This document shows positions 1 to 64,000 of a stretch of 64,000 nt of DNA, one piece after another. This DNA comes from Candidatus Levyibacteriota bacterium (lineage in GTDB: Bacteria > Patescibacteriota > Microgenomatia > Levybacterales > UBA12049), in contig DAIDHL010000002.1 of assembly GCA_027459745.1 (NCBI GenBank), positions 125,656 through 189,655 of the forward strand, written 5' to 3'. The notes below the pieces were generated by a model that was not told the origin of the DNA, did not search any database, and worked only from the letters and a program-made list of their open reading frames with translations. How positions within the stretch are numbered: the first letter of the stretch is position 1; each line of letters starts with the position of its first letter. The translations under genes were made by a program, and so were the position numbers.

Positions 1-799
1 TTTTAAATATTCGCACAGATTCTAGGCCAGCAACAATATCTGTGAAATTAACATAAGAAAGTTCTCGTCCAGTTAGGCGTTGTAGTTTAATCAATGGTGA
101 GTTAGTTCTGGGTTCAAAATATACTGTCGCAGATTGATGCGGGTTTTCACCATAGCGCAGATTAATAGTTTTTCTTCCTGCTAGTGTGATTTCGTTAGGG
201 AACTTATCAGTATTTAAATAGTTAGCAATTTGACTATCATAAAAAGATAAATGGGCAAAAGCCTTAGCTGCCAATTGTTGTCTAAAAGTAAGAGGAATAT
301 TTTTTGTTTTTAGTTTACTAACTGTTTGTTCATAGTCAACCGGGTTTGTGATGACCAGCACGTTCTTAAAGTTTTTAGCAGCAGCTCTAACCATGGCTGG
401 TCCACCGACATCAATATTTTCAACTGCTTCATTTAAGTTAACTTTCGGTTTAGCAACAGTTTGTTCGAAAGGGTAGAGGTTGCATACGACTAAGTCGATA
501 GGCTTTATATTTAACGCGCTAGCTTCTTTAACATGTTTTTTATTAGTACGATCAAATAAGATTCCACTCTCAACCTGAAAGCTAATGGTCTTCATACGAC
601 CATCGAAACTTTCGGGGTTACCTGTAATTTCTTGAATTGGTATGATTTTTATTCCTGCTTCGGTTAATGTTTTGGCAGTACCACCGGTAGAGATGATTTG
701 AAAGCCTAATTGAGAGATTTGTTGGGCAAATTCAACGATACCAGTTTTATCAAACACACTGAGCAGGGCATAATAGGAAGGTTTTTTGCCTGTTGGCAT
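1..799 (-). CDS. purH: bifunctional AICAR transformylase / IMP cyclohydrolase PurH, 5' (N-terminal) portion; gene continues past window start
   Basis: Minus-strand translation from the ATG at 797-799 reads MPTGKKPSYYALLSVFDKTGIVEFAQQISQLGF... (MGS-like IMP cyclohydrolase domain) followed by an AICARFT-like region (LRYGENPHQ). There is no stop before position 1. It is absent from the ORF track because it is incomplete. Confidence 0.8.
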   Translation of the reverse strand, partial: MPTGKKPSYYALLSVFDKTGIVEFAQQISQLGFQIISTGGTAKTLTEAGIKIIPIQEITGNPESFDGRMKTISFQVESGILFDRTNKKHVKEASALNIKPIDLVVCNLYPFEQTVAKPKVNLNEAVENIDVGGPAMVRAAAKNFKNVLVITNPVDYEQTVSKLKTKNIPLTFRQQLAAKAFAHLSFYDSQIANYLNTDKFPNEITLAGRKTINLRYGENPHQSATVYFEPRTNSPLIKLQRLTGRELSYVNFTDIVAGLESVRIFK

Positions 800-843
800 A
801 AGCTATCTCTTTATAATTAACACACGAATGAAAGTCAAGAAGT

Positions 844-1734
844 TTATTGACTTTTATATCTATTAGCTTGTTCCTGGACAAGTATATTCAAATGATCATG
901 TAAAGTATGGTAATTATAAGTTATACCGGTATCTAATTTTATTTCCTCAGCTGCTTGTTCTAATTTCTTTTGTACTCCATCTCCACCTGACCAAGCGCTA
1001 ATATAAGCAGTAAGAACCTTTTGATCAAGTGTTGTGAGAGATGGATCGTTACGCACATCTGTAAAAAATTTATACATAAATTTTGCTTCAAAAGGAGACC
1101 AGGTTCCCAAGCTTCTGGGTGATAAATTATCGCCTAATAGCTTATAGAACATTTCAACCGTTGGGGTTTTACACCATTCAGCTGCTATTTTTCTATAAGC
1201 GTCTGGCTTGGTACCACGTAAGCTCAGAGAAAAAGTTGCTAAATATTGCTTAACAGATGATTCAAAACTACGTTGTACATTCGTAGAAATTGTGTGTTCT
1301 CTTCCAGCATAGATAAGTTCGACTCGCATTGATCTACGGAGACGATCTATACTATCGGCATCCATGTCTATATGTCGAGCTATTTGTTGAGTAAATCCTA
1401 AAGACACAAAACGCGAGGGGATCATCGCTTGGGGTTGTCTCACGAGTAGGCCTGTGGCAGCTATATTCCAAAATAAATTATTCTTTAATCTGGATGAGGG
1501 AGTTGGCTGTTCTTTTTGTCTAGCTGTAGACATTAAACGTTTGCCAAGTAAATATCCAGTTGGTTCGGGATTATTTCTCATTAGAGCAATGGTGTCTTCA
1601 TGGATTCTCAAACCAGCCTTAGATAAAGCTTCTTGGACGGGAGATAGTGACGTACCCGGATTTCCAAGTTGGCTCCGAACAATATCACCTAAAGCTGTTC
1701 TTAAATCATTGTCTTTATAGATCATAAACGACAA
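844..1734 (-). CDS. hypothetical protein (296 aa), no recognisable family
   Basis: Long ORF in the track. No motif I can assign. Divergent from the ser operon. Confidence 0.55.
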   Translation of the reverse strand: MSFMIYKDNDLRTALGDIVRSQLGNPGTSLSPVQEALSKAGLRIHEDTIALMRNNPEPTGYLLGKRLMSTARQKEQPTPSSRLKNNLFWNIAATGLLVRQPQAMIPSRFVSLGFTQQIARHIDMDADSIDRLRRSMRVELIYAGREHTISTNVQRSFESSVKQYLATFSLSLRGTKPDAYRKIAAEWCKTPTVEMFYKLLGDNLSPRSLGTWSPFEAKFMYKFFTDVRNDPSLTTLDQKVLTAYISAWSGGDGVQKKLEQAAEEIKLDTGITYNYHTLHDHLNILVQEQANRYKSQ

Positions 1735-1780
1735 TTATATGAATTTATGGCTGGTAACGCAAATATTATTAGGTTGTCCA

Positions 1781-1809
1781 TTGACATAAGAGAAGATTTG
1801 ATCTAAATT
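1781..1809 (+). promoter_or_regulatory. sigma70-like promoter (TTGACA - 17 nt - TAAATT) driving a leader transcript upstream of serB
   Basis: TTGACA at 1781-1786, a 17-nt spacer, and TAAATT at 1804-1809. Confidence 0.4.
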
Positions 1810-1835
1810 ACAGTTATGCTAAGGAGTAACTTATA

Positions 1836-1919
1836 ATGAATAGTCGTGTAATTGTTACAAATAATTTTTCGCCATCCTCTTGTTCCAGTGGAATTAAGGG
1901 GAGCGTTTTTGTGGTGTAA
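1836..1919 (+). CDS. candidate 27-aa Ser-rich leader peptide (MNSRVIVTNNFSPSSCSSGIKGSVFVV)
   Basis: Consensus SD AAGGAG at 1821-1826, 9 nt before the ATG at 1836. Seven of 27 codons are Ser, using both AGY and UCN codons, clustered as SPSSCSS. Stop TAA at 1917-1919. It lies between the promoter and an intrinsic terminator that abuts the serB start. Confidence 0.4.
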   Translation: MNSRVIVTNNFSPSSCSSGIKGSVFVV

Positions 1920-1945
1920 TATAGTTTATATAGAAGACAAAAATT

Positions 1946-1968
1946 GATCCCCGCAAGGGGATTTTTTA
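1946..1968 (+). terminator. intrinsic terminator / attenuator hairpin (GATCCCC-GCAA-GGGGAT followed by TTTTTT) 12 nt upstream of the serB ATG
   Basis: Perfect 6-7 bp GC-rich stem with a GCAA loop followed by a T6 run on the + strand. There is no upstream + strand protein gene for it to terminate. Confidence 0.5.
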
Positions 1969-1980
1969 ATGGATTAAAAT

Positions 1981-2640
1981 ATGGAAAATAAATATTTAAT
2001 TATTGATTTTGATAGTACATTTGTACAAGTAGAAGCTCTCGATGAGTTGGCAAAAATTGTACTTAAAAACCATCCGAAACAAAATGAACTCGTCAAACAA
2101 ATAGAACAAATTACTAATTTAGGAATGGAAGGTAAATTATCGTTTGCGGAATCATTAAAAAGACGGTTGGATTTGTTTCAACCAAGTGAAGAGCAAATAG
2201 ATAATTTGATTGAATTATTAAATACAAAGATTAGTAAATCTATTTTAGCAAATAGAAATTTTTTTCAACAATATAAACAGCAAATTTATATAATTTCGGG
2301 TGGATTCCAGGAATATATTTACCCGGTGGTAAAAGAATCTGGGTTGGCGATGAGTCATATACTAGCCAATCAGTTCTTATTTGACCAGAATGGCAATTAT
2401 CTGAGTTATGACAAAACCAAACCTTTAAGTCAAACAGGAGGGAAAATCATAGCAGTCAAACAATTGAGATTACCTGGAGAAGTTATCGTGATTGGTGATG
2501 GATATACAGATTACGAAATAAAGCAGGCTGGACTGGCTAAGACTTTTTATGCGTTTACCGAAAATATTTCACGCGAAAAAGTGAAAAAATTAGCTGATAA
2601 AGTCATGGCATCCTTTGATGAGGTTATAAGCAATATATGA
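1981..2640 (+). CDS. serB: phosphoserine phosphatase (HAD family)
   Basis: N-terminal DxDST motif (IIDFDSTF) and a C-terminal GDGxxD (VIGDGYTD) HAD signature. Overlaps serA by ATGA. Confidence 0.75.
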   Translation: MENKYLIIDFDSTFVQVEALDELAKIVLKNHPKQNELVKQIEQITNLGMEGKLSFAESLKRRLDLFQPSEEQIDNLIELLNTKISKSILANRNFFQQYKQQIYIISGGFQEYIYPVVKESGLAMSHILANQFLFDQNGNYLSYDKTKPLSQTGGKIIAVKQLRLPGEVIVIGDGYTDYEIKQAGLAKTFYAFTENISREKVKKLADKVMASFDEVISNI

Positions 2641-3599
2641 AACAAAATAAAGTTTTATTACTAGAAAATATTCATATAGTGGCAAAAGAATTGTTTGAAA
2701 ATAATAATTTTGTGGTGGAGCATCTGAAACATGCATTATCTGAGGAAGATTTGATAAGCAAATTAGACGGTGTAAGTATTCTGGGTATTCGTTCCAAAAC
2801 CCAAATTACTTCTAGAGTTCTAAAACAAGCTAACAAGTTAAAAATGATTGGGGCATATTGTATTGGGACCAATAATATCGATTTACAAACTTGTTTAGAT
2901 AAAAAAATTAATGTGCAGAATGCACCCTTTCAAAGTACACGAAGTGTTGCCGAATTAATAATCGGCGAAATTATTATGTTAGCAAGGAGAGTATTCGATA
3001 AAAGTAATTGTTTACATCAGGGGAGTTGGCTGAAAAGTGCTAAGGATAGTTTCGAGATCAGAGGGAAGAAATTGGGGATTATTGGTTATGGTCAGATTGG
3101 CACTCAATTGGGAGTCTTGGCTGAAGCGCTTGGGATGGAAGTTTATTATTACGATATGGTGAAAAAACTTACATTTGGTAATGCAAAAGCAGTGAATTCG
3201 TTAGAAGACTTACTAAAATTAGCAGATATTATTTCCATCCATGTAGATGGACGTAAAGAAAATCATGGTTTAATTGGAGAAAAAGAATTTGCTCAAATGA
3301 AAGACGGAGTATTATTTCTCAACGCTAGCCGGGGATTTATAGTCGAGATTGAAGCATTAGCCCAAGCTATTAAAATTGGCAAAGTAAGAGGTGCAGCAGT
3401 AGATGTCTTCCCCCAAGAGCCACATGCTAACGGAGATAAGTTTATTACGCCTTTACAGAGTTTATCCAACGTTATTTTAACTCCGCATATTGGAGCTGCC
3501 ACACTGGAGGCTCAAGAGCAAATCGGTCAATTTGTGACAGAGAAGGCGATTGAATATATGAATTTAGCTAAGTTATCCGTCATTGCGAGCATCGATTAG
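2637..3599 (+). CDS. serA: D-3-phosphoglycerate dehydrogenase (D-isomer 2-hydroxyacid dehydrogenase family)
   Basis: Rossmann motif GIIGYGQIGTQLG and the catalytic region of 2-hydroxyacid dehydrogenases. Translationally coupled to serB. Confidence 0.8.
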   Translation: MKQNKVLLLENIHIVAKELFENNNFVVEHLKHALSEEDLISKLDGVSILGIRSKTQITSRVLKQANKLKMIGAYCIGTNNIDLQTCLDKKINVQNAPFQSTRSVAELIIGEIIMLARRVFDKSNCLHQGSWLKSAKDSFEIRGKKLGIIGYGQIGTQLGVLAEALGMEVYYYDMVKKLTFGNAKAVNSLEDLLKLADIISIHVDGRKENHGLIGEKEFAQMKDGVLFLNASRGFIVEIEALAQAIKIGKVRGAAVDVFPQEPHANGDKFITPLQSLSNVILTPHIGAATLEAQEQIGQFVTEKAIEYMNLAKLSVIASID

Positions 3600-3674
3600 A
3601 TCGGTGCGTGGCAATCTGTTTTTGACAAGATTGCTTCGTCGTCCTTCGACAAGCTCAGGATTCCTCGCAATGAC
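3579..3674. repeat. small GC-rich structured element with perfect 11-bp terminal inverted repeats (GTCATTGCGAG ... CTCGCAATGAC), copy A
   Basis: IR arms at 3579-3589 and 3664-3674 flank 74 bp rich in CGAC/GACAAG repeats. The left arm overlaps the last codons of serA. Related motifs occur at 12588 and 30431. Confidence 0.45.
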
Positions 3675-3686
3675 AATTCAATAAAA

Positions 3687-4766
3687 ATGAAAAAAACATT
3701 TTTTACACCAGGACCGTCTCAACTTTATTCAACTGTTCCTCAGCATATGAAAACTGCACTTAAAGAGGATATTCTATCGATGACACATCGGGGTAAAAAG
3801 TTTCATGAGATATTAGAACAGTTACAAAATAACTTACGTGAGTTATTGCAAATACCAAAAGATTATCAAATATTTTTTGTGTCTTCGGGTACTGAAGCGA
3901 TGGAAGTAACGATTAGAAATTGTGTTATGCAGAACAGCTCACATCTTATTAATGGTGCCTTCTCTAAACGTTTTTGGGAAATTTCACAGCAGTTAGGTAA
4001 AAATGCTAAAGCAGAAATTATAGAAGCCAACGGCACCATTAATCCTTTAGAGCTGGAAGATAATAGTGAATTAATTTGTCTTACACATAATGAAACAAGT
4101 ACAGGGGCACAACTTCCTTTAGAATTTATTTACGATCTAAAAAAGAATAATCCTGATGTGTTGCTGGCGGTTGATACAGTCTCATCGATGCCTTATGTTG
4201 ATTTAGATTTTCGCTTAGTGGATATAGTTTTTTTCTCAGTACAAAAATGTTTTGGTTTGCCATCTGGATTGGGAGTAATAATAGTTAGCCCATCAGCCTT
4301 AGCGAAAAGCAAATATTTAGCAGAAAATAATTATGACGTGGGTGCTTCGCATAGTTTTGTTTCGTTACTAAAATCAGCAGAAAAATTTGAAACTGTAGAA
4401 ACGCCTAATGTTTTGGATTTATATTTGTTAGATAAAGTTACCCAAGATTTTCTTGATAGAGGAATTAAATTATTACGTAAAGCTACAGAAGAGAAAGCAA
4501 GAATTTTATATGATTTTTTTGCTAAGCAATCAGGTTTTAACGTTTTTATTAACCATAAAAATTACCGTTCACAAACAGTCATTGTAGTCGACGTCGAGGA
4601 TGAAAATTGGTCAGAAATAAGACAAATTGAATTAGAAAATAACTTAGTTATAGGTAGAGGATATGGCCAGTATAAAGATAAACAATTACGCATTGCCAAT
4701 TTTTTTGCTCACTCGGTTAGAGACGTAGAGAGATTGACATCTTTTTTAAGAGTTAGAAATTATTAA
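3687..4766 (+). CDS. serC: phosphoserine aminotransferase (class V aminotransferase)
   Basis: N-terminal FTPGPS motif typical of SerC. Its size and operon context with serB and serA support the call. Confidence 0.65.
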   Translation: MKKTFFTPGPSQLYSTVPQHMKTALKEDILSMTHRGKKFHEILEQLQNNLRELLQIPKDYQIFFVSSGTEAMEVTIRNCVMQNSSHLINGAFSKRFWEISQQLGKNAKAEIIEANGTINPLELEDNSELICLTHNETSTGAQLPLEFIYDLKKNNPDVLLAVDTVSSMPYVDLDFRLVDIVFFSVQKCFGLPSGLGVIIVSPSALAKSKYLAENNYDVGASHSFVSLLKSAEKFETVETPNVLDLYLLDKVTQDFLDRGIKLLRKATEEKARILYDFFAKQSGFNVFINHKNYRSQTVIVVDVEDENWSEIRQIELENNLVIGRGYGQYKDKQLRIANFFAHSVRDVERLTSFLRVRNY

Positions 4767-4803
4767 TTTAAGATTAATAATTGTATATTTTATATTTAAT
4801 ATA

Positions 4804-4832
4804 TTGACAATTAATATTAATGAGAATATATT
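4804..4832 (+). promoter_or_regulatory. promoter TTGACA - 17 nt - TATATT for the glutamine synthetase gene
   Basis: TTGACA at 4804-4809 and TATATT at 4827-4832. The ORF-track start at 4804 is the TTG of this -35 box, so the true start is probably the ATG at 4846. Confidence 0.4.
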
Positions 4833-4845
4833 GAATATATTCTTT

Positions 4846-6276
4846 ATGGATAGTACATCTAAGTTAAAAAACTTTTTAGAAATTCCCTACGACGAACTTG
4901 AAGAACTCAATTTAAAAGCTAAATCCAATAGTTTAGATCCGCAAAAAACCATCGCAGAGAGAAGAGCGTATTTAGAAAAAGAGAAAAGAATTAAAGCCAT
5001 TACACTTTGTTTTACAGATATTGAAGGTCGATTCCATATGCTGGATTACGATAAAAAATTCCTGCTTGCTTCTAGTGATAATTTAACTTTTGATGGATCT
5101 TCCATTCGTGGCTTCACCGTTCAGAGCGAATCAGATTTGCGTCTAAGTATTGATTGGAGCAGTTTCACTTGGTTGCCCTCAGATATTTTTGGTCCAGGTA
5201 AAGTGATTATGTTTGCCAATATCATGACACGTGATCGTAAACAATATGCTTCCGATTTTCGTGGTTTATTACAAGAATACATCCAGAAACTATTGGAGAA
5301 AGAGGATCTGACGGCCAATGTTTCGGCTGAGATAGAAGGTTTTATTGTGGAAGGAACAAATGCCGAACAAGCCTTTGAGGAAAACAGAGGTTTTAGTTTG
5401 ATATCCACCGGTGGATATTTCCATTCTTTGCCGATGGATAAACTACGTCAATTTATCGATGCCAGTGCTGAAGCACAAAGAGCCATGGGTTTTCAAAATG
5501 AAAAGGATCACCCGGAAGTAGCGCCGTCTCAATTCGAAATGAATTTTTCTTACCGTAGCTCCATTGCCGCGTGTGATCAGATTCAGTTATACAAACTAAT
5601 TTGTCGACAAATTGCCAATAAAATGGGTATGACAGCTACTTTTCTGCCGAAACCAATTATGGGAATTAATGGCAGTGGTATGCATACTAACCTATCCTTG
5701 GCCAAAGGTAAAAAGAATATTTTCTATGACAAAGCGGGCAAAGAAAATCTATCTCCTATAGCTTGGGATTTTATCTCTCGTGTGTTAAATCATGCCCCGG
5801 AGTTATGTTTGATTCTGAATTCCAGTGTGAACGCTTACCGAAGATTGGATCCCCACTTTGAAGCTCCCAATCAAATTAAAGTTTCCCCAGTAGATCGTGG
5901 ATCAATGATCAGAATTCCGGTAGGCAATGAAAGATCAGCACGCATTGAAGTACGCTCAGTAGCTCCCGATGCCAATCCTTATTTACTTGTTTATTCTTTG
6001 CTGAAAGCTGGTTTAACTGGTAAGAAATTGCAAAGAGATGCTGATAAACGTGAAAGGCTACGATTCTTGCCTGGAACAATCAATGAAGCACTGAGATTCT
6101 TCAAGGGTAGTGATTTTATAACTGAAATTTTGGGCGAAGAAAACAAAGAGAAATTCAGTCATTTTAAACAATTAGTAGCCGACCGTAGTCCTAGAGAGCT
6201 GGGAACTAAGATTAAGAATTCAGAAATTATTTTTCATCACGAAGTGACCAATCAAGCCCTCTGGAATACTTTTTAA
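4846..6276 (+). CDS. glnA: glutamine synthetase (GlnA-like)
   Basis: Beta-grasp DGSS motif (FDGSSIRGF) and catalytic NGSGMHTNLS motif. Start moved to the first ATG (MDSTSKL) downstream of the promoter. Confidence 0.8.
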   Translation: MDSTSKLKNFLEIPYDELEELNLKAKSNSLDPQKTIAERRAYLEKEKRIKAITLCFTDIEGRFHMLDYDKKFLLASSDNLTFDGSSIRGFTVQSESDLRLSIDWSSFTWLPSDIFGPGKVIMFANIMTRDRKQYASDFRGLLQEYIQKLLEKEDLTANVSAEIEGFIVEGTNAEQAFEENRGFSLISTGGYFHSLPMDKLRQFIDASAEAQRAMGFQNEKDHPEVAPSQFEMNFSYRSSIAACDQIQLYKLICRQIANKMGMTATFLPKPIMGINGSGMHTNLSLAKGKKNIFYDKAGKENLSPIAWDFISRVLNHAPELCLILNSSVNAYRRLDPHFEAPNQIKVSPVDRGSMIRIPVGNERSARIEVRSVAPDANPYLLVYSLLKAGLTGKKLQRDADKRERLRFLPGTINEALRFFKGSDFITEILGEENKEKFSHFKQLVADRSPRELGTKIKNSEIIFHHEVTNQALWNTF

Positions 6277-6286
6277 GAAATAAGAA

Positions 6287-7189
6287 TTATTTTGTGGAGA
6301 GAATATAGATACCCATAAAGATTAGTAAGATAGAAATTATTTTAATACCTAAAGTCTTTCTAGAAAGATCTTCTTTAATAATATGAGGGAACCAAACTGA
6401 AAGTATTATTCCTTCAACTAGAACAAAAAACGGTTGTACATCCGTTACTACCGCAACTAAGGCGACTGGTGCCAGTAAAGAGGCATAGAGATAAACAAAG
6501 CCAGCCAACCTATCGAGGATTTCATCGAGAGACAAAAAAAGCCAAACATTCTTTTGAAAAGTACGAATTTCCAAGAAAAAACTACGTCTAAGTCTGGGTA
6601 CTAATAGAAGAATTATTGCTCCGAACATACCACCTAATTCTTGGTAGGCAAAAGAGAGCCAATAATCATTGGGAACATGGGCATATTTAAATAGAATAGA
6701 TATTCCTGAGGCAAGTAGGCAGGCAAGCATCATATACCAGAACGACTTCCTTTGTCTAAATATACCTTCGGGACTTTTTTCCAGACTCAGTAAAATACCT
6801 CCTGTTAAAATAAAAATAAAAGACAAGAGCTGGAATTGGCTCAATTGTTCATGTAATAAAAAATAAGAGAGAATAAGTACAAAAATTGATAGAAATTGAA
6901 AAAGTGGAATTACTCGCGATGCATCATCGAGTGCTAAGGCTTTAAAATAGGGAATTAAATAAAACAATCCTAAAATACCGGAAATTATAAGTATTAGGAT
7001 TTGAGTTATATTTAGCAATACAAAACCATGTATTAAAAAAATAAGCAAAGATATAAAAAAAGATAATATTCCTCCTAGAATAACCAGATTAAGTGGATTT
7101 TTGATTTTTTTGTCAATCAAGAATTTCTCTAAATAATTAGTAAAACTATAAAGAAGAGGAGCTATTAGGGACAACAATATCCAACTCAT
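6287..7189 (-). CDS. DMT/EamA-like multi-pass membrane transporter
   Basis: 300 aa, about 10 predicted TM helices, duplicated-half architecture. Confidence 0.45.
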   Translation of the reverse strand: MSWILLSLIAPLLYSFTNYLEKFLIDKKIKNPLNLVILGGILSFFISLLIFLIHGFVLLNITQILILIISGILGLFYLIPYFKALALDDASRVIPLFQFLSIFVLILSYFLLHEQLSQFQLLSFIFILTGGILLSLEKSPEGIFRQRKSFWYMMLACLLASGISILFKYAHVPNDYWLSFAYQELGGMFGAIILLLVPRLRRSFFLEIRTFQKNVWLFLSLDEILDRLAGFVYLYASLLAPVALVAVVTDVQPFFVLVEGIILSVWFPHIIKEDLSRKTLGIKIISILLIFMGIYILSTK

Positions 7190-7213
7190 GCTTAGATTAT
7201 AGCAGTTAGGTGG

Positions 7214-7780
7214 TTATTTTTTAAAAGCTTTGCCTGGGAGCCAGGGGGTACCAAGAAGAGGTAGCAAGGCTCGATCAATACCGATCCAGCCGGCTACTCT
7301 CCAAGCCAAAATTAACAACAACTCAAGTAAAAAAAGTAAGGGATTGATACTCACAGTGCCAGAAAATAGATAATTCATATTCATAAATGCGCCAAAAAAA
7401 GCAGCTACTCCCGTGAAAGCCCCTACCAGTAAACCTACTCCTACCAGTAATTCTCCATACGACACCACATAAGAAAAAATTGCTGTATTTGGCAAAATAA
7501 AACCATGAAGAAATCCACCATACCAGCCTGTCACATCAGGGTGGGCACCATTAGTTTTTTGTAGTGCGCCTTGTATAAAACCAGCTAGAGCAGCACCTGC
7601 TTTGTCACCTGTCCAGACATTGCTGGTGACTTTTTCATAACCTGCTTCTAGCCACTGCCAGCTTACGTAGAGGCGTATGATTAACCATATCCAGGCAAGT
7701 TTGGTATTGGCAAAAATAAATTTGGAAATTGGAGGTTCGGGAATGGTGCTGACAAATTCTTGGGCAGATTTCTTAGCCAT
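7214..7780 (-). CDS. DoxX-family membrane protein
   Basis: 4-TM topology and sequence pattern typical of DoxX/DoxD. Confidence 0.6.
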   Translation of the reverse strand: MAKKSAQEFVSTIPEPPISKFIFANTKLAWIWLIIRLYVSWQWLEAGYEKVTSNVWTGDKAGAALAGFIQGALQKTNGAHPDVTGWYGGFLHGFILPNTAIFSYVVSYGELLVGVGLLVGAFTGVAAFFGAFMNMNYLFSGTVSINPLLFLLELLLILAWRVAGWIGIDRALLPLLGTPWLPGKAFKK

Positions 7781-7861
7781 ATATCTAGCCTAACAGATTA
7801 AAATAAAAATACAAGATTACATTTTTGACCTTCAGATTAGCTGTGCTAGAATATATCCCCT

Positions 7862-8332
7862 ATGATAGTTGAAACGAAATTAGGCCAAATAGAACCAAGA
7901 AATAAGCTACCAGTAAACCCTGGGAATCAGGTTTTAATGCCAGTAGAGTTTTTACGTAGTCTTTTAACAGATATTAGTCGGACTCGAGTAACTGATCCTG
8001 TATGGATAGAAAATTATAACATTGGTACCGGACATGGACCAGGAAGGATATTGCAGGAAGCATTGATAGCTTCTACGTGGGGAGCCGATGTAAGATTGCA
8101 ACCGAATTGGGCTATGGATCTACCTCTTGAAGAAAGTTCTCACATAGATGATGACATTAACCAGGCCGTTTTGCGTAAATCGTTTGCTGACCTGGAGGAT
8201 GCGGGAGGCATTGTTATACGTAGAGATCTTCCTTTTGGCCGGTTCACTAGAAGGGTACCTTTTAAATACATGCAACATAATCACAGCAAAGTTATAGTTG
8301 CTGGAGAGGTGGGATATATAGGAGGAATTTAA
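7862..8332 (+). pseudogene. N-terminal half of a PLD-superfamily protein ending in a degenerate HKD-like motif; likely frameshifted relative to the next ORF
   Basis: Ends ...HNHSKVIVAGEVGYIGGI*, which resembles HxKx4Dx6GSxN with D replaced by G. The downstream ORF (frame +1) is open from 8322 and overlaps the end of this ORF. Confidence 0.4.
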
Positions 8333-8360
8333 TCTATATGATATTGAAGGTTATTCTGGT

Positions 8361-9017
8361 TTGCATGCAGTAGACTTTATGTTGCGTACGACTAATCAGG
8401 GTATAGTAAGAGCTTTGAAGAATCAAGTTATAAAAACAGAAAATACCACAACATTTGCTGATTATATTGAAAAATGTGATGAAAACAATTGGTTGCATGT
8501 GGATGGAGGTAGGGTGGGTAGATCTAATATTATGCGACAAGGAATGGAGTTAATAGGAGGGGCACAGGATTCTATACTTTTCTATACGCAATTTCCTCCT
8601 TCCCCCATCGTGTCTGAATTGTTACGTCAAAAAGCAAAACAAGGAGTAGATATACAGGTGGTAATGTCTCAACTCGAGGATAGTCATATAGCTGGGAATA
8701 AATTCTATAAAAATTTTTATAGGCATTTTATTAACAGAATAAGTGATTATGATAATGTTAAGGTAATTCATTATCCTCAGGGTAAAGTACATGCAAAGTT
8801 ACTTGCTGTAGATCATAAGGTGGCTCTTGCAGGTTCACACAACTTACATGAAAGTGGTGTAATTATGGGTACTAGAGAAGTAATGTTAAGAAGTAGGGAT
8901 AAAGAGATAGTGCAGTGTTTGTACGGTTGGTCAAATCAGGTATTAGAATCTATTTCAGACCAGGCAAAAACTGAAGATAGGTATGGGTTGCCTCGCTTAG
9001 TTTTTGGCAAAAAATAA
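8361..9017 (+). CDS. PLD-superfamily (HKD) domain protein, C-terminal half; canonical HKD motif
   Basis: HAKLLAVDHKVALAGSHNL matches HxKx4Dx6GSxN. Track start is a TTG; the frame is open upstream to 8322. Confidence 0.6.
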   Translation: MHAVDFMLRTTNQGIVRALKNQVIKTENTTTFADYIEKCDENNWLHVDGGRVGRSNIMRQGMELIGGAQDSILFYTQFPPSPIVSELLRQKAKQGVDIQVVMSQLEDSHIAGNKFYKNFYRHFINRISDYDNVKVIHYPQGKVHAKLLAVDHKVALAGSHNLHESGVIMGTREVMLRSRDKEIVQCLYGWSNQVLESISDQAKTEDRYGLPRLVFGKK

Positions 9018-9067
9018 ATTTTGCTATACTATAAGTAGCTACATCTCACTTAATTTATAAAGTACTT

Positions 9068-9577
9068 ATGAATAAACTATACATTATGTGCGGAATTCCT
9101 TTTGCCGGCAAAACAACTCTAGCAAATGAGATTGTAAGATTAAAAAATTTTACTAAAATTGATCTCGACGGAGTTAAAATCGCTCTTTTTGGAGAAAGTG
9201 TTGAGGATCAACAGTTGCAAAAAAACGATTGGGATAGAATATATCAGCAAATGTATACTCATATTCAAAATTTTCTCTCTCAAGAGAAAACCGTACTGCA
9301 TGATACGGGTAATTTTACCCGGCATGAGCGTAGTAACGTGCGTAATATCGCGAATGTATTAGGTATAGAGGCGATAACCATTTATGTCGACACTTCAATT
9401 GAGGAGGCGAAGAAAAGGTTAGAAGCCAATCGTTTGAACAAAGAAAGATTCGACATTTCTGACCAGGCTTTTTTAGCAGCGACTGCTGAAATGGAAATTC
9501 CAGACGAAAGTGAGAAACCTTTAGTTTACCGTTGGGAATTTCCTACTGAGGAATGGATTAAGGAGCATATAATTTAA
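9068..9577 (+). CDS. P-loop NTPase, AAA_33/predicted kinase family
   Basis: Walker A GIPFAGKTT near the N-terminus. Small (169 aa) kinase-like fold. Confidence 0.55.
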   Translation: MNKLYIMCGIPFAGKTTLANEIVRLKNFTKIDLDGVKIALFGESVEDQQLQKNDWDRIYQQMYTHIQNFLSQEKTVLHDTGNFTRHERSNVRNIANVLGIEAITIYVDTSIEEAKKRLEANRLNKERFDISDQAFLAATAEMEIPDESEKPLVYRWEFPTEEWIKEHII

Positions 9578-9583
9578 GGTCAT

Positions 9584-11371
9584 CTACTTATATCCTCTGG
9601 CTTGGATTTCGAACAACTCTGCATATAAGCCTTTTTTCTTCATTAATTGTTCATGGTTCCCTTCTTCGACAATTTTTCCCTCATCTAAGACTAATATTCT
9701 GTCAGCATTTCTCACCGTGGAAAAACGATGAGAAATAATAATGACAGTTTTATCAGTTTGTAATTTTTGTACATTTTGAAATATCTCATATTCTGCTTTG
9801 GCATCAATGGCAGCCGTGGGTTCGTCCAAAATTAAAATTGGTGCATCACGGAAAAAAGCTCTCGCCAAAGCTAATTTTTGCCATTGTCCGCCGGATAAAT
9901 CAATGCCTCCTTCAAACATTTTTCCGACTGTTTGTTCAATACCTTTGGGTAAGTTGTCTAGATATTTATCTGCACCGGATTTAGAAATCGCCACTCTTAA
10001 TAATTTCTCGTTATCTTTTTCGGTGATATTTCCCAGATAAACATTTTCTTTAAAAGTAAATTGGTATTTAATGAAATCCTGAAATAGTGCACCAATATAA
10101 GTGTGCCATTCGTCCAAATTTAAATCTTTAATATTTACTCCATTAATTAAAATTTCTCCCGCTATTACATCATAGAAACGGAGTAGGAGTTTAATCAGAG
10201 TCGTTTTACCAGCCCCATTTTCTCCGACCAAGGCAATTTTCTCGCCCGGTTTAATGGTCAGATTAAAATTCTGCAAAATATTTCTGTCAGTTTTGGGATA
10301 AGCAAAAGAGACGTCTTTAAAGACTATCTCCGGGGGTGTGGGGTTGGAGGTAAGAGGTTTGGGAGACTCAGGGGAAGTAATTACCTTCTTGGTATTGAGA
10401 AATTGAAAGAACAGGTCGATATTCTCTGTACGCATGGAGATACTGGAATAACCACTGAGTAGATTTTCTACGCCAGTAGATAGAGACATAATTTGCTGAA
10501 AATACACTGTGAATTGGCCAATACTTAACATATTTTTTAGTACTGAGTTAATTAATAAATATAAAGCGTAAACAAACGCGGCAATTTGTAACAGATTAGC
10601 TCCAAATTGTTGATGAATTCCGCTTTCTGATGTTTTGTTAAAAGCTTGTATGTATCCAGTACTAGTAGAGTTGGCTTTGTTGCTCATCACATTACCTACT
10701 TTGAAAATAGCGGCTTCTTTAGATGTCGAATCAGCAGACAATAAAGTTTCAATATAATTTATAAGTCGAATCACATGAGTCCGTTTGTCAGAAAAAAATG
10801 GCCAAAGTTTAACTCTAAATTTGTCAGAGATCAAATAAAGGGGGATAGTAGAAACGATTACCACGGGAACGATAATGGGGAAGAGAGGGACGATAACAAT
10901 AGTAGCCACCACGACTTTGACGGCAGCATTAATGAGCATACTAACCCGGCTAAGCAGTACTACCATCACTCCAAAGGTACCTGTGACTTGACTAAGTAAA
11001 GACTGAAATTTTGCCTTTTCAAAAGTAGCTGGATCGAGTTCTGTTAATTTTTTTATCACTCTGCTATGTAGATATGTTTCTAATTTGCCTTGAAAATAAG
11101 CTTCTTTTAAACCCTGATAACTAGCTAGATAATAATTTAACGCACTGGCAAATGCATAAGCCAGTCCGATCCAGACAAAATCAGTTATCTGTAAATGAGT
11201 TTGCAGGGCATGAGTTAAAAGATCAATCACTTTGGCGAGTAATAAGAATTGAATTAAAGGGAAAAGGGTACTAGTATAGGCATCCGTAAAGAATAGTATC
11301 AGAACATAGACCCCATTAGCATGCCAGCAGATCTTAATAACATTCCAGGTAATATGGATATTTCTTTTCAT
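9584..11371 (-). CDS. ABC exporter, fused permease-ATPase (MsbA/multidrug type)
   Basis: N-terminal 6-TM domain. Walker A GENGAGKTT, signature LSGGQWQ, Walker B ILILDEPTAAID. Confidence 0.85.
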   Translation of the reverse strand: MKRNIHITWNVIKICWHANGVYVLILFFTDAYTSTLFPLIQFLLLAKVIDLLTHALQTHLQITDFVWIGLAYAFASALNYYLASYQGLKEAYFQGKLETYLHSRVIKKLTELDPATFEKAKFQSLLSQVTGTFGVMVVLLSRVSMLINAAVKVVVATIVIVPLFPIIVPVVIVSTIPLYLISDKFRVKLWPFFSDKRTHVIRLINYIETLLSADSTSKEAAIFKVGNVMSNKANSTSTGYIQAFNKTSESGIHQQFGANLLQIAAFVYALYLLINSVLKNMLSIGQFTVYFQQIMSLSTGVENLLSGYSSISMRTENIDLFFQFLNTKKVITSPESPKPLTSNPTPPEIVFKDVSFAYPKTDRNILQNFNLTIKPGEKIALVGENGAGKTTLIKLLLRFYDVIAGEILINGVNIKDLNLDEWHTYIGALFQDFIKYQFTFKENVYLGNITEKDNEKLLRVAISKSGADKYLDNLPKGIEQTVGKMFEGGIDLSGGQWQKLALARAFFRDAPILILDEPTAAIDAKAEYEIFQNVQKLQTDKTVIIISHRFSTVRNADRILVLDEGKIVEEGNHEQLMKKKGLYAELFEIQARGYK

Positions 11372-11524
11372 GTTCTAATTTAACTTTAGCACTTAGGGAG
11401 ATATTTTTTAAAAATATCACGATAGGTTGGAGCTTGAATAAGTTCTGAAGAGTTTTCGTTGGACATGCAAGTATTATAACAAGAGGAGCTAACTTCCAGC
11501 TAGTTTTTGGAGTAAAATAGAGAC

Positions 11525-12583
11525 ATGAAAAAGGTTTTATTAACATTGTTTATCTTGATTCTTTTGGCCACCTCTATTGGTGAAGGAATATATATCTGGC
11601 ATCAGCAAAATGGATTTAATGATTTGCTAATTTTATTACACCAAAAATCACCAGCTCCTCCCACACCGTTGCTAGCTTATTCTTTTGATAATCTCAAAAA
11701 GACCAAATTCCCTGTCACACAAATTAAGTTAGGCGACATTGTTACTTCTACCGACACTTATATTTCTCGTAAGTTTTATTATTCCGTACCACTCAAACCA
11801 GGTAGTGATAAATTAGAAAAAGTCAGTGGATTGATGAATTTACCAGTTAAAGCTGGCAATTATCCTGTGATCGTGATGTACAGAGGATATGTAGATCAGG
11901 ATATCTATAAACCGGGCGTTGGAACTGAACCTGTGGCCCAGGTCTTAGCTAAAAATGGATATATTACTTTAGCTCCGGACTTTTTGGGCTATGGGGAATC
12001 AGCTAGCCCATCGGCTGATCCGTTTGAAAACCGTTTTCAGACATATACCACTGCTCTAACGATGTTATCCTCACTACCAACTTTAAATTCTGGATTGAAC
12101 TCTGTTTATAACGGTACTATGAGTGCAGATATGACTAAAATTGGTATATGGGCGCACAGCAATGGAGGGCATATTGCCCTTTCCACCTTAGCCATAAGTG
12201 GTGTAACTTATCCAACAGTATTATGGGCGCCGGTTTCGACCTCATTTCCATATGACATTTTGTATTACACTGTGGAGTCAGATGATCAAGGCAAAGGCTT
12301 GAGAAAAGTATTAGCCAATTTTGAAATGGTTTATGATACTAATAAATTTTCTCCGCCACTTTATTACAAATGGATAAAAGCGCCCATAGAATTAGATCAG
12401 GGTACAGCAGATCACGAAGTTCCGTATTGGTGGTCAGATAATTTGGATGCTACTCTGCAAAAAGACAAAGTTGATATAACATATAATACTTATCCGGGAG
12501 CTGACCATAATTTATTGCCCAGTGGGTGGGCCCAAGCAGTGACGAATGATTTAGAGTTCTATACTAAAGAATTCAATAAATAG
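11525..12583 (+). CDS. secreted alpha/beta-hydrolase fold protein (esterase/peptidase-like)
   Basis: Signal peptide or TM at the N-terminus. Nucleophile elbow GIWAHSNGG. Confidence 0.55.
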   Translation: MKKVLLTLFILILLATSIGEGIYIWHQQNGFNDLLILLHQKSPAPPTPLLAYSFDNLKKTKFPVTQIKLGDIVTSTDTYISRKFYYSVPLKPGSDKLEKVSGLMNLPVKAGNYPVIVMYRGYVDQDIYKPGVGTEPVAQVLAKNGYITLAPDFLGYGESASPSADPFENRFQTYTTALTMLSSLPTLNSGLNSVYNGTMSADMTKIGIWAHSNGGHIALSTLAISGVTYPTVLWAPVSTSFPYDILYYTVESDDQGKGLRKVLANFEMVYDTNKFSPPLYYKWIKAPIELDQGTADHEVPYWWSDNLDATLQKDKVDITYNTYPGADHNLLPSGWAQAVTNDLEFYTKEFNK

Positions 12584-12587
12584 TGTT

Positions 12588-12682
12588 GTCATTTCGAGCG
12601 AACGTAGTGAGTCGAGGGATCTCTGGCGAATGCCAGGTCTCAAATAAATCGAGAAATTCCTCCAGGCGTTATTTCGTCATGT
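12588..12682. repeat. GC-rich hairpin-dense small element, copy B (starts GTCATTTCGAGCGAACG)
   Basis: Directly after the stop of the hydrolase gene. Shares 13/16 of the copy A terminus (GTCATTGCGAGCATCG), and has an internal CTGGCGAATGCCAG hairpin and TCGAG repeats. Confidence 0.35.
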
Positions 12683-12706
12683 GGTCGGAATAACATTAAT
12701 TTCTCT

Positions 12707-13477
12707 TTATAGTCCTTTGACATTGAAGAATCGACCGATAGAATAAGTCACAATCATTGCCAGTGCCCCTCCGGCTACTACTCTAAATGTAGCTTTGAGC
12801 ACGTTTGCCCCCCCGATTTTTGCACTAATAGTTCCGGTTATTGCCAGAGCGACAAGTACAGACACAAAAGTAACTGGAGTTTTCAACGTAGGTGGAAGAA
12901 TTATGATCGTAATCAGTGGAATAATAGCTCCTACCAAAAAAGAAGCCGCAGAAGCAATAGCTGCATGCCATGGATTAGTAAGGTTATTGGGATCAATGCC
13001 TAATTCAGCATCAAAATGAGCTTTGACTGGATCATGAGCTGTTAATTCTTTGGCTACTAACTCAGAGGTTTTTTTACTCAAACCTTTACCTTCATATATC
13101 CTAGCCAGCTCCTGCATTTCTTCTTCCGGATGATTGGCTAATTCTTCACGTTCTCGCTCCAATAAAGCTCTTTCAGTATCTCTCTGACTACTGACTGACA
13201 CATATTCACCAGCGGCCATAGAAATAGCACCAGCAATAATGCCTGCGATACCCGATGCAATTATTACAGAAACAGAATCAGTAGCCGCAGCAACTCCGAT
13301 GACCAGACCGGCAATAGATACAATACCATCATTAGCACCTAATACTGCAGCTCGTAACCAATTCAATTTAGCTGCATGATTAGATTTATCCTGTTGTGTT
13401 TTTAAATTATTTTTTTCTTTGGTCATATTTTTTGATAATTGATTGTATAATAATGTATTATTGTAATATTTTACCAA
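12707..13477 (-). CDS. VIT1/CCC1-family (DUF125) membrane protein, putative Fe/Mn transporter
   Basis: Motif LGANDGIVSIAGLVIGVAAA, followed by a hydrophilic acidic linker and C-terminal TM helices. Confidence 0.65.
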   Translation of the reverse strand: MVKYYNNTLLYNQLSKNMTKEKNNLKTQQDKSNHAAKLNWLRAAVLGANDGIVSIAGLVIGVAAATDSVSVIIASGIAGIIAGAISMAAGEYVSVSSQRDTERALLEREREELANHPEEEMQELARIYEGKGLSKKTSELVAKELTAHDPVKAHFDAELGIDPNNLTNPWHAAIASAASFLVGAIIPLITIIILPPTLKTPVTFVSVLVALAITGTISAKIGGANVLKATFRVVAGGALAMIVTYSIGRFFNVKGL

Positions 13478-14639
13478 ACATTTGTTTAAATTTGTGATTG
13501 CAAAAAGCTGCAGCTAACAGCGTTACGATAGGAACTGCTAGAAGTAACCCGGCAGTTCCACCAATAGCTTTAATAATCTCCTCACTAAAAGATTCACTAT
13601 TAATAATCACCCAGTAAGGCCATTGTTGCGGGTTAAATAAAAAGAAAATTAAAATGGCTAGTCCTGAGCCTGCGAATGCCAAAACAAGCGTATTAATAAT
13701 AGATATCGCATGTTCACGCCCAATCATAAAACTGCGTGCGAAAAGTTGCTTAAAAGACAAAGTTCTATTTTGGTTGGCTAACTCAAATACTGTATGGGCT
13801 TGAGTAACAGTCACATCGTTTAGCGCACCTAAGGTACTGATGATAATGCCTCCTAGTAAAATTCCTTTGAGACTAATAATACTGGTAGTGCCGAAATGTA
13901 AGTCTGTAGCATCAGAATTACCATAACCGTTTAGCAAAGTAAATTGTACTACCCAAATTGCGATTAAGTAAGTTATAAGTAAAGAAACTAAAGTAGAAAA
14001 AAGAGCTATGGTAGTTTGACGGGATATACCATGTGCAACATAAGTAGTTAAAAATAAAATTATAACCGATCCAATCATCGAAACTGTTAACGCATCAGCT
14101 CCGGCAATAATTTGCGGAATAATGTAACCAAAAATAACTGCCAGACTAATAATTAGTCCAAGAATTGACCCTAGTCCTTTCCAGCCCGCAATCAACATAA
14201 TTAAAATAAAGAAAGCAACCACGGCAATTATTATTTGTGGTAATCGATATTTATCGTTGACATAATATTGTATATGTCCACTAGAATCTGTTTCTTTGTT
14301 TAAAATTATAGTTTGTCCTACTTGCATACGTAAATCAGCCACATGTTGAGGATCGTAATTGACTTGGAGCTGTTTGCCTTTGCTTTGTCCATCAATCAAT
14401 TGTACGGTCATGTTCTGTGTACCGTTTGTGGCATTAGTTATATTTATAACAAGTGCTCTGAGATAAGTAATGTTTGGAGCACTAGCCGCACTTGGAGTAG
14501 AGGAAGTCTCTAAAGGTACCACTTGTGGCATGGCAGCTGAAGAAGAGATAGTAGAAGCATTTGCAGATATTGTAAATTTAAAACCTGTAAGTAGAATGAA
14601 AATTAAAATAACGATGACTTTTTTCATAACAAAGTACAC
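13458..14639 (-). CDS. multi-pass membrane protein with an N-terminal extracytoplasmic domain (YibE/F-like)
   Basis: Signal/TM, about 130-aa exported domain, then about 8 TM helices. The family assignment is tentative. Confidence 0.4.
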   Translation of the reverse strand: MYFVMKKVIVILIFILLTGFKFTISANASTISSSAAMPQVVPLETSSTPSAASAPNITYLRALVINITNATNGTQNMTVQLIDGQSKGKQLQVNYDPQHVADLRMQVGQTIILNKETDSSGHIQYYVNDKYRLPQIIIAVVAFFILIMLIAGWKGLGSILGLIISLAVIFGYIIPQIIAGADALTVSMIGSVIILFLTTYVAHGISRQTTIALFSTLVSLLITYLIAIWVVQFTLLNGYGNSDATDLHFGTTSIISLKGILLGGIIISTLGALNDVTVTQAHTVFELANQNRTLSFKQLFARSFMIGREHAISIINTLVLAFAGSGLAILIFFLFNPQQWPYWVIINSESFSEEIIKAIGGTAGLLLAVPIVTLLAAAFCNHKFKQMFGKILQ

Positions 14640-14773
14640 TGCCTACAAGCTACAAGATCATTGCTAACTAATAGGACAAATACAAAAAAACAGTGGGCGA
14701 AGCTTATTATACACTATCCAAACAACTTGGGTTACTCGTCATCTAACAAATAACCCAAGATTGCTTGCATCTA

Positions 14774-15247
14774 TTACTGAGATGGACTAGGTTGATTACC
14801 ATTCATCATCATACCCCCTCTGGGCCCGCCAAAAGTTGGATTTAGCGCAACATTTTCGGCTGTGACCGAACCATCAGAATTACTTGTGCCTAGAACTATT
14901 ACTACAGAACCTGTTTTTAAGTCACTAGTTGAACCGGTAGTTTGCTTGGAAATATTAACACTGCTTGGTAATATAACGATTTTACTGCTACCATCAGCTA
15001 ATTTTACTGTCATAGTGTCATTACTCACACTGAGGATTTGACCACGTACTGCTTGTGTGTTGGAAGTAGGGGAGCCTGCACCGCCCGCAAATTGTCTATA
15101 CATTCCAGCTCCAGCTCCAGCTCGTCCTGCGAAACCAACTCCTCTCTGGTTTTGTTGATATTTCATACCAGCATAAAAGCCGACTGCTGCCACTATAATG
15201 ACAAGGATAACTACGAGAATTATGTGGTTATTTTTCAATGTATTCAC
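14774..15247 (-). CDS. hypothetical membrane-anchored Gly-rich protein; last gene of the MacAB-type operon
   Basis: N-terminal TM, then a GAGAG-rich segment. Co-directional and tightly linked to the permease gene. Confidence 0.45.
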   Translation of the reverse strand: MNTLKNNHIILVVILVIIVAAVGFYAGMKYQQNQRGVGFAGRAGAGAGMYRQFAGGAGSPTSNTQAVRGQILSVSNDTMTVKLADGSSKIVILPSSVNISKQTTGSTSDLKTGSVVIVLGTSNSDGSVTAENVALNPTFGGPRGGMMMNGNQPSPSQ

Positions 15248-15294
15248 CCCCTCTCTGAATAAGTTTCTAAATTACAAAATTTTGCCCAGATTTT

Positions 15295-16506
15295 TTATTC
15301 ATATCTCAGAGCCTCGATGGGACTCAAACTTGCAGCCTTCTGGGCTGGATACCAACCAAAAAGTATACCTATACCTCCAGATACACCAATGGCTAAAAAG
15401 ATAGCGGAAGTAGATAGTACAAAGGGTAAACTGACCAAAGAAGAGACAATGGCAGAAACTAGAATGCCTAAAATCATACCCAGAAGTCCACCAATTATAG
15501 TAAGTAAAACTGCCTCGACTAAGAATTGGTAAATAATAGTCTTTTTCTTGGCGCCTAAGGCTTTTCTTAAACCGATTTCTCTAATTCTCTCAGTTACCGT
15601 GACTAACATTATATTCATAATCCCGATTCCTCCTACAATCAACGATATAGCAGCAATACCAGCTAGTAAACTTGTTAAAGTCCCGGTTACTGAGCTAGCG
15701 GCGCTCAAAATTTGTTGTTGGGACAAAATACTAAAATCAGCCTGAGTTGGATCAGTAATATGATGACGAGCTAGCAAAAAATATCCAACTTGATTTTCCG
15801 CGGTTGTCATAACATCTTGTGATTTAGCAGAGACAGTAATCGTATTTAAATACGAAGATCCGCTAACTTCCTGCTGATCAGTTAATAGCGGTATATAAAC
15901 TGTTGCATCAGGATTTTGGAATCCACTTCCTCCTTGTGAGGCAGTTACCCCAATTACCGTAAGGGTAGTGTTATTTATTCGTAGTTTTTGACCAATCGGG
16001 TCACCAGTAAACAAATCGGAGGCGACTTGTGCCCCAATGACAGCCACCTTACTAAGTGACTGAGAATTGCTGATAAAAGATCCTTCTTGCATTTGAATAT
16101 TATGGACAATGGCATAGGAAGGAGTTACACCTAAAATTGAATCATTTTCATTATTACCGTTGGCAATGACTTGTCCTCGAGATGAGACTTCAGGGGATAC
16201 TGCGCTAATCTCCGTCAATTGGGGAGAGTTAGCCATAGCGGTAGCATCAGCATTGGTAAGTGTTTGATTACTTCCTGCTGCCTGACGGACTCCCCCTGTA
16301 GTCTGCGCACCGGGAATAATTGTCAAAGTATTGGCACCTAGTGATTCAATTTGTTTCTGTACTGATTGTTGACTTGCTTGTCCTAATGAAATCAGGGCAA
16401 TAACCGAGCCGATACCGATGACGATGCCTAATGTGGCTAAGCCAGTTCTTAATTTATTTAAGGTTAATGCTTCTACAGCTGATAAAAATAGTTCTAGTAA
16501 ATCCAT
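15295..16506 (-). CDS. ABC transporter permease, MacB/FtsX family
   Basis: N-terminal TM, large periplasmic MacB_PCD-like domain, C-terminal FtsX 3-TM bundle. Confidence 0.8.
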   Translation of the reverse strand: MDLLELFLSAVEALTLNKLRTGLATLGIVIGIGSVIALISLGQASQQSVQKQIESLGANTLTIIPGAQTTGGVRQAAGSNQTLTNADATAMANSPQLTEISAVSPEVSSRGQVIANGNNENDSILGVTPSYAIVHNIQMQEGSFISNSQSLSKVAVIGAQVASDLFTGDPIGQKLRINNTTLTVIGVTASQGGSGFQNPDATVYIPLLTDQQEVSGSSYLNTITVSAKSQDVMTTAENQVGYFLLARHHITDPTQADFSILSQQQILSAASSVTGTLTSLLAGIAAISLIVGGIGIMNIMLVTVTERIREIGLRKALGAKKKTIIYQFLVEAVLLTIIGGLLGMILGILVSAIVSSLVSLPFVLSTSAIFLAIGVSGGIGILFGWYPAQKAASLSPIEALRYE

Positions 16507-16571
16507 ATTTTGAAAAAGTAAAGCTTTAAGGGTAAGGGTAAAGTTATTCTATCTTCGTTTACGTTTAACCC

Positions 16572-17255
16572 TTAGCCTTTATTTTTCTTGTCGTTTATTA
16601 ATTGCCCATCTTTAATTGTAATAATCCTTTTGGCATTGGCTGCAATATCCGGTTCGTGTGTAATCATGACGATAGTATGACCTTGTTTATTTAAGTCTTT
16701 GAAGATATCCATAATTTCATTAGCTTGAGAAGATGCGAGATTACCAGTAGGTTCATCTGCCAATAAAATTGCTGGATTCATGGCCAGTCCACGTGCTATA
16801 GCTACTCTCTGCTGTTGTCCTCCAGAAAGTTGGTTGGTAGTATGTTCAAGACGATCACCTAGTCCAACCAGAGTTAAGTATTTTTTTGCTCGTTCTTCTC
16901 GCTCTGCTTTGGGAATACCAGCATACATCATAGGTAACATGACGTTTTTCATAGTACTACGGCGGGGAAGTAGATTGAATGCCTGGAAAACAAAACCAAT
17001 TTTCCTATTTCTGATATCCGCCAGTTCATCATCAGTTAATTTACTAACATCTTCTCCATCAAGAATATATGTACCAGATGTAGGAGTGTCCAATGCTCCG
17101 ATCATGTGCATTAAGGTAGACTTACCGCTACCAGATGGTCCCATAATAGCCACAAACTCACCTCTGGCAACGTCAAAAGACACATCAGCTAATGCTATGG
17201 TCTCTGTAGTACCGACAAGGTATTTTTTGTATAGATGTGAAACATGAATTAACAT
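16572..17255 (-). CDS. ABC transporter ATP-binding protein (MacB/LolD type)
   Basis: Walker A GPSGSGKST, signature LSGGQQQRVAIARGL, Walker B ILLADEPTGNL. Confidence 0.9.
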   Translation of the reverse strand: MLIHVSHLYKKYLVGTTETIALADVSFDVARGEFVAIMGPSGSGKSTLMHMIGALDTPTSGTYILDGEDVSKLTDDELADIRNRKIGFVFQAFNLLPRRSTMKNVMLPMMYAGIPKAEREERAKKYLTLVGLGDRLEHTTNQLSGGQQQRVAIARGLAMNPAILLADEPTGNLASSQANEIMDIFKDLNKQGHTIVMITHEPDIAANAKRIITIKDGQLINDKKNKG

Positions 17256-17276
17256 ACATATAAAAAATCAAAGCTT

Positions 17277-18575
17277 TTATCCACCCCCGCCTACCCTGAC
17301 AGCTCCGCCACGGGCTGCTCCTCCACCAAAAATATTACGACTGAAAGGAGAAGATGTGTTACTTGAGGTGGTGGATGTGCTGGTACTGTAACCAATGGCC
17401 ACGATTTGACCTTCAGCCAGACCACTGACAACTTGAGTTTCTGTATCAGAGGATGCTCCAATTTGTACAGTGGTAGGCGTTACTACACCGTTATTAACCA
17501 CATTAACTGTAGATACATTTCCGATAGTCTGTACTGCTGCAGATGGAACCAATAAAACATTACTTAACACACCGGTAATGATATTAGCCGTAGCGCTCAT
17601 GTTTGGCAAAATTTGGTCATTCGGGACATCCAAAACAATTGTGGCAGGATAGGTAGTAACACCGGAAGTCACACTGCCTGTTGTGTTTATACCAATTACT
17701 TTTCCGGTGAAAGTTTGATTGGGCAAAGCGTCAAAGGTTATAGTAGCCTTCTGGCCTTCTTTCACTTTAGCTGCATCTACTTCAGATAAACTAACAGAAA
17801 TAACAGGGGTTCCACTGCTCTTTATACTGGCGATGGTGGTTTGACTGGTACTAGTAGTAGAAGTAGCAGCACTAGTGATCTGCATACCAGGAGCAATTAC
17901 TAAATCAGTAATTGTTCCACCCGAGGGTGCTGTAATTGTGGCGGATGATGCCTGATAACTAGTCAGCGCATTGCTCTCAGAAGCTTGATCTTGAGCTATA
18001 ACTATTTGTTGATTTTTATAAGCAGCCTCTGCAGCTAACCAGGCATCCTGGGTTGTAATGAATTGAGGTAATGTTCTATTTAATGTATTTGGTGTACCAT
18101 CAGAGTTTTGATAAGTTGCGTTAGTTGACAAGTCTAAGTATGTTTGCCAGGCATTAAACATATTTTCTTGTAAGGTATAAAGTTGTGCTTGAGCATTAGC
18201 TAAAGCAGATTGAGCCCCTAAATAAGCAGCATACGTCTGAGTTTGTCTCTGCTGGCCTGAATTATCCAGAGTTAAATCAGCTATGGTTTGGCCCGCTGCC
18301 ACCTGATCTCCATCTTTTACCACGACATCCTTGACGGTTCCACTGGCTTGAGTGGTGACTGCCAATCTGTTGGCAACTAAAACAGAACCTGACTCAGTAA
18401 CCGAGGTAACCAGCGTACCTTTGGTAACCTTTGTAGTTTGATAGGTAGCTATTTTTTGGCCACTGGGTAAATTCAAGGCTACGATAATTGCAATTATAAT
18501 TACAATGACTGTAAAAATTGTACGTTTGGTGGTTTTAAATAAGAAATTTTTTAAACCAAGAAGGAATTTTTTCAT
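17277..18575 (-). CDS. periplasmic adaptor (HlyD/MacA membrane-fusion protein family)
   Basis: N-terminal TM anchor, biotinyl/lipoyl-like hairpin region and beta-barrel-like C-terminus. Immediately upstream of the MacB-type ATPase. Confidence 0.65.
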   Translation of the reverse strand: MKKFLLGLKNFLFKTTKRTIFTVIVIIIAIIVALNLPSGQKIATYQTTKVTKGTLVTSVTESGSVLVANRLAVTTQASGTVKDVVVKDGDQVAAGQTIADLTLDNSGQQRQTQTYAAYLGAQSALANAQAQLYTLQENMFNAWQTYLDLSTNATYQNSDGTPNTLNRTLPQFITTQDAWLAAEAAYKNQQIVIAQDQASESNALTSYQASSATITAPSGGTITDLVIAPGMQITSAATSTTSTSQTTIASIKSSGTPVISVSLSEVDAAKVKEGQKATITFDALPNQTFTGKVIGINTTGSVTSGVTTYPATIVLDVPNDQILPNMSATANIITGVLSNVLLVPSAAVQTIGNVSTVNVVNNGVVTPTTVQIGASSDTETQVVSGLAEGQIVAIGYSTSTSTTSSNTSSPFSRNIFGGGAARGGAVRVGGGG

Positions 18576-18618
18576 AACTATTTCAGACTATATCGGTAAA
18601 TACTGAATACTGGCTGAA

Positions 18619-19641
18619 CTATTGTTTGGGCAGAATAGGCAATAAAACATTAAAAGTTGTACCTTTGCTGTTACTTTTAACAGATATTATTCCACTATGC
18701 AAAGTTACTATTTTTTTGGCGATTGATAAGCCGAGTCCATAACCTGAAATCTCCTGTTTAGTTCTGGAACTATCAGCTCGGTAGAAACGTTCGAAAATAT
18801 GAGGTAAGTCCTTGGTATTAATACCGATGCCTTGATCAGCGACTTTCAGCGAAATTTTATGGTCAATTTTTTCTGCTGTAACTTTGATCAAGGTATTATT
18901 ATTGCTGTATTTGACTGCATTATCAAGCAAGATTATCATTAGTTGAAGTAAACTATTTTTTTCTCCGAGAACTTGATAATTTTTTACCTCGCTTCTGATG
19001 GTTATTTCTTTCTTCTTAGCCTCAGAAGAAATCTTTTTTACGGCTTCTTCAATAACTTGTGAAACTGATACCTGGGTAAAAATATTTTGTCCTTTGGATT
19101 TTTCTAATTGAGTAAGCTGTAATAGATTATCTGAGAGTGATTGTAAATTTATTACCTCTTCTAAATTACTTTGTAATAGCTTTTTAGTTTCTTCTACGGA
19201 CAGATCTTTCGCTCTTAAGTTGACTTCAATTTCTGCTCTTAAAGCGGTGAGGGGTGTTCTTAGTTCGTGTGATGCATCAGTAATGAAGCGATTTTGTTCA
19301 TCTACCATGACTTGAATTGGTTTTAGTGTTCGGCCTGCTAAAAAATAACCGGCTCCTCCCGCAAGTACGAAAATTCCTAAGTTAAGTAAAATCAAAGCTA
19401 GTTTTATTCTATTTTCCTCATCACTGAGTAGTTCGGGGTCAATTTGCAGTTGACTAATATGTGGAGGTGCAGGGATTAACTCAGGGTTGTCAAAGTAGTA
19501 TAAACGGAACTGCTGTGCGTGCAAACTACGAACTAATTCAGATTTAGCACCATTGTAAATTGCTACGCTAAAGAGAATACTAATACTCATCAAAATGAGC
19601 AAATACCAGGCTGTAAGCTTAATACGTGCAGAGTGGAACAT
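18619..19641 (-). CDS. sensor histidine kinase
   Basis: Two TM helices, H-box HELRTPLTALRAEIE, and a HATPase_c C-terminal domain. Confidence 0.85.
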   Translation of the reverse strand: MFHSARIKLTAWYLLILMSISILFSVAIYNGAKSELVRSLHAQQFRLYYFDNPELIPAPPHISQLQIDPELLSDEENRIKLALILLNLGIFVLAGGAGYFLAGRTLKPIQVMVDEQNRFITDASHELRTPLTALRAEIEVNLRAKDLSVEETKKLLQSNLEEVINLQSLSDNLLQLTQLEKSKGQNIFTQVSVSQVIEEAVKKISSEAKKKEITIRSEVKNYQVLGEKNSLLQLMIILLDNAVKYSNNNTLIKVTAEKIDHKISLKVADQGIGINTKDLPHIFERFYRADSSRTKQEISGYGLGLSIAKKIVTLHSGIISVKSNSKGTTFNVLLPILPKQ

Positions 19642-19719
19642 GGGTAATTTAAAATTCCTAACTTATAATTACAGTTTAATTCCCCAGAGATTATGTATTT
19701 GTAATTTAATTAGAAATTT

Positions 19720-20403
19720 CTAGACCTCCTTATCACTTATCATATACCCAAATCCTCTTACAGTGCGAATAAGAGCCAATTTATCCGGGAAGATACGATC
19801 GACCTTGTTGCGTAGATGGGTCATATAAACTTCTACTGTATTGGGTAAGATATCAGTGTCATAGTTCCAGACATGGTTGATAATTTGATCTTTGGTAATG
19901 ACTTTATTGGCATGACGCATCAAGTATTCTAATAATGCAAACTCTTTTTGCGATAAAGTAATAGATTTAGTTCCTCTTTCAACCTGAAAAGTAGAGGTGT
20001 CTAAAGATAATTCTCCCACCGTCAATTTATTTTCAGCGGTTTTTTGTGGCCGGCGTAGTAGCGCTCTTACTCTTGCCAGTAGTTCCTCAAACGCAAATGG
20101 TTTTACTAAATAATCATCGGCTCCGGCATTTAAGCCTTCGACTCTGTCATTTAACTGACCTTTGGCTGTTAATAATAAGATAGGAATATGAATTTGTTTT
20201 TTGCGTAAAGTCGTGCAAATGGTCAAGCCATCCATACCTGGCAGCAGGCGATCGAGAATGATAAGGTCATAGTCTTCTCCTACTGCTAAGTCTAATCCTT
20301 GAGTCCCATCATAGGCGACATCAGTAACATAGTTTTCTTGTTCTAAGCCTTTTTTGATGGAGTTGGCGATTTTGTGCTCATCTTCGACTATTAGAATTTT
20401 CAC
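19720..20403 (-). CDS. OmpR-family response regulator
   Basis: Receiver domain (IVEDE...D...K) followed by a winged-helix OmpR/PhoB-type DNA-binding domain. Confidence 0.9.
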   Translation of the reverse strand: MKILIVEDEHKIANSIKKGLEQENYVTDVAYDGTQGLDLAVGEDYDLIILDRLLPGMDGLTICTTLRKKQIHIPILLLTAKGQLNDRVEGLNAGADDYLVKPFAFEELLARVRALLRRPQKTAENKLTVGELSLDTSTFQVERGTKSITLSQKEFALLEYLMRHANKVITKDQIINHVWNYDTDILPNTVEVYMTHLRNKVDRIFPDKLALIRTVRGFGYMISDKEV

Positions 20404-20450
20404 AGCTTGAGTATAACAGAACCAAGCTGAAAATTAGCTGATGCTGATAA

Positions 20451-21710
20451 CTATCTCTCAAAGAACTTTTTACCTTTGAGTTTGTCGGGTAAATAGGACT
20501 GTCCTTCCTCTAATCCTACATGTTTTTCACTCCAAGTATAACCTTGAGAATATTTTAGTTCTTTCATCAGTTTAGTCGGTGCGTTTCTCAAAGCTAGAGG
20601 AATGGGCAAAATAGGATCTTGAAAGATGGCTTGCTTAGTTTTCTCAATAGCATTGGGAACGGAGCGTGATTTTTTAGCTGTTGATAAATATAAGCAAGTA
20701 GAAGCAAGAATTAATTGCGCTTCAGGTAACCCTATCTTTTCGACAGCTTCAAAACAGCCGTTAGCCTGAATTAAAGCACCTCGGTCTGCCAAACCAATAT
20801 CTTCGGCGGCAAAAATTAGCATCCTTCTAGCAACAAAGATAGGATCCTCGCCGTTTTCCAGCATACGCAGCATATAATAAAGTGCTGCATCAGGATCAGA
20901 ACCTCTCATTGATTTGATAAAAGCGCTGATAGTATTGTAGTGTTCATCGGCTTTTTTGTCATAGATCCCGGCTGATTTATGTTGAAATACTTGTTCAATA
21001 ATTTCCGGAGTAATCGTCTTTTGTTTGTAGTTGGTGACTGCGATTTCCAATCCGTTGAGCATGATTCTGGCATCTCCACCAGAAAATTGTAATAATAGAT
21101 TCTTTGCTTCCGGTAGCAATGTCTTTTTATATTTTCCCAATCCTCGTTCTACATCAATCAAAGCCGTATCAATTAGTTTTTCTAAATTTTCCAAACTTAA
21201 ATTTTCCAATACAAAAACTCTACAACGAGAAAGTAGGGCATTATTAACTTCAAAGGAAGGATTGTCGGTAGTCGCGCCGATCAGAATGATGTCACCTTTT
21301 TCCACATATGGTAGTAAGGCATCTTGTTGCGATTTGCTCCAACGGTGAATTTCATCTAAAAATAGTATGGGGACTGGTTGTTTTGGATTGACTACTAATG
21401 GATGTTCCTCATTTTCGCTAGTATCAATAGCTATTGTAGGAGAATTGTTACCCATAACTTCTTTAATTATTTTCTGTAATTCAGATTTGCCGGCTTCCAC
21501 TGCGGATAGATGATAGAAATGTGCTTGTGTTTCGTTGGCTACTATCTGGGCGAGAGTGGTCTTGCCAGTTCCAGGTGGTCCCCATAAAATCATAGAAAAG
21601 ATATTTTTCTCTTCAATCATGCGACGTATGACTTTGCCGGTACCTACCAGGTGTTCCTGGCCGACAAATTCATTCAAGGTGCGTGGACGCAAGCGTGCAG
21701 CGAGGTTCAT
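20451..21710 (-). CDS. rarA: replication-associated recombination protein A (MgsA/RarA AAA+ ATPase)
   Basis: Walker A GPPGTGKTT, Walker B LFLDEIHR, and the C-terminal MgsA helical domain. Confidence 0.85.
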   Translation of the reverse strand: MNLAARLRPRTLNEFVGQEHLVGTGKVIRRMIEEKNIFSMILWGPPGTGKTTLAQIVANETQAHFYHLSAVEAGKSELQKIIKEVMGNNSPTIAIDTSENEEHPLVVNPKQPVPILFLDEIHRWSKSQQDALLPYVEKGDIILIGATTDNPSFEVNNALLSRCRVFVLENLSLENLEKLIDTALIDVERGLGKYKKTLLPEAKNLLLQFSGGDARIMLNGLEIAVTNYKQKTITPEIIEQVFQHKSAGIYDKKADEHYNTISAFIKSMRGSDPDAALYYMLRMLENGEDPIFVARRMLIFAAEDIGLADRGALIQANGCFEAVEKIGLPEAQLILASTCLYLSTAKKSRSVPNAIEKTKQAIFQDPILPIPLALRNAPTKLMKELKYSQGYTWSEKHVGLEEGQSYLPDKLKGKKFFER

Positions 21711-21755
21711 GCCATAATTTTAACATAGTAGAAAGATGGTGTAAACGATTGTTTA

Positions 21756-23273
21756 CTAAAATTTATTAGCTACATTGTAATTAAATTTTAATAAAGAAAG
21801 AGAGCCTTCAACAGTATGAATTTTATAGATTGAACTTGGATTACCAAATTGTTTTTGGATGTCTATAAGAGAACAGCCATTTAACTCAGGAGTTAACTTT
21901 TTATCAAAATCGATAAGTATAAAACTTTTTTTAATTTGATTGTCAGGCAAATACCATTGCTCAGAACTTACCCATAAATACGGATAAATTTTATGTTGAT
22001 AACAAGATACTTGTCTAAATTTTATCTTATTTTTTGACAAAAAAGTATTTATTCCGGCATTCCAATAACTAGTATATCCATAATTTAAATTAGTACTGTT
22101 AACCTCTGAGATAACTTGAGTATTGTATCTATATTTATTAATCTCACTAAGTGTATAGAATTTTGTATTAATTGTTACTACGTTAACTATTACAACTATT
22201 ATTAGTAATACTATTAAGACTGATCTAAGTCTATAAAATTTTAAGTTATTCAATACAAATAATAATCCTATTGGGCTGAGAAAAACTATCATTAATAGAT
22301 AACGACTTGTAAGAATATCTTGTCCAAGATAAGCTATTAAATAAGAAAGAGTGTTAAGCATTACAGATAAAAAGATGAAGATGGGAATTATTGTAGTTTC
22401 TTTAAAAAATTTTTTGGTAAACAAAAATATACCCAAAACAGATATTATAAATAAAACCAGTTGTATTAATGAGAGAAATGTGAGGTCATAACTGTTATCT
22501 ACTAGGTATAAGAAACCCTCTATTAATAAGAACATATTTTTGCCTAAATCTTGTAAAGAAATCATATTTTGACCTAAATTTGATATAAGAAATTGGCCAT
22601 TTAAATTAAAAATATATTTAATCACGAAGCTTAGGCATGTTATTAGAAAAACAAAGATTAATGGTAGTAAGTATTGCTTTGAGTGTCTATATTGTATGAA
22701 TATAGTCAATAATAAAGGTATGACAAATAAAAATAAAAAGTATGGATCAGAGATAATTTCTAACAATAAAATAAAATAGATTAACAAACTTAATGGGTTA
22801 TTTTTTTTAATTTTAAGAGGATTATCAAAATAAATTAGCAAGATAAAACATATTCCAAATTCTATATTTCTAATAAAACTATCAGCAATAAAGTGATAAA
22901 AGGCCCACGAAAAAGTTATAAAGAATAATAATGGAAGATGATAAACAAAACCTCTTTTTTTGATATATTTTTTCAGTATAAAATAATAAAAGATTGTAAA
23001 TAAGGTTAATGTGATGGATAAATTTAGAAAAGAAGTTATAAAAAGAGTATTAAATGAATATCCAAAAGTTTTTAATACTAAAAAAGCTATGGGGTAATGT
23101 AAAATGAATGTATCAGGAGCAAGATAGATTGAAGATTTAAGAAAATCACTAAAAAGTAAGTATCCCCACACGCTATCACTTGTATATTGATTTCCAGTTG
23201 ATGCGTAAAATGAATTAATTAGGATTATTAGTAATGTCAGAAAGAAATAGCGGTAATGCTTTATTATTTTCAT
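21756..23273 (-). CDS. polytopic membrane protein, GT-C-like glycosyltransferase candidate
   Basis: More than 12 TM helices and very AT-rich. Paired divergently with a GT2 polyprenyl-phosphate sugar synthase-like gene. The upstream extension to 23351 in the ORF track reads through a TATA-rich promoter-like stretch, so the start was placed at MKIIKHY. Confidence 0.45.
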   Translation of the reverse strand: MKIIKHYRYFFLTLLIILINSFYASTGNQYTSDSVWGYLLFSDFLKSSIYLAPDTFILHYPIAFLVLKTFGYSFNTLFITSFLNLSITLTLFTIFYYFILKKYIKKRGFVYHLPLLFFITFSWAFYHFIADSFIRNIEFGICFILLIYFDNPLKIKKNNPLSLLIYFILLLEIISDPYFLFLFVIPLLLTIFIQYRHSKQYLLPLIFVFLITCLSFVIKYIFNLNGQFLISNLGQNMISLQDLGKNMFLLIEGFLYLVDNSYDLTFLSLIQLVLFIISVLGIFLFTKKFFKETTIIPIFIFLSVMLNTLSYLIAYLGQDILTSRYLLMIVFLSPIGLLFVLNNLKFYRLRSVLIVLLIIVVIVNVVTINTKFYTLSEINKYRYNTQVISEVNSTNLNYGYTSYWNAGINTFLSKNKIKFRQVSCYQHKIYPYLWVSSEQWYLPDNQIKKSFILIDFDKKLTPELNGCSLIDIQKQFGNPSSIYKIHTVEGSLSLLKFNYNVANKF

Positions 23274-23339
23274 GGACGTAAATGTTTTAGCAGTTGTAAT
23301 ATTTATATATAGTATATAATATATAAATACATTTGTTCT

Positions 23340-24065
23340 ATGAGTAAACATAAAAGAATAATTGTTGTTTTACCAGCATATAACGCTGAAAAGACTTTAA
23401 AGAGAACAGTAGAAGAGATACCTCAAAATGCTTATGACGAAATTATATTGGTAGATGATGCTTCTTCGGATTACACAATAAATGTAGCAAAAAGAATGAA
23501 ACTTAACGTCATTAAGCATGAAAAGAATAAAGGTTACGGTGGTAATCAGAAAACATGTTATGATAATGCTTTAAGATTAGGAGCAGATATTGTTGTAATG
23601 TTACATCCCGATTATCAATATGACCCTAAAATATTACCTAGCTTAACAGCGCCTTTGATATATGATTATGCAGATATAGTCCTAGCATCAAGAATGCTGG
23701 GTGATCCACATAAAGGAGGTGCATTACAAGGGGGTATGCCTGTATATAAATATATATCAAATCGTTTTTTGACTACATTCCAAAATATAATTTTCAGAAT
23801 GCATCTATCAGAATATCATACAGGGTATAGGGCATACTCTCGTAAATTTCTTCAAACGATTAATTATAAAAGTTTTTCTGATGATTTTATTTTCGACAAT
23901 GAACTTTTGATTGCAGGCATTCGTAATAGAATGAGATTTATGGAAGTTCCTGTTAAAACACGTTATTTCAAAGAAGCATCTTCAATAAATCTTCTAAGTA
24001 GTATCAAGTATGGAATAGCTGTAATTAATAAAACATTAAACTACAAACCTAAACGGAAATTATAG
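23340..24065 (+). CDS. family 2 glycosyltransferase (dolichyl/polyprenyl-phosphate sugar synthase-like)
   Basis: N-terminal VVLPAYNAE and DDASSD (DxD-type) motifs of GT2. Confidence 0.8.
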   Translation: MSKHKRIIVVLPAYNAEKTLKRTVEEIPQNAYDEIILVDDASSDYTINVAKRMKLNVIKHEKNKGYGGNQKTCYDNALRLGADIVVMLHPDYQYDPKILPSLTAPLIYDYADIVLASRMLGDPHKGGALQGGMPVYKYISNRFLTTFQNIIFRMHLSEYHTGYRAYSRKFLQTINYKSFSDDFIFDNELLIAGIRNRMRFMEVPVKTRYFKEASSINLLSSIKYGIAVINKTLNYKPKRKL

Positions 24066-24108
24066 TTTTATATGATTAACATTTTATTTTTAAAGTAACC
24101 ACTAATTA

Positions 24109-25272
24109 ATGAAAAAAATACAGTATTTGGAAGGATTAAGAGGGGTTGCTGCTTTAATAGTTATTGTACATCATATGGCTTGTGCATTTTTCCCTTCAAT
24201 AATATTTGGTAATTGGGCTCAAGAGCATTCAGCTTTAGAACAATATATATATACTACTCCTGTAAATATATTATTTGCTGGAAACTTTGCGGTTTGTGTT
24301 TTTTTTGTTTTAAGTGGTTTTGTCTTAAGTTATTCTTTCTTAAAGAAATCTTATGTTTTTAGTTTTAAGAAGTTGATTTTCCTTTTTTTCAGAAGATACT
24401 TGCGTCTTATGGTTCCTATACTTACTTCTGTATATATCGCATATCTTTTATTGCAGAATAACTTAATACTAAACAACAATGAGGTTATAAAATCTACATA
24501 TTCATATCTATGGTTAAATCAATACTATAGATTTCATCCTGATTTTTCGAGCATGTTGTATCAAGGTACAATAGGTATATTTATGAGCCCTAATGAAACT
24601 AGTTATAACAATGTGCTTTGGGCAATGTATTACGAGTATATTGGCTCATGTTTTGTATATATATTTCTTATGTTATTTAAAAATAATAAATATCGATATA
24701 TAGCTTATTTATTATTTTTTATTGTTTTTCTTAAAACGTACTATTTAGCTTTTCTTTTAGGAATATTATTATATGACCTTTACAAGCATTCCGATATTTT
24801 AATTAGGTTCTTTTCATTTAAATTCAATAACTTAATTATTTTAATTACAATTATTGTATTTGGAGGTTATCCGATCGCAGGGTGGTATGCAATTGATTAT
24901 CCATTAATCAAATTTTCTAATTTTTCTCTTTCTGAAATGTCAGTTTTATATCACATTTTAGGTGCCGTGTTTCTTATCGGTTATATTCTCTATACAAGAA
25001 AGGTTTCATCTTGGCTATCAACCAAATATCTCTCATTTATAGGTAGAATTTCATTTTCTTTATATCTATTACATCCGCTAGTGATATTCTCTTTTTCTTT
25101 ATTTATTTATTCTTTTATAATCAAGTACTTTAATTATAACATAACAGCATTAATTACTATACTTTTATCTATAATATTAATTATACCAATTGCTTATTTG
25201 TTCTATAAATATATTGATCAGAATAATGCTAAGGTATCTTACGCATTATTTAATATTCTATCTAAAACTTAA
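24109..25272 (+). CDS. acyltransferase family 3 membrane protein (O-acyltransferase)
   Basis: 10-11 TM helices. N-terminal LEGLRGVAALIVIVHH motif with the conserved His of acyl_transf_3. Confidence 0.7.
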   Translation: MKKIQYLEGLRGVAALIVIVHHMACAFFPSIIFGNWAQEHSALEQYIYTTPVNILFAGNFAVCVFFVLSGFVLSYSFLKKSYVFSFKKLIFLFFRRYLRLMVPILTSVYIAYLLLQNNLILNNNEVIKSTYSYLWLNQYYRFHPDFSSMLYQGTIGIFMSPNETSYNNVLWAMYYEYIGSCFVYIFLMLFKNNKYRYIAYLLFFIVFLKTYYLAFLLGILLYDLYKHSDILIRFFSFKFNNLIILITIIVFGGYPIAGWYAIDYPLIKFSNFSLSEMSVLYHILGAVFLIGYILYTRKVSSWLSTKYLSFIGRISFSLYLLHPLVIFSFSLFIYSFIIKYFNYNITALITILLSIILIIPIAYLFYKYIDQNNAKVSYALFNILSKT

Positions 25273-25274
25273 TA

Positions 25275-25835
25275 TTAAGAGGGGTGTATATACTCTTCTT
25301 TAACTTTATCTCCGTACTTTTCCAATAATTTGTGGACTTTTGGGCTTATGACAAATTGACAGTAAGGTGCTGATCCATTGCGATTAAAATAATTTTGGTG
25401 GTAACCTTCTGCCGGATAAAACTCTTTTAACTCTTCTATTTTTGTCACAATAGGATCAGAGAACTCTTTGGTTTTCTCTAAAGCAGCTTTTGACTCTTCG
25501 GCCAACTTTTTTTGTTCTTCATCAGCATAAAAAATTGCTGACCGATACTGTGTACCTACATCGTTACCTTGACGATTCAGAGTCGTGGGATTATGTGTAT
25601 GCCAAAAAACATCCAACAAAGTTGCATAAGAAATAACTTGTGGATCAAATTCTATTTGTAAAGATTCAGCATGACCTGTTTCACCACTACTTACTTGTTC
25701 ATAGGTCGGATTGGGGACAGTGCCTCCGCTATAACCAGACTTAACCGAGTTAATGCCTTTTAGTCTTTGGAAGATGGCTTCTGTGCACCAAAAACAGCCA
25801 TTGGCAAAAGTTGCAGTTTGTAAATTTGTCGACAT
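25275..25835 (-). CDS. msrA: peptide methionine sulfoxide reductase MsrA
   Basis: Active-site motif GCFWCTE. Confidence 0.85.
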   Translation of the reverse strand: MSTNLQTATFANGCFWCTEAIFQRLKGINSVKSGYSGGTVPNPTYEQVSSGETGHAESLQIEFDPQVISYATLLDVFWHTHNPTTLNRQGNDVGTQYRSAIFYADEEQKKLAEESKAALEKTKEFSDPIVTKIEELKEFYPAEGYHQNYFNRNGSAPYCQFVISPKVHKLLEKYGDKVKEEYIHPS

Positions 25836-25926
25836 AAAAAGATTATAACGGATTCTTGATTATTTGTCTCAAAGGTTTTTTCATGAGCTTGCAGAAAAAA
25901 ATAAACTATGACATTATGTTTTCACT

Positions 25927-26358
25927 ATGTTGAACGTAGGAGAGCTAGCACCAGATTTTTCTTTGACCGATCAAAATGGCGATTTACACCAACTAAATGA
26001 CTATCAAGGTAAGTGGGTGTTGCTCTATTTTTATCCCAAAGACGATACACCTGGTTGTACAGTCGAGGCATGTGCTTTGCGTGATAACTATGATAAATTA
26101 GAAAAACTGGCTGTAGTTCTGGGTGTGAGTGCCGATAGTATAGACAGCCATAAAAAGTTTGTGGAAAAGTATCATCTGCCATTTACATTGCTTGCCGACC
26201 CCCCAAAAAAAGTAATTGAAAAATATGGAGCCAAAGGAACTCCTTTTAATAAAAGAATTTCTTATTTGATTAATCCACAAGGCGTGATTACCAAAGTTTA
26301 TCCTAAGGTAGATCCATCTCAACACGCGGGGGAAATTCTAAAAGATCTCCCAGTTTAG
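25927..26358 (+). CDS. bcp: thiol peroxidase / peroxiredoxin Bcp
   Basis: FYPKDDTPGCT motif with the peroxidatic Cys. Confidence 0.85.
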   Translation: MLNVGELAPDFSLTDQNGDLHQLNDYQGKWVLLYFYPKDDTPGCTVEACALRDNYDKLEKLAVVLGVSADSIDSHKKFVEKYHLPFTLLADPPKKVIEKYGAKGTPFNKRISYLINPQGVITKVYPKVDPSQHAGEILKDLPV

Positions 26359-26411
26359 GACGTAAGTATAAAATTTAAGGCAATAACCCTAATTAGTTAT
26401 TCCTTTAAGCT

Positions 26412-27410
26412 TTATAGAGCTTTACTCGCGGTCCAGTCTGACTCAAAGGTTTGATTAATTTTGTCTACAATATCTGGTTTACTAATAATAATCCCCAACT
26501 CTCGATTTTCATCCAAACTTGCTGTAGTAAAGTTAATTGATCCTACATATACGCGTTGATCGTCTACCATAATCATTTTGGCATGAATATATGGATGTTT
26601 AAGGGTGTGAATTTGTACACCTGCATTTTTAAGTAACTGTGCTTGACTTTGGTTACTGGTATCACTATTCATGTCGGGAAGAATTAGCTCTATTGGAATC
26701 GTCTTGGCTTTGGTTGTCAAAATTGACTCAATCTGTTTATCATCAATGACTTCCATTTCAATCTCCAACGATTTAGTTGCACTATTCAGCAATGTTTCTA
26801 ATTTAGGTCGGGAAGTCAGTGGGCTGATAACTAAGTTTGTTTGAGTAGGAGTAAAATTAATTCTTTGCCAATCCGCTATGAAAATATTTTTTATTTCTGC
26901 AACATCCTGTGGATTAGTATCTGCAATATCGTATTCGCGATTACTCTTAAAAGAGGCAGCAGTTAGATTTTGGCTTAAGATTAAAGCTTCATTATCATCA
27001 ATTAATATACATTTTTCATGAGTTAGAGCAAAGGTAGGATTAGCCCATTCAACTTTTACCCCAGCTTGTTCTAGCTCTTGCTTGGTTTTGGGATTTAGAG
27101 AGCCCCCGCCAAAAGGATGTTGTTCTAACATTACTTCAACATCTACATTTCTTTTTTGAGCTTGTTCTAGTGCGCTGATGACTGCCTTATCAGAAAGTAG
27201 GTAGTCTTCGACTAAAATATCTTTTTTAGCCTGGTTGATGACATTAACAATGGGATCTTCTCCTGCTTCCGGTTGGATAATTAAGGCCAAATTGGAACTA
27301 CTACCTAACACATCCTGTGATGTATAATGTGGCTTATTATATTGTTGAAACCACATCACACTGGCCAAAACAGCAATAGTTAGAAGATAATAAATAATTT
27401 TCTTTAACAT
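26412..27410 (-). CDS. PLD-superfamily protein with two HKD motifs (cardiolipin synthase/phospholipase D-like), N-terminal membrane anchor
   Basis: HEKCILIDDNEALILSQN and HAKMIMVDDQRVYVGSINFT both fit HxKx4Dx6G(S)xN. Confidence 0.7.
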   Translation of the reverse strand: MLKKIIYYLLTIAVLASVMWFQQYNKPHYTSQDVLGSSSNLALIIQPEAGEDPIVNVINQAKKDILVEDYLLSDKAVISALEQAQKRNVDVEVMLEQHPFGGGSLNPKTKQELEQAGVKVEWANPTFALTHEKCILIDDNEALILSQNLTAASFKSNREYDIADTNPQDVAEIKNIFIADWQRINFTPTQTNLVISPLTSRPKLETLLNSATKSLEIEMEVIDDKQIESILTTKAKTIPIELILPDMNSDTSNQSQAQLLKNAGVQIHTLKHPYIHAKMIMVDDQRVYVGSINFTTASLDENRELGIIISKPDIVDKINQTFESDWTASKAL

Positions 27411-27489
27411 GAAGTGCTAATTTATAGTAGAGAGTTTTAGTAATTTAGACAAGTTTGACTGTGAATATGGCGCGTGAGATACTTCAGTT

Positions 27490-27951
27490 ATGAAAGAGTT
27501 TATCAAAAATTTGTCTAAATCAGAATCTTTTCCTCAATTGCTAGTGTTGATTAGCTTTTTAGTTACATTTGGTATCACCAGGGCAATTACTCATTTACAA
27601 AAGGTTGGGTTATGGCCAAATCAGCATGGCGCCCTACACATACATCATTTAGTGCCGGGAATATTTTTGCTACTGATCAGCGGATATTTGGGTATTTCCT
27701 TTTGGTCAAAGGGAAAAATACGTTTAATTGTGGCTATTTTATTTGGCATTGGAGCAGCTTTAACTATTGACGAATTCGCTTTGTGGCTATATTTACAGGA
27801 TGTCTACTGGGAGAAACAGGGTCGCGATAGCGTAGACGCAATAATCATTGTAGCCACTATTTTTGCTATCGCGTATGTTTTTAGTAGCATGCATAAGCAT
27901 GCTTTTTTTTGCAAAATAAAAGATTGGATACAAAGCAGAATAAAAGAATAA
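27490..27951 (+). CDS. hypothetical small membrane protein (4 TM)
   Basis: ORF with four hydrophobic helices. Confidence 0.45.
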   Translation: MKEFIKNLSKSESFPQLLVLISFLVTFGITRAITHLQKVGLWPNQHGALHIHHLVPGIFLLLISGYLGISFWSKGKIRLIVAILFGIGAALTIDEFALWLYLQDVYWEKQGRDSVDAIIIVATIFAIAYVFSSMHKHAFFCKIKDWIQSRIKE

Positions 27952-27989
27952 CAACTCTATTAACTTCTTGTTAATTTAAATCACTTTAC

Positions 27990-28925
27990 TTAAGGATTGA
28001 TAGCGTTGGAGGAGGGTGCTGAAGAACTAGTTGCAGGAGGGTTAGCCATGCTATTTGCTTGTCCTTGCGGCATATGCATGGATGGCATCGCACTGGCACT
28101 ACTATTATTTTGCGTAGCATTAGGTAAAATTAAAGTTTTAAACAAGGGTCTCATCTGGCTAATATCCGTGCGAATTTTATTTAAGGCAGTTCGAATGGTC
28201 GTACTTACATCACTTCTGACTTGAGCGAAGGTCGCCTTGGCAGTTGATTCAGACGAAATAGACACACCTTCAATGGTAGTAGTATCACTAGTTAAGGTAG
28301 TACTGATAGTACTCAATTGATTATTGATATCAGTTACTAAGGCTTGTAATTGCATGGTATCCTTACCTTGTCCATAGGTAGTAATTAAATTTTGCAATTG
28401 TGGAACTGTAGCCTGTAATTGAGTAACCACAGTGTTCAGGTTATTTAAAACAATTAACATATCTGTTTTGGGTTCATAGACTGCAAAAATATAGTAGTTA
28501 GTGATTATTTGTTTGGTATCTGCCAAAGCAGTCGTAGCATCGGTATCAGCATCAATTTTGGTTTTAAGAGTTTGCAGACTGCTAATTTGATTTTGAATAT
28601 CAGTAGTTAAATTGGTTTTTTCCGTGTCGGTTAGCCGCGAATCATTTTGAACTTTAGTTGATAAAGTTTGTAGAGCAGTTACACGAGTAGTAATCATAGT
28701 GTCTGCGCGAGCAACAATCGATGTAAGACGACTTTGCGACACAGCAGCGGCTTTACTTGCCATACGATTAACATCTTGTACCAGTTTTGGAGCACCGAGC
28801 GTATAGTTGCCAGCCTGTTCCGTAGAAGTAACGGTAGAGGTGGTTTGAGCCAAAGCTGGAATTACAGATTGAGAAATCAAGCTAAGACCTATAATTAAAG
28901 AAATAATTATTTTTTTATTTTGCAT
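27990..28925 (-). CDS. secreted Thr/Ser/Gln-rich coiled-coil protein, hypothetical
   Basis: Signal peptide, T/S/Q-rich repetitive sequence, and a Pro/Ser-rich C-terminus. Confidence 0.45.
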   Translation of the reverse strand: MQNKKIIISLIIGLSLISQSVIPALAQTTSTVTSTEQAGNYTLGAPKLVQDVNRMASKAAAVSQSRLTSIVARADTMITTRVTALQTLSTKVQNDSRLTDTEKTNLTTDIQNQISSLQTLKTKIDADTDATTALADTKQIITNYYIFAVYEPKTDMLIVLNNLNTVVTQLQATVPQLQNLITTYGQGKDTMQLQALVTDINNQLSTISTTLTSDTTTIEGVSISSESTAKATFAQVRSDVSTTIRTALNKIRTDISQMRPLFKTLILPNATQNNSSASAMPSMHMPQGQANSMANPPATSSSAPSSNAINP

Positions 28926-28926
28926 A

Positions 28927-29448
28927 TTAATTTACAGAATTAGGATTATCTTGTGAACTGTTAATTTGATCCATACTGTTCATATCTGTCGTCGCTTGTT
29001 GCAGGGACTGATCAATATTTGTCTCAGTATTATTTAAGCTTTGATCTGCATTTTGTGGAGTAATGGGAGAAATTACGGGAGTTGGGGAGGGCATTACGGT
29101 AGGAGAGATTGGTGCTGTTGTAGGTATAACTTGAGCTGATTGGTTAGCCTGAGGATTGGCTGTCCGGGTTAAAAGTACCCATGCTCCTCCGCCGACTAAA
29201 ATCAACAGAGCAATGGCAATAACTACATATAACAACCATGAAGAATGACCGGAGTGGTTGGCGACAGCTGGAGTGGCATTAGCTACTGCAGGCATGGGTT
29301 GAGTAGTTGGTTGGGTAGGAATTCCAGCTGTAGCAGATGGATTTGTATTCACGGGCGCCTCTGGTGCCATATTCATAGTTGGTACAGTGGGTTGAGAATT
29401 TGCCGCATCAGGAGTTTCAGACGCGGGAGCAGTAGGATTATTGTCCAT
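28927..29448 (-). CDS. Pro/Thr-rich membrane-anchored protein, hypothetical
   Basis: P/T-rich N-terminus, a single TM, and a low-complexity C-terminus. Immediately upstream of the secreted protein. Confidence 0.45.
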   Translation of the reverse strand: MDNNPTAPASETPDAANSQPTVPTMNMAPEAPVNTNPSATAGIPTQPTTQPMPAVANATPAVANHSGHSSWLLYVVIAIALLILVGGGAWVLLTRTANPQANQSAQVIPTTAPISPTVMPSPTPVISPITPQNADQSLNNTETNIDQSLQQATTDMNSMDQINSSQDNPNSVN

Positions 29449-29505
29449 GTATTAAAGGTAACATAAAAATCAAATGTCTGTCAACCTTTTTGGGAGTTAA
29501 ATTAA

Positions 29506-29534
29506 TGGCGTGAAACCTATTTTGGTTGTATAAT
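29506..29534 (+). promoter_or_regulatory. extended -10 promoter (TGTATAAT) for tRNA-Ser
   Basis: TGnTATAAT at 29527-29534, 19 nt upstream of the tRNA 5' end. Confidence 0.4.
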
Positions 29535-29553
29535 CATTCGCAGTATTAAGCCA

Positions 29554-29641
29554 GGAGAGTGGGCCGGACGGTAAGGCACAGGTTTGCTAAACCTGCAGGG
29601 TCTTAAACAATCCTGAGTGGGTTCGACCCCCACACTCTCCG
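29554..29641 (+). tRNA. tRNA-Ser (anticodon GCU), class II with a long variable arm
   Basis: Acceptor GGAGAGT/ACTCTCC with discriminator G. Anticodon loop UUGCUAA. Variable arm CAGGGUCUUAAACAAUCCUGAG. T-arm GUGGG-UUCGACC-CCCAC. No encoded CCA. Confidence 0.85.
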
Positions 29642-29685
29642 CAGATATTTAATTACTTATGCAGGTTCTGTTACACTAAATATAC

Positions 29686-30381
29686 ATGGATCTGCTGAGC
29701 TTGTTGTTTCCTAAATATTGTTTGGGTTGCAAAAAAATGGGTGATTACATCTGTGCTAACTGCTTTGCTTCGATAAAATTCCAAGATGAAGACAAGTGTT
29801 TGGTTTGCAATAAGCCGTCAATCGACAGTAAAACTCATCCTGGTTGTGTCAGCAACTATAGCATAGACGGCTCAAGTTCAGCTTTAGTTTATAAAAGTAT
29901 AGTCAAAAAATTAGTCTACTCATTCAAATATGAACCTAATTTGACGAATCTAAGGCAAAATATGATTGATTTGTTGTATGAGGGTTTAATTCAGAAAGAA
30001 AGTTTACAAACAGTCTTGCAGCAGGACTGTGTTTTGGTGCCTATACCCTTGCATGCAGTTAAAATGCGTCAACGAGGATATAATCAAGCTAAATTGCTAG
30101 CTGAAGGATTGGTTAAATATTGGCACATACCTATAGTGGATTGTTTACGGAGACTTAAAACCACTCATTCTCAGTATCAATTAAGTAGAGTGGAGCGTTT
30201 AAACAATCTTAAAGGAGCATTCTCTATTAATTCTAAGCATATTGATAAAATTAAAGATAAAACTATATTGTTGGTTGATGATTTAATCACTTCCGGAGCA
30301 ACGATGAATGAAGCGACTAAAGTTTTAAAGCATAATGGAGCTCAGGGGGTGTGGGGAATTGCGTTTGCCCATGGGCAGTAG
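29686..30381 (+). CDS. comFC: ComF-family protein (competence protein ComFC, phosphoribosyltransferase domain)
   Basis: N-terminal CxxC...CxxC zinc finger and C-terminal PRTase motif LLVDDLITSGATM. Confidence 0.75.
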   Translation: MDLLSLLFPKYCLGCKKMGDYICANCFASIKFQDEDKCLVCNKPSIDSKTHPGCVSNYSIDGSSSALVYKSIVKKLVYSFKYEPNLTNLRQNMIDLLYEGLIQKESLQTVLQQDCVLVPIPLHAVKMRQRGYNQAKLLAEGLVKYWHIPIVDCLRRLKTTHSQYQLSRVERLNNLKGAFSINSKHIDKIKDKTILLVDDLITSGATMNEATKVLKHNGAQGVWGIAFAHGQ

Positions 30382-30430
30382 TTAATAGAGAGTAATAAGA
30401 ATTATGAATTGAGGAGGGAGTTATCATGCT

Positions 30431-30520
30431 TGGAAGCCAAGTCTGACTTGGCGACTCCAGGATTAAATTGATTCTGGAGTCGCATCCCCGCTAAGCGGGG
30501 TCGCTTGCCAAAATGACGAC
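30431..30520. repeat. GC-rich triple-hairpin element, copy C (ends AAATGACGAC; the reverse complement starts GTCGTCATTTTGGCAAGCGAC)
   Basis: Three consecutive perfect hairpins (CCAAGTC/GACTTGG, GACTCCAG/CTGGAGTC, ATCCCCGC/GCGGGGT) between comFC and the TPR gene. The terminus resembles copies A and B. Confidence 0.35.
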
Positions 30521-30587
30521 TTCTTTAACGTATTATTAGAACAATTTGCTGGTATAATAGCGTAAAATTAAGAGCTTTTGTTAAATA

Positions 30588-31250
30588 ATGGATAAGCAAC
30601 AACAATTTCAATTAGCACAACAGAAACGAGATAACGGTCAATTCGACCTAGCCATAGCAGATTATCAACAGATTCGTTTGGCGGCTATGTCGAGTGGCAA
30701 TGATTGGTTGGCGGGCGAATGCTTGCATATGATTGGTGTAGCTTATTATCAACAAAATGAATTTACTATGGCTGATGATTATTACCAACAGGCTTTGGAA
30801 ATTTTTCAGCGGACTGATAACAAAGATTTTGTAGCTATTGTTAAAAGAGATTTAGGTTTGTCTGTATATAAACAACAAGATTTTGCTAAAGCCAAAGAGT
30901 ATTTATTACAAAGTGTATCAAGTTTAAAAGATAGCAAATTGGCAGATCAGTATGCAATTTCTCAAGCCAAGTTAGGCTTTGTACGGGCTATACAGGGAGA
31001 AGTTAAAGAGGGGGTTGAGTTAATGCAAGAAGCGATTGGATTACTTGAGCAAAGTGAGGAAAAGTTTTTCCTAGTCATAGCATTCTTTGATTTAGCCAGA
31101 ATTTATCAGGCTGCCAACATGATTGAGGATGCTAAGCAAGCTGTGGAACGTTCATTAGCAGTCTTAAACTCATTTAGTAAAGAGGATCAATTTGTACAAA
31201 AAAGAAAAGACATAGCTGAATTGCAGCAGAGTTTAGCTGAGAAAAAATAG
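30588..31250 (+). CDS. tetratricopeptide-repeat protein
   Basis: Repeated 34-residue TPR-like units (W-LG-Y-A-F-P pattern). Confidence 0.65.
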   Translation: MDKQQQFQLAQQKRDNGQFDLAIADYQQIRLAAMSSGNDWLAGECLHMIGVAYYQQNEFTMADDYYQQALEIFQRTDNKDFVAIVKRDLGLSVYKQQDFAKAKEYLLQSVSSLKDSKLADQYAISQAKLGFVRAIQGEVKEGVELMQEAIGLLEQSEEKFFLVIAFFDLARIYQAANMIEDAKQAVERSLAVLNSFSKEDQFVQKRKDIAELQQSLAEKK

Positions 31251-31265
31251 ACAGGAAGGAGGTAC

Positions 31266-31529
31266 ATGGACGAGGAAAAACAAGCACAAGCCAATATTAA
31301 TCTTAATCTGGAAAACACGCCTGTTTTATATGCGGACAATATTTTTTGGAATATCAGTCCGGATGGAGTGATGTTGAATTTTGGACAATCTATCATGGGG
31401 TCTGGTGGAGTAAAAGTTGTCAGCCGGGTGGGGATGAGTAGGGAATTTGTGAAGAGATTTATCGCCGATCTGGGTAAGAATTTAGCACTCACGGAAGGTC
31501 ATGGCCAGACAGGCAAAGCCAAGAGTTAA
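31266..31529 (+). CDS. small hypothetical protein (DUF3467-like)
   Basis: 87 aa. YADNIFWNISPDGVMLNFG resembles the DUF3467 core. Tentative. Confidence 0.4.
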   Translation: MDEEKQAQANINLNLENTPVLYADNIFWNISPDGVMLNFGQSIMGSGGVKVVSRVGMSREFVKRFIADLGKNLALTEGHGQTGKAKS

Positions 31530-31531
31530 AA

Positions 31532-32569
31532 TTATCTATATAAAGCACGTAATTGGTTACCTGGCATGTACGTTACAACTTCATCAACTAACCTTCCATC
31601 AGTTATAGTTTGTTGCATAGCTGGACGAATAGGCAAGCCAAGTTGACGAGCAGTATCAGTAACAATTGTTCTTCCAAGGTTGCCAGCTACCGACATTACC
31701 CTGCGATTAGTTGCATTAGAGTAGCCAAAAACTACATCTACATCATCTCTGGCTGCTAATTCACGCAATAGTTGATGTGATAAAGCTGTATAAATACCTC
31801 GTCCTTCCATTTCTGGACGAACCTTGGCACCCATGACTTCAAAAGTACTTAATTTTACATTCTTTCCATGTCTGCGAAGTGTATCTGCATCGTTACTAGC
31901 GTAAACTGTTCCTATAACCCTTGGTTTACCTCTGTATAAAGTTGTCGCTGCCAGGGCGACAGAATCTTCGTCAGCTATAACCTCTCTAATTTCACTGTCT
32001 TCATCTCCAAACGAGCCGGAGATGAGTTTTACAAACTGCTTTTTTATTTTAGGGTCACTTTCCTCAGTTAATCTTTGGATGGTTATACCTTCTGGGACAG
32101 GAGTTATAATTCCTGATTCTCTACGTATTTGACCTGCTTGGAAAGCACCTGTGGCCTCTGCTAGTTCTTGTGTAATAACCTCAGGCGGTGTTTGTCGACT
32201 ATCTGCATTGCGCGAAAATATAGCTTGATAACAATCAGCCAGATCTGCATTGCCAGACTCAGCAAGAGAGATAAGCACTTCCAAATCGGGTAATAGAGGT
32301 CTTAGAGCATCAGGGAGATTTCTTAGTAAGTCTGCTGTCATGACTACTCTAGCCATGTTTCTGGTAAGTTCAGATGTAAAAGGTGTGTTGAGGATATCCG
32401 AGATAGCAGTTAATTTATGGGGAGATTCTACAACATCACGTACAATGCCTATGCGCCAACTAAAACCGTCATCTGGATATTCATAGCCAGCCACGTCTGG
32501 TCGTAGGTGCCAATTTTCATCAGGGTCACGTTCATAAGGTTGTTCAGTTGGATTCAGAAACTCACTCAT
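31532..32569 (-). CDS. hypothetical protein with C-terminal GNAT-like acetyltransferase fold; in higher-GC region
   Basis: C-terminal VRPEMEGRGIYTALSHQL resembles GNAT motif A. Codon usage is visibly more GC-rich than the flanking genes. Confidence 0.5.
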   Translation of the reverse strand: MSEFLNPTEQPYERDPDENWHLRPDVAGYEYPDDGFSWRIGIVRDVVESPHKLTAISDILNTPFTSELTRNMARVVMTADLLRNLPDALRPLLPDLEVLISLAESGNADLADCYQAIFSRNADSRQTPPEVITQELAEATGAFQAGQIRRESGIITPVPEGITIQRLTEESDPKIKKQFVKLISGSFGDEDSEIREVIADEDSVALAATTLYRGKPRVIGTVYASNDADTLRRHGKNVKLSTFEVMGAKVRPEMEGRGIYTALSHQLLRELAARDDVDVVFGYSNATNRRVMSVAGNLGRTIVTDTARQLGLPIRPAMQQTITDGRLVDEVVTYMPGNQLRALYR

Positions 32570-32694
32570 AAAAGAATTATAACAAAAAAGAATAAATTAA
32601 TCAACCTATAGTATGGATTTGTTGTTTTTCGTCCTCTTTTAGTGACGCACCTGGTTGACAGGGTTTTTGCTGAGTTATATGATCAGATAGTTGT

Positions 32695-34098
32695 ATGTCA
32701 GCACCCAAATTAACGCTTCAACAGGCTCTAGATGACGCCCCTCTGAGCCTCTTTCATTACAAAGCTATGATAACGGCCGGCATCGGTTTTTTCACTGACG
32801 CCTATGATTTGTTTGTCATTGGTACAGCGATAACTTTGATCAAAGAACAATGGCATCTGTCTCCAGTACAAGTCGGTTTTTTGGGCAGTAGTACCTTGAT
32901 CGCGACATTTGCAGGTGCATTTATCTTCGGACACTTGGCTGATAAATTAGGCCGCAAGGCTGTGTATGGTTTGGAAGCGCTAATTATGGCCATTTCTGCT
33001 TTTGCTTCGGCGCTAGCACCCAATTTTTTAAGCCTCGTCATTTTGCGTATTATTTTAGGTTTTGGTATTGGCGGTGATTATCCGGTCAGCGGAGTCATCA
33101 TGAGTGAGTATTCCAACAAAGCTAACAGAGGCAGAATGGTAAGTCTCGTTTTTTCCATGCAAGCTTTAGGATTGATTATTGGGCCGGTCGTGGCACTTAC
33201 CTTATTGGCTTCAGGTATCAATCATGAATTGGCTTGGCGAATAATGCTAGGTATTGGAGCGTTGCCAGCCTTAGCCATTATTTATTTTAGGCGTCAACTA
33301 CCTGAGTCGCCGCGGTTTTTGGCGAGTGTAAAGGGTAAAGCTAATTTAGCTGCCGAACACATGCATAAATTAAGTGGAGGTGTGATTCAAGCGAGCACTG
33401 TTACGCAGCGAAAAGTAAAACATACCTTTCGCGCATTTATTACCAAGCGTCAGAATCTTCGTTACTTGTTAGGTACGGCTGGTGCCTGGTTTTTGCTTGA
33501 TTATGCTTACTATGGCAATACGATTTCTACACCTTTGGTATTGAAAACAGTTGCGCCGAGTTCGGCACTTATTCAATCCACCGCCTGGAGCTTGATTATC
33601 TTTGCTATTGCGGCTGCACCCGGTTATGTAGCGTCTTTCAGTTTTATCGATAAAATCGGACATCGTAAATTGCAATGGATAGGCTTTGTAGTGATGGGAA
33701 TTTGTTTTAGTCTGATCGGACTTATTCCTGGTCTCATTCATAGTGTGTTACCTTTTCTGTTGCTGTACGGTTTGAGTTATTTCTTCACCGAATTTGGTCC
33801 CAATGTGACAACTTTTGTTATTCCGACGGAAATTTTTGCTGTCAATGGCCGGACAACTGGACATGGAATATCAGCGGGAATTGGGAAAATAGGGGCGTTT
33901 ATCGGCGTATTTGCCTTCCCTCTATTGACAGCGAATTTAGGTTTGGCCGGCACATTGTTATTATCGGCTGGATTTTCTTTTGCCGGTGCTTTATTAACTT
34001 TTATTCTGCCTGAACCAGCCAGAAGGAGCTTGGAAGAAACATATGAAGAAAATGCCTTAGATCGAGCAAGCAAACCAGCATATCTGACAACAAAATAG
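32695..34098 (+). CDS. MFS transporter (phosphate/metabolite:H+ symporter-like)
   Basis: 12 TM helices. The D-x-x-GRK motif between TM2 and TM3 (LADKLGRKAVYG) is typical of the MFS sugar/phosphate porter group. Higher GC. Confidence 0.75.
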   Translation: MSAPKLTLQQALDDAPLSLFHYKAMITAGIGFFTDAYDLFVIGTAITLIKEQWHLSPVQVGFLGSSTLIATFAGAFIFGHLADKLGRKAVYGLEALIMAISAFASALAPNFLSLVILRIILGFGIGGDYPVSGVIMSEYSNKANRGRMVSLVFSMQALGLIIGPVVALTLLASGINHELAWRIMLGIGALPALAIIYFRRQLPESPRFLASVKGKANLAAEHMHKLSGGVIQASTVTQRKVKHTFRAFITKRQNLRYLLGTAGAWFLLDYAYYGNTISTPLVLKTVAPSSALIQSTAWSLIIFAIAAAPGYVASFSFIDKIGHRKLQWIGFVVMGICFSLIGLIPGLIHSVLPFLLLYGLSYFFTEFGPNVTTFVIPTEIFAVNGRTTGHGISAGIGKIGAFIGVFAFPLLTANLGLAGTLLLSAGFSFAGALLTFILPEPARRSLEETYEENALDRASKPAYLTTK

Positions 34099-34218
34099 CA
34101 AGGGCGGAGTGTGAACATTGAGAATAAGATTTGAAACCGGCCTGAAGAGTATATTTTGCGATAGCTTACGATACTTCAGAGGAGCTGTGCATTTGTCCAC
34201 ATTATTTTAAAAATAAGG

Positions 34219-34971
34219 CTAGATATAGGCCACAACGGCTATGTGATCAGAGGACGTAGCATTACGCGGTAACGCTTCAACTGTTGCCTGTTCGAGATCG
34301 GGAGTTACCAGAACCCGATCAAATGTCTTTTTCCCAGGATCAGATAATCGCTCCATTATCCCCGGATATTTTTTATATGTAGCCACACCTTGTGGAGGGC
34401 CTGCATATCGAAGTCCAGTCTCTTTCTCAACAATGCGAATCTCTTCCGCTGTAAGATAAGGCAGATTCGTATCATAAACCGCTATTCCTGAAGAGTGATG
34501 AGCAAAAGCAGCATCTCGGGTAATTTGACCTCCTTCAACCAGTTGTCTCAACCTTCCAGATTTAAGTGCTAAAAGATTTGATGCATGCCCATTTGCGACG
34601 ACTAACCCCGCTTCACCTTCGGCTGCAGGAAATAATCGTACTTCTAACAGTCGATTTCCTCTAGGGTTAATGGTAAGAAATTCAGTTACTTTCGTTGGAG
34701 TCAGGGGATGAGATGATACGCGAGCAGTTCTCCATCTCTGAGGATTATAATAGGTTGCCAACCCAACACGATGATGCCCCAATAACATGGTATGCGCAGC
34801 CAAAAGTAACCCTCCAAGAGCATCGGGGATATCTGTACCTGCTTCTTGAAGACATGCTATGTCGATGTTGTGAGCCTTGACTATATGACCTAATTCAGGT
34901 GTTGCTTTATTAAACAACACATTATGAGTTAATACCTTGATGTCAAGTCTTCTGGGTGCGAGTTCTTTCAT
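34219..34971 (-). CDS. endonuclease/exonuclease/phosphatase (EEP) family protein
   Basis: DIACLQEA motif near the N-terminus and a C-terminal SDH motif. Start placed at MKELAP; the track start at 35028 adds an AT-rich extension. Confidence 0.65.
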   Translation of the reverse strand: MKELAPRRLDIKVLTHNVLFNKATPELGHIVKAHNIDIACLQEAGTDIPDALGGLLLAAHTMLLGHHRVGLATYYNPQRWRTARVSSHPLTPTKVTEFLTINPRGNRLLEVRLFPAAEGEAGLVVANGHASNLLALKSGRLRQLVEGGQITRDAAFAHHSSGIAVYDTNLPYLTAEEIRIVEKETGLRYAGPPQGVATYKKYPGIMERLSDPGKKTFDRVLVTPDLEQATVEALPRNATSSDHIAVVAYI

Positions 34972-35181
34972 AGGTAATATATGAGCGGCAGGTTTAAAGA
35001 GAAAATTTTGTATGAAGAAGTATACCAAAATACAGTATAAATGTAAACTTATAGTAATTGAAGGTGACGTTATTTTTTCAGGAAATGTTTATTACGGAAG
35101 GCGAGGCCAGATTGGGTCTTTAGATAATCTTCAAATCTTGCTGCTAACTGCTTACCAGTAAAAGCAGCATAAAACACTAAA

Positions 35182-35424
35182 TTAACAGGTCTGAGATTTT
35201 TTTGTAGACAAGACTAGTCCACCTTCATGATCTTTTATCCTAGCTTTTAAATCACTAGAACTCCCATGGTAATATGTTTTATCCCTTAATTGAAGAATGT
35301 AGGTGTAGTACACGGCTTTATAATAACAAAAAGTCCCTCTTCGCTCCAATAAATTGGAGTTTCGAAGGGACACTCTTCTTGTTTTGTTTTCAAGCAGATT
35401 ATTTTTAGAAGTGTGGCTTGCCAC
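35182..35424 (-). CDS. GIY-YIG nuclease-superfamily small protein
   Basis: YYTYILQ...KTYYHGSSSDLKARIKDHEGG matches GIY-YIG (URI) motifs. GTG start. Sits at the junction between the tmRNA 3' end and the higher-GC block. Confidence 0.55.
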   Translation of the reverse strand: MASHTSKNNLLENKTRRVSLRNSNLLERRGTFCYYKAVYYTYILQLRDKTYYHGSSSDLKARIKDHEGGLVLSTKKSQTC

Positions 35425-35431
35425 TTCGTAG

Positions 35432-35453
35432 CCAGGTGCAATACTGTACCTGG
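35432..35453 (-). terminator. hairpin (CCAGGU...ACCUGG) immediately 3' of the tmRNA; termination/processing structure
   Basis: Perfect 6-bp inverted repeat 8 nt downstream of the tmRNA discriminator base. No U-run follows. Confidence 0.35.
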
Positions 35454-35460
35454 CGAAGAG

Positions 35461-35882
35461 TGGAGATGTCGAGCTATGAACTCGAGTCCGAAAAATGTTA
35501 ATAAAAACGTCTACAAGCGTAGTTTATCTTTGAAATGTCCTTTTATTCTTTTCCGATAAACAGGAAAATAAAAGTAAGAACTCTTTTTAACCAATAATAG
35601 GGGAATTCAATCCCTATTATCTGTTTCCCAACTGTGTTATGCCCATATCATCCCGTTGGGGAAGACAATATGAACAGGCTTCTCAAACCTTATGCAGCGA
35701 GTGCATATGCAGGAGCGAATCCTGCGTTTGAGCGACCACCGTCAGCCAACACCGAGGTGGTGAACTGGCGGATGCGTTGGCTAATGCCATCAGCATTTAT
35801 ATTTTGATTCTATTTTACGGCTGTGAATCATCGCCGGCTTGCAGTTGTTAAAGAGCACTTAACGTCGAATCAAATCATCCCC
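35461..35882 (-). ncRNA. ssrA: tmRNA (SsrA), standard one-piece, about 422 nt
   Basis: The 5' end GGGGAUGAUUUGAUUCGACG matches the tmRNA 5' consensus. The 3' end carries a T-arm UCGAG-UUCAUAG-CUCGA followed by CAUCUCC-A. The acceptor GGGGAUG/CAUCUCC contains a G3-U70 wobble (the alanine identity element). An internal ORF ends ...GCU CCU GCA UAU GCA CUC GCU GCA UAA (..APAYALAA-stop). It lies directly downstream of smpB on the same strand. Confidence 0.85.
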
Positions 35883-35963
35883 CTTCGTCCAGCAAAGCTG
35901 GACTTCGGGGGACAGGTCCCCCTGATCTAGCATTGGCTATTAAACACAGGCGAATATTGATTA

Positions 35964-36398
35964 CTAACCTCTAAATTCTTGCTCCAGTTCTCGGTCTAAA
36001 TCTTGCCTCTTGATAGCCTCACGTTTTTGATATTCTTTTTTACCTTTTCCGAGGCCAAGTTGGACTTTGATGTAGCGTCTTGTAGTATAAAGCGAAAGTG
36101 GCACCAAAGTCAAGCTCTGCCCATCCATTTTGGACTTCAAAGCTAGTAGTTGAGCCTTATGCAGGAGGAGCTTACGTGTGCGTGTAGGCTCGTAGTCTTC
36201 TGGTCGTGCATACGAATAAGGCAAAATTTTAGCATTGACCAAATAAGCTTCACTGCCAATGATTCGTGCGTAACTACCCTTGAGATCGACATGACCAAGC
36301 CTGACAGCCTTGACTTCGGCGCCATTTAAATTGATTCCAGCCTCCAAAGATTCCAGAATTCTATAATCATAAAATGCCCTAGAATTAGTGATTTTCAT
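35964..36398 (-). CDS. smpB: SsrA-binding protein SmpB
   Basis: The whole 144-aa sequence fits SmpB (GAEVKA...KLLLHK...). Adjacent to ssrA. Confidence 0.9.
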   Translation of the reverse strand: MKITNSRAFYDYRILESLEAGINLNGAEVKAVRLGHVDLKGSYARIIGSEAYLVNAKILPYSYARPEDYEPTRTRKLLLHKAQLLALKSKMDGQSLTLVPLSLYTTRRYIKVQLGLGKGKKEYQKREAIKRQDLDRELEQEFRG

Positions 36399-36452
36399 GA
36401 GGTTATGATACTAAATAATAATAGAATAAACAAATAATCTGCTAGTTACTGT

Positions 36453-38261
36453 TTATTTTAAGTCTATACTCTTAATTCCCTCTGGTGTGAGGAAGAAGAT
36501 CTTCTTGTTACTCTCCTGTACGTCAATATCCGTGGCTTTATTTAATGCGTCGGCTGCATACTGAGCCTCATAAGTTCCATCTTTACCTAACTGTACAATT
36601 CTACTGTTGCCATTATCTAGTACATACACACTGTTCAAGTCAGGGGTGGTAAAAAGGCGCGTAGGATTAGACAGTGGTTTGTCTAGCCCTTTGATATTAA
36701 AGCTATCAACCTCACCCTTGGTATATTTAATAACCGTTCCATCTGAAGAAAGAACATAGATAGAACTATCAATGGACATACTGACTGCTTTACTAAAATC
36801 TGGGGAGACATCACTTTTTAAATAGGAACTCTTACCATAGCCATCGCTGCCGGCTACATACTTAAGAATATTATTTTTTTTGTCCAATATATACAAGTTA
36901 CCATAATAGACACTAAAACCAGCTAACTGAGTCCAATCGCCTTTATTGCTTACTAACGCGGTCGAAGAACCATTTTGATATATGCCGGTGTTGTTAATAT
37001 AATAAATTTTGTTTTGCTCACTGCTCACATACTGCACTCCCTGTTTTTGTTCAGCAGCGAGCAGAGGTGAATCGCTAGCACTGGCATCACTAACAGTTAC
37101 AGTTTGAATATTCTGAGTCTGCGAGAGTTTCGCATCTACCTGGGTAAGTAAGGTATTGACTTGAGTCGTTTCAGTAGACTTGGCAGGAAGTAATTGTAAT
37201 GCCTGCTTCAATAAGGAATCCGCTTTTTTAAACGCGCTCTCTGCACTGGGAGATACCGGATTAACAGCAATAATGCCATTACCGCTTTCATATTCTCTCT
37301 CAGCGGCGTCGTAATATTGGTGGAAAACTTGTTGATTTTTGGCCTCTTGTCGTTGTGATTTTATGCCTAAAATACTAAAGATGATGAAAATCAAGACGAT
37401 GAATGCAACCACAATACCAATACGTGATTTAATACTTAAGTTCAATTTGGGTAAAAATGACAGATTGAGATGAGGCAATTTAACTAACTTAAAAGCATTA
37501 ATTATACTGGGTAAAGAATGAGATTCAGACTTGGGTTGGGAGGAAGTAGAATAAACATCATCAGTATCCCTGGAGGAAATCGCAGTATCTACTTCTGTTT
37601 CTGTCTTAGTTAGGTTAACAGAGGGCTGCACGCTTAATTCACTGGGGGTGGCATAGGTGGCTGGAGTTAAAAATCCTTCTACCTTAAGAATTATGCTAGC
37701 CGCTCCGCTATTTTCGGTAGACTCTAATTGTCCAGTGATTACTTCCGCCATTTCATTTGGGATACTATCCTTGACAGTTTGTAATTTACTTGGAGTTATA
37801 TGCTGAGCAAAATCTGCTGTCTCGAGAAAAAACAAGTCATTTGGTTCGATATAGCCGGAAGAGATTTCTATATGATGGGTTCCGTCATTAGCAATATGTA
37901 TAAGTGGTGCTAGCTTGTCTTGACGCTTTAGCAGTATAGACCCACTATCAGACACAAACAAATAGGCGATATTTTCTTTAATATATGCAGCTGCTAGAGA
38001 ATGAACGATGCTATCTGGTATTTGTTTTAAAGCCTCTTCGATTACAGTTTTTACGGCAGGCAAAGTCTTGTCCTCCAGAGAAAAGAAATTAGTCTCTAGA
38101 TTAGCAAAAAGCTCCTTACCTACGGTATGCACATCCTGATTAACGTCGGCAGTGTTAAGAGAAATAACGGCAAAAAAACTTCCAGCAGTATATGTATGTA
38201 CCGCCATAGTCGCAGTTGGTGGGAAAACAATCTTCGTAAAGCTTAATTGTGGGGTAGGCAT
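36453..38261 (-). CDS. membrane protein with cytoplasmic N-terminal domain, one TM, and extracytoplasmic C-terminal beta-propeller-like (NHL/YVTN-type) repeats
   Basis: TM at about residue 285. Repeated motifs (iYVLDngN.rIvqlgkdG) in the C-terminal 230 aa. A degenerate PP2C-like N-terminal domain is possible but not confirmed. Confidence 0.5.
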   Translation of the reverse strand: MPTPQLSFTKIVFPPTATMAVHTYTAGSFFAVISLNTADVNQDVHTVGKELFANLETNFFSLEDKTLPAVKTVIEEALKQIPDSIVHSLAAAYIKENIAYLFVSDSGSILLKRQDKLAPLIHIANDGTHHIEISSGYIEPNDLFFLETADFAQHITPSKLQTVKDSIPNEMAEVITGQLESTENSGAASIILKVEGFLTPATYATPSELSVQPSVNLTKTETEVDTAISSRDTDDVYSTSSQPKSESHSLPSIINAFKLVKLPHLNLSFLPKLNLSIKSRIGIVVAFIVLIFIIFSILGIKSQRQEAKNQQVFHQYYDAAEREYESGNGIIAVNPVSPSAESAFKKADSLLKQALQLLPAKSTETTQVNTLLTQVDAKLSQTQNIQTVTVSDASASDSPLLAAEQKQGVQYVSSEQNKIYYINNTGIYQNGSSTALVSNKGDWTQLAGFSVYYGNLYILDKKNNILKYVAGSDGYGKSSYLKSDVSPDFSKAVSMSIDSSIYVLSSDGTVIKYTKGEVDSFNIKGLDKPLSNPTRLFTTPDLNSVYVLDNGNSRIVQLGKDGTYEAQYAADALNKATDIDVQESNKKIFFLTPEGIKSIDLK

Positions 38262-38264
38262 TAG

Positions 38265-38504
38265 CTATAGTATAGCAAGAGTTACAAGAAAAAGAAAAAT
38301 GGCGAATACTAACTGCACGATGCTCAAGATCTGAATAATTCGAGAAGAGTGAGCTGGCTGAATAAAGAATAATTTATTCAACGAGCTTACTTGATTTACG
38401 ACTATGATACTAAAGGCAATAAACAAAGCTTCCAAAATTAAGAAAGCAACTTTTAAAATTAGATTGCCGCCATTGGATTGAAAGAAAAAACTTAAATCTA
38501 TCAT
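38265..38504 (-). CDS. small 2-TM membrane protein, hypothetical
   Basis: 79-aa ORF, overlapping the upstream gene by 4 nt. Confidence 0.4.
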   Translation of the reverse strand: MIDLSFFFQSNGGNLILKVAFLILEALFIAFSIIVVNQVSSLNKLFFIQPAHSSRIIQILSIVQLVFAIFLFLVTLAIL

Positions 38505-39271
38505 TCGTTGAGTACCTCCCTGATTTGTAAGATAATATCAGTAACTTTTCCTGGTTCGGGGATTTTTACAAAATCAATTTTTGGATTAATGCCTTCAGTT
38601 TGCACTGACACTGTACCGTAATCAAAAAAAGTTTGAGAAAATCCTTGTTGAGAAAAATCGATATCTGCAACTTCTTGCAGAGGGGTAGTAGAAATATTTT
38701 TGTAAGTAACATCAGAAAACTGTACGCCGATAATGTGCTTATTGGTAACGATACCTACATTATAAAACCAGTACATAAAGCTAATAAAAGCATAGCTAAA
38801 AACTAGCAGATAGTAAAAATATAAAATGATAAAATTAGCCTGCGGGTTAAGCATAGCAAGAGATAGATTGACCATAGGAGCTAATATAACAAAAAGAATG
38901 GGCACGAATACCAAGAATATGGTTGCAAAGATCCAAAAGGTATTAGTGATAAAATCGGCGCGAAAGAATAGGATAACATTTTCATTGGGATCTTGATTAG
39001 CAAAGTTTACACCTTGGGGTTTGATGGATAAGGTAGAAAATAAATTCATTGCCGTCTGGGGCATATTAGCAATGTTTTGAGCAGCGATGGAGGCTTTCGT
39101 TAGAGGTCCGGCAGGAGTGGAGGAGGTGTTTGAAGGAGTAGGCGTACTCGTATTTTGTACTGCCGGAGTTGAGGTAGTGGAGGCAGTAGTTTTATTAGAG
39201 TTAGATTGGAATATGTCAGGCATATGATGTTGGTATCTATGCAATTGTTTTGTCCCAATTGACCATGGCAA
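38501..39271 (-). CDS. membrane protein with 2 TM helices and C-terminal bacterial PH-like (DUF304/bPH_2-type) domain
   Basis: S/T/P-rich N-terminus, a hairpin of two TM helices, and a C-terminal domain of about 90 aa with a bPH_2-like pattern. Confidence 0.45.
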   Translation of the reverse strand: MPWSIGTKQLHRYQHHMPDIFQSNSNKTTASTTSTPAVQNTSTPTPSNTSSTPAGPLTKASIAAQNIANMPQTAMNLFSTLSIKPQGVNFANQDPNENVILFFRADFITNTFWIFATIFLVFVPILFVILAPMVNLSLAMLNPQANFIILYFYYLLVFSYAFISFMYWFYNVGIVTNKHIIGVQFSDVTYKNISTTPLQEVADIDFSQQGFSQTFFDYGTVSVQTEGINPKIDFVKIPEPGKVTDIILQIREVLNE

Positions 39272-39331
39272 TTATACAGGATTTACTATGATATTTGAAG
39301 TAAAGAAGAGCTGTAGAGGCTAAGTTATATT

Positions 39332-41104
39332 TTAGGAGTGTTGTTCAATGTTGAATAAGGGGCCTACGATATTGATATTGGAAGGGGCACGTAAATTGAA
39401 GTAATTCTTAAAATCACTACCGCTGAATGTCTGTTGTCCACCGTCTCCGTTAACCGTGACACTGGTGGTAACACCATTACCGAAGTCGGCACTGACGGAA
39501 ACGCTAGAAATGTTTGTAAAGGATTTTATTCCACGGCTTTGTAATTCTTGTTGTACTTTGTTGGCATCCCAGGTATCTGTTCCGTCTGGATTAGGCTTAT
39601 CAGTTTGCGATAAATGAGTTTGTGTACTGCTGTCCGCTTTTGCAAGCAAAATTACATTTACGATATCCGCTAGCTCGCTTGGCTGCAACCAGGCGGTGTT
39701 GTTATATTGACTTCTGCCTCCCCAATCGCAGTAAAACCAGGGAGAATTTTTGTCATAGGCATTGTTTTGCAAGTCTGACCAATTATTAATTTGTCCAGAC
39801 GCATCTTGGGCATCTTTGGTGAAAGAAGTAGCTGACCAGCCAATAGAAGCTGAAGAATGTACATATCCGCCATGCGTTGAGGAGAACCAGGCTTTCACGA
39901 CTTGACCGCCTTGAACCATGACCTGGTTGGAGGTTTGACTAACAGCGGAATCCCAATTACCGCCCTTTGGATTTGTCTGAAAAACCTGACAATTTTGATT
40001 AGCGCAGATAGACATGGCACCATTATTAGTAGCAGCGACAGCATAGGAGCGGGCAGCAATTGCTTGGGCCTTGAGCGCCTCCATGGGCCAGCTATCAGGG
40101 ACTTCATAAATCCTTTTAACATAATCATCTAAGCTGCCGCTCCAGATAATATTACCCGTATTAAAACCATTGCCATCGTTTACGTTAATAGTAATATTCT
40201 CATTTTGATAACCATCAAAATTATAATATGCGTGTAAGATGGTATCGGAATTTTGCCCAGCCTGGGCTCTACCTAAGGCTCCATATTGATTCAAGCCTAC
40301 CCGATTAGGTACTCCATAAGTGAAAAAAGCAAATTTTGTCCCTCCAAAACCTGGGTCTTTGTAAGGATTAATATCGCTTGAACAACCTCCTTGGGTGTTA
40401 TAGGCATACAAAGGAATATCCAAACTGGCTAACTTTGCCGCTAATAACTGCTGTTGTTTAGCTGTCAGTGAAGCAATCTGGTTGTTTAAGTTAGCCTGAT
40501 AAGCCTGTGCGCCGGCAATGACTTGATTCAATTTAGCAGTTTGTGCATCCAAATTGGCTTTGGTAGCAATTAATTGAGTTTCTTCTGTGTTGAGTTCCTG
40601 TCTTTGCTGTTGCAGGTCGGTGATAGCCAATACTAAATTGGTAATAATAGATTTATCTTGATCTTGAGTAGCTTTCTGGTAAGCTAACTGCTGGGTCATA
40701 TTACTAGCAGTATTGCTGGACAGCAAGATTAATAAAGGTGAATTACTATAACTTTTGATATATAAATCGCGTACAGTCGCATTTAAGATTTGTTCTTTAG
40801 TGGTTAGATCAGCAAAGCCTTTATCGATTTGTTGCTTTTTGATAACTAAATCCTGCTCTATAGTTGCCACATTTTGTTTAATCTGTTCAACCTGAGCTTG
40901 CATTGATGAGACTTGAGATTGGAGAGGTTTTGTGGCGGCAATAGATTGATTCAAGGCGTTAGTGAGGTCAGAGATCTGTTTATTAACACAATCGAGATTA
41001 TCTCCGCAGTCGACTGGTTGGGAATCAGCATAAAGTGTTTGTCCCCACATAAGAAAAAATATGCCGACAAACAATGTTAAAAAAAATATGAGCAGTGCTT
41101 TCAT
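39332..41104 (-). CDS. SpoIID/LytB-domain protein with a long N-terminal coiled-coil region
   Basis: Signal/TM, then about 230 aa of heptad-rich coiled coil. The SpoIID/LytB signature EALKAQAIAARSYA lies in the C-terminal domain. Confidence 0.65.
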   Translation of the reverse strand: MKALLIFFLTLFVGIFFLMWGQTLYADSQPVDCGDNLDCVNKQISDLTNALNQSIAATKPLQSQVSSMQAQVEQIKQNVATIEQDLVIKKQQIDKGFADLTTKEQILNATVRDLYIKSYSNSPLLILLSSNTASNMTQQLAYQKATQDQDKSIITNLVLAITDLQQQRQELNTEETQLIATKANLDAQTAKLNQVIAGAQAYQANLNNQIASLTAKQQQLLAAKLASLDIPLYAYNTQGGCSSDINPYKDPGFGGTKFAFFTYGVPNRVGLNQYGALGRAQAGQNSDTILHAYYNFDGYQNENITINVNDGNGFNTGNIIWSGSLDDYVKRIYEVPDSWPMEALKAQAIAARSYAVAATNNGAMSICANQNCQVFQTNPKGGNWDSAVSQTSNQVMVQGGQVVKAWFSSTHGGYVHSSASIGWSATSFTKDAQDASGQINNWSDLQNNAYDKNSPWFYCDWGGRSQYNNTAWLQPSELADIVNVILLAKADSSTQTHLSQTDKPNPDGTDTWDANKVQQELQSRGIKSFTNISSVSVSADFGNGVTTSVTVNGDGGQQTFSGSDFKNYFNLRAPSNINIVGPLFNIEQHS

Positions 41105-41198
41105 GGACTCTTTTTATTATAGCAAATGCTAACATTCTGATAAGTTTGCAATTTGAGCGTAGTATGCTAAACTTAAGATGCCTGCCTAAGCATAAATT

Positions 41199-41768
41199 AT
41201 GACTTGGCAGAAGAGATATTATATGAAAGATGAAGGAGATTTATTTGCGGTAGATGAAACTCCATCTAATAAGCCTAAAATAATCGCTTTTATAGTGGTA
41301 TTTCTGTTGCTAATGGTGGCTTTAGGCTTTGCTGCTAATTATTTCTTAAACAAAAAATCTATTTTCAATAAACAGATAGTTATTACTCCTACAGCGACGC
41401 AAGCGCCAATTCAAACCCCCACTATTGTTGCCAGTAGTTCTGCAAGTGTTACACCTACTGGCAAGATTACACCTAGTCCTAGTATCTCCAAATCCTCCAT
41501 TACTATTCAGGTGTTAAATGGTAGTGGTGCTGCCGGAGTGGCAGGTAAAATGGCTGCCTCTCTCAAGGATTTAGGTTACACTGTAAGTAGTACAGGTAAT
41601 GCCCAGTCATTTGATTATTCTAATATTGTAATTGAAGTTAAAAAATCAGAACCAAATGTATTGTCCGAATTAAAAATTGATCTAAGTAAAGATTATACTC
41701 TAGGAACTGCTTCAGCTACCTTAAGTTCTGCTAGTAGCACAGATGCAATTGTTATCGTGGGTAAATAG
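41199..41768 (+). CDS. LytR_C (LytR/CpsA/Psr C-terminal) domain membrane protein
   Basis: N-terminal TM, T/S-rich linker, and the LytR_C pattern IQVLNGSGAAGVAGKMAASLKDLGY. Confidence 0.55.
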   Translation: MTWQKRYYMKDEGDLFAVDETPSNKPKIIAFIVVFLLLMVALGFAANYFLNKKSIFNKQIVITPTATQAPIQTPTIVASSSASVTPTGKITPSPSISKSSITIQVLNGSGAAGVAGKMAASLKDLGYTVSSTGNAQSFDYSNIVIEVKKSEPNVLSELKIDLSKDYTLGTASATLSSASSTDAIVIVGK

Positions 41769-41837
41769 GTGACTACTATTGACATGTCTAATAAAAATGA
41801 GTATGGTGAGAAGAAGAGTTAGTTGGCTAGATATATT

Positions 41838-42320
41838 ATGAGTACGCCAAACTTACGTCCACAAATTTTCCTCGGAGCGGATCACCGTGGTTTCAAACTG
41901 GCTGAAGCATTGATGGTCTGGGCAAAAGATAATGATTTACCTATTTTTCATTTAGGAGCGCTATCACTAGACCCAGAAGATGATTATGTGGATTATGCGG
42001 TGGCAGTAGCCAATAGGGTACGCGATGAGATTGAATCACAACGTCCAGCTTTAGGTATCTTGGTTTGCGGGAGCGGAGTAGGGGTTGATATTGTGGCTAA
42101 CAAAACCTTGCATATACGTTCATGTTTAGGTTTCAGCGAAGATCAAGTACGTAGAGCCCGCAGCGATGATGACGTTAACGTGTTATCTTTGGGCGCAGAT
42201 TATATAGATATTGAATTGGCAAAAAAACTTGTAATGCTTTTTTTAAGTACCCCTTTTAATACCCAAGAAGAAAGATATGGCAGGAGACTAAGAAAGATAG
42301 AAGATTTATCTGTCTTATAA
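41838..42320 (+). CDS. rpiB: ribose-5-phosphate isomerase B
   Basis: IFLGADHRGF and GILVCGSGVGVDIVANK motifs of RpiB/LacAB. The track start at 41823 is a TTG; the first ATG is at 41838. Confidence 0.8.
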   Translation: MSTPNLRPQIFLGADHRGFKLAEALMVWAKDNDLPIFHLGALSLDPEDDYVDYAVAVANRVRDEIESQRPALGILVCGSGVGVDIVANKTLHIRSCLGFSEDQVRRARSDDDVNVLSLGADYIDIELAKKLVMLFLSTPFNTQEERYGRRLRKIEDLSVL

Positions 42321-42331
42321 CTTCTTTAAAT

Positions 42332-43003
42332 ATGAATGAAAACGCTCTAATTAATGAAATTATTCCTGGTGTTTTAGAGACTGAGTGGCAAGAAATAGAG
42401 AAGAAACTTGAACTACTCAAACCTGTTGCCAAAACGGTACATATCGATCTGATCGATGATAAATTTGCTCATAACCAAACTTTTTTTGATCCTCAGCCAT
42501 TTAAAAAATATGCAGATTACTTTTTTTTGGAGTTACATATGATGGTGGATGATCCTTTAAAATATATCAAGAGCTGGTCAGAAGTAGGTTTTAAACGTTT
42601 TATAGGACAGATTGAACGTATGCCTGACCCTGTTAAGTTTATTGCCGATAGTCAATTGGTGGGTGAAGTTGGCTTGGCTTTGGATACTCAGACTTCTGTA
42701 GAGCAGTTCAAAAACTTAAACATAGATACTCTTGATTTGGATTGTATATTAGTTATGACAGTAAAGGCAGGCTTTTCTGGTCAGCAATTTATGCCAGAAA
42801 TGTTAGATAAAGTGAAAGATTTACGTGCTTTGAGCGATACATTATGTATTGAAGTGGATGGAGGGTTAAATGAACAAACTATAAGGGCAGTTTGGGAAGC
42901 AGGTGCAAATAGATTTGTTACGACCAGTAGTCTATTTGAAGCTGAGGACATAAAAAAACAATTTATTACACTTCAAAAAAAGATTACAACTCAGAATGGA
43001 TAA
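42332..43003 (+). CDS. rpe: ribulose-phosphate 3-epimerase
   Basis: HIDLIDDKF, HMMVDDP, and VDGGLN motifs of Rpe. Confidence 0.8.
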   Translation: MNENALINEIIPGVLETEWQEIEKKLELLKPVAKTVHIDLIDDKFAHNQTFFDPQPFKKYADYFFLELHMMVDDPLKYIKSWSEVGFKRFIGQIERMPDPVKFIADSQLVGEVGLALDTQTSVEQFKNLNIDTLDLDCILVMTVKAGFSGQQFMPEMLDKVKDLRALSDTLCIEVDGGLNEQTIRAVWEAGANRFVTTSSLFEAEDIKKQFITLQKKITTQNG

Positions 43004-43427
43004 ACGAATATTAGACGTTCTCCAAAGCCAGCATTTATGTACGATATCCACTGTTAACCAGGAGGATAAATCCGAATCTGCTTTGATTGGATTTGCTGAA
43101 ATGCCAAATTTATCATTAATATTTGGAACAGCTAGCACTTCGCGAAAATACCATAACTTAAGGCAAAATACTTCTGTAGCCTTGGTATTTAATTTGATTA
43201 ATGGACAACAAAAATTAAGTATTCAATATGAAGGCACAGCTGAACAATTAACAGGAGATGAGTTAGTTAAACTTAAAGAGATATTTTTTGCCAAAAACCC
43301 ACAGGCTAAAAGTTATGATTTAGATCCGCATCAGGTTTTCTTTAAAGTTACTCCAATCTGGATACGTTATTCCGATTATTCTGTTAATCCACATGAAATA
43401 TTTGAATTAGCTGCCTTTAGTGATTAG
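42996..43427 (+). CDS. pyridoxamine 5'-phosphate oxidase-like FMN-binding split-barrel protein
   Basis: 143 aa, PNPOx-like family pattern. Overlaps rpe by 8 nt. Confidence 0.5.
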   Translation: MDKRILDVLQSQHLCTISTVNQEDKSESALIGFAEMPNLSLIFGTASTSRKYHNLRQNTSVALVFNLINGQQKLSIQYEGTAEQLTGDELVKLKEIFFAKNPQAKSYDLDPHQVFFKVTPIWIRYSDYSVNPHEIFELAAFSD

Positions 43428-45720
43428 GGGTCGGCGTTGGCGTACCTGAAGGATAAGGAATATAATTACAATTAACGCTATTTTCTGTACCTCTGACAAA
43501 AAATTCAGGTTTTCCATAACAAGTTTTTTGTATAACATCTGCAGGTATAGTCGGCAATGGATTGGGTTTACCTTGTAATAGATTGGTCATAATTTGATGC
43601 CAAATAGGTGCTGCGCCTGTAATGCCTGATACTAATCCATTATTCATGGGAGAATTATTATTGTTTCCGACCCAGGTTATGACTACATCACTAGGAGTAT
43701 AACCATCAGTCCAGTTATCCCTGATATCATTAGTTGTTCCAGTTTTTACTGGCACATAATATCCAGGTATATATAGAGGAGAATTGGGGCCGAATTCCAT
43801 AGAACGGGCATTGTTATCAGCTAGTATGTTGCCAATAATAAAAGCAATGCCAGGATCTAATACAGTTCTTTTACTTATGGTTGCTGAGTTTTTTTGTTCT
43901 ATGACGTTACCTTTAGAGTCAGTGATTTCTAAGATGGGATTCAGACCTACTTCGGTCCCCTCATTGGCTAAAGTGCCATATACTCTGGCCATATCCAGCA
44001 TGGTGACATCAGCAGAACCTAAAGTTAAAGATAATCCATACTGACTTGGATCACCCCAACTATGAATCCCCATTTTTTTGGCCATATCGACCATGTTAGA
44101 TACACCAGTATACTGATTTAAAACTTTAACAGCAGGAATATTTAGTGAATTGGCCAAGGCAGTACGCACTGTCACAGGTCCATGAAATCTGCCGTCGTAA
44201 TTAACTGGTGTGTAAGAATTTCCCCATTGATCAGTAAAGGTAATAGGAACGTCATTTATTATGCTGGCAGCTGTCAGACCGCGTTCGAAGGCCGCACTAT
44301 AATTCACTACTTTAATTGATGATCCGGGTTGACGCAGAGAAGTCGTTAAATTTACATTCCCCCCATTGGGATCGTTAAAATCATGACTCCCCACCATGGC
44401 TAAAATATCTCCAGTACTTGGATTAGTAATCAATGCCGCTCCATTGGTCAAGTTTAAATAATTATCTCTATCTACTTCACTACTCACGACGTCTTGAGCC
44501 ATATTTTGTGTGTTTAAATCTAAAGTTGTGCGTACGATGAGTCCTCCTTTTTCAACTTCGGCTACTCCGTACTTTTGTTCCAGCAAATTGATCACATAAT
44601 TGACAAAATGAGGGGCAAGATAAGGTTCTTTTTGCGGCTCAAAGGTTAGTGTTTCTTTGGCTGCGGCGTCTGCTTGTTGCTGGGTGATAAATTTAGCAAT
44701 TACCATTTGTTGCAAAACCTCTAGCTGCCTTTTTTTCCAGATAGTTGGATAGGGTCCATATGGTGAATAAGTAGATGGTGAAGATGTTAAACCAGCTAAA
44801 AAAGCACACTGTGCCAAGTCTAAATTCTGAACATGTTTATTAAAATATAATTCACTTGCCGCTTCAATACCCCAGGCTGTTCCGCCATATGGTACTTGGT
44901 TAAGATACATCTCTAGAATTTGGTTTTTAGTATAGATTCTTTCAGCCCAAAAGGCTAAGATTACCTCCTTAAATTTACGATAAAGAGTTTGCTTAGGAGT
45001 AAGTAGAGAGGATTTTATTAATTGCTGGGTTATAGTTGATCCACCCTCTAATGGCTTGCCGCTTAAATCGTTAATAGCAGCCCGTAAAATAGACATAACA
45101 TCAAAACCAGGATGAGTATAAAAAGTCTTATCTTCAATGGCGATAGTTGCATGTTGTAGACTGAGCGGTACATCCTTAAGAGGAACTAAGGTACGATTTT
45201 GTTGAGCATAAAGTTGATATAGTAAATGTCCATTACGATCGTATATTTTTGTGGTTTGGGGTATGGGATTGAGAGTTAATTCATTGGGATTAGGCAGATC
45301 TTGAATAAATACAATAGCCACTAAAGGTAAAAAAATAAAAAAGAAAGAAAAAATACAACCGGCGATAACATATTTTAATTTAGCTAAGAACGAAATATAA
45401 ATAGGACGCTTCTTACGTTGTTTACCAACCTTTTTTTCATATTGACGATAGTTAAATACAGTAGCTTTATGCTTTTTCTTAAAAATACTTTTTCTGCCTT
45501 TATTCATTAGATACTGAATATTTCTGGTTAACAGGTTAGCCGTAGAAGATAAGGCTTTGATTACTTGTCGAACTAACTTAACTAAGATTAAAAACAGCCA
45601 AATAACTGTATCGCCAATAAAAATTAAAGTTGCAGGGATTAACTGCAAGACGTGATATAAAAACACAAAAAATAACTCAGCATTTTTATGCCGCTTTTGA
45701 GAACGGTTAGACTTTTTCAT
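43417..45720 (-). CDS. class A penicillin-binding protein (PBP1A-type, bifunctional glycosyltransferase/transpeptidase), paralog 1
   Basis: GT51 motifs (IAIEDKTFYTHPGFD, GGSTITQQL), transpeptidase SxxK (GSSIK), and KTGT. N-terminal TM. C-terminal PTPTPTP tail. Confidence 0.9.
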   Translation of the reverse strand: MKKSNRSQKRHKNAELFFVFLYHVLQLIPATLIFIGDTVIWLFLILVKLVRQVIKALSSTANLLTRNIQYLMNKGRKSIFKKKHKATVFNYRQYEKKVGKQRKKRPIYISFLAKLKYVIAGCIFSFFFIFLPLVAIVFIQDLPNPNELTLNPIPQTTKIYDRNGHLLYQLYAQQNRTLVPLKDVPLSLQHATIAIEDKTFYTHPGFDVMSILRAAINDLSGKPLEGGSTITQQLIKSSLLTPKQTLYRKFKEVILAFWAERIYTKNQILEMYLNQVPYGGTAWGIEAASELYFNKHVQNLDLAQCAFLAGLTSSPSTYSPYGPYPTIWKKRQLEVLQQMVIAKFITQQQADAAAKETLTFEPQKEPYLAPHFVNYVINLLEQKYGVAEVEKGGLIVRTTLDLNTQNMAQDVVSSEVDRDNYLNLTNGAALITNPSTGDILAMVGSHDFNDPNGGNVNLTTSLRQPGSSIKVVNYSAAFERGLTAASIINDVPITFTDQWGNSYTPVNYDGRFHGPVTVRTALANSLNIPAVKVLNQYTGVSNMVDMAKKMGIHSWGDPSQYGLSLTLGSADVTMLDMARVYGTLANEGTEVGLNPILEITDSKGNVIEQKNSATISKRTVLDPGIAFIIGNILADNNARSMEFGPNSPLYIPGYYVPVKTGTTNDIRDNWTDGYTPSDVVITWVGNNNNSPMNNGLVSGITGAAPIWHQIMTNLLQGKPNPLPTIPADVIQKTCYGKPEFFVRGTENSVNCNYIPYPSGTPTPTPNH

Positions 45721-45846
45721 ATTTGGAAATTGGTTCCGGCAGGGGATTTCGTTTAGAATTATACAAAAAACAAGGCTAAATTGAAAGAGTAAAATCTACT
45801 TTAATGTATTTTAAGAACAAATTTTATGTTCATTTATGTATTTAAT

Positions 45847-48027
45847 TTAGGGGGTAGGCGTTGGGGTAGGAGAAGGATGAGGACAGTCAAGGCAATATTT
45901 GTCACCTGTAGGATCCGTAATGACCACATGCGGTTTTAACTCAAGATTATTCGTTTGTCCCTGTGCTGGTAAATCTTGGGTGGTCTTATCAACCCATACA
46001 TTTTGTTGTCCTGGGTCTGTTTGGGTAGGTGCGGTGCCTTTAAGGAAATATTCATAGCGTGAGCTACAAGTAGGATCAGGGTGAGCTGGAACAAGTAATC
46101 CAGATGGATTGCAAATAATTTTACCTATGACATTGTCCGGCATAGCAGGTGGAACGGCTTTTTTGCCATCTAATAGATGACTCATTAAGGAGTGCCAGAT
46201 AGGGGCTGCACCGGTGATTCCGGAGGCAATACTACTCATCGGTGTATGGTTATTATTACCTACCCATACTGCTACAACATAGGCTGGAGAGGTAGTATAT
46301 CCTATGGTCCAGTTATCGCGAAAACTGTTGGTCGTACCCGTTTTAGCAGCTACAGCCTGTCCAGGGATTAGCAGTGATGAATCAGAACCAAAATCAATAT
46401 AACGGGCGCTGTTATCCATGAGCATTTGTGTCATGATATAGCTAACTCCAGAAGGTAGAACGTGAGTACCAAAAATGGGGCTGGAAGGCGGGTTGTATTG
46501 CTCCAGGACTTTACCGGTAGAGTCTGTAACCTTAAGTATAGGATGCAAATTAATACGATATCCTTGGTTAGCTAATACACCATATACAGTAGCCATATCG
46601 GTCATTTTTACCTCTGCACTTCCTAATGTCAGTGATAAGCCATAAATACTCGGATCATTAAAGGTAGTAATACCTAGAGCAGAAGCAGTAGCTAGGAAGT
46701 CGGGAATTGTGTCTAGTTTTAACATTTTTATAGCCGGAATATTGAATGAATTGCCTAAGGCATAACGCATTTGTACCGCTCCATGCCACTTATTGTCGTA
46801 ATTATGTGGGCAGTAAGGAGGATTACCAGGAAAACAGGTAGCATCATCGATAAACGGAGTGGCAGCTGTATAGCCTTTAGTTAGTCCCAGAGAGTAAGTT
46901 ATGGGCTTAATAGACGATCCAGGTTGTAACAGAGCGGTAGTCATGTTGACATTTCCATAGCCTGGGGTGCTGTAACCGATGCTACCTACCATAGCTAAAA
47001 TTTCCCCTGTGTTAGGATCAGTTATTAAGGCAGCTCCATTCGTAACATGATCAGGAATCATAATTCTATTGATCTCGGCTGCCACAGTTGCTTGTGCATA
47101 ATTTTGTAAATCTAAATCCAGTGAGGTTACGACTTTAAGTCCACCCTGTTCCACGGTCTGTACTCCGTATTTTTGCTCCAAAAGATTTTTGATGTAGAAA
47201 ACGAAGTGAGGGGCTAAGATATTGTCTGAGATTTTTTTAAATTTCAATTGTTCATTTTCTGCCTGTGTTAACTGCTGCTTATTTATGTATTTTTGACTGT
47301 ACATCGCATTAAGAACTTCAACTTGTCTTTGTTTGCCTAAGGTAGGATCACTACCATAAGGAGAATATTCACTAGGTGCTTGAGGTAATCCAGCTAAAAA
47401 TGCAGCTTGAGCTAAATCTAAATTTTGTACATTTTTACCAAAGTATGTTTGACTGGCAGCTTCAACTCCATAAGCTGTACCTCCATAAGGAATTTGGTTT
47501 AAATACATTTCTAAAATTTTATTTTTGGGATAAACTGCTTCAGTCAAAAAAGCCAGGATGACTTCCTTAACTTTACGTTGGATAGTACGATCTGGAGTCA
47601 ATAAGGAATTTTTAACTAATTGCTGTGTCAAAGTAGATCCGCCTTGTAGGTTCTGATGTGATAAATCAGCCAACATAGCTCTAGCAATACCGGTGAAGTC
47701 AATAGCACCGTGGGTATAAAAATACCTATCCTCAATAGCGATTGTGGCCTCCTGCATATAGGAGGGAATCTGAGAAAGCGGCACAAAAGATTGGTTTCTG
47801 TTAGCATAAATTGTATAAAGCAACTTGCCGTTGCGGTCGAATATTTGGGTTGATTGTGGATAGGAGGTCGAGCTTAGTTCGCTAGGCGAAGGAAGATCAT
47901 GCAAGATGTATTGATAGAATAAGCCCGCGCCGACTATAATAACTATCAAGACCAGGAGCCAACGGAGCTTAAGAAAGCGTTTGGTTTTTTTATTAACTAA
48001 TTTTGTAATGAGAGTCTTTTTTACCAT
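45847..48027 (-). CDS. class A penicillin-binding protein (PBP1A-type), paralog 2
   Basis: Same motif set (IAIEDRYFYTH, GGSTLTQQL, GSSIK, KTGT). About 60-65% identical to paralog 1 over the GT domain by eye. C-terminal PSPTPTPTP tail. Confidence 0.9.
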   Translation of the reverse strand: MVKKTLITKLVNKKTKRFLKLRWLLVLIVIIVGAGLFYQYILHDLPSPSELSSTSYPQSTQIFDRNGKLLYTIYANRNQSFVPLSQIPSYMQEATIAIEDRYFYTHGAIDFTGIARAMLADLSHQNLQGGSTLTQQLVKNSLLTPDRTIQRKVKEVILAFLTEAVYPKNKILEMYLNQIPYGGTAYGVEAASQTYFGKNVQNLDLAQAAFLAGLPQAPSEYSPYGSDPTLGKQRQVEVLNAMYSQKYINKQQLTQAENEQLKFKKISDNILAPHFVFYIKNLLEQKYGVQTVEQGGLKVVTSLDLDLQNYAQATVAAEINRIMIPDHVTNGAALITDPNTGEILAMVGSIGYSTPGYGNVNMTTALLQPGSSIKPITYSLGLTKGYTAATPFIDDATCFPGNPPYCPHNYDNKWHGAVQMRYALGNSFNIPAIKMLKLDTIPDFLATASALGITTFNDPSIYGLSLTLGSAEVKMTDMATVYGVLANQGYRINLHPILKVTDSTGKVLEQYNPPSSPIFGTHVLPSGVSYIMTQMLMDNSARYIDFGSDSSLLIPGQAVAAKTGTTNSFRDNWTIGYTTSPAYVVAVWVGNNNHTPMSSIASGITGAAPIWHSLMSHLLDGKKAVPPAMPDNVIGKIICNPSGLLVPAHPDPTCSSRYEYFLKGTAPTQTDPGQQNVWVDKTTQDLPAQGQTNNLELKPHVVITDPTGDKYCLDCPHPSPTPTPTP

Positions 48028-48086
48028 ATACTTAAATGATAGCTATTATTATTTATGAGCACTAGTTAGTGACTCATTACCATTAT

Positions 48087-49115
48087 ATGTTTAATATTGA
48101 TTTAGTGCAAAAGCTACTTTCTTATAGTTGGTTTGGTATCAATTGGACAGACATAGTAATTTTGATCGTCATGTGGTTCTATGTAGTGGAGGGCTATGAT
48201 TTGGGTTTCACACTAGCTGCTTTTGATTTTGCAAGCTTTGTTGTCTCCTTCTTATTAGCTTTACGTTTTTATAGTTTAGCGGCTCATCTTTTACTAGTCT
48301 TTTTCCCACTTCCTTTGGGTCTAAGTAATGCCATAGGGTTCTTTTTAATTGCTTTGATAACGGAAGTAATAATGAGTATAGCGCTAAGACGGTTTGTTTA
48401 TCCTCGCTTACCTATACCGCTCACCACAAAAGGAGTAAAAATATATCACGTCACCGATCACGTTTTAGGTATGCTGCCTGGTCTTGCCTCAGGATTGGTG
48501 GTAATTGCATTTTTATTAACATTAATTCTTTCCTTGCCTGTGTCACCTTTTTTAAAGGATATGGTAGCAAACTCTCTGCTAGGCTCTCATATTGTGTCAT
48601 TTACTACTAGTTTTGAAGGTAAGCTAGGAAATATTTTTGACGGAGCATTGCAGGACACCATGAGTTACTTAACGATTGAACCGCAAAGTAATGAATCGAT
48701 TAAGCTACATTTCACAGTCAACAATGGAGTAGTTGATAAAAATGCAGAACAGACTATGCTGACAGATATTAACCAACAGCGCAAGCTGCATGGAGTTTCG
48801 TCTTTACAAGGAGATGAACACTTAACTAAATTGGCCGAAACTTATGCCAACAATATGTTTGAATATGGCTATTTTTCTCATTATGACCAAAATGGTTTAT
48901 CACCTTTTGAGCGTATGAATAATGCTGGAATTAGCTATACTTCAGCGGGGGAGAACTTGGCGTTGGCTGCAAATGTAGATTTAGCTATGCAGGGTCTAAT
49001 GAACAGTCCCGGGCATCGAGCCAATATTCTTTCAACCAGTTTCCATAAAGTCGGTGTTGGAGTAGTAGATGGCGGGATTTATGGGGAAATGTTTGTACAA
49101 GAGTTTACAAATTAG
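48087..49115 (+). CDS. CvpA-like membrane domain fused to a C-terminal CAP/SCP (PR-1-like) domain
   Basis: N-terminal 4-TM CvpA-like region. The C-terminal CAP domain carries the HYTQVVW-type motifs SPGHRANIL and HKVGVGV. The track start at 48069 is a GTG; the first ATG is at 48087. Confidence 0.6.
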   Translation: MFNIDLVQKLLSYSWFGINWTDIVILIVMWFYVVEGYDLGFTLAAFDFASFVVSFLLALRFYSLAAHLLLVFFPLPLGLSNAIGFFLIALITEVIMSIALRRFVYPRLPIPLTTKGVKIYHVTDHVLGMLPGLASGLVVIAFLLTLILSLPVSPFLKDMVANSLLGSHIVSFTTSFEGKLGNIFDGALQDTMSYLTIEPQSNESIKLHFTVNNGVVDKNAEQTMLTDINQQRKLHGVSSLQGDEHLTKLAETYANNMFEYGYFSHYDQNGLSPFERMNNAGISYTSAGENLALAANVDLAMQGLMNSPGHRANILSTSFHKVGVGVVDGGIYGEMFVQEFTN

Positions 49116-49175
49116 AGTCTAAAATCTAGAAGTTAGTATTTATAAATTAGAACAAAATCTAATTTCAGGGCATGA

Positions 49176-49685
49176 TCACTTTATTAACATTCCCATTTGG
49201 TAGACGTCATGCTCATTGCCATCGCCTAATATCATTTTATAGTGTTTAATAATTTTAAATCCTAAATTTTTATATAGATTCAGAGCTGCATGTTGTTGGG
49301 GATTTACATCAACTATTATTTTTTTTATCCAGGAATTCCTTTTTATTCTGTTCAATAAATCACGCATCAAGTCCTTTGAAATGCCATTGCCTCTTGCCTC
49401 TGGCACAACATAGACAGAGATTATATGTGCAACATCAGGCTCTTTTTCAGCAAATGCACCGACCATCCCAACTAGGTGATTATCTGATTTGGCAAAAACT
49501 AACCATTGAGTTTTTTCTTGTATTGCATCTAATAGTCTCTGTTTCCAAAATTCTTCAGGTTTAGTAGAGTTTTCTGCATAACTAGAGCCATACGCTTGTG
49601 GTTCTTCTTTGAGTGCTCGAAGCCGTAAGTTTTTATACTTTGTCCATTCATCAGGCATTATGCTAGTAATAGTAATGTTGTCCAT
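49176..49685 (-). CDS. GNAT-family N-acetyltransferase
   Basis: Motif A VPEARGNGISKDLMRDLL. Confidence 0.75.
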   Translation of the reverse strand: MDNITITSIMPDEWTKYKNLRLRALKEEPQAYGSSYAENSTKPEEFWKQRLLDAIQEKTQWLVFAKSDNHLVGMVGAFAEKEPDVAHIISVYVVPEARGNGISKDLMRDLLNRIKRNSWIKKIIVDVNPQQHAALNLYKNLGFKIIKHYKMILGDGNEHDVYQMGMLIK

Positions 49686-49755
49686 AGAGGGATTATAACA
49701 GTGCTGAAGGCATAAACAATATTTAGAGATAACCAGACTGACAGAAAAAATGAAA

Positions 49756-51387
49756 TTATGTCAATTCTTCTTTTGGTTTTTGGGTCTTAAATTTGGCTAT
49801 AAGTTGATTGGTGGAGCTATCATGTGTTAAGTCTGCATTTTTTGTCTTTAATTCTGTCAAAATATTTTTGGCTAATACTTTACCCAGTTCTACACCCCAT
49901 TGATCAAATGAATCAACATTCCAAATTACTCCTTGGACGAAGACCTTGTGTTCATAAAGGGCGATTAATTCACCTAAAGAAAAAGGTGTCAGTTGGTCAA
50001 TTAATATTGTGTTAGTCGGACGATTGCCTAAAAAAGTTTTATGATTAAGTAAATTTGTCGACACATGTTCTGTCTCTAATTGTTCTTTGGTTTTACCAAA
50101 CGCCAAAGCTTCTGTTTGTGCGAATACGTTAGCTAATAATTTTTCGTGATGATCGCCTAGTGGGTTAAGAGCGTGGATAAAAGCAATAAAGTCACAGGGA
50201 ATCATCTTCCTGCCTTGGTGAATTAGCTGATAGAAGGCATGTTGACCATTAGTACCAGGTTCTCCCCACAGAATAGGGCCAGTTTGATAGTCAACCCACT
50301 CATCATTAAGAGTTACTGATTTACCATTACTTTCCATATCCAATTGTTGTAAATAAGCCGGGAAACGGTGTAAATACTGTTCATAGGGTAAAATAGCGTA
50401 GGTTTGTGCTGCATAAAAATTGTTATACCAAATGCCTAATAATGCTAAAATAATGGGCATATTTTTTTCTATAGGAGCTTTAAGAAAGTGCTGGTCCATC
50501 GCATTAAAACCAGCTAACAATTGATCAAAATTATCAGGACCAATAGCGATCATCAAAGACAAACCAATGGCACTGGTTAAAGAGTATCTACCTCCCACAA
50601 AATCCCAGAATTGGAACATATTACTTTCTGCAATACCAAATTCTTTGACTTTTTCTGTATTGGTAGATAAAGCTACAAAGTGATGGGCAATTGCTTTTTC
50701 ATCTTTTAATTTTTTTAACAACCATTGCCTGGCTGATAAAGCATTGGTAATAGTTTCTTCGGTAGTAAAAGTTTTAGACGCAATAATGAATAAAGTTTCT
50801 TCGGGATTTAAATCCCGTGTTGTTTCTACTAGGTGAGTTGAATCAATGTTTGAGACAAATTTGAAAATTAAGTTCTTATCAGCGTAAGCCTTCAGTGCTT
50901 CATAAGCCATCACTGGTCCCAAATCTGAACCACCAATGCCGATATTTATAATATTTTTTATTCTCTTGCCTGTAAAACCTCTCCATTCTCCATTGCGAAT
51001 TTGGGTGGAAAAAGTGTGCATGTGTTTGCGTACTGCAAGTATTTCCGGCATGATATTTTGTCCATCAAGTTCAACAGGTATATTTTTTATATTGCGTAAA
51101 GCAGTGTGCAAAACAGCTCGATTCTCAGTGAGATTTATTTTCTCTCCCTTAAACATTGCTTTAGCTTTAATTTGAACATCAACATTTTTTGCCAGGTTAA
51201 AAAGCAAAGCCATAGTTTCTGAGGTTACCAGATTTTTAGAATAATCAAGGAAAATATCGTTAAATTGCAGAGATAAGGTCTTAGCTCGTTGTGGATCTTC
51301 TGAAAATAGTTGATAAAGGCTAAATTTCTCCGCTTTCGTCTTATGTTCTTGTAGATTCTTCCATGCAGACGTTTTGCTGATTAGCAT
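49756..51387 (-). CDS. pgi: glucose-6-phosphate isomerase
   Basis: Full-length PGI pattern including the SIS domains (GIGGSDLGP, catalytic region [11 protein letters not shown]). Confidence 0.9.
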
Positions 51388-51474
51388 ATTTATTTCCCGT
51401 AGTATGCCACTTTTGTTTTAAATTGGCAAGTTAAAGAGCTTCTTTTATCTTTTGCTTTTTGCTACAGTAATAAT

Positions 51475-52467
51475 ATGGACTTAACCTGGAAAGATAAGCT
51501 ATCGTACTATTCCCAGGAGTGGCGCAATAAATTGCCTTATGCAGGTAATCCTAAAAAGCAAAATGTCTTACTGATTTTTTGTGGAGTGTCTGTGATATTC
51601 CTCTTAACGGCAAGTTTGTCATTGCTAGCAAGCAGTAGTGGAAATAAAAAAGATTTTAATAATTCAACTCAAATATCCAATAATAGTGGGAATAAAAACG
51701 CCCAGAACGGACAATGGCCTTCTCCAACTACTTCAGCAGTGGGGGACAAGTTAAATGGAGTTGGAAGTGTATTAAAAGGATCTGCACCTTCAAAATATTC
51801 CCAAATATTGAAAGGCGCTATTCCTTCTCCCCAAGTTTTATTTCCTAACTTAGCAAGTTCATCTGCAGGAGCAAATAGTGTTAATAGTCCTACTCAAAAT
51901 GGTTCTGCTTCCTCTGGCTCTATTCAAAATAAACAAAATAGCGGAACTGGATCAAATAAACCCAGTAATACCGATTTGTCAAATGTCACGCTATACTTTC
52001 AAGATCCGAATGGTAACTTACAGCCATATGTGGCACCTACTGCTCCGCCTGCTAATTTAAGCTGGGAGACATATGTTAATACCAATGATCATTATACGAT
52101 TGAGATTCCCGTTGGTTGGCAGGTGGTGAGAACTCTTTATGATGGGCATGAAGGAGTGTCTATCTATCCTCCTGGAATGAATATAAATACCTCATTGCAG
52201 GATGGGTTAGTTGCTATAGGATTCGGTGTTTCCCAATATGATTATCAAGTTCCTTATATTAATCAGTCTCAGGCATCTTCTATTGCCCCTATTACGATTG
52301 ATGGATACTCAGGTACTATCTATACTCAAGGTTCTTTTGGAATGAATACGGTAGCAGCTATTCTCAAGTATGGTAATTACTATTTCGGTATTGGTGGTAC
52401 AGCCAATTCAATTGATACAATATATATTTTTCAACATATGTTAGAATCCTTACAATTATATGGTTAG
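51475..52467 (+). CDS. secreted/membrane-anchored Ser/Asn-rich protein, hypothetical
   Basis: N-terminal TM or signal, a long low-complexity S/N/G-rich region, and a C-terminal globular domain. Confidence 0.45.
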   Translation: MDLTWKDKLSYYSQEWRNKLPYAGNPKKQNVLLIFCGVSVIFLLTASLSLLASSSGNKKDFNNSTQISNNSGNKNAQNGQWPSPTTSAVGDKLNGVGSVLKGSAPSKYSQILKGAIPSPQVLFPNLASSSAGANSVNSPTQNGSASSGSIQNKQNSGTGSNKPSNTDLSNVTLYFQDPNGNLQPYVAPTAPPANLSWETYVNTNDHYTIEIPVGWQVVRTLYDGHEGVSIYPPGMNINTSLQDGLVAIGFGVSQYDYQVPYINQSQASSIAPITIDGYSGTIYTQGSFGMNTVAAILKYGNYYFGIGGTANSIDTIYIFQHMLESLQLYG

Positions 52468-52537
52468 GAATGTTTAATTTGTAGAAAAAAATATTTCTCC
52501 TCTTGTCTAATTTTTGGTTGATGTATATACTGATAGT

Positions 52538-53590
52538 ATGCTTCGAGTTGCGATAAATGGTTATGGCCGTATTGGCCGCATGGCACATCGTATTATTATT
52601 CAGTGGCATAGTGAAGAAATTGAAGTGGTAGCGATCAATGCAGGTTCCTCTACTGATTTAAAAGGGTGGATGTATTTACTTAAATATGATACTGTGTACG
52701 GCCCATTGGATACAGACATGAGTATCACTCCTAATACTGACGAGAATAAAAAGGATTTTTTGGGACAATTAATTGTAAGCAATAAATCGATATCAGTCTT
52801 TTCTCAAAAAGATCCAACTTTACTTCCCTGGAAAGATTTAAATGTAGATTTAGTTATAGAATCAACGGGACATTTCACTACTAGTGAGAAGATGCAGTCA
52901 CATATTGCAGCAGGTGCGAAATCAGTAGTTCTTTCCGCTCCGGCTAAGGATAATACGCCAACCTATGTAATCTCTGTTAATGATGATAAGTATCAGGGTG
53001 AAAAAATAGTGAATAATGCTTCTTGTACTACTAATTGTATTACACCGGTGGCTAGAATCATTGAGGAAGCATTTGGTATTCAAAAAGCCATGATGACTAC
53101 GATTCATGGATATACTTCGGATCAACGCTTACAAGATGGTGGACATAAAGATTATCGTCGTGCCAGAGCAGCTACAGAAAATATTGTACCTACTAGTACA
53201 GGAGCGACTATTGCTGCGGGGAAGGCCTTACCTGCTTTACAAAATAAATTTGCAGGTTTATCTATAAGAGTGCCTGTACCTGTTGGGTCTTTGTCAGATT
53301 TTACTTTCTTATTAAATAAAGATGTTACAGTTGAAGAGGTTAACAATACATTGGAACAGGCAGCTCAACAACCGAACTATCAAGGAGTACTGATGACTAC
53401 TCACGACCCCATTGTTTCTTCCGATATCATCGGTAATTCACATTCCTCAATCGCTGATTTATCTCTAACCCAGGTTGTAGGAGGAAATATGTTGAAAGTT
53501 ATTGCCTGGTATGATAATGAGTATGGTTATGCTAATCGTTTAGTAGAATTATGTCTATTAGTGGGCAGTCAACTAAACCCAAGTGAATAA
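52538..53590 (+). CDS. gap: glyceraldehyde-3-phosphate dehydrogenase
   Basis: MLRVAINGYGRIGR N-terminus and active site ASCTTNC. The track start at 52514 is a TTG 8 codons upstream. Confidence 0.9.
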   Translation: MLRVAINGYGRIGRMAHRIIIQWHSEEIEVVAINAGSSTDLKGWMYLLKYDTVYGPLDTDMSITPNTDENKKDFLGQLIVSNKSISVFSQKDPTLLPWKDLNVDLVIESTGHFTTSEKMQSHIAAGAKSVVLSAPAKDNTPTYVISVNDDKYQGEKIVNNASCTTNCITPVARIIEEAFGIQKAMMTTIHGYTSDQRLQDGGHKDYRRARAATENIVPTSTGATIAAGKALPALQNKFAGLSIRVPVPVGSLSDFTFLLNKDVTVEEVNNTLEQAAQQPNYQGVLMTTHDPIVSSDIIGNSHSSIADLSLTQVVGGNMLKVIAWYDNEYGYANRLVELCLLVGSQLNPSE

Positions 53591-53661
53591 ACAAATAGTA
53601 CTTACAGATTATAGTAAATTATTCTATTTGTTTATTCCTTTTTTTTGTTTAAATCATAATT

Positions 53662-54243
53662 ATGGCAACTGAATTCCCTGATATTCGCAATATTACAGTA
53701 ACGGGTAGAATTGCTACTGGTGCAACTACATTAGCTAAACAACTAGCGGAAATTTTGCAATGGAAGTTTTTGGATGGGAGCCAATACAACGACGAGTTTT
53801 TTAAAAAAATAGGACAGGACGAAACCAATGTCAACCTGCGTCCAGATGATTTGGATAGGGAATTTGATGAACATATGCAGCATATTTTGCGCTATGATCA
53901 ACATTATGTAGTGCAATCACATCTAGCAGGCTTTAAAGCTCAAGGCATTGAAGGAGTGTATAAAATTTTAACACTTTGTAATGATAAAGAGGGAAAAGAT
54001 CAGACAGAAATTAGAGTAGACCGCTTAGTGAATCGTAAAAGTATTTCTGTGCATGATGCAAAAAAAGAAATTAAAGAAAGAGAAGCAGGTAATTTACAAA
54101 AATGGCGCAGAATGTATGTACCCCATGATCCTGATTGGGTATATTGGGATAAAAGATACTATGATTTGATAGTAAATACCTATTTTCTTAATAGACAGGA
54201 TAGTTTGGAATATGTTCTACAACATATCGGCTTCCACTCTTAG
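53662..54243 (+). CDS. P-loop NTPase, cytidylate-kinase-like family
   Basis: Degenerate P-loop ITVTGRIATGATT. Size and pattern are consistent with (d)CMP kinase-like proteins. Confidence 0.45.
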   Translation: MATEFPDIRNITVTGRIATGATTLAKQLAEILQWKFLDGSQYNDEFFKKIGQDETNVNLRPDDLDREFDEHMQHILRYDQHYVVQSHLAGFKAQGIEGVYKILTLCNDKEGKDQTEIRVDRLVNRKSISVHDAKKEIKEREAGNLQKWRRMYVPHDPDWVYWDKRYYDLIVNTYFLNRQDSLEYVLQHIGFHS

Positions 54244-54275
54244 ATATCTTGTGATAAATTATTTTTTGAAGCTGG

Positions 54276-54632
54276 TTAATAAATGATGAGGTTTGAAATC
54301 GTGTCCAGCATATACAAATTCGGCTGCAAAAATTTATATTTATTTAAACAATCCAAATAAATCCTATCTCCTGGATATAAGTCTATATTAGCTAAATTAG
54401 CATTATTTACCCAAGTAAAATGACCTTTTCGACCATCTTTAATTGTGCCTTGATAACGATTTGTTATAAATACATACGCCACTTCATCATTTTTATTAAT
54501 ACCGAAATTTCTGAAATAAATAATAGCCCGTAATTCTATGTTTGTGACGATAATATCTGCTTCTTCTTTTACTTCCCGTCTAGCACATTCTTCAATGCTT
54601 TCATCATCTTCTACATTACATTGAAATATGTA
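54276..54632 (-). pseudogene. NUDIX hydrolase remnant lacking its N-terminus
   Basis: The minus-strand frame is open from 54632 and reads ...ECARREVKEEADI (Nudix box REx2EEx) through MAYVFITNRYQGTIKDGRKGHFTW to the stop at 54276. There is no start codon upstream of the Nudix box, and the frame is cut by the start region of the + strand gene at 54663. Confidence 0.45.
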
Positions 54633-54662
54633 AGGTTCTAGAGTATACTTGGCTCAGTACTC

Positions 54663-55229
54663 ATGAAATATCTTAGATTAATTATCGCATTGTTTATATT
54701 ATTTGGGGTGGGAAGTAAGATAACTTTTGCTCAAACTCCTTCAGTGGTAGTTTCTTTACCGATCATGATGACTCCTTCTCCTACCCCAGTAGATTACACA
54801 TTGCCTTATCCGGGAATATTACCAGATAATCCTTTATATTTTTTAAAGTCTCTAAGAGACAATATTTATAGCCTGATGATCTCAGATCCTCTAAAAAAAA
54901 CTGAATTTGATCTTTTGATGGCTAATAAAAGATTGCAGATGGGTGTATTCCTGCTACAGGAAAGTAAAAGTAACGCAGTTCTAGCATTATCTACGATTTC
55001 CAAAGGGGAGAATTATATGACTGATGCACTCTCTAAAGTGCAGTCAGCTAAATCTCAAGGAGAAAATACTAACGATGTAATAAAGAGTCTTAACTTAGCT
55101 ACCAGGAAGCACGAAGAGGTATTACATAGTTTAGATCATACAATTCCCCTATCTCAGCAGCAAGAGTTAAAGACTTTAGAACAGAATGTGTCCCAACTTA
55201 TTCGTCAAGCTAGTTCCCTAACCAAATAA
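54663..55229 (+). CDS. secreted hypothetical protein
   Basis: Signal peptide MKYLRLIIALFILFGVGSKITFAQ. Confidence 0.5.
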   Translation: MKYLRLIIALFILFGVGSKITFAQTPSVVVSLPIMMTPSPTPVDYTLPYPGILPDNPLYFLKSLRDNIYSLMISDPLKKTEFDLLMANKRLQMGVFLLQESKSNAVLALSTISKGENYMTDALSKVQSAKSQGENTNDVIKSLNLATRKHEEVLHSLDHTIPLSQQQELKTLEQNVSQLIRQASSLTK

Positions 55230-55427
55230 TTTTAAGCAAAGAATTAACACCCATAATAATTTTCTTACATTTTTTATTACTTAACTGAAGCTGAATAGTT
55301 GGGCATAGATAAAAAAGATACATTCTGATCTATTGACTGTTTACCAGTAGTGCAATATCCTATTTGTGGACACTAAATAGATGAATTCACAATTTGGAGT
55401 TCAGGGTTCAAAATAAGGTAGGTAATT

Positions 55428-55919
55428 TTGAATTCTAAATTACTTATGCACTGCCCATATTGCGGATATATAAAATCTGAGGTGATTGAGACAAGAGATA
55501 ACGAAGACAACGACACTATTCGACGCAGAAGGCTTTGTTTGCAATGTGACAAGAGATATACAAGTTACGAAAGAGTTGAAAATATTCATTTGACTGTAAT
55601 TAAGAGAGACGGGAAAAAAGAACCGTATAATATTGAAAAACTACGTTCGGGAATAATTAAAGCCTGTGGTAAGACAACAATCGGTATTGAAGAAATAAAC
55701 AAGTTGGTGGCAGATGTTACGAGAGAATTAAGAAGTGGAGATAGTGTAGAAATTGATAGCAGATTGATTGGTAAATTAGTAGCAAAGCGTCTTAAAGCAT
55801 TGGATAAAGTAGCATATATTCGTTTTGCTAGCGTATTCAAACGTTTTGTAGATGCAGAAGATTTTGAAAAAGAATTACAAGTATTTAGTAAAAGGAATAA
55901 ATTAATTAAAAAAAACTAA
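55428..55919 (+). CDS. nrdR: transcriptional repressor NrdR (zinc ribbon + ATP-cone)
   Basis: CPYCG...CLQCDKR zinc ribbon followed by an ATP-cone. The TTG at 55428 is preceded by AGGTAGGT at SD distance. An alternative ATG at 55446 (MHCPYCG) gives the canonical NrdR N-terminus. Confidence 0.8.
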   Translation: MNSKLLMHCPYCGYIKSEVIETRDNEDNDTIRRRRLCLQCDKRYTSYERVENIHLTVIKRDGKKEPYNIEKLRSGIIKACGKTTIGIEEINKLVADVTRELRSGDSVEIDSRLIGKLVAKRLKALDKVAYIRFASVFKRFVDAEDFEKELQVFSKRNKLIKKN

Positions 55920-55920
55920 T

Positions 55921-58371
55921 ATGATAAAACTTGATGGTATCAGAGGAAAAGTATTTTTAGATCGTTATGCTCTTAAAGATAAAGAGGGTAATTTGATAGA
56001 ACATACTCCAGAAGAAACTTGGAGAAGAGTCGCCAGAGGAATTGCTCAAAGCGAAAAAGCCAAGGATCGAGAGTACTGGGAGGAAGAATTTTATAAAGCC
56101 ATGGCAGATTTCAAATTTGTGCCAGGTGGTCGTATTCTGTCTGGCGCAGGTACAGGTTTTCAGGTAACATATTTCAATTGTTTTGTTATTCCCTCACCTA
56201 AAGATTCTCGCCATGGTATTTTGGAATCACTTGGTCAACTAGTAGAAATTCAGGCACGCTCGGGAGGGGTAGGTTTAAATCTTTCTTCGTTACGTCCTAA
56301 GGGTGCTCGTGTAAAAAAGGTCAATGGTACTTCTTCTGGGCCCGTTAATTGGGCTACGCTTTTCTCAGTCGCTACTCATGATATTGTGCAGCAAGGTGGA
56401 TCACGTCGTGGTGCAACCATGTTGATGTTAAATGACTGGCATCCAGATATTGAAGAATTTATTACCGTCAAAGAAGATTTGACAAAAATCAGTGGTGCTA
56501 ATTTATCAGTCTGTATTTCAGATGCGTTTATGGAGGCTGTGAAAGCAGATAAAAGTTGGGAGTTAGTTTATCCTGATACTAGTGATCCAGATTACGATGA
56601 AAAATGGAATGGTGAATTGGACCAATGGAAAGCCTTGGGTAAAGAAGTTAAAGTATTCAAGACTGTAAAAGCGCGTGAATTGTGGGATCTTATCTGCACA
56701 GCTGCTTGGAGATCAGCCGAGCCAGGTCTACATTTCCTAGAGAGATCCAATAAGCGTTCTAATACTTGGTATTTCGAAAGATTGGTCGCTACTAACCCTT
56801 GCGGAGAACAACCTCTCAGTGGTTGGGCTGTTTGTAATCTAGGAGCTATGAATTTGTCAGCATATGTTAAAGATGCAGATTTAGCTAATGAGAAAGCTGG
56901 TTGGTTTGATTACAAGTCTTTTGCTCAGGATGTAAAAGTCGCCATGCGTTTTATGGATAATGTCATTGACCAGACACACTACTTTTTCCCAGAAAATGAG
57001 AAGGTTGCTAAGGATATTCGCAGAACTGGTCTGGGTATCATGGGGTTAGGAGATACTTTAATCAAAATGCACATTCGTTATGGTTCTGAGGAATCAATCC
57101 CCGTAGTAGAAAAGATCTTTCAAACCTTGCGTGATAGTGCATACGAAGCTTCTAGTGATATAGCTGCAGAGAAGGGTAGTTTCCCCAAATTTGATAAAGA
57201 TAAATATTTACAAGGTTACTTTATAAAAGCTTTGCCCAAGAAGTTACGTGACAAGATTCGTGATCAAGGAATTCGCAATGGAGTATTGCTTACTGTAGCT
57301 CCCACTGGTACCACAAGTTTAGTGGCTGGCGTATCGTCGGGTATTGAGCCTGTCTATGAGTTTTCTTTTTTGCGCAAATGGAGAGGTGGAGAAGAAGTGA
57401 TGTATCATCCGCTTTATGACGCCTGGATCAAAAATCATCCAACAGCAGCTAAACCAGATTATTTTTGTAGTACCAATGATTTAACTCCTTTAGAACATGC
57501 CAAGGTGCAGGCTGTGGCCCAAGAATATATTGATTCTAGTATCTCAAAAACGGTTAATGCTCCTAAAAATCATACAGTCGATGATGTGAAGACACTCTAT
57601 ATGTTGGCCTATGATATGGGTTTGAAAGGTATTACTTATATGCGGGATGGTTCACGCCAAGGTGTGTTGGAAAGAATAGAAGAGAAAAAAGAAGAAAAGA
57701 AAGAAGAAGTTAAACCTGCTATTCCAGCTACTCCGCGGGTAGCTCGTCCGATGATGCTGATGGGTACCACTTACAAAACTGAAAGTCCAGTTGGTAATAC
57801 TTACATTACCATCAATCACGATGAGAAGAGTGATCCATTTGAAGTATTTATTAGTAATGGAAAATCTGGATCAGATGTTTCAGCTATGGCAGATGCTTTA
57901 GGTAGAATGATTTCCTTTATTCTGCGTATTCATAGTTCTGTGCCTCAACGTGAACGTGTACGCGAAATAGTGTCTGAATTGACAGGTATTGGCGGAGCAC
58001 GTACTGTTGGCTTTGGACCTAATCGTGTACGCTCATTACCTGATGCAGTAGCCAAGATTTTGGCTCGACATTTTGAGTTTAGAGTTAACGGAAAAGTAGA
58101 AGATAAAGAAGTCATTGCCGCGGTAAAAGCCGAGCCCATTCTGGCTGCTTCGGCTAGCTTAACTAATGGACATGCTGCAGTAATAACTCAGCCAGTAGAT
58201 ATGCCAGCTACACCAGTAGCTCAACAATTGACTTTGACGGCTGATGCTCCAGTACAAATGGAACATAGTACAACTAATTTATTTGATATGTGTCCTGAAT
58301 GTCAGACATATAGTTTTGCTTACGAAGAAGGTTGCAAAAAATGCTATAGCTGTGGCTATAGTGAGTGTTAA
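55921..58371 (+). CDS. nrdJ: adenosylcobalamin-dependent (class II) ribonucleotide reductase NrdJ
   Basis: FVPGGRILSGAGTG and TNPCGEQPL active-site motifs. C-terminal CxxC...CxxC zinc ribbon. 2 nt downstream of nrdR. Confidence 0.9.
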   Translation: MIKLDGIRGKVFLDRYALKDKEGNLIEHTPEETWRRVARGIAQSEKAKDREYWEEEFYKAMADFKFVPGGRILSGAGTGFQVTYFNCFVIPSPKDSRHGILESLGQLVEIQARSGGVGLNLSSLRPKGARVKKVNGTSSGPVNWATLFSVATHDIVQQGGSRRGATMLMLNDWHPDIEEFITVKEDLTKISGANLSVCISDAFMEAVKADKSWELVYPDTSDPDYDEKWNGELDQWKALGKEVKVFKTVKARELWDLICTAAWRSAEPGLHFLERSNKRSNTWYFERLVATNPCGEQPLSGWAVCNLGAMNLSAYVKDADLANEKAGWFDYKSFAQDVKVAMRFMDNVIDQTHYFFPENEKVAKDIRRTGLGIMGLGDTLIKMHIRYGSEESIPVVEKIFQTLRDSAYEASSDIAAEKGSFPKFDKDKYLQGYFIKALPKKLRDKIRDQGIRNGVLLTVAPTGTTSLVAGVSSGIEPVYEFSFLRKWRGGEEVMYHPLYDAWIKNHPTAAKPDYFCSTNDLTPLEHAKVQAVAQEYIDSSISKTVNAPKNHTVDDVKTLYMLAYDMGLKGITYMRDGSRQGVLERIEEKKEEKKEEVKPAIPATPRVARPMMLMGTTYKTESPVGNTYITINHDEKSDPFEVFISNGKSGSDVSAMADALGRMISFILRIHSSVPQRERVREIVSELTGIGGARTVGFGPNRVRSLPDAVAKILARHFEFRVNGKVEDKEVIAAVKAEPILAASASLTNGHAAVITQPVDMPATPVAQQLTLTADAPVQMEHSTTNLFDMCPECQTYSFAYEEGCKKCYSCGYSEC

Positions 58372-58424
58372 GTAAATGAGAATTTATTAATAATTAGAAA
58401 TTGTAAATTAAAAATTAAATGGTT

Positions 58425-58593
58425 ATCTAGGTAATAGAGGTGTAATTCCTCATCAGTGCCGCTACTGTGACCCCACTTCGCGTAAAGTTACGCGGAGCAG
58501 GGAAGACAGAAAACTAGGTAATTTTATCTTTATCCCGAGCAGGAATTTTTGTTTCTCATCAGATAAAAGTTCTCGCTTAGGAGAACTTTTTTT
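58425..58593 (+). promoter_or_regulatory. cobalamin (AdoCbl) riboswitch, compact variant, with expression-platform hairpin
   Basis: In order: GGUGUAAUUCC (GGUGnAAnUCC), GCCGCUACUGUGA (CCGCnACUGUnA), CCCCACUU (B12-box-like CCACU), and GGGAAGAC (GGGAAG). A hairpin AAGUUCUC-GCUUAG-GAGAACUU plus U7 overlaps the AGGAGA SD just before the ATG at 58594. Confidence 0.6.
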
Positions 58594-59145
58594 ATGAGAA
58601 TATTACTTCGAGCAAAGCAGTTAATAAATAACGTAATAAAACTAAACCCACTGTTATATGTTGGATTATTTGTAGCTGCTCGTTTATTGCCACATCCGGC
58701 TAATCTGTCGCCAGTTGATGCCATGGTACTATTTGCCGGGGTCTATTTAAATAGACGTTATGCGTTAATAGCTCCTTTGGTAGCCTTATTTATCTCCGAT
58801 ATGTTTTTAGGGTTTTACTGGCAAATGCCCTTCGTTTACGGGAGCTTTATCATTACTGGTTTATTGGGTTTATGGCTTAGACATCATAAGTCTATTACTA
58901 ATATCTTAGGTTTTTGTTTATTGTCGTCAGTACAATTTTTTGTTATTTCTAATTTTGGTGTTTGGTTAACTACTAGTTTTTATATTCATACTTTGAGTGG
59001 TCTAATTAATTGCTATGTGATGGCATTACCATTTTTCCGCAATAGTCTGATAGGTGATCTGGTTTATACAAGCTTATTCTTTGGAAGTTATGAGTTTATA
59101 GTTTTTAAGCTGATTAAGTACAAGCAAGTCTTAAATAAGGAATGA
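58594..59145 (+). CDS. small 5-6 TM transporter component, ECF S-component/BtuM-like (candidate cobalamin uptake protein)
   Basis: 183 aa, all-membrane. Sits between a cobalamin riboswitch and a PduO-type adenosyltransferase. Confidence 0.5.
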   Translation: MRILLRAKQLINNVIKLNPLLYVGLFVAARLLPHPANLSPVDAMVLFAGVYLNRRYALIAPLVALFISDMFLGFYWQMPFVYGSFIITGLLGLWLRHHKSITNILGFCLLSSVQFFVISNFGVWLTTSFYIHTLSGLINCYVMALPFFRNSLIGDLVYTSLFFGSYEFIVFKLIKYKQVLNKE

Positions 59146-59212
59146 CGTAATAGGTATAAGGGTTAAGAGAATTTCCTTATACCCTTACTACTAACTACTT
59201 AGACCTATTTTT

Positions 59213-59776
59213 ATGAAAACCAAGATTTATACCAAAACAGGAGATAAAGGTAAAACATCATTAGTCGGTGGTAAAAGAGTAAACAAATTCGATTTACGAG
59301 TGGAAACCTATGGCACGGTGGATGAGCTTAATTGTGCTACTGGAATCGTTATCGCTCAAATTAAAAATTCAAAATTAAAAATTAAAAATGAAAAATCATT
59401 AATTATAAGTTATTTGGAAGAGATTCAGAATGATTTATTTACTATTGGATCAACATTAGCAAATCCCAATAATCCAGCATTACCACAATTAGAAAAGCGC
59501 ATTAAAGAATTGGAAAAGATAATTGATCAAATGACTGAACATTTACCCGAATTAAAAAATTTTATTTTACCTGGGGGTAGTCTGACTGGTGCACAATTAC
59601 ATTTGGCTAGAACTATTTGTCGAAGAGCTGAACGCAGGGTTGTTGAATTAAAACAGACAGAAGAAATTGATGATTTAATTGTAAGTTATTTCAATCGTTT
59701 ATCAGATTTTCTATTTACCGCTGCCAGATATGCCAATCATCTGAAAAATAAAAAAGAAACAATTTGGAGAACTTAA
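59213..59776 (+). CDS. PduO-type ATP:cob(I)alamin adenosyltransferase
   Basis: N-terminal IYTKTGDKGKTSL signature of the PduO family. Confidence 0.85.
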   Translation: MKTKIYTKTGDKGKTSLVGGKRVNKFDLRVETYGTVDELNCATGIVIAQIKNSKLKIKNEKSLIISYLEEIQNDLFTIGSTLANPNNPALPQLEKRIKELEKIIDQMTEHLPELKNFILPGGSLTGAQLHLARTICRRAERRVVELKQTEEIDDLIVSYFNRLSDFLFTAARYANHLKNKKETIWRT

Positions 59777-59779
59777 GAT

Positions 59780-60955
59780 ATGCTGCAAGCAGTTGAGATG
59801 GGGCGACAGTTGCCTCAAAATATTGAGATTCAAAAAAATAATCATTTATCGTTCAATCTATCCCATGAGAGAGATCGTGCCTTGGAAGCAAGTCGTACAG
59901 GCAATAGAGAACAAATGAAATTAGCTCGTGATGGCTTTATACAAAACACGCAATATTGGGCCAAAGAATATATAGGTGGCATACAAACTACACATTATCT
60001 TTGGCACATTGTTGATGATGGAGGTAAGACTCGTTTATATCATCCCTCTTTCGGTTATGCGGATGATGCTTCGCAGCGCGCTTTAGAACAGAATGTACCT
60101 GAGTATGAAAAAAAGAGAAGGCAAGTTGAACATAACGTGACTAAGCAGTTTTCTCAAGTATTAAAAGATGCCCACAAAGGCGATGTTTTCGTCTGGACTA
60201 GTCCTCCTCCTGAAGTAAAGGGAATTGAAAAAGGAGTATATGGTGGATATACTATGACTCACTTATATGAGGTCGATGAGGTTACACTTAATGAAGGCGG
60301 AAAAACAAAATCTGTCAAGATTCTCAAAGGTAGAGATGTAAAAAATTACTTAAAAAATGAAGAACATAAAGAGTTACTCGAGACTTTAGGTGAACAAAAA
60401 ATTTTTGAAGGTATACCATCTTCTCTGGATCTTTTAGCAACTTTAGTAAAAGTTAAATATGGAACTTCCAGTCGTGATGTAGAAACAAAAATAAAACAAA
60501 TAGAAAAATATTTAGGACCGTCAGAAAATGAAACAAAAGTTAAAGAATTTGAAAAAATTTTGCAGGATAATGAATGGATGTTAGAACGTATATTCCAAAT
60601 GTTGATTTTGGAAGATGTTAATATTTCACAAGCTTTTATAACTAATTATTTTAAACAATACGCACAAGCAATTGAGCTGGCACAAAGCAAAGGTTCAGAT
60701 AAAACATTGGACGCACTGGGTTTTGTAGCACATGTCGCGGCAGGTGGCAGTTGTGGCGCAGGTGTGGGATTTGGAGATGCAGCTAAAAATGCTTTTGGTT
60801 ATCAGCCCACTGCGCTGGCCGCAAGCTTAAGTGGTGAAAGAACCTTAAAGTGTAAAGAATGTCCCTTATGTAAGAGCAAAGATATAGAGGCAGTTATTAA
60901 AGATGGTAAAATTCAATGTCCTTCTTGTATGGGTTCTGCCGAATATGCTTGTTAG
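59780..60955 (+). CDS. hypothetical 391-aa protein with C-terminal 4-Cys zinc ribbon; last gene of the riboswitch-controlled operon
   Basis: No family assignable. C-terminus CKECPLC...CPSC. Starts 3 nt after the PduO stop. Confidence 0.5.
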   Translation: MLQAVEMGRQLPQNIEIQKNNHLSFNLSHERDRALEASRTGNREQMKLARDGFIQNTQYWAKEYIGGIQTTHYLWHIVDDGGKTRLYHPSFGYADDASQRALEQNVPEYEKKRRQVEHNVTKQFSQVLKDAHKGDVFVWTSPPPEVKGIEKGVYGGYTMTHLYEVDEVTLNEGGKTKSVKILKGRDVKNYLKNEEHKELLETLGEQKIFEGIPSSLDLLATLVKVKYGTSSRDVETKIKQIEKYLGPSENETKVKEFEKILQDNEWMLERIFQMLILEDVNISQAFITNYFKQYAQAIELAQSKGSDKTLDALGFVAHVAAGGSCGAGVGFGDAAKNAFGYQPTALAASLSGERTLKCKECPLCKSKDIEAVIKDGKIQCPSCMGSAEYAC

Positions 60956-61005
60956 GTTGGCGATAATTATTTGTTGTTTACTTTTCTACATGTTAAGATA
61001 AATAT

Positions 61006-61653
61006 ATGGACGATAGTACACAACAAAATAATAATTCACAGCAGGCTGCCAATGGTTCATCTGATGATCAGGTAACTCTAGTCCCTGTAGCAGATAATGC
61101 ACAACATACAAGAGAACAAGTTCTCTTAGAACAGAGAGATGAAGATGCAGCTACTCAACCATCTTCTACTACAGTAAGCCAAGATGATCGTATTAAGCAA
61201 CTTAATATAGCACAATCTCAAGCCAAACCTGCGCAATCTTATCATCCAGTGAGTTCGTTGCATAAAGAACAAGCACCAGTTCGTGCAAACGAGACAATGC
61301 GTTCCTCAGAGCCAGGAGAAAGTCAACCAGAAATAAGCGCTGAGTTGAAGGAAATTGGTATAGAAGAATCACAGGATGAAGAACAGCTCAAACTATCTGC
61401 AGAGCAAGAATTAGCCGGTTTGGAACCTGCTAAAGAATCTGTTCCTATGAACTCGCATATAACAGCTAATATGAAGTTCCCTCAACAGCCATTTACAGCC
61501 AATGAGGCGGATGATATAATCAAAACCACTTCACCCGATGAGTCGAAACACTGGCTGGCTGTATTGGTGCTATCGATTCTACACAAACTTCATATTAAAG
61601 AATTGCGTAAAAAGGAAGAATCAAAGTTGTCCTTAGTAGAAAAAGCTGCTTGA
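61006..61653 (+). CDS. acidic Gln/Glu-rich hypothetical protein with hydrophobic C-terminal helix
   Basis: Low-complexity Q/E/S-rich N-terminal region. C-terminal WLAVLVLSILHKLHI. Confidence 0.45.
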   Translation: MDDSTQQNNNSQQAANGSSDDQVTLVPVADNAQHTREQVLLEQRDEDAATQPSSTTVSQDDRIKQLNIAQSQAKPAQSYHPVSSLHKEQAPVRANETMRSSEPGESQPEISAELKEIGIEESQDEEQLKLSAEQELAGLEPAKESVPMNSHITANMKFPQQPFTANEADDIIKTTSPDESKHWLAVLVLSILHKLHIKELRKKEESKLSLVEKAA

Positions 61654-61660
61654 TTAAATT

Positions 61661-64000
61661 ATGGATGTGGTAAGTTCATTTCTAGCTGGAGATCCGACAG
61701 GACTATTAATAGGTCTAGTGGTTTTTTCTGTGGTTTTTTTATTGTTTTTCGCTTTAGTAGCCGTTTTGGGTTATATATTTTTCTTATGGTATAAATATAG
61801 ACATCGAGAAGAAGAAGCTTTAAATTCAACTTTACTTCAGGTAGCAGTCCCACGCGATAATGAGATTAAAATAGATGCAGCAGAACAGCTTTTTTCTAGT
61901 TTGTCAGCTATAAAAAAAAGTGGGAGATTGCATTTTCTACATCCTCAACCGCATATATCTTTCGAAATAGTAGGTATGCCGGGTGATATACGTTACTATA
62001 TTCATGTTCCCAATAAAATTCGTGATTTTGTAGAAAAACAGATTAATGGTTCTTATCCCGATGCGCAAATTGTTGAAGTTGGAGACTCAGCTGCACATCA
62101 GAGAACAGATTCTGTTTTAGGCGGTGAGTACAATATTTTTTCTGAAACTGGTAAAGTCGCTTATGCGTCTTTGAAGCTCAAAGCTGCATCCTATTATCCA
62201 ATTAAAGTATTTAAAGATTTCCCGGTAGATCCGATGGCATCGATTACTTCTACATTAGCTAAAATGGGTGAGGGTGAAGGAGTAGCTATACAAGTCTTAA
62301 TAAGTCCGGCGGACAAGCATTGGAAATCGCAAGGAAAAGCTTATATTTCTAAAACTAAAAAAAGTGAGTCTAATCCTGAGACAGCTAAGTATTCAGTAGA
62401 TAGTAAAGAGTTAGAAGGGATTGAAAATAAGATTTCTAAACCAGGTTTTGATACAACGATTAGAGTAGTTGTATCTTCTAGCTCTACAGAAGCTGCCAAT
62501 ATGCATTTGTCCAATATTATCAATGGTTTTAGTCAATATAGTGGCTCAAATGAATTTAAGAAACTTAAAATACGTATGAAAGGTGCATTTATTACAGATT
62601 TTGTTTATCGCTATTGGCCGCTTTGGGATCATACTTCTGTGCTATCTAGTGAAGAGCTGGCAACGATTTTCCATTTTCCCAATAAAGGCGTAGCAACTCC
62701 TGGAATTCATTGGGTTAATTCTAAAAGAGCTCCTGCGCCTTCTAATTTGCCGCCTAGTGGTTTGTTTATTGGGAAAAGTGTATTTAGAGGTATCAGCAGA
62801 CCAATTTATATGAGTAAGTTTGATCGTCAGCGGCATATGTATATTATTGGTAAAACAGGTACTGGAAAATCTGAGTTTTTGAAAGAAATGATTATGCAGG
62901 ATATTCGAGCAGGAGAGGGATTAGCCGTGGTGGATCCGCATGGGGATTTAGTCGAAGATATTTTGCAGCTTATACCTCCGCAAAGAGCTGAAGATGTGAT
63001 TTTATTTGATCCCTCAGATATTGAGCGGCCGATGGGTATGAATATGTTAGAAGCGCAATCGGAAGATCAGAAACATATGGTAGTTACGTCAATTATTGGT
63101 TTGATGTATAAATTATTTGATCCGAACAAAACTGGTATTATTGGCCCCAGATTTGAGCATGCTGTACGTAACGCTATGTTGACAGTGATGGCTGAACCTG
63201 GGAATACATTTATTGAAGTTATGCGTGTATTGACTGACCCTTCATTTGTGCAGGAATTATTGCCTAAAGTTGATGATCCGATTGTTCGTCGTTATTGGAC
63301 AGATCAGATTGCGCAGACTAGTGATTTTCACAAATCTGAAGTTTTGGATTATATTACTTCTAAGTTTGGACGTTTCGTTACTAACAAGATGATTCGCAAT
63401 ATAATAGGACAGTCGTACAGTGCTTTTCAATTTAGAGATGTGATGGATAACAGAAAGATTTTATTAATTAATCTTTCTAAGGGACGCATTGGCGAAGAGA
63501 ATTCTAGTTTCTTGGGTTTAATCATTGTGCCCAAGATTCTGGTAGCCGCGATGAGTCGACAGGATATACCTAAAGAACAACGTAAAGATTTTTATTTATA
63601 TGTTGATGAGTTCCAAAATTTTGCTACACCTGATTTTGCGCAAATTTTATCAGAGGCAAGAAAGTATAAACTTAATTTGACAGTTGCCAATCAGTTTATT
63701 GGACAGATGGATGAAGAAATTAAGAACGCTATCTTTGGTAATGTGGGAACTATTGTATCTTTCCGTGTGGGCGTAACTGATGCCAATTATTTACAGCATG
63801 AATTTACACCCACTTTTACTGAAGCTGATTTAATTAATATCGATCGATTCAATGCATATATTAGGACCGGTGTAGATGGTGAACCTGCCCCACCATTTTC
63901 TTTAGACTTAACAAAAGATACTTCACAAGAAGAGAAAATGAAGAACTCTCGTGTAGCTGAATTAGTTAAAGAACTTTCACGACTTAAATATGGTAGAGAT
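61661..64000 (+). CDS. membrane-anchored VirB4/TraE-like (AAA_10/DUF87, FtsK-HerA superfamily) secretion/conjugation ATPase; 3' end beyond window
   Basis: Open frame from the ATG at 61661 to the window end. Not in the ORF track because there is no stop within the window. N-terminal TM, about 400-aa N-domain, Walker A IIGKTGTGKSEF, Walker B/DE LYVDEFQNF. Confidence 0.6.
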   Translation, partial: MDVVSSFLAGDPTGLLIGLVVFSVVFLLFFALVAVLGYIFFLWYKYRHREEEALNSTLLQVAVPRDNEIKIDAAEQLFSSLSAIKKSGRLHFLHPQPHISFEIVGMPGDIRYYIHVPNKIRDFVEKQINGSYPDAQIVEVGDSAAHQRTDSVLGGEYNIFSETGKVAYASLKLKAASYYPIKVFKDFPVDPMASITSTLAKMGEGEGVAIQVLISPADKHWKSQGKAYISKTKKSESNPETAKYSVDSKELEGIENKISKPGFDTTIRVVVSSSSTEAANMHLSNIINGFSQYSGSNEFKKLKIRMKGAFITDFVYRYWPLWDHTSVLSSEELATIFHFPNKGVATPGIHWVNSKRAPAPSNLPPSGLFIGKSVFRGISRPIYMSKFDRQRHMYIIGKTGTGKSEFLKEMIMQDIRAGEGLAVVDPHGDLVEDILQLIPPQRAEDVILFDPSDIERPMGMNMLEAQSEDQKHMVVTSIIGLMYKLFDPNKTGIIGPRFEHAVRNAMLTVMAEPGNTFIEVMRVLTDPSFVQELLPKVDDPIVRRYWTDQIAQTSDFHKSEVLDYITSKFGRFVTNKMIRNIIGQSYSAFQFRDVMDNRKILLINLSKGRIGEENSSFLGLIIVPKILVAAMSRQDIPKEQRKDFYLYVDEFQNFATPDFAQILSEARKYKLNLTVANQFIGQMDEEIKNAIFGNVGTIVSFRVGVTDANYLQHEFTPTFTEADLINIDRFNAYIRTGVDGEPAPPFSLDLTKDTSQEEKMKNSRVAELVKELSRLKYGRD

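Follow-up and report, generated by a model that had tools for sequence, protein, structure and literature searches.

A likely serine-responsive transcription attenuator with a conserved leader peptide ahead of serB-serA-serC in a Patescibacteria bacterium

The window analysed here, a 64,000-nucleotide stretch of DNA from a bacterium of the Patescibacteria (candidate phyla radiation, CPR), carries a serB-serA-serC operon preceded by a promoter, a short open reading frame and an intrinsic terminator (Table 1). These three genes had been called in an initial annotation made without database searches, and the calls held: the operon encodes a SerB-like phosphatase, a C-terminally short SerA and a SerC-like aminotransferase. 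The serA start overlaps the serB stop, and in relatives SerB is fused to SerA in proteins of about 630 residues. The SerA of the window has 320 residues and covers positions 11-319 of the 410 in model NF008759, with the C-terminal part of the model missing. The C-terminal region of E. coli SerA carries a serine-binding regulatory domain. In the window, where this part of SerA is missing, feedback would need to operate at the level of expression.

Table 1. Features of the serB-serA-serC operon and its leader, in window coordinates
Feature	Position	Strand	Details
Sigma-70-type promoter	1781..1809	+	-35 TTGACA 1781-1786, 17-nt spacer, -10 TAAATT 1804-1809
Shine-Dalgarno AGGAG	1822..1826	+	9 nt 5' of the leader ATG (1836); read directly from the sequence
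Leader ORF, 27 codons + stop	1836..1919	+	MNSRVIVTNNFSPSSCSSGIKGSVFVV; in the open reading frame list
Conserved peptide module, codons 1-13	1836..1874	+	window sequence MNSRVIVTNNFSP; based on the family codon table
Putative regulatory Ser codon cluster	1869..1889	+	S12 TCG, (P13), S14 TCC, S15 TCT, (C16), S17 TCC, S18 AGT
Region 1, 5' strand of anti-antiterminator hairpin	1870..1886	+	codons 12-17; pairs with 1890-1905 in the minimum free energy (MFE) fold
Region 2	1890..1905	+	alternative partners: region 1, terminator 5' arm
Antiterminator	1898..1952	+	1898-1902:1948-1952 + 1905-1912:1937-1944 + hairpin 1914-1919:1926-1931
Intrinsic terminator (regions 3 + 4)	1946..1967	+	GAUCCCC-GCAA-GGGGAUU, then U-run; -11.4 kcal/mol
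serB-like HAD-IB phosphatase, first operon gene	1981..2640	+	HAD-SF-IB above cutoff; TIGR00338 81.8 bits, below cutoff
serA, D-3-phosphoglycerate dehydrogenase	2637..3599	+	NF008759 460.6 bits (cutoff 404)
serC-like class-V aminotransferase	3687..4766	+	serC models 111-119 bits, below cutoffs; Aminotran_5 match

The promoter matched 10 of 12 positions in a promoter scan. Taken alone this is not significant, as 8 kb contained 39 such sites against 30 expected, but the position of the promoter, its -35/-10 spacing and the block TTGTCCATTGACA are all kept in a related locus, L001, as is the AGGAG Shine-Dalgarno sequence. The leader ORF contains seven serines (S3, S12, S14, S15, S17, S18 and S23), and an in-frame stop also lies three codons upstream of its ATG. 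The promoter, the 27-codon ORF with its Shine-Dalgarno sequence and the seven clustered serine codons had all been proposed in the initial annotation and were confirmed. One test for an attenuator is therefore passed, as the 5' leader of the operon holds a short ORF whose start signal is credible. Start signals were also compared across the family of homologous leaders described below. Most members have TTGACA about 30-36 nt 5' of the leader ATG, and only 10 of 89 have a Shine-Dalgarno sequence. About 41 of the members without one carry a -10-like box 4-11 nt 5' of the ATG, which suggests leaderless mRNAs.

The leader RNA can adopt alternative folds. Region 1 and region 2 form a hairpin within the ORF (1870-1905; -15.3 kcal/mol, z = -2.9). 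The core of region 2, AAGGGGA (1896-1902), repeats the terminator 3' arm and can pair instead with the 5' arm. The terminator has a 7-bp stem with four G-C pairs (G1946-C1952 with G1957-U1963), a GCAA loop and a T-run at 1962-1967, and is identical in L001. It ends about 13 nt before the serB ATG, leaving no room for a separate serB promoter. A second test is satisfied by this placing of an intrinsic terminator after the leader ORF and ahead of the first structural gene; the initial annotation had put the gap to serB at 12 nt.

An antiterminator of 5 bp had also been suggested, with GGGGA at 1897-1901. The coordinates needed correction to 1898-1902, and the proposal itself held in part. The core helix in the window is indeed only 5 bp, but GGGGA:UCCCC encloses an inner helix and a small hairpin that enlarge the structure, for a total of -16.1 kcal/mol. 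With the ribosomal A site at any codon from 12 to 17, and the terminator 3' arm still untranscribed, the antiterminator is the MFE structure; it is lost once codon 18 occupies the A site. The antiterminator state has no stability advantage over the terminator state (-17.3 kcal/mol), and so must win kinetically. Against shuffles of the upstream partner, support for the pairing in the window was modest (z = -2.1, compared with a family mean of -3.8). The folding check proposed at the outset was thus met by a mutually exclusive antiterminator in the window, backed by covariation across 56 leaders.

What gives decisive support is the comparison with relatives and not the window sequence alone. L001, whose SerB is 68% identical to that of the window and whose neighbouring genes differ, has the same serB-serA-serC gene order and retains the ORF, regions 1 and 2 and the terminator, with synonymous changes in the codons for Arg4, Val5 and Pro13. 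A second locus, L016, from Roizmanbacteria, has a homologous leader with the same layout, in which region 2 (GGGGAGGA) and the terminator arm (UCCUCCCC) pair without a mismatch. A metagenome scan added about 90 non-redundant homologous leaders, found so far in Patescibacteria-type contigs. The conservation check called for in the initial annotation was therefore passed, with the small ORF, the serine cluster and the terminator kept in both relatives and in dozens of metagenome loci. The search pattern fixed Ser12-Pro13 and their spacing from the ATG, so the invariance of both across the family is partly built in.

The leader does not accompany SerB itself. The closest SerB homologues (P0003, P0007, P0008 and P0010, 53-60% identical) are stand-alone genes in other contexts and have no leader, suggesting that the leader travels with the operon and regulon and not with SerB. 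In 80 serB loci returned from GTDB genomes, the Bacteroidota loci and those of 'Gammaproteobacteria' MAGs lacked such an ORF, and L016 was the only one of five CPR loci to have it. No second copy was found in the window or in the other loci examined. A scan of viral contigs with a pattern that left Ser12-Pro13 free gave no match.

Serine codons are both enriched and placed as a codon-sensing attenuator would need them. Seven serines in 26 codons is unlikely by chance in the window leader (P about 0.01 or less). Across the family, the frequency of serine at codons 14-20 was 66, 54, 50, 43, 18, 2 and 2%, and the drop after codon 17 agrees with the folding of the window leader, in which the antiterminator forms with codons 12-17 in the A site but no longer with codon 18. 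Such enrichment could be a by-product of a pyrimidine-rich strand. We rejected this explanation on frame and codon usage: in the terminator-bearing class, serine at codons 14-17 was found in-frame at 119/224 positions, compared with 11 and 10 in the other two frames and 32 +/- 5 in composition shuffles, and AGY makes up 23% of the family's serine codons. The enrichment is highest ahead of serine biosynthesis genes, at about 50-62%, and falls to 29% ahead of VUT genes. Two further tests of an attenuator are met: the codons for the operon's own amino acid are clustered, and they are placed so that a stalled ribosome would cover region 1 and not region 2.

Pairing was tested in the 56 of 90 family members with an intrinsic terminator. 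Across the family, region 2 is G-rich, lies at nt +57 to +73 from the ATG and can also pair with codons 11-17. It copies the 3' arm of its own terminator over at least five arm sequences (GGGCGGUU, GGGAGGUU, GCGGGGU, GGCGGG and GGGGAU). With the ribosome footprint masked, 6.4 of 7.3 nt of the terminator 5' arm were paired upstream, against 3.4 in shuffles, with a mean dG of -17.5 kcal/mol against -8.1 and a mean z of -3.8 (n=56). Overall, the 5' arms also paired better with their own leaders than with leaders of another class (-10.9 against -8.0 kcal/mol; Wilcoxon p = 2e-8). Region 2 and the terminator 3' arm thus covary across the family, and the last test, mutually exclusive 1:2, 2:3 and 3:4 pairings with covariation support, is met. 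The anatomy of the attenuator, its conservation, its covariation and its codon placement are shown by these analyses.

The first 13 residues of the leader are conserved in a way that the initial annotation had missed, as it had the larger antiterminator. The family consensus is M-N-x-R-V-[DN]-V-[LY]-N-N-[YF]-S-P (MNxRVxVxNN[YF]SP), while the C-terminal half of the peptide is variable, its sequence dictated by RNA pairing. Conservation of codons 1-13 is at the level of amino acids, with synonymous variation in the codons. Arg4 is encoded by AGA (35), CGA (31), CGC (12), CGT (10) and CGG (3), and all four third bases are used at Val5, Val7, Ser12 and Pro13. At codon 4 the search pattern would also have permitted AGY, which is absent (P about 2e-8).

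This pattern bears on an alternative in which the ORF is incidental and what is conserved is RNA, as a riboswitch or as a site for protein binding. In favour of an RNA element, a conserved region followed by terminator and antiterminator alternatives is the layout of riboswitch expression platforms. Similar gene sets are found with the ZTP, THF and glycine riboswitches. However, the variation has three-base periodicity with free third positions, arginine and leucine are each drawn from both of their codon families, AGY is missing at codon 4 and the serine enrichment is frame-specific. Codons 1-11 are A/U-rich with no conserved structure in the family leaders, and no Rfam family matched the element above threshold, in the window or at 20 other leader loci. 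An RNA element with an incidental ORF is highly unlikely.

The genes downstream of the leader are not limited to serine biosynthesis, another feature not seen from the window at first. The ORF is in every case followed directly, in the same orientation, by a gene from a limited metabolic set. Besides the ser operons this set includes glyA (SHMT), MTHFR-like, FolC-like, MtrA/pterin-binding/ThyA-like and Gly_transporter genes, and VUT/RibD_C-DHFR/F420_ligase operons (transporter, DHFR-like and glutamyl-ligase genes). In about one third of the leaders the terminator hairpin is absent; these end 1-5 codons past Pro13 and have few or no extra serine codons. In some leaders of folate and one-carbon genes, Ser12 is the sole serine codon.

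Asn, Asp, Tyr and His, the amino acids of the queuosine-modified tRNAs, and the VUT/YhhQ-like transporters downstream prompted the idea that queuosine might be sensed. As the main signal it was rejected: position 11 can be either Phe or Tyr, and the operons that hold VUT genes also contain DHFR-like and F420-type glutamyl-ligase genes, not tgt or que genes.

The ORF could instead be an independent small protein with its own terminator, with serB expressed separately. Conservation of the peptide could reflect a function in trans, and leader peptides with trans roles are known, such as peTrpL (PMC7298713). Against this, the gap of about 13 nt between terminator and serB cannot hold a promoter, RNA pairing dictates the variable C-terminal half, and the ORF keeps its place and strand relative to the same few metabolic genes. 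We consider an independent small protein very unlikely.

The most likely reading is that the serB-serA-serC leader is a ribosome-mediated transcription attenuator that couples expression to serine supply, as the initial annotation had suggested, although this function is inferred from sequence alone. Transcription would start about 20 nt upstream of the leader ATG, with a ribosome translating the 27 codons as RNA polymerase advances. When seryl-tRNA is plentiful, the ribosome would reach the stop codon (1917-1919), region 1 would pair with region 2, the terminator would form and transcription would end 13 nt before serB. When seryl-tRNA is scarce, the ribosome would stall with serine codon 12, 14, 15 or 17 in the A site, covering region 1. 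The free region 2 could then pair with the terminator 5' arm, through GGGGA:UCCCC and the inner helix, blocking the terminator and allowing the operon to be transcribed. The conserved 13-residue peptide most likely would act in the ribosome tunnel, slowing or arresting the ribosome around Ser12-Pro13, and this slowing would set the sensitivity of the switch. Both the serine response and the peptide's role are inferences only; there are no transcript-end, toeprint or reporter data.

While the leader has the parts of a classical attenuator, such an attenuator does not need conserved residues 1-13. A pure hungry-codon model leaves unexplained this conservation, the folate and one-carbon contexts and the leaders without terminators. 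It is likely, though again only an inference, that serine-codon attenuation is not the whole story for this leader family.

In a rival explanation, sensing is done by the peptide, which would belong with arrest peptides such as TnaC, SpeFL and SecM. The ribosome would stall at Ser12-Pro13 on a signal other than seryl-tRNA, for example the state of the nascent N-terminus or a metabolite related to folate or one-carbon units, and the serine codons of the ser-operon leaders would be an added second input. The amino-acid conservation with free synonymous variation fits this picture, and the conservation of a leader near its stall site is expected of arrest peptides, although the stall itself has not been demonstrated. 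The use of the same module ahead of SHMT, MTHFR-like, FolC-like and other folate and one-carbon genes also fits, and the hairpin-less third of leaders suggests one sensing module with two expression platforms. However, no ligand or stall site is known, and the strong, correctly placed serine enrichment at codons 14-17 of the terminator class is as expected from plain codon sensing. All members have Ser12, though the search pattern forced this. As a stall turns the operon on, the signal would also need to report scarcity. That the peptide is the sensor seems unlikely, and codon-sensing attenuation, with the peptide as a probable modulator, remains our preferred reading.

A bolder reading is possible. 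MNxRVxVxNN[YF]SP may be a portable nascent-chain sensing module, the protein counterpart of a riboswitch aptamer. CPR bacteria might pair it with interchangeable platforms, either a terminator/antiterminator or a hairpin-free, G-poor spacer, and it is conceivable that a stall at Ser12-Pro13 controls genes for serine, folate salvage and one-carbon metabolism together. The signal might then extend beyond seryl-tRNA, perhaps to one-carbon or folate status, with the serine codons as a second, classical input.

Almost nothing is known of gene regulation in candidate-phyla-radiation bacteria, and in the literature searched we found no report of leader-peptide attenuation in them. Leader-peptide attenuation is a textbook mechanism that is not known for serine. 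The comparative support is unusually strong, with about 90 homologues and covariation over several terminator types. A peptide conserved across distant relatives and reused at folate and one-carbon genes points to a nascent-chain component absent from classical attenuators. At about 150 nt the system is small and directly testable, both for serine and one-carbon sensing in reduced-genome bacteria and as a possible new arrest peptide.

The element family appears undescribed, as we found no Rfam family or paper for it within the searches made. At E <= 10, Rfam gave only sub-threshold FtrA and Phe_leader matches in 1400-2400, and scans of the whole window and 20 other leader loci found no known family for the element, tRNA and tmRNA aside. 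Among the leader families (His, Thr, Leu, Trp and Phe) only Phe_leader appeared, at 20.5 bits against a cutoff of 55 (E = 1.2). Neither 1400-2400, scanned at E <= 10, nor the whole window, scanned at gathering score, contained a match to the T-box model or to the serC element RF00517. Literature searches on the peptide motif, on CPR leader or arrest peptides and on serine leader peptides returned nothing relevant.

Serine-specific T-box leaders occur in Firmicutes, for example at serA of Paenibacillus polymyxa (PMC8002221), and the window leader is inferred to resemble them in tying serine biosynthesis genes to tRNA-Ser charging through a terminator/antiterminator switch. A T-box, however, is a structured RNA of 200-300 nt without an ORF that binds uncharged tRNA directly, whereas the window leader is about 150 nt long and translated. 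The serC element of alpha-proteobacteria (RF00517, PMC1273637) is a cis element directly 5' of the serC-serA operon and shares with the window leader its position and a hairpin adjoining the start codon. It differs in consisting of two short stems with no ORF; it has no known ligand and is believed to mask the ribosome-binding site. In B. subtilis, sinR senses serine through TCN codons (PMC3862929), with slowing of the ribosome at serine codons reading out serine depletion, as it may also do in the window leader. The sinR codons lie inside the regulated gene and act on translation, with no leader, terminator or alternative RNA structure.

Close parallels in architecture are the enterobacterial attenuators of trp, his, leu, thr, pheA and ilv. 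These share the short translated leader with clustered codons for the pathway amino acid, the four RNA segments with exclusive 1:2, 2:3 and 3:4 helices between which ribosome position decides, and the intrinsic terminator directly 5' of the first structural gene. The window leader differs in its amino acid, for which no leader-peptide attenuator was found in the literature searched, and in its host, a Patescibacteria bacterium. In this family the first 13 residues are conserved across distant relatives, whereas the leader peptides known from different phyla do not resemble one another (PMC2965389). In its conserved start the family resembles the TnaC, SpeFL, SecM and Erm leaders, with a short peptide conserved as amino acids, ending in a conserved proline, and a stall that would control downstream termination. 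To our knowledge MNxRVxVxNN[YF]SP has no apparent sequence similarity to these peptides. Unlike them, the window leader would act through an intrinsic terminator and antiterminator and not through Rho, and carries codons for the cognate amino acid.

Every element that the initial annotation had placed upstream of serB, a promoter, an AGGAG motif, a 27-codon serine-rich ORF and a terminator, is present in the window. Taken singly, the window sequence is at most suggestive of an attenuator and not decisive, because the promoter match by itself does no better than chance (39 sites in the 8 kb scanned, 30 expected) and seven serines in 26 codons has a P of about 0.01 or less. A tiny ORF lies between terminator and serB, and a similarly placed one overlaps the serB ATG in L001, the locus with the closest SerB; these may reflect translational coupling or have no meaning. 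Neither Pfam nor NCBIfam has a match for the divergent 296-aa ORF that lies upstream of the leader.

Features of the leader, its surroundings and related loci
Feature	Locus	Position	Strand	Remarks
Promoter-like site	window	TTGACA 1781-1786, TAAATT 1804-1809	+	17-nt spacer
Shine-Dalgarno AGGAG	window	1822-1826	+	9 nt upstream of leader ATG
Leader ORF	window	1836-1919	+	27 codons, seven Ser; MNSRVIVTNNFSPSSCSSGIKGSVFVV
ORF-internal hairpin	window	1870-1886:1890-1905		minimum-energy fold; 5' strand is codons 12-17
Antiterminator helix 1	window	1898-1902:1948-1952	+	constrained fold; GGGGA:UCCCC
Antiterminator helix 2	window	1905-1912:1937-1944	+	constrained fold
Antiterminator small hairpin	window	1914-1919:1926-1931	+	constrained fold
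Terminator hairpin	window	1946-1963	+	GAUCCCC-GCAA-GGGGAUU, then U-run; ends ~13 nt before serB-like start 1981
Tiny ORF	window	1969-1977		ATG GAT TAA
Tiny ORF	L001	5990-6004		ATGGAAAGAATATGA
Divergent 296-aa ORF	window	844-1734	-
SerA	window	2637-3599		320 aa
Glutamine-synthetase-like gene	window	4804-6276		after serC
Promoter-like site	window	4804-4832		TTGACA-17-TATATT, 11/12 matches
tRNA-Ser (GCU)	window	29554-29642	+
tmRNA	window	35458-35882	-	112 bits
-10-like box and leader ATG	L016	2815-2851		no SD
Vut_1 (YhhQ-like), RibD_C/DHFR-like, F420_ligase (CofE-like), Vut_1 first	L113	6057-8007		oriented
Same order	L198	7855-9053
Same order	L206	9102-10360
Same order	L191	9480-10684
Same order	L142	532-1709

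The minimum-energy fold contains a hairpin within the ORF that the initial annotation did not describe. Its strands, regions 1 and 2, pair at -15.3 kcal/mol (z = -2.9 against shuffles), and the AAGGGGA in its 3' strand is the sequence of the terminator 3' arm. When a ribosome was modelled with its A site on codon 12, 14, 15 or 17, before transcription of the terminator 3' arm, the most favourable fold was a three-helix antiterminator of -16.1 kcal/mol. The GGGGA:UCCCC antiterminator proposed initially held as one of the three helices, its GGGGA coordinate having been off by one. Moving codon 18 into the A site hides the GGGG under the ribosome and abolishes the antiterminator; once the ribosome has reached the stop codon, the fold contains both the 1:2 hairpin and the terminator. 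As the fully transcribed terminator state reaches -17.3 kcal/mol, the antiterminator would need to win kinetically, as it does in other attenuators.

The window SerB has one 68%-identical homologue, on contig L001 (GCA_027459725.1), where the serB-serA-serC order is the same and the neighbouring genes are different. The L001 leader upstream of serB, MNSRVIVTNNFSPSSCSFLVKGIFLVI, agrees with that of the window in -35/-10 spacing, SD, region 1, region 2 and terminator; the two differ by synonymous changes in Arg4 (CGT to AGA), Val5 and Pro13 and by divergence of the hairpin loop and spacer. For the other near SerB homologues (53-60% identical) the gene stands alone, with neither serA nor serC beside it, and no leader precedes it. 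A SerB profile scan of one genome per species returned 80 loci, among which those from Bacteroidota and 'Gammaproteobacteria' MAGs have no such leader ORF. L016, a Roizmanbacteria contig, carries the leader MNSRTDVLNNYSPQSSWSIFSGEDAF and then CCUCCC-CAAAA-GGGAGG-U8 directly before serB, and its region 2 (GGGGAGGA) is a perfect complement of the terminator arm UCCUCCCC. The ribonucleotide reductase homologues of the window carry the names Patescibacteria or Levyibacteriota, so the window comes from a candidate-phyla-radiation bacterium; taxonomy was established for the window, L001 and L016 only.

Scanning metagenome contigs with a degenerate pattern from the leaders of the window, L001 and L016 (ATGAAY-N3-MGN-N12-AAYAAYTWYTCNCC) gave at least 120 loci. 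In about 90 non-redundant matches a short ORF reads M-N-x-R-V-[DN]-V-[LY]-N-N-[YF]-S-P plus a variable tail; the other ~30 are family duplicates or ORFs that depart from this form, many of which probably matched by chance. Because ATG spacing and Ser12-Pro13 were fixed in the pattern, part of their invariance is a product of the search itself. At positions free of the pattern the amino acid is kept and synonymous variation is free, with all four GTN codons in use at Val5 and Val7 and both Leu codon families at Leu8. Arg4 is AGA in 35 cases, CGN in 56 and never AGY, despite the pattern allowing AGY (P about 2e-8). At the sequence level this shows that selection on the leader start acts on the peptide and not on the RNA. 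That the element consists of RNA only, with no leader peptide, is unlikely. About 41 of 89 leaders have a -10-like box 4-11 nt before the ATG and no SD (L016, L099 and L101, for example), which suggests from sequence alone that most family members are probably leaderless mRNAs; the window and L001, each with a 5' UTR and SD, are among roughly 10 SD-bearing members.

An intrinsic terminator precedes the downstream gene in 56 members, all with region 1 at codons 11-17. When these 56 were folded under a masked ribosome footprint and before synthesis of the terminator 3' arm, 6.4 of the 7.3 nt in the terminator 5' arm, region 3, had upstream partners against 3.4 in shuffles, with a mean dG of -17.5 against -8.1 kcal/mol (mean z = -3.8; z = -2.1 for the window alone). 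The segment that serves as partner occupies a constant place, +57..+73 nt from the ATG, and is a copy of the leader's own terminator 3' arm, whatever the arm sequence (GGGCGGUU, GGGAGGUU, GCGGGGU, GGCGGG, GGCGGU or GGGGAU). Terminator arms pair at -10.9 kcal/mol with their own leader and -8.0 with other-class leaders (Wilcoxon p = 2e-8). The 2:3 helix is therefore supported by compensatory covariation, and in sequence terms the attenuator holds up as real throughout the family. An independent small gene in place of a leader peptide is unlikely.

Among these 56 leaders Ser occupies codons 14-17 in 66, 54, 50 and 43% and codons 18-20 in 18, 2 and 2%, against 5.9% in downstream proteins; the drop coincides with the point where, in the window folds, a stalled ribosome would start covering region 2. 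Density is 50-62% before Ser-biosynthesis genes and 29% before transporter operons. We rejected the possibility that the enrichment is a by-product of a pyrimidine-rich strand: the same nucleotides hold 119 Ser codons in frame against 11 and 10 in the other two frames, composition-preserving shuffles gave 32 +/- 5 (maximum 56 in 2000), and AGY makes up 23% of Ser codons.

Behind the window leader, the first gene encodes a SerB-like HAD-IB phosphatase scoring below the serB model's cutoff. Fused SerB-SerA proteins of ~630 residues are the first gene after the leader in many relatives (loci L101, L106, L107, L108, L118, L124, L161 and L170), supporting a phosphoserine phosphatase despite that score. 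The serA product, a phosphoglycerate dehydrogenase above the NCBIfam cutoff, covers no more than positions 11-319 of the 410-residue model, its C-terminal part being missing. This is the part that forms the serine-binding regulatory domain in E. coli SerA, so serine probably exerts no allosteric feedback on the window enzyme. The third gene encodes a SerC-like class-V aminotransferase. A strong promoter-like site lies inside the listed TTG-start ORF of the glutamine-synthetase-like gene, which probably starts at a later Met and has its own promoter; in L001 two opposite-strand genes separate it from serC. The tmRNA and tRNA-Ser (GCU) genes are the sole Rfam or ARAGORN matches in the window.

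The leader module precedes serB, serA, serB-serA fusions and a histidine-phosphatase-family gene, and also SHMT, MTHFR-like, FolC-like, MtrA/pterin-binding/thymidylate-synthase-like and Gly_transporter genes, a GlcD-like FAD oxidase and 19 Vut_1 transporter genes, whose operons continue with RibD_C/DHFR-like and F420-type gamma-glutamyl-ligase genes. The regulated set is thus inferred to span serine, folate salvage and one-carbon metabolism. The Vut_1 operon may serve folate-type salvage; if so, the substrate of this VUT subfamily would be other than queuosine precursors. About a third of leaders (31 with enough sequence; L088, L090, L103, L105, L116, L121, L133, L146, L172, L198, L202, L206 and others) form a second class, whose ORF stops 1-5 codons past Pro13 with few extra Ser codons. 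Position 14 is His in 19/31 and Gln in 7/31, and a U-rich, G-poor spacer (12% G) without a terminator hairpin separates the ORF from the gene. As to how this class works, termination by Rho and stabilisation of the mRNA by a stalled ribosome are no more than guesses.

Sequence evidence establishes the anatomy, conservation, covariation and codon geometry, and the best-supported reading of the window element is that it is probably a serine-responsive, ribosome-mediated attenuator, the response to seryl-tRNA being inferred. This model leaves the conserved 13-residue start unexplained, and neither the folate and one-carbon contexts nor the hairpin-free second class fits a plain attenuator. Most likely the conserved nascent chain slows or arrests the ribosome at Ser12-Pro13; it may merely tune sensitivity or may sense a second signal tied to one-carbon status. 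A less likely rival is that the peptide itself is the sensor. There is a real possibility that the module is something newer than known attenuators. We also weighed the idea that the many Asn, Asp, Tyr and His codons are read in a queuosine-dependent way, and set it aside.

Our literature searches for the leader motif, CPR leader peptides and CPR arrest peptides found nothing, and the window element matches no Rfam model of known amino-acid leaders, nor the T-box and serC element models. Where cis RNA control of serine genes is known, it acts through T-boxes (PMC8002221) or the alpha-proteobacterial serC hairpin (PMC1273637). Attenuator surveys (PMC2965389, PMC1262725) list no serine leader peptide and report that leader peptides lack similarity between phyla. 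The serine attenuator proposed here would work in the same way as the trp, his, leu, thr and phe attenuators, and the window element meets every defining feature of these that can be tested in sequence.

Follow-up and report, generated by a model that had tools for sequence, protein, structure and literature searches.

Background

Integrase-free transfer hotspots, or flexible islets, lie between conserved core genes and are often found near tRNA or tmRNA genes. Among the GIY-YIG endonucleases associated with such genes, SegB of T4 is a larger protein than the one considered here and carries DNA-binding regions. SegB is a proven site-specific endonuclease (PMC2330249), and minimal standalone prokaryotic GIY-YIG proteins have been termed "Slx1-like" (PMC1564403). 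The tmRNA gene, ssrA, is itself a classic integration target, and in Dehalococcoides ssrA islands (ssrA-GIs) are arranged in tandem downstream of ssrA (McMurdie et al. 2011, PMC3146451).

Here we describe a locus of a Levyibacteriota genome, contained in a stretch of 64,000 nucleotides (the window). In the initial annotation a GC-rich four-gene block located between a tRNA-Ser and the tmRNA gene was regarded as a probable genomic islet at a tmRNA site. The tmRNA, the tRNA-Ser and the genes were found to be real by Rfam, ARAGORN and profile searches, and the tRNA does lie 1.9 kb from the block, at 29554-29642. We consider it probable that the segment is an accessory-gene slot beside ssrA which is old and was filled piecemeal, without an integrase. 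The islet idea is partly supported, whereas site-specific integration into ssrA is unsupported.

Layout of the locus

The features are listed below in the order of the window, related loci being given as L numbers.

29554-29642, plus strand: tRNA-Ser(GCU), found by ARAGORN and Rfam
29554-30381, plus strand: comF and tRNA-Ser(GCU), which are conserved and anchor the slot on its far side
30588-31250, plus strand: TPR protein (Pfam)
31266-31529, plus strand: DUF3467 protein (Pfam)
31532-32569, minus strand: GNAT-like protein of two domains, a GNAT acyltransferase fold at the C terminus and, at the N terminus, a domain of ~165 aa whose type is unassigned
32695-34098, plus strand: PHS-type (Pho84-like) MFS transporter (Sugar_tr, E=2e-51)
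34219-34971, minus strand: orphan EEP-fold (endonuclease/exonuclease/phosphatase) phosphoesterase
35070-35313, minus strand: minimal GIY-YIG (putative nuclease) gene with a +1 frameshift
35314-35457, minus strand: ssrA 3' trailer of 144 nt, alignable with L036, L047, L010 and L053
35458-35882, minus strand: ssrA (tmRNA; Rfam RF00023, 112.3 bits, full length), 3' end at 35458
35964-36398, minus strand: smpB (Pfam SmpB, E=2.9e-46), the conserved anchor upstream of ssrA

The tmRNA gene, which was detected by Rfam and missed by ARAGORN, does not encode CCA, and on its 3' side homology to all relatives ends directly past CATCTCCAC. Fifty-eight related loci were fetched with smpB as anchor. The commonest layout among them was smpB-ssrA-(GIY-YIG)-comF-tRNA-Ser with nothing between, which is probably the ancestral one. 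ssrA stands directly beside comF in many loci (e.g. L006, L009, L011, L035, L041, L044, L046 and L055), the GIY-YIG gene is the only gene separating the two in L010, L053 and L042, and in most relatives comF is a neighbour of either ssrA or the slot.

The ssrA trailer and the GIY-YIG gene

It had been proposed that the block begins 37 nt from ssrA and that the GIY-YIG gene at this junction might be a homing-type remnant. Both points have to be revised. The GIY-YIG ORF had been drawn at 35182-35424, where its first ~37 codons read through the ssrA trailer; the true gene occupies 35070-35313 and is frameshifted in an A7 run at 35197-35203, A6 being needed for an intact GIY-YIG frame. A tblastn search with the L010 homolog gave matches split over two frames (35313-35200 and 35201-35079), Pfam PF01541 covers only the N-terminal half of the window gene (E=7.9e-5), the L010 ortholog shows a full-length PF01541 match (E=4e-15), and the frameshift-corrected protein could be aligned end to end with eight homologs. 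The trailer consists of a hairpin right at the tmRNA end, invariant or conserved blocks, and then a terminator-like hairpin and T-run preceding the GIY-YIG start; its terminal stem is conserved across the aligned relatives. The spacing from ssrA to GIY-YIG is 136-148 nt in seven loci, the window included, and L010, L036, L047 and L053 combine this spacing with an alignable trailer. Judged from these sequences, the GIY-YIG gene is an inherited partner of ssrA that lies outside the cargo. Since it belongs to the conserved ssrA neighbourhood, the cargo starts about 390 nt past the tmRNA 3' end, and since conserved, syntenic DNA, the trailer and the GIY-YIG gene, separates the cargo from ssrA, its point of entry was not within ssrA.

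The position of the GIY-YIG genes could also point to a more active role. In the fetched loci 11 of 12 follow a tRNA or tmRNA gene on its own strand at a distance of no more than 150 nt (0.28 expected), with at least four different RNA-gene partners, and two divergent GIY-YIG subtypes were found at the same post-ssrA position. Furthermore, variable cargo is in every case found immediately past the ssrA-GIY-YIG unit, which is inverted in several lineages. A minimal GIY-YIG enzyme might therefore cut nearby DNA, with repair leading to gene turnover, ssrA inversions and breakpoints, by analogy with T4 SegB, a GIY-YIG homing endonuclease whose gene lies in a tRNA gene cluster on which the enzyme acts (PMC2330249). 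Nonetheless, the GIY-YIG proteins fall in the minimal standalone class, in which the domain is the sole one of a protein of about 80-100 aa; in the ~80 aa protein no further domain was found, a DNA-binding domain included, and its nuclease activity is putative. In addition, the window copy is frameshifted, slots are equally variable in L001, L003, L005, L008 and L013, all of which are without GIY-YIG, and placement behind an RNA gene may only reflect promoter use. A hotspot made by the nuclease thus appears improbable to us. We give an equally small chance to the broader proposal that the minimal GIY-YIG genes behind ssrA and several tRNA genes in Levyibacteriota are selfish or recombinogenic elements, which would turn t(m)RNA 3' flanks into hotspots of integrase-independent gain, loss and inversion and make the window islet one of their products.

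Genes of the slot

The GNAT-like gene, with a promoter-like site at 32604-32576, encodes the GNAT fold with the acyl-CoA binding core that defines the GNAT acyl-CoA N-acyltransferases. The two-domain GNAT family has 13 members. The MFS transporter (promoter-like site at 32655-32683) is probably a phosphate:H+ symporter, as predicted from its best NCBIfam model, TIGR00887 (phosphate:H+ symporter); this was matched over its full length with 323.5 bits, which is far under the equivalog cutoff of 610.3 and leaves phosphate a predicted substrate. Its homologs in Patescibacteria are 80-82% identical and are annotated at source as "PHS family inorganic phosphate transporter-like". The closest of them have PhoU-domain or CYTH genes as neighbours, and in L026 and L027 the homolog and a PhoU-domain gene form a pair that is located away from ssrA. 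The EEP gene (promoter-like site at 35047-35019) has intact catalytic residues, with the conserved Asn/Glu/His/Asp/Asn/Asp-His set of the EEP superfamily; no close homolog of it was found anywhere. Singly, the three genes are most likely involved in phosphate uptake, phosphoester hydrolysis and amine acylation, the last two predicted with the substrate unassigned, and no evidence was found for joint action of the three.

In the initial annotation the block was treated as one insert. However, the EEP, MFS and GNAT genes are adjacent nowhere else, and their phyletic patterns and neighbours are discordant. The three cargo genes are thus no single unit, each having a promoter-like site and a phyletic pattern of its own. 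At the nucleotide level the closest homologs of the MFS and GNAT genes (~73% and ~67% identity, respectively) match within the ORFs alone, and that the similarity stops at the ORF ends suggests that no recent transfer of the cargo took place.

The far boundary, previously set at 31532, has to be moved as well, as non-ancestral DNA runs on through the DUF3467 and TPR genes (30588-31529). Orthologs of these two genes are found in L001 in the syntenic place (84% and 74% identical, respectively), and no matches were detected in the smpB loci other than L001. Since they are missing from the slot in every relative but L001, they represent an older layer of the same slot.

Base composition

With a GC content of 0.416-0.424, the block is the GC-richest 3.9-kb stretch of the window, though only about 5 points above the mean of 0.370 (sd 0.027); among 121 sliding windows it falls within the top 3%. 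While the high GC originally reported was thus confirmed, the "GC-richer codon choice" that was said to underlie it was not. GC3 of the GNAT, MFS and EEP genes is 0.254, 0.382 and 0.307 (window mean 0.292, sd 0.044), and by synonymous-codon distance the three genes rank 38, 33 and 17 among 59. Enrichment of GCC, CGG and CTG codons is no more than mild in the MFS and EEP genes and is lacking in the GNAT-like gene. The GC-normalised tetranucleotide correlation of the block, 0.758 against a window mean of 0.764, is likewise ordinary. The GC excess is located at codon positions 1 and 2, and in the fraction of Gly+Ala+Arg+Pro the EEP, MFS and GNAT proteins are 1st, 3rd and 5th among the 59 genes; the excess is one of amino-acid composition, with no codon-choice or foreign oligonucleotide signature. 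In composition the cargo block also deviates far less than a stretch of low GC at 21.7-25.3 kb.

As the excess comes from amino-acid composition, and as the MFS homologs in L026 and L027 also exceed their own flanks by 2-3 GC points, it could be asked whether the bump merely reflects protein families, or a metagenome misassembly, with nothing inserted at all. We find this very unlikely. The L019 GNAT homolog has a GC content below that of its own locus, the tetranucleotide usage is that of the host, at both junctions the segment runs without a break into conserved synteny, a GNAT remnant stands at the same junction in L001, and the comparative evidence for insertion is independent of composition.

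Comparison with related genomes

A comparison of synteny, which had been suggested along with the islet proposal, revealed that EEP, MFS and GNAT are absent from this position in 58 of 58 related smpB loci; as expected of an island, the segment is missing from the same site in related genomes. In L001, the closest relative, DNA homology covers 41200 to 35460, where the tmRNA has its 3' end, and sets in again at 31541, close to the boundaries first proposed. The lineage-specific nature of the segment was upheld. L001 retains a GNAT pseudogene remnant comprising the last 36 codons (47% identity, E=1.3e-6); its stop codon aligns, and it lies directly against DUF3467 at the same junction, in agreement with the view of an old, decayed insertion. 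Both GIY-YIG and comF have been lost from L001. In the next closest loci, L032 and L033 (78% SmpB identity), a rearrangement falls precisely on the tmRNA 3' end, and the order of acquisition is therefore poorly resolved, L001 alone being close enough for dating events. Most of the comparison sequences are metagenome-assembled, so that some relatives may be misassembled. Across the relatives, almost every one of which has other genes beside ssrA, the slot measures from 0 to about 5 kb and has at least ten different contents, among them an ELWxxDGT repeat protein, VTT and GDPD, an SDR, an MpaB-like oxygenase, Fic (5 loci) and uncharacterised genes. The segment fits an integrase-free flexible islet by its conserved flanks with differing genes between them, its lack of self-mobility genes and the independent histories of its cargo.

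Could the genes instead be ancestral, never acquired, and repeatedly lost in most lineages during genome reduction? The losses seen in L001 are in line with this, as are the host-like codon and tetranucleotide usage of the block and the occurrence of MFS and GNAT homologs in other Patescibacteria. However, in related CPR genomes these homologs are located at other sites with other neighbours, and the slots of other lineages are filled by unrelated genes. Moreover, none of the five slot genes is present at the site in over 45 loci whose SmpB identity is 60-73%, and many independent, scar-free losses would therefore be required. It is improbable, in our judgment, that repeated loss explains the locus.

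Search for mobile-element hallmarks

In agreement with the initial annotation, no integrase or recombinase was found by Pfam and NCBIfam among the ORFs of the slot, nor in the slots of about 25 relatives, and the gaps within the block, 41-125 nt, leave no space for an integrase remnant. The earlier failure to find a repeat of the tmRNA 3' end at the far boundary was also borne out: over the 8 kb downstream, exact direct repeats reach no more than 9 nt (shuffled-null mean 9.3, maximum 13), blastn-short gave nothing in 29.6-35.4 kb, and in 13 relatives, 14 loci with the window, the repeat was likewise not above chance. No phage, defence or viral-contig matches were found here, and no phage or defence gene in the slots of relatives. 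An integrase-mediated ssrA or tRNA island is not supported, as there is no recombinase and no repeat above chance, and the insertion point is not at or in the RNA gene.

A variant of this scenario, in which an island integrated at the ssrA 3' end and later lost its integrase and attR repeat, leaving the cargo behind, would explain why the tmRNA 3' end is the exact breakpoint of L001 homology as well as of L032/L033 synteny, and why the slot contents vary among relatives. A site-specific process that has since lost its traces would likewise agree with these breakpoints. Against such decay stand the hallmark searches described above, the small gaps, the inherited trailer and GIY-YIG gene that separate ssrA from the cargo, and the discordant distributions of the cargo genes; we hold it to be unlikely, if slightly less so than the loss and nuclease scenarios.

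Proposed assembly of the slot

In the integrase-free reading that we prefer, the interval from the ssrA-trailer-GIY-YIG unit to comF-tRNA-Ser would be a permissive slot in Levyibacteriota; insertions would be tolerated there since one side is an RNA gene unit closed by a terminator and the other a convergent gene. Five genes would have gathered there in the window lineage: TPR, DUF3467, a GNAT-fold acyltransferase, a PHS-type transporter homolog and an EEP phosphoesterase. They would have arrived in layers; TPR, DUF3467 and the GNAT-like gene were in place before the split from L001, as their presence there, the last as a remnant, shows. The cargo may have come as independent transcription units from the accessory gene pool of the phylum, and synonymous sites and oligonucleotide usage would by now have equilibrated with the host while the proteins remain Gly/Ala/Arg/Pro-rich. 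In the absence of other signals, gain and loss may have proceeded by ordinary recombination, illegitimate or guided by the conserved flanks, presumably with no site-specific ssrA integration involved.

The case shows how accessory genes may be gained and lost at a fixed slot beside ssrA in a reduced CPR genome without integrases. The phenomenon itself is already well known, and the use of the example lies in reading the variability of metagenome-assembled genomes, in which this is an ordinary variable spot and not a mobile island. It also calls for caution, as a modest GC bump from amino-acid composition is weak evidence of transfer; it was synteny that decided the case, shifting both boundaries of the claimed island. 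Side products of interest are the tight association of minimal GIY-YIG genes with the 3' flanks of t(m)RNA genes, the two-domain GNAT family and the orphan EEP enzyme.

Comparison with known systems

Like the Dehalococcoides ssrA-GIs, the locus has lineage-specific genes downstream of a single-copy tmRNA gene (McMurdie et al. 2011, PMC3146451), synteny that breaks at the ssrA 3' end and cargo that varies between relatives. Unlike them, a recombinase was not found here, no repeat above chance was found, and ssrA is set apart from the cargo by the inherited trailer and GIY-YIG gene. The GIY-YIG gene shares with SegB the GIY-YIG domain (PF01541) and a place beside tRNA-type genes; in contrast to SegB, the window-type protein is about 80 aa, its position is conserved with ssrA, it is frameshifted in the window and its activity is putative. 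In size and single-domain architecture it fits the "Slx1-like" minimal standalone proteins (PMC1564403). The transporter resembles the PHS (Pho84-type) phosphate:H+ symporters in its best model, TIGR00887, and in the PhoU-domain or CYTH neighbours of its closest homologs, and unlike the L026 and L027 homologs it has lost its PhoU partner. Integrase-free flexible islets are matched in the short interval, the conserved bounds, the accessory genes that differ between lineages, the lack of mobility genes and the gene-by-gene turnover, whereas the present example comes from a CPR phylum and from metagenome-assembled genomes, and was seen at species-to-family divergence instead of at strain level.

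Gene order at ssrA and slot content in relatives

The initial annotation had placed a probable higher-GC, four-gene islet at 31532-35430, at the 3' end of ssrA. The best-supported reading, which we consider probable, is that of an accessory-gene slot, old, filled piecemeal and free of integrases, that lies next to a conserved unit composed of ssrA, its trailer and a GIY-YIG gene. The slot is the interval between this unit and comF-tRNA-Ser, and its cargo comprises a GNAT-like gene, a PHS-type MFS transporter gene and an EEP-fold gene.

Features of the window locus, in gene order from smpB and ssrA to tRNA-Ser
35964-36398, minus strand: smpB, just upstream of ssrA
35458-35882, minus strand: ssrA (tmRNA), full length by Rfam (112 bits)
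35314-35457, minus strand: conserved trailer, from alignment with relatives
35070-35313, minus strand: GIY-YIG gene, frameshift-corrected from homolog alignment
34219-34971, minus strand: EEP-fold gene
32695-34098, plus strand: MFS transporter gene
31532-32569, minus strand: GNAT-like gene
31266-31529, plus strand: DUF3467 gene
30588-31250, plus strand: TPR protein gene
29686-30381, plus strand: comF
29554-29642: tRNA-Ser(GCU)

The window tmRNA, in which roughly 90 nt are inserted behind the tag region, was missed by ARAGORN and found by Rfam. ARAGORN was also blind to the tmRNA of several relatives (e.g. fetched contigs L007, L010, L012 and L034), to which Rfam gave 103-117 bits, and detected that of L004.

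Loci were fetched around SmpB homologs, 18 of them in species-representative genomes and 40 in metagenomes. EEP, MFS and GNAT homologs were found near smpB-ssrA in 0 of these 58 loci (tblastn, E<=1e-5), and the expectation that the cargo would be absent from this site in related genomes was thus borne out. The recurrent layout in the relatives is smpB-ssrA-comF(reverse)-tRNA-Ser. In L006, L009, L011, L035, L041, L044, L046 and L055 ssrA directly adjoins comF, and in L010, L053 and L042 a GIY-YIG gene alone separates the two. Inversion of ssrA relative to smpB, with the orientation of the flanking genes kept, was seen in L004, L006, L007, L009, L011, L035, L038, L041, L042 and L044.

Slot content in other relatives
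L003, L004: VTT and GDPD
L012: GDPD alone
L007: SDR and an unknown protein
L008: three unknown proteins
L013: MpaB-like oxygenase
L002 10468-11823; L036 1763-3094; L037 8468-9823; L038 1150-2505; L061 1499-2857: Fic/DOC-domain proteins of 443-452 aa
Further relatives: other unknown proteins

A 289-aa ORF follows the Fic/DOC gene in three of the five loci (L002, L037 and L038), and its L002 copy carries an HNH_repeat, a homing-endonuclease-associated repeat. Ancestral presence of the cargo followed by repeated loss would be another account of the distribution among the 58 loci, and we regard it as quite unlikely. It is synteny, not composition, that decides the insertion question.

Age and layering of the slot

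SmpB-anchored searches assigned the window to a Candidatus Levyibacteriota bacterium (CPR/Patescibacteria) and gave L001 (DAIDHK010000001) as the closest species-level relative, with an SmpB identity of 87%. The nucleotide homology of L001 to the window (about 75%) extends from 41200 down to 35460, the tmRNA 3' end, returns at 31541 over the DUF3467 and TPR genes, and is found again at tRNA-Ser; the gap is filled in L001 by another 2.5-kb segment encoding an ELWxxDGT-repeat protein. Since homology stops at 35460 and resumes at 31541, the boundaries first drawn for the block coincide with a real homology gap, and an artefact is highly improbable. Those boundaries are, however, not those of the non-ancestral DNA. 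Because the DUF3467 and TPR genes are shared by L001 only, they form an earlier layer in this slot, and the non-ancestral DNA extends over about 30588-35028. The comF gene, a conserved neighbour of the slot in nearly all relatives other than L001, is absent there between the TPR gene and tRNA-Ser (L001 14389-14532 versus window 29643-30587).

The C-terminal 36 residues of the GNAT-like protein were found to match the L001 slot at 13322-13429, in the same orientation and with 47% identity (tblastn, E=1.3e-6). The stop codon is aligned and directly adjoins the DUF3467 stop, in-frame stops are present upstream, and 7 of 10 family-invariant C-terminal positions are kept. Because this decayed remnant lies at the same junction, the GNAT-like gene already stood beside DUF3467 and TPR in the window-L001 common ancestor, in line with the earlier suggestion of an old, decayed insertion. 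In the L001 lineage a later loss reached from the tmRNA end to the inside of the GNAT-like gene, and comF was lost as well. Remnants of the MFS, EEP and GIY-YIG genes were not detectable in the L001 slot (E > 0.09), and their arrival, unlike that of the GNAT-like gene, is therefore not dated by L001.

The ssrA trailer and the GIY-YIG gene

GIY-YIG genes lie 136-148 nt after ssrA in L010, L034, L036, L047, L053 and, inverted, L007, and also follow it in L038 and L042; two divergent subtypes occupy this position. The type-A copies are 58-66% identical to that of the window and SmpB in the same genomes is 65-70% identical, a similar divergence, and the 144-nt spacer aligns with those of the type-A loci L036, L047, L010 and L053. 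Since the spacing recurs, the divergence is SmpB-like and the spacer can be aligned, ssrA, trailer and GIY-YIG gene form an inherited unit, beyond which the cargo begins, some 390 nt past the end of the tmRNA. This places the insertion past the trailer and the GIY-YIG gene, rather than 37 nt from ssrA as first described, and removes the GIY-YIG gene from the block, of which it had been considered a member and possible junction remnant.

The spacer has a hairpin directly after the tmRNA end, whose stem sequence varies while complementarity is kept in each locus, followed by the invariant blocks CTACGAAGTGGC...GCCACACTTC...GAAGAGTGTCCC and by a terminator-like stem at the far end. The trailer may serve in tmRNA precursor processing or in termination.

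The ORF 35182-35424 was rejected as the GIY-YIG gene, being an artefact of an apparent frameshift combined with reading into non-coding DNA. Matches to the L010 homolog are split over two window frames (35313-35200 and 35201-35079), and at 35197-35203 the window shows A7 in place of the A6 required by intact homologs ('ST-KNLRP'). Once corrected, the protein has 81 aa and aligns end to end with 8 homologs. The frameshift may be genuine or may reflect a sequencing error in the homopolymer.

Possible integration at the tmRNA 3' end

The tmRNA 3' end is a repeated breakpoint, being the site of the replacement in L001 and of a rearrangement in L032 and L033, and the orientation of ssrA flips in several lineages. 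This recurrence favors a fully decayed integrase-mediated island at ssrA, which we nonetheless hold to be unlikely. As the initial annotation had stated, no integrase is present, and no recombinase was found in the slot of the window or of any relative examined. The intergenic gaps in the block are only 41-125 nt and thus leave no room for integrase remnants, and the insertion sits beyond the inherited trailer and GIY-YIG gene. The reported lack of a direct repeat of the tmRNA 3' end was confirmed: the longest exact k-mer repeat within 8 kb was 9 nt, against a shuffled-null mean of 9.3, repeats were likewise at chance level in 13 relatives (14 loci with the window), and blastn-short was also empty.

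In L032 (1128-7899) and L033 (8933-13464), relatives with an SmpB identity of 78% to the window, ssrA is joined right after the tmRNA to orthologs of genes at 55921-64000 of the window, encoding a TraG/VirD4-like protein, the product of the 61006-61653 gene (without Pfam match), cobalamin adenosyltransferase and class II ribonucleotide reductase. A conjugative element at ssrA in L032 was considered and rejected; because the TraG/VirD4-like gene there is orthologous, at 83% identity, to one resident in the window (61766-64000+), the change is a chromosomal rearrangement and not a mobile element.

Composition of the block

The rise in GC is real but small, with 0.416-0.424 in the block versus 0.370 (sd 0.027) for 3.9-kb windows, which makes it the GC-richest such stretch of the window (top 3%). 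This much of the original compositional claim stood, but the GC-rich codon choice did not. GC3 averages 0.292 (sd 0.044) over the genes and is 0.254 in the GNAT-like, 0.382 in the MFS and 0.307 in the EEP gene. Their synonymous-usage distances rank 38, 33 and 17 of 59 genes, and GCC, CGG and CTG show no enrichment in the GNAT-like gene and just a mild one in the other two. The excess GC is located at codon positions 1 and 2, and in Gly+Ala+Arg+Pro content the three rank 5th, 3rd and 1st among the 59. A foreign oligonucleotide signature, which tetranucleotide scores had been proposed to reveal, was not found, as GC-normalised usage is ordinary (0.758 versus a window mean of 0.764). Such a pattern fits old acquisitions with equilibrated silent sites, or merely unusual proteins, and alone proves nothing.

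Across the 64 kb, the windows with the strongest tetranucleotide deviation fall elsewhere, in a low-GC block (21756-25272; GC 0.24-0.31 versus 0.37) flanked by MgsA and MsrA, whose three genes encode a 531-aa protein without Pfam match, a GT2 glycosyltransferase and an Acyl_transf_3 acyltransferase. Because of this deviation it is a much stronger candidate than the ssrA block for a cell-envelope glycan islet that was acquired or is hypervariable.

Cargo genes

The three cargo genes do not form a unit. They differ in distribution and neighbours and each has its own well-placed promoter-like site, which argues against the four-gene block as one islet. A conserved functional module was rejected, no common neighbours being found across 8 homolog-bearing contigs, where the sole recurring partner was PhoU next to MFS, missing in the window.

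The GNAT-like family counts only 13 sequences among 5.8 billion. The window protein has a C-terminal GNAT fold and a well-conserved N-terminal domain of about 165 aa, for which no full-length match was found among solved structures; the family profile gave nothing significant against PDB sequences. No record was found with exactly the sequence of the window protein, and the cluster names read only 'Patescibacteria group bacterium'. A 64% identical homolog lies at an unrelated site of a related low-GC CPR contig (L019), whose GlnA is 74% identical to the window's, and homologs of 41-43% identity lie on contigs of 47-52% GC beside TIR-NB-ARC-WD40 or MMPL/transposase genes. MFS homologs reach 80-82% identity in other Patescibacteria and about 60% in Chloroflexota and Alicyclobacillus/Sulfobacillus. 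In L026 (8893-11401) and L027 (8897-11404) they form divergent pairs with an AbrB/MazE-PhoU fusion gene and in L030 (96-2901) one lies near a CYTH-domain gene, none of these sites being near ssrA. The best model for the window protein is the TIGR00887 phosphate:H+ symporter, at 323 bits below the cutoff of 610; this match and the PhoU and CYTH genes beside its homologs suggest phosphate uptake as the most likely role. The EEP protein is an orphan with nearest relatives at 30-36% identity. Since nucleotide homology to the nearest MFS (about 73%) and GNAT (about 67%) homologs ends at the ORF boundaries, recent transfer is not visible. A defence island or prophage remnant was rejected, as PADLOC and PHROGs matched nothing but generic TPR and no member of the GNAT family turned up in a scan of viral contigs.

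GIY-YIG genes beside tRNA and tmRNA genes

Of the 12 GIY-YIG genes in the fetched loci, 11 lie at most 150 nt downstream of a tRNA or tmRNA gene on the same strand, against 0.28 expected, with partners that include tmRNA, tRNA-Ser(GGA), tRNA-Ser(UGA) and tRNA-Arg(GCG).

Minimal GIY-YIG genes (about 80-100 aa), among others
Window: 35070-35313
L004: 15261-15491
L012: 13781-14008
L036: 1437-1661 and 6059-6262
L049: 3569-3778
L054: 11606-11809

This association, together with the precedent of T4 SegB, speaks for a hotspot created by the predicted GIY-YIG nuclease itself, an explanation to which we give rather little probability beside the accessory-gene slot that we favor. No description of the association was found in a survey of the GIY-YIG superfamily (PMC1564403). 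The nearest functional precedent for GIY-YIG genes beside tRNA and tmRNA genes is T4 SegB (PMC2330249). As for the islet itself, it is an unremarkable instance of an already known phenomenon.

Follow-up and report, generated by a model that had tools for sequence, protein, structure and literature searches.

The window, by which we mean the whole 64-kb stretch of DNA analysed here, comes from an uncultured CPR bacterium. The part of interest is a short leader flanked by the following genes:

55921–58371, + strand: nrdJ, class II (adenosylcobalamin-dependent) ribonucleotide reductase (TIGR02504 NrdJ_Z, 588 bits; PF02867)
58594–59145, + strand: DUF6580 membrane protein, ECF S-component-like, a candidate corrinoid transporter (PF20221, 6.5e-50)
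59213–59776, + strand: PduO-type ATP:cob(I)alamin adenosyltransferase (PF01923, 3e-60; TIGR00636, 6e-57)
59780–60955, + strand: 391-aa orphan protein with a C-terminal Cys4 ribbon, starting 3 nt after the PduO gene
61006–61653, + strand: 215-aa acidic protein of low complexity, a possible fourth gene of the unit

An earlier note on this DNA had placed a riboswitch right after a B12-dependent nrdJ, and the TIGR02504 match, in a gene that ends at 58371, agrees with this. The note's three-gene salvage operon holds in so far as B12 genes do lie downstream, but the unit probably comprises four genes, of which the last two lack a demonstrated role in salvage. In the 391-aa protein, a conserved cysteine within GGSCG is a candidate corrinoid ligand. 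The 215-aa protein has no family match among the Pfam/TIGRFAM-type profiles searched; similar open reading frames occur in 9 related loci, in several of them directly 3′ of the 391-aa family.

The DUF6580 protein shows a weak match to PF07155. Its AF2 model (pLDDT 91) finds RibU, FolT, ThiT and 4huq_S as best PDB matches, at a TM of ~0.55–0.64 and with weak Foldseek E-values (0.3 or worse). A link to BtuM is not demonstrable by sequence, since a search against PDB chains gave no sequence match to any solved structure, and DUF6580 is absent from the literature searched. The guilt-by-association leads are DUF6580 as a candidate corrinoid transporter, its DUF4430 partner in relatives, and the riboswitch-associated orphan family of ~390–500 aa. 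Taken as a whole, the switch marks a module for acquiring B12 in organisms that are unable to make the cofactor, yet need it for the synthesis of their DNA precursors by NrdJ.

A compact aptamer with a hairpin on P6

We predict, with a probability of about 0.82, that the segment from ~58412 to 58593 is a functional class-II cobalamin (corrinoid) riboswitch acting as a genetic OFF switch. As a compact class-II element in an uncultured CPR bacterium it is genuine but fairly ordinary. Its aptamer is built from these parts:

58421–58430, + strand: 5′ strand of the fused P1/P3 helix, GGUUAUCUAG (model alignments, duplex prediction; P3 covaries)
58426–58430, + strand: 5′ strand of P3 proper, covarying
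58431–58435, + strand: J3/4, GUAAU, aligned to GAAAu of RF01689
58436–58452, + strand: P4 hairpin with L4 T-loop, AGAGG-UGUAAUU-CCUCA, fitting the consensus GUGAAAUUC
58455–58463, + strand: P5/L5, AGU-GCC-GCU; the P5 pairs covary
58465–58509, + strand: P6, CUGU/ACAG, with a hairpin extension (an insertion relative to the models)
58510–58513, + strand: J6/3, AAAA, hallmark of the 'type A' flavour
58514–58523, + strand: 3′ strand of the P3/P1 helix, CUAGGUAAUU (model alignments, duplex prediction)

A covariance model built from relatives only, with the window excluded (R1), matches 58408–58529 at 61.1 bits (E ~5e-15). The match is unique in the window, where the next best scores 11.7 bits. The core is nearly identical to that of the nearest relative (L001), itself a member of RF01689 at 53.4 bits. 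The earlier note had proposed a compact cobalamin riboswitch akin to the short AdoCbl-variant class, and both the R1 score and the covariance search that it suggested bear this out: RF01689 (AdoCbl-II) gives a full-length alignment of 28.5 bits (E = 3e-5), albeit one that falls 8 bits short of its gathering score of 36.5. RF01482 (AdoCbl) gives 30.7 bits (E = 7e-4; gathering score 50), and RF00174 (class I; gathering score 31.5 bits) scores below the other clan members; no Rfam cobalamin family reaches its gathering score anywhere in the window. The element nonetheless has what characterises Rfam clan CL00101, a four-way junction of P3–P6 with a conserved core recognisable by covariance model, and its membership of the family is established at the level of both sequence and structure.

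The lack of an Rfam match at gathering threshold could be taken to mean that the likeness to cobalamin motifs is accidental, arising in A/T-rich intergenic sequence. This is already refuted by the likeness of the core to a bona fide RF01689 member, by the score of an independent model and by the covariation described below; the B12-related genes on both flanks also speak against it. Rfam misses the element not because it is absent but because the P6 loop accommodates an extra hairpin of 37 nt, and this incurs insertion penalties. The same cap accounts for its falling short of the RF01689 gathering score: where that family has a short P6 loop (~7 nt), the window has 39 nt between the P6 strands CUG and CAG. 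Relative to the covariance models the insertion measures 36–38 nt, and it is absent in L001, whose loop at this place is UACAG. Equivalent hairpins of 16–52 nt are found in 9 R1 matches in the 20 closest loci (L001–L020) and in 75 metagenome loci. All 9 of those in the closest loci, and the window's own, lie below the gathering thresholds; Rfam thus misses the P6-hairpin cobalamin riboswitches of these relatives systematically. It follows that B12 regulation is under-called in CPR/Patescibacteria genomes, with class-II cobalamin riboswitches that bear a short P6 hairpin falling between the RF01689 and the RF00174/RF01482 models.

The aptamer is only ~103–113 nt long, with a single hairpin on P6. 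The earlier view that the peripheral extension is absent is right for the P2 module and the large P7–P11 extension, but overlooks this hairpin (58469–58505), which consists of CCC/GGG, a 9-bp inner stem and an AAGU loop, is framed by the conserved loop nucleotides UGA...AAGA, and folds at −20.9 kcal/mol (z = −4.6). The four strings that the note had read as core elements occur on the + strand in the order given: GGUGUAAUUCC (58439–58449), GCCGCUACUGUGA (58458–58470), CCACU (58473–58477) and GGGAAGAC (58500–58507). The first aligns to the consensus of the L4 T-loop, GUGNAAUUC; CCACU and the GGG in GGGAAGAC do not belong to the core. CCACU had been taken for the B12 box, a reading that has to be given up, as it lies inside the P6-loop hairpin that L001 lacks. 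The B12 box consists of the P6 3′ strand, J6/3 and the P3 3′ strand, with the consensus rAGYCMGgAgaCCkGCcd. Its equivalent here is AAGACAGAAAACUAGG (58503–58518), which fits the frame AG.CMG....C..G in a degenerate form, with AAAA as J6/3. Among relatives, 24 of the 62 model matches share this J6/3 (type A).

The note had staked its helices on compensatory changes in homologous loci, and these are abundant. Over P3–P6, 91.7% of cells are paired, as against 67.6% in shuffles and at most 44% in slid controls, and double-sided changes number 230 versus 72 in shuffles. The pattern is repeated in an independent metagenome set (window included). All five P4 pairs covary (5/5), and P5 alternates between UA (39) and AU (21) at one pair and between GC (57) and AU (3) at another. 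RNAalifold on 12 relatives recovered P4 and P6 only, together with a dubious J3/4–L5 pairing, and was set aside in favour of the RF01689 consensus structure. A 7-mer, GAGCAGG, is shared by the P6 hairpin and L13 and was considered as an internal L13 mimic. We rejected the idea as uninformative: L001 has no such repeat, and by a back-of-envelope estimate a shared 7-mer is expected by chance within ~200 nt.

Could the insertion have broken L4–L6 docking, leaving a decayed riboswitch that has lost B12 sensing and serves as a constitutive terminator or attenuator of nrdJ? The score below all Rfam gathering thresholds and the absence of the insertion in L001 would be consistent with this, as would the homologous 39-nt extension in locus L118, which has mismatches and no compensatory changes to back the inner stem. 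Yet all conserved core positions are intact, the R1 score is high, and the insertion sits at the apex of L6, between U[GA]A...AAG, just where relatives also bear hairpins. Moreover, the published description of Cbl-II allows a P6 stem-loop that projects away from the core (PMC7367189), and the element keeps P13/L13 and a strong anti-terminator, for which a constitutive terminator has no need. We therefore regard decay as very improbable and retain the reading as a working switch. Sibling aptamers with and without the hairpin provide material for testing the role of this peripheral element.

Predicted kissing loop, anti-terminator and terminator

The expression platform lies between the aptamer and the DUF6580 start codon:

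58533–58544, + strand: P13/L13 hairpin, UCC-CGAGCA-GGA (motif, conservation, covariation)
58533–58582, + strand: anti-terminator, 58533–58554 with 58561–58582 (minimum-free-energy fold of 58530–58593)
58565–58593, + strand: intrinsic terminator, AAAAGUUCUC/GAGAACUUUU (stem 58565–74 / 58581–90), loop GCUUAG, U7 at 58587–93
58579–58596, + strand: Shine–Dalgarno AGGAGA (58579–84) and start codon AUG (58594–96)

The kissing-loop hairpin P13/L13 and the anti-terminator are additions to the earlier note, which had passed over both. At the sequence level, L5 (UGCCG, 58457–61) complements L13 (CG(A)GCA, 58536–41), with the predicted pairs U57-A41, G58-C40, C59-G39, C60-G37 and G61-C36 and A38 bulged. 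The P13/L13 motif CCCGAGCAGG occurs just once in the window, against 0.1 expected, and is identical in L001. A P13-like hairpin with a 6-nt loop follows 47 of the 59 aptamers examined in relatives, as counted with a tightened regular expression, a looser pattern having caught spurious hairpins. The P13 stem and two kissing-loop pairs covary among relatives, with 97.7% of cells able to pair. For the kissing-loop cells alone the figure is 98.7%, and 2 positions show 5 compensatory replacements; there, A-U, G-C, U-A and C-G replace one another with zero mismatches.

The free platform folds into the anti-terminator (−19.4 kcal/mol, z = −3.9), which takes up the entire P13/L13 hairpin (both strands and the loop), all of the terminator's 5′ arm together with its loop, and GGA of the Shine–Dalgarno. 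With P13 forced, P13 plus terminator amounts to −13.8 kcal/mol. P13 and the anti-terminator are mutually exclusive, and the computed folds have the layout of a kissing-loop-gated terminator ending in a U-tract. This energy logic also holds in most relatives; the free platform of L001 folds to the terminator already. A weaker candidate for the main anti-terminator, UUUUAUC (58522–28) with GAUAAAA (58562–68), was superseded by the much stronger 20-bp one based on P13. The terminator hairpin itself folds at −11.8 kcal/mol (z = −4.0) and has three compensatory pairs relative to L001. A simple terminator scan passed over it, probably because the scan takes four of the U's as part of the stem. The earlier claim of a hairpin plus U7 that masks AGGAGA ahead of the start codon is confirmed: both Shine–Dalgarno and AUG are masked in the terminator-state fold, in which the pairing extends through UCUCAU (58554–59) with AUGAGA (58594–99).

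These elements suggest the following mechanism. With a corrinoid bound, L5 would kiss L13 and hold the P13 hairpin, so that the otherwise more stable anti-terminator would be blocked; the terminator (58565–58590 plus U7) would then form and transcription would end just before the DUF6580 start codon. Any full-length RNA made in the ligand-bound state would have its Shine–Dalgarno and AUG masked. Without ligand, the anti-terminator would form, and DUF6580, the PduO adenosyltransferase and the two orphan proteins would be expressed. In Priestia megaterium metE the same P13 / anti-terminator / terminator logic has been validated by mutagenesis (PMC10327014), and on the strength of this shared layout B12 should switch expression off. 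The metE switch differs in its large class-I aptamer, in its L5 (UCCCG) and in having five contiguous kissing-loop pairs (PMC10327014), whereas the anti-terminator of the window uses both P13 strands and L13 and also reaches the Shine–Dalgarno. Since the OFF state is less stable than the anti-terminator by ~5.6 kcal/mol, switching would have to be kinetic, or else ligand and kissing loop would have to contribute an equal gain.

Purely translational control, with a hairpin that only masks Shine–Dalgarno and AUG and an incidental U-run, appears unlikely. It would fit the location of the Shine–Dalgarno in the loop and 3′ arm, the ability of AUG to pair with UCUCAU and the precedent of env8 and btuB, both translational switches. 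On the other hand, a 10-bp stem followed by U7 is kept, with U6–U8 runs in nearly all type-A relatives, and the anti-terminator specifically buries the 5′ arm of the terminator. We thus favour control by termination. For the wider field, the clade supplies natural L5–L13 kissing-loop covariation and a clean P13 / anti-terminator / terminator design.

Subclass and ligand

Among the closest known systems is RF01689 with its env8 representative, the Cbl-IIa archetype and HyCbl riboswitch (PDB 4FRN/4FRG). In order and size, its helices P1, P3, P4, P5 and P6 agree with those of the window, and it shares the L4 T-loop and an L5–L13 kissing loop with a bulged L13 nucleotide (PMC7367189; PMC10327014); like the window, it lacks the P2 module and the P7–P11 extension. 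There are also differences. RF01689 has AGCG as J6/3 and aCCU as L5, whereas the window has AAAA and GCC (within UGCCG; the published consensus is UCCCG); J1/3 is a bulged T-loop in RF01689 and probably paired in the window; and the env8 platform is translational whereas that of the window is a terminator. Two further elements are not closely related in sequence, namely the Mycobacterium tuberculosis ppe2 B12 riboswitch, which is translational and has a uORF (PMC11260477), and the B. subtilis yvrC riboswitch, which keeps the P2 module (PMC7367189).

In the scheme of Johnson et al. (2012), as relayed in the relevant passages of PMC7367189, the Cbl-IIb subclass has a short or paired J1/3, a P6 hairpin and a kissing loop, and is associated with AdoCbl metabolism; those passages present it as defined from few sequences, without a structure. 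The window has the short P6 hairpin extension. Within this clade such a hairpin is not class-defining, since sibling type-A elements share the core without it. The choice between Cbl-IIa and Cbl-IIb, and hence the ligand, hinges on J1/3, for which the window allows two registers. One is the fused P1–P3 helix (5/6 pairs), favoured family-wide. The other, given by the RF01689 alignment, has a P1 of 58412–17 (AAAUUA) with 58519–24, 6/6 A-U, and an 8-nt bulge. In 76 type-A sequences, pairing peaks where P1 and P3 lie 0–2 nt apart and shows no such maximum at 7–8 nt. The clade's sibling aptamers could help to probe the structurally uncharacterised Cbl-IIb-like architecture.

Judging from sequence and context (the PduO and NrdJ genes), the corrinoid bound is most likely adenosylcobalamin, which we regard as probable. 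A considerable minority chance remains for the same switch with a different effector, Cbl-IIa-like and preferring hydroxo- or methylcobalamin, or broadly responsive to corrinoids. The perfect 6-bp P1 with its 8-nt J1/3 bulge in the RF01689 alignment would suit this reading, as would the plain P6 loop of the closest relative; furthermore, the archetype env8 is HyCbl/MeCbl-selective (PMC7367189), and class-II corrinoid selectivity is a spectrum governed by J1/3–J6/3 (PMC6158498). It is weakened by the family-wide spacing of P1 and P3 and by the composition of the bulged register, which is all A-U within an A/T-rich flank. A short P6 hairpin with a paired J1/3 is, besides, the published Cbl-IIb (AdoCbl) architecture, and AdoCbl is made by the regulated operon (PduO) and used by the neighbouring enzyme (NrdJ). 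These points lead us to prefer AdoCbl.

Probable read-through from nrdJ and the two riboswitch types

The end of nrdJ lies 43 nt 5′ of the riboswitch, and no recognisable promoter intervenes; most likely, then, the switch acts on read-through from nrdJ, which would probably be the upstream cistron of the same transcript. Its terminator would most likely double as that of nrdJ. A classical 5′-UTR riboswitch with its own promoter in the spacer or in the 3′ end of nrdJ is the less probable arrangement, if one to be taken seriously: the spacer (58372–58411) is A/T-rich, and 8 of 24 type-A loci have no nrdJ immediately upstream. In 15 of the 24, however, the distance from the end of nrdJ to the start of the riboswitch model is −14 to +93 nt, and in many relatives the aptamer begins within ~0–40 nt of the nrdJ stop. 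In the window, no terminator separates nrdJ from the aptamer, and a simple scan found no sigma-70-like site on the + strand of 58200–58430, a result that is uninformative for CPR promoters. Read-through from nrdJ remains our preferred reading.

In relatives, the 391-aa family is usually found under a cobalamin riboswitch of its own ('type B'), with J6/3 AUCC/AGCC and J3/4 GUGAA. Type A is marked by J6/3 AAAA, L5 UGCCG, a fused P1–P3 and an optional P6 hairpin. It is conceivable, though we think it rather doubtful, that types A and B are CPR subclasses for different corrinoid forms, that type A gates nrdJ read-through and that the 391-aa family processes or binds corrinoids. If so, nrdJ transcripts would pass a type-A element into the genes for uptake and adenosylation only under scarcity of the coenzyme, and the orphan family would represent a new kind of protein that processes or binds corrinoids.

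A class II cobalamin riboswitch and its detection

A cobalamin riboswitch lies in the 222 nt that separate nrdJ from a 183-aa ORF (58372-58593) and is laid out here with the surrounding genes; nrdR lies upstream of nrdJ.

55921-58371, nrdJ, class II adenosylcobalamin-dependent ribonucleotide reductase (TIGR02504, 588 bits)
58421-58430 / 58514-58523, P1/P3 helix (P3 proper, 58426-58430 / 58514-58518)
58431-58435, J3/4, GUAAU
58436-58452, P4/L4, with T-loop UGUAAUU
58455-58463, P5/L5, AGU-GCC-GCU
58465-58468 / 58506-58509, P6, with hairpin extension 58469-58505
58510-58513, J6/3, AAAA
58533-58544, P13/L13, UCC-CGAGCA-GGA
58565-58590, terminator, AAAAGUUCUC-GCUUAG-GAGAACUUUU, then the remainder of the U7 run
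58594-59145, 183-aa ORF (Pfam DUF6580), first gene 3' of the riboswitch
59213-59776, PduO-type adenosyltransferase, second regulated gene
59780-60955, 391-aa protein of no family
61006-61653, 215-aa low-complexity protein, acidic and Q/S-rich, having a hydrophobic stretch close to its C-terminus

All observed features map onto known cobalamin riboswitch features. The element adds a sub-threshold member to class II, from an under-studied phylum, and is no new kind. The strings quoted in the earlier note are all present in the order it gave, and two of its assignments have to be moved: the 'CCACU B12 box' (58473-58477) and the GGG of GGGAAGAC, which it placed in the core, lie inside the P6 hairpin extension, treated by the models as insertion. 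The segment equivalent to the B12 box, for which the B12-box consensus is the standard of comparison, is AAGACAGAAAACUAGG (58503-58518).

At gathering thresholds, Rfam finds only two RNAs in the whole window:

29554-29641, plus strand, 88-nt tRNA with a long variable arm (RF00005, 46 bits)
35458-35882, minus strand, tmRNA with large insertions relative to the model (RF00023, 112 bits)

At permissive thresholds, RF01482 (AdoCbl) aligns full-length to the spacer (30.7 bits, E 7e-4; gathering 50). RF01689 (AdoCbl-II, formerly named 'AdoCbl-variant') aligns full-length to the aptamer alone (28.5 bits, E 3e-5; gathering 36.5), the alignment placing 36 inserted nt in the P6 loop. The Rfam search suggested earlier thus recognises the family, at scores below those of formal membership.

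DUF6580 homologs number thousands, the nearest in Levyibacteriota, Shapirobacteria and other CPR/Microgenomates, and 80 of their loci from species-representative genomes (L001-L080) served as our sample of relatives. The 20 closest contain 12 RF01689 matches and one RF00174 match above gathering. The closest of all, L001 (65% protein identity), shares the nrdJ-spacer-DUF6580 layout, and its riboswitch scores 53.4 bits with RF01689. The window's aptamer core resembles that of L001 almost base for base; the P6 region differs (CUGU-UACAG-ACAG in L001, CUGUGA[CCCC...GGG]AAGACAG in the window). An independent covariance model, for which 12 relatives but not the window supplied the sequences and RF01689 the helices, gives a single match in the window (58408-58529, 61.1 bits, E ~5e-15; next-best 11.7 bits).

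Standard pairs in P3-P6 fill 91.7% of cells among 61 distinct relatives, against 67.6% when shuffled, and double-sided changes number 230 against 72. A second, independent and mostly metagenomic set that includes the window (67 distinct sequences), informative for P3 and P4 only as the search pattern fixed P5, P6 and J6/3, gives 90.5% against 74.5% and 174 changes against 56. Both alignments were model-fitted, which brings some bias toward the structure; the low values of slid controls (at most 44% paired in the 61 relatives) argue that the signal is genuine.

The P6 extension, class and effector

The P6 extension folds with very high stability (-20.9 kcal/mol, z = -4.6) and is not peculiar to the window. 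In the 62 model matches from relatives, the lengths of the stretch enclosed by the P6 strands form a continuum, with 6-7 nt at one end and 52 nt at the other. Its usual form is CUG-U[GA]A-hairpin-[GA]AAG[UC]-CAG, and scanning metagenomes for this pattern gave 75 loci, their hairpins measuring 19-47 nt. A type-A aptamer (J6/3 AAAA) on metagenome contig SDBT01012311.1 (L118, 4324-4443) carries a 39-nt extension that is a homolog of the one in the window (~27/39 nt); where the two differ, there are mismatches and not compensations. Given this size range, the metagenome loci and these mismatches, the extension appears to be a peripheral stem, inserted at the L6 apex, that is tolerated and drifts. 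In known structures, the L6 nucleotides on either side of the insertion point are those that dock into the L4 T-loop (PMC6158498; PMC7367189). The remaining leader of L118 and its downstream gene (287 aa) are unlike the window's. The 7-mer GAGCAGG occurs both in the window's extension (58494-58500) and in P13/L13 (58538-58544) and is absent from the L001 aptamer; by rough estimate, such a repeat within ~200 nt is expected by chance.

In L001-L020, Rfam 15 at gathering misses all nine class II aptamers whose P6 strands are separated by 16 nt or more, while their minimal-loop siblings pass. The blind spot for P6-hairpin members is systematic.

P6-hairpin aptamers missed by Rfam
L002, 2706-2838
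L004, 2412-2510
L008, 4073-4175 (minus strand)
L009, 1280-1383; 6053-6155 (minus strand)
L013, 1476-1598
L015, 2443-2562
L018, 4195-4308
L020, 4054-4159

Among the classes, Cbl-I has a P2 module and P7-P11 extension and binds AdoCbl; Cbl-IIa, in which J1/3 is bulged and P6 ends in a loop, binds HyCbl or MeCbl; Cbl-IIb, whose structure is not solved, has a J1/3 that is short or paired and, as in the window, a short P6 hairpin, and binds AdoCbl (PMC7367189). The window's J1/3 can be read as a P1-P3 fusion of 10 bp or as a perfect 6-bp A-U P1 with an 8-nt bulge. Across 76 type-A sequences, the pairing maximum falls at 0-2 unpaired nt and there is none at 7-8; this speaks for the fused reading, which resembles Cbl-IIb. 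From this reading and the PduO/NrdJ context, AdoCbl appears the likeliest effector, at somewhat better than even odds. The assignment is tentative because class II selectivity is a spectrum (PMC6158498) and siblings sharing the window's core occur without the P6 hairpin.

The predicted kissing loop and expression platform

All cobalamin riboswitch classes share an L5-L13 kissing loop (PMC7367189). A small hairpin with conserved loop CGAGCA lies ~10-45 nt 3' of most aptamers in the clade; a strict search recovered such a hairpin with a 6-nt loop 3' of 47 of the 59 relatives' aptamers examined, and its stems covary (UCC/GGA, ACC/GGU, UCU/AGA, CUUC/GAAG and others). The window's copy, overlooked in the earlier note, is identical in L001 and is the motif's single occurrence in 64 kb (0.1 expected by chance). 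L13 is complementary to L5 through U57-A41, G58-C40, C59-G39, C60-G37 and G61-C36 (last two digits of 58457-58461 and 58536-58541), with A38 bulged; an L13 bulge is already known in env8 (PMC10327014). L13 candidates were picked without reference to L5, and the five pairs form in 98.7% of cells (30 distinct excerpts). Position 1 changes from U-A to A-U and G-C, and position 2 from G-C to A-U, U-A, C-G and G-U, every replacement being one sequence only; A, C and U all occur at the bulge. Covariation thus gives good, not overwhelming, support for the predicted pairing. The clade's L5 reads UGCCG where the published consensus is UCCCG (PMC10327014).

The terminator (-11.8 kcal/mol, z = -4.0) shows three compensatory stem pairs relative to L001, with the same loop and Shine-Dalgarno. 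Folded alone, the platform (58530-58593) has as its minimum a 20-bp anti-terminator (-19.4 kcal/mol, z = -3.9) that pairs 58533-58554 (both P13 strands, L13 and the U-rich tract after them) with 58561-58582 (the terminator's whole 5' arm and loop plus GGA of the Shine-Dalgarno). [quoted passage not shown] The anti-terminator is favoured by 5.6 kcal/mol, a gap that would imply kinetic control or a comparable gain from ligand and kissing loop. Most type-A relatives are alike: their UCCCGAG is complementary to a CUCGGGA that lies in the loop or 5' arm of the terminator, and in L025 both partners have changed in a compensatory way (UCUCGAG/CUCGAGA). The Priestia megaterium metE corrinoid riboswitch follows the same P13/anti-terminator/terminator logic, proven there by compensatory mutagenesis (PMC10327014). 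Once the AUG is transcribed, the predicted terminator helix can be extended by pairing UCUCAU (58554-58559) with AUGAGA (58594-58599). The extension would mask the Shine-Dalgarno and start codon, which makes the earlier proposal of dual transcriptional and translational action reasonable.

Regulated genes and their relatives

nrdJ ends 40 nt before the aptamer if counted to an alternative P1 strand (58412) or 43 nt in the anatomy used here; in 15 of 24 type-A loci, its end falls at -14 to +93 nt relative to where the riboswitch model match begins. A promoter scan found no sigma-70-like site on the plus strand of the nrdJ-aptamer region, CPR promoters being not known. The simplest interpretation is an intercistronic attenuator: transcription would stop after nrdJ when B12 is replete and continue into acquisition genes when it is scarce. 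The 'three-gene salvage operon' of the earlier note holds roughly, with probably four genes in the regulated unit and function undemonstrated for two.

The DUF6580 protein has a confidently predicted six-helix structure (pLDDT 91) whose best solved-structure matches are the ECF-transporter S-components RibU, FolT, ThiT and 4huq_S (TM 0.55-0.64, weak E-values). A membrane-anchored protein of ~125 aa with DUF4430, a domain similar to transcobalamin, lies between the type-A riboswitch and DUF6580 in relatives (L016 2437-2811; L033 2560-2943; L020 2617-2997; ~12 further loci); no homolog was found across the 64-kb window.

Relatives also carry a second flavour, type B (J6/3 AUCC/AGCC/ACCG, J3/4 GUGAA, P13 stem CUUC/GAAG), 3' of PduO and 5' of a 430-500-aa protein. 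It is absent in the window and L001, where the 391-aa gene directly follows PduO.

Type B aptamers (others occur)
L004, 4123-4211
L012, 4139-4227
L015, 4032-4121
L019, 3997-4087
L020, 4054-4159

In L009, type-A and type-B aptamers stand in tandem (1138-1226, 1280-1383; 54 nt between) ahead of a 504-aa orphan-family member, DUF6580 and PduO. This orphan family (window 59780-60955; L001 4127-5311; 24 ORFs in L001-L080) has no Pfam domain or structural match, and a search of 5.8 billion proteins gave just 13 close homologs. Its members share YWAKEYIxGIKTTHYxWEI, RLFHPxFGYADD, SPPPEG, YGGYTMTH, GRDVKN and GGSCGxGxGF and a C-terminal Cys4 ribbon; 13 of the 24 lie immediately 3' of a cobalamin riboswitch. 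The Rfam blind spot, the two co-resident flavours and this riboswitch-linked family are the side-products of more interest. ORFs resembling the 215-aa protein occur in nine related loci, several immediately 3' of the orphan family.
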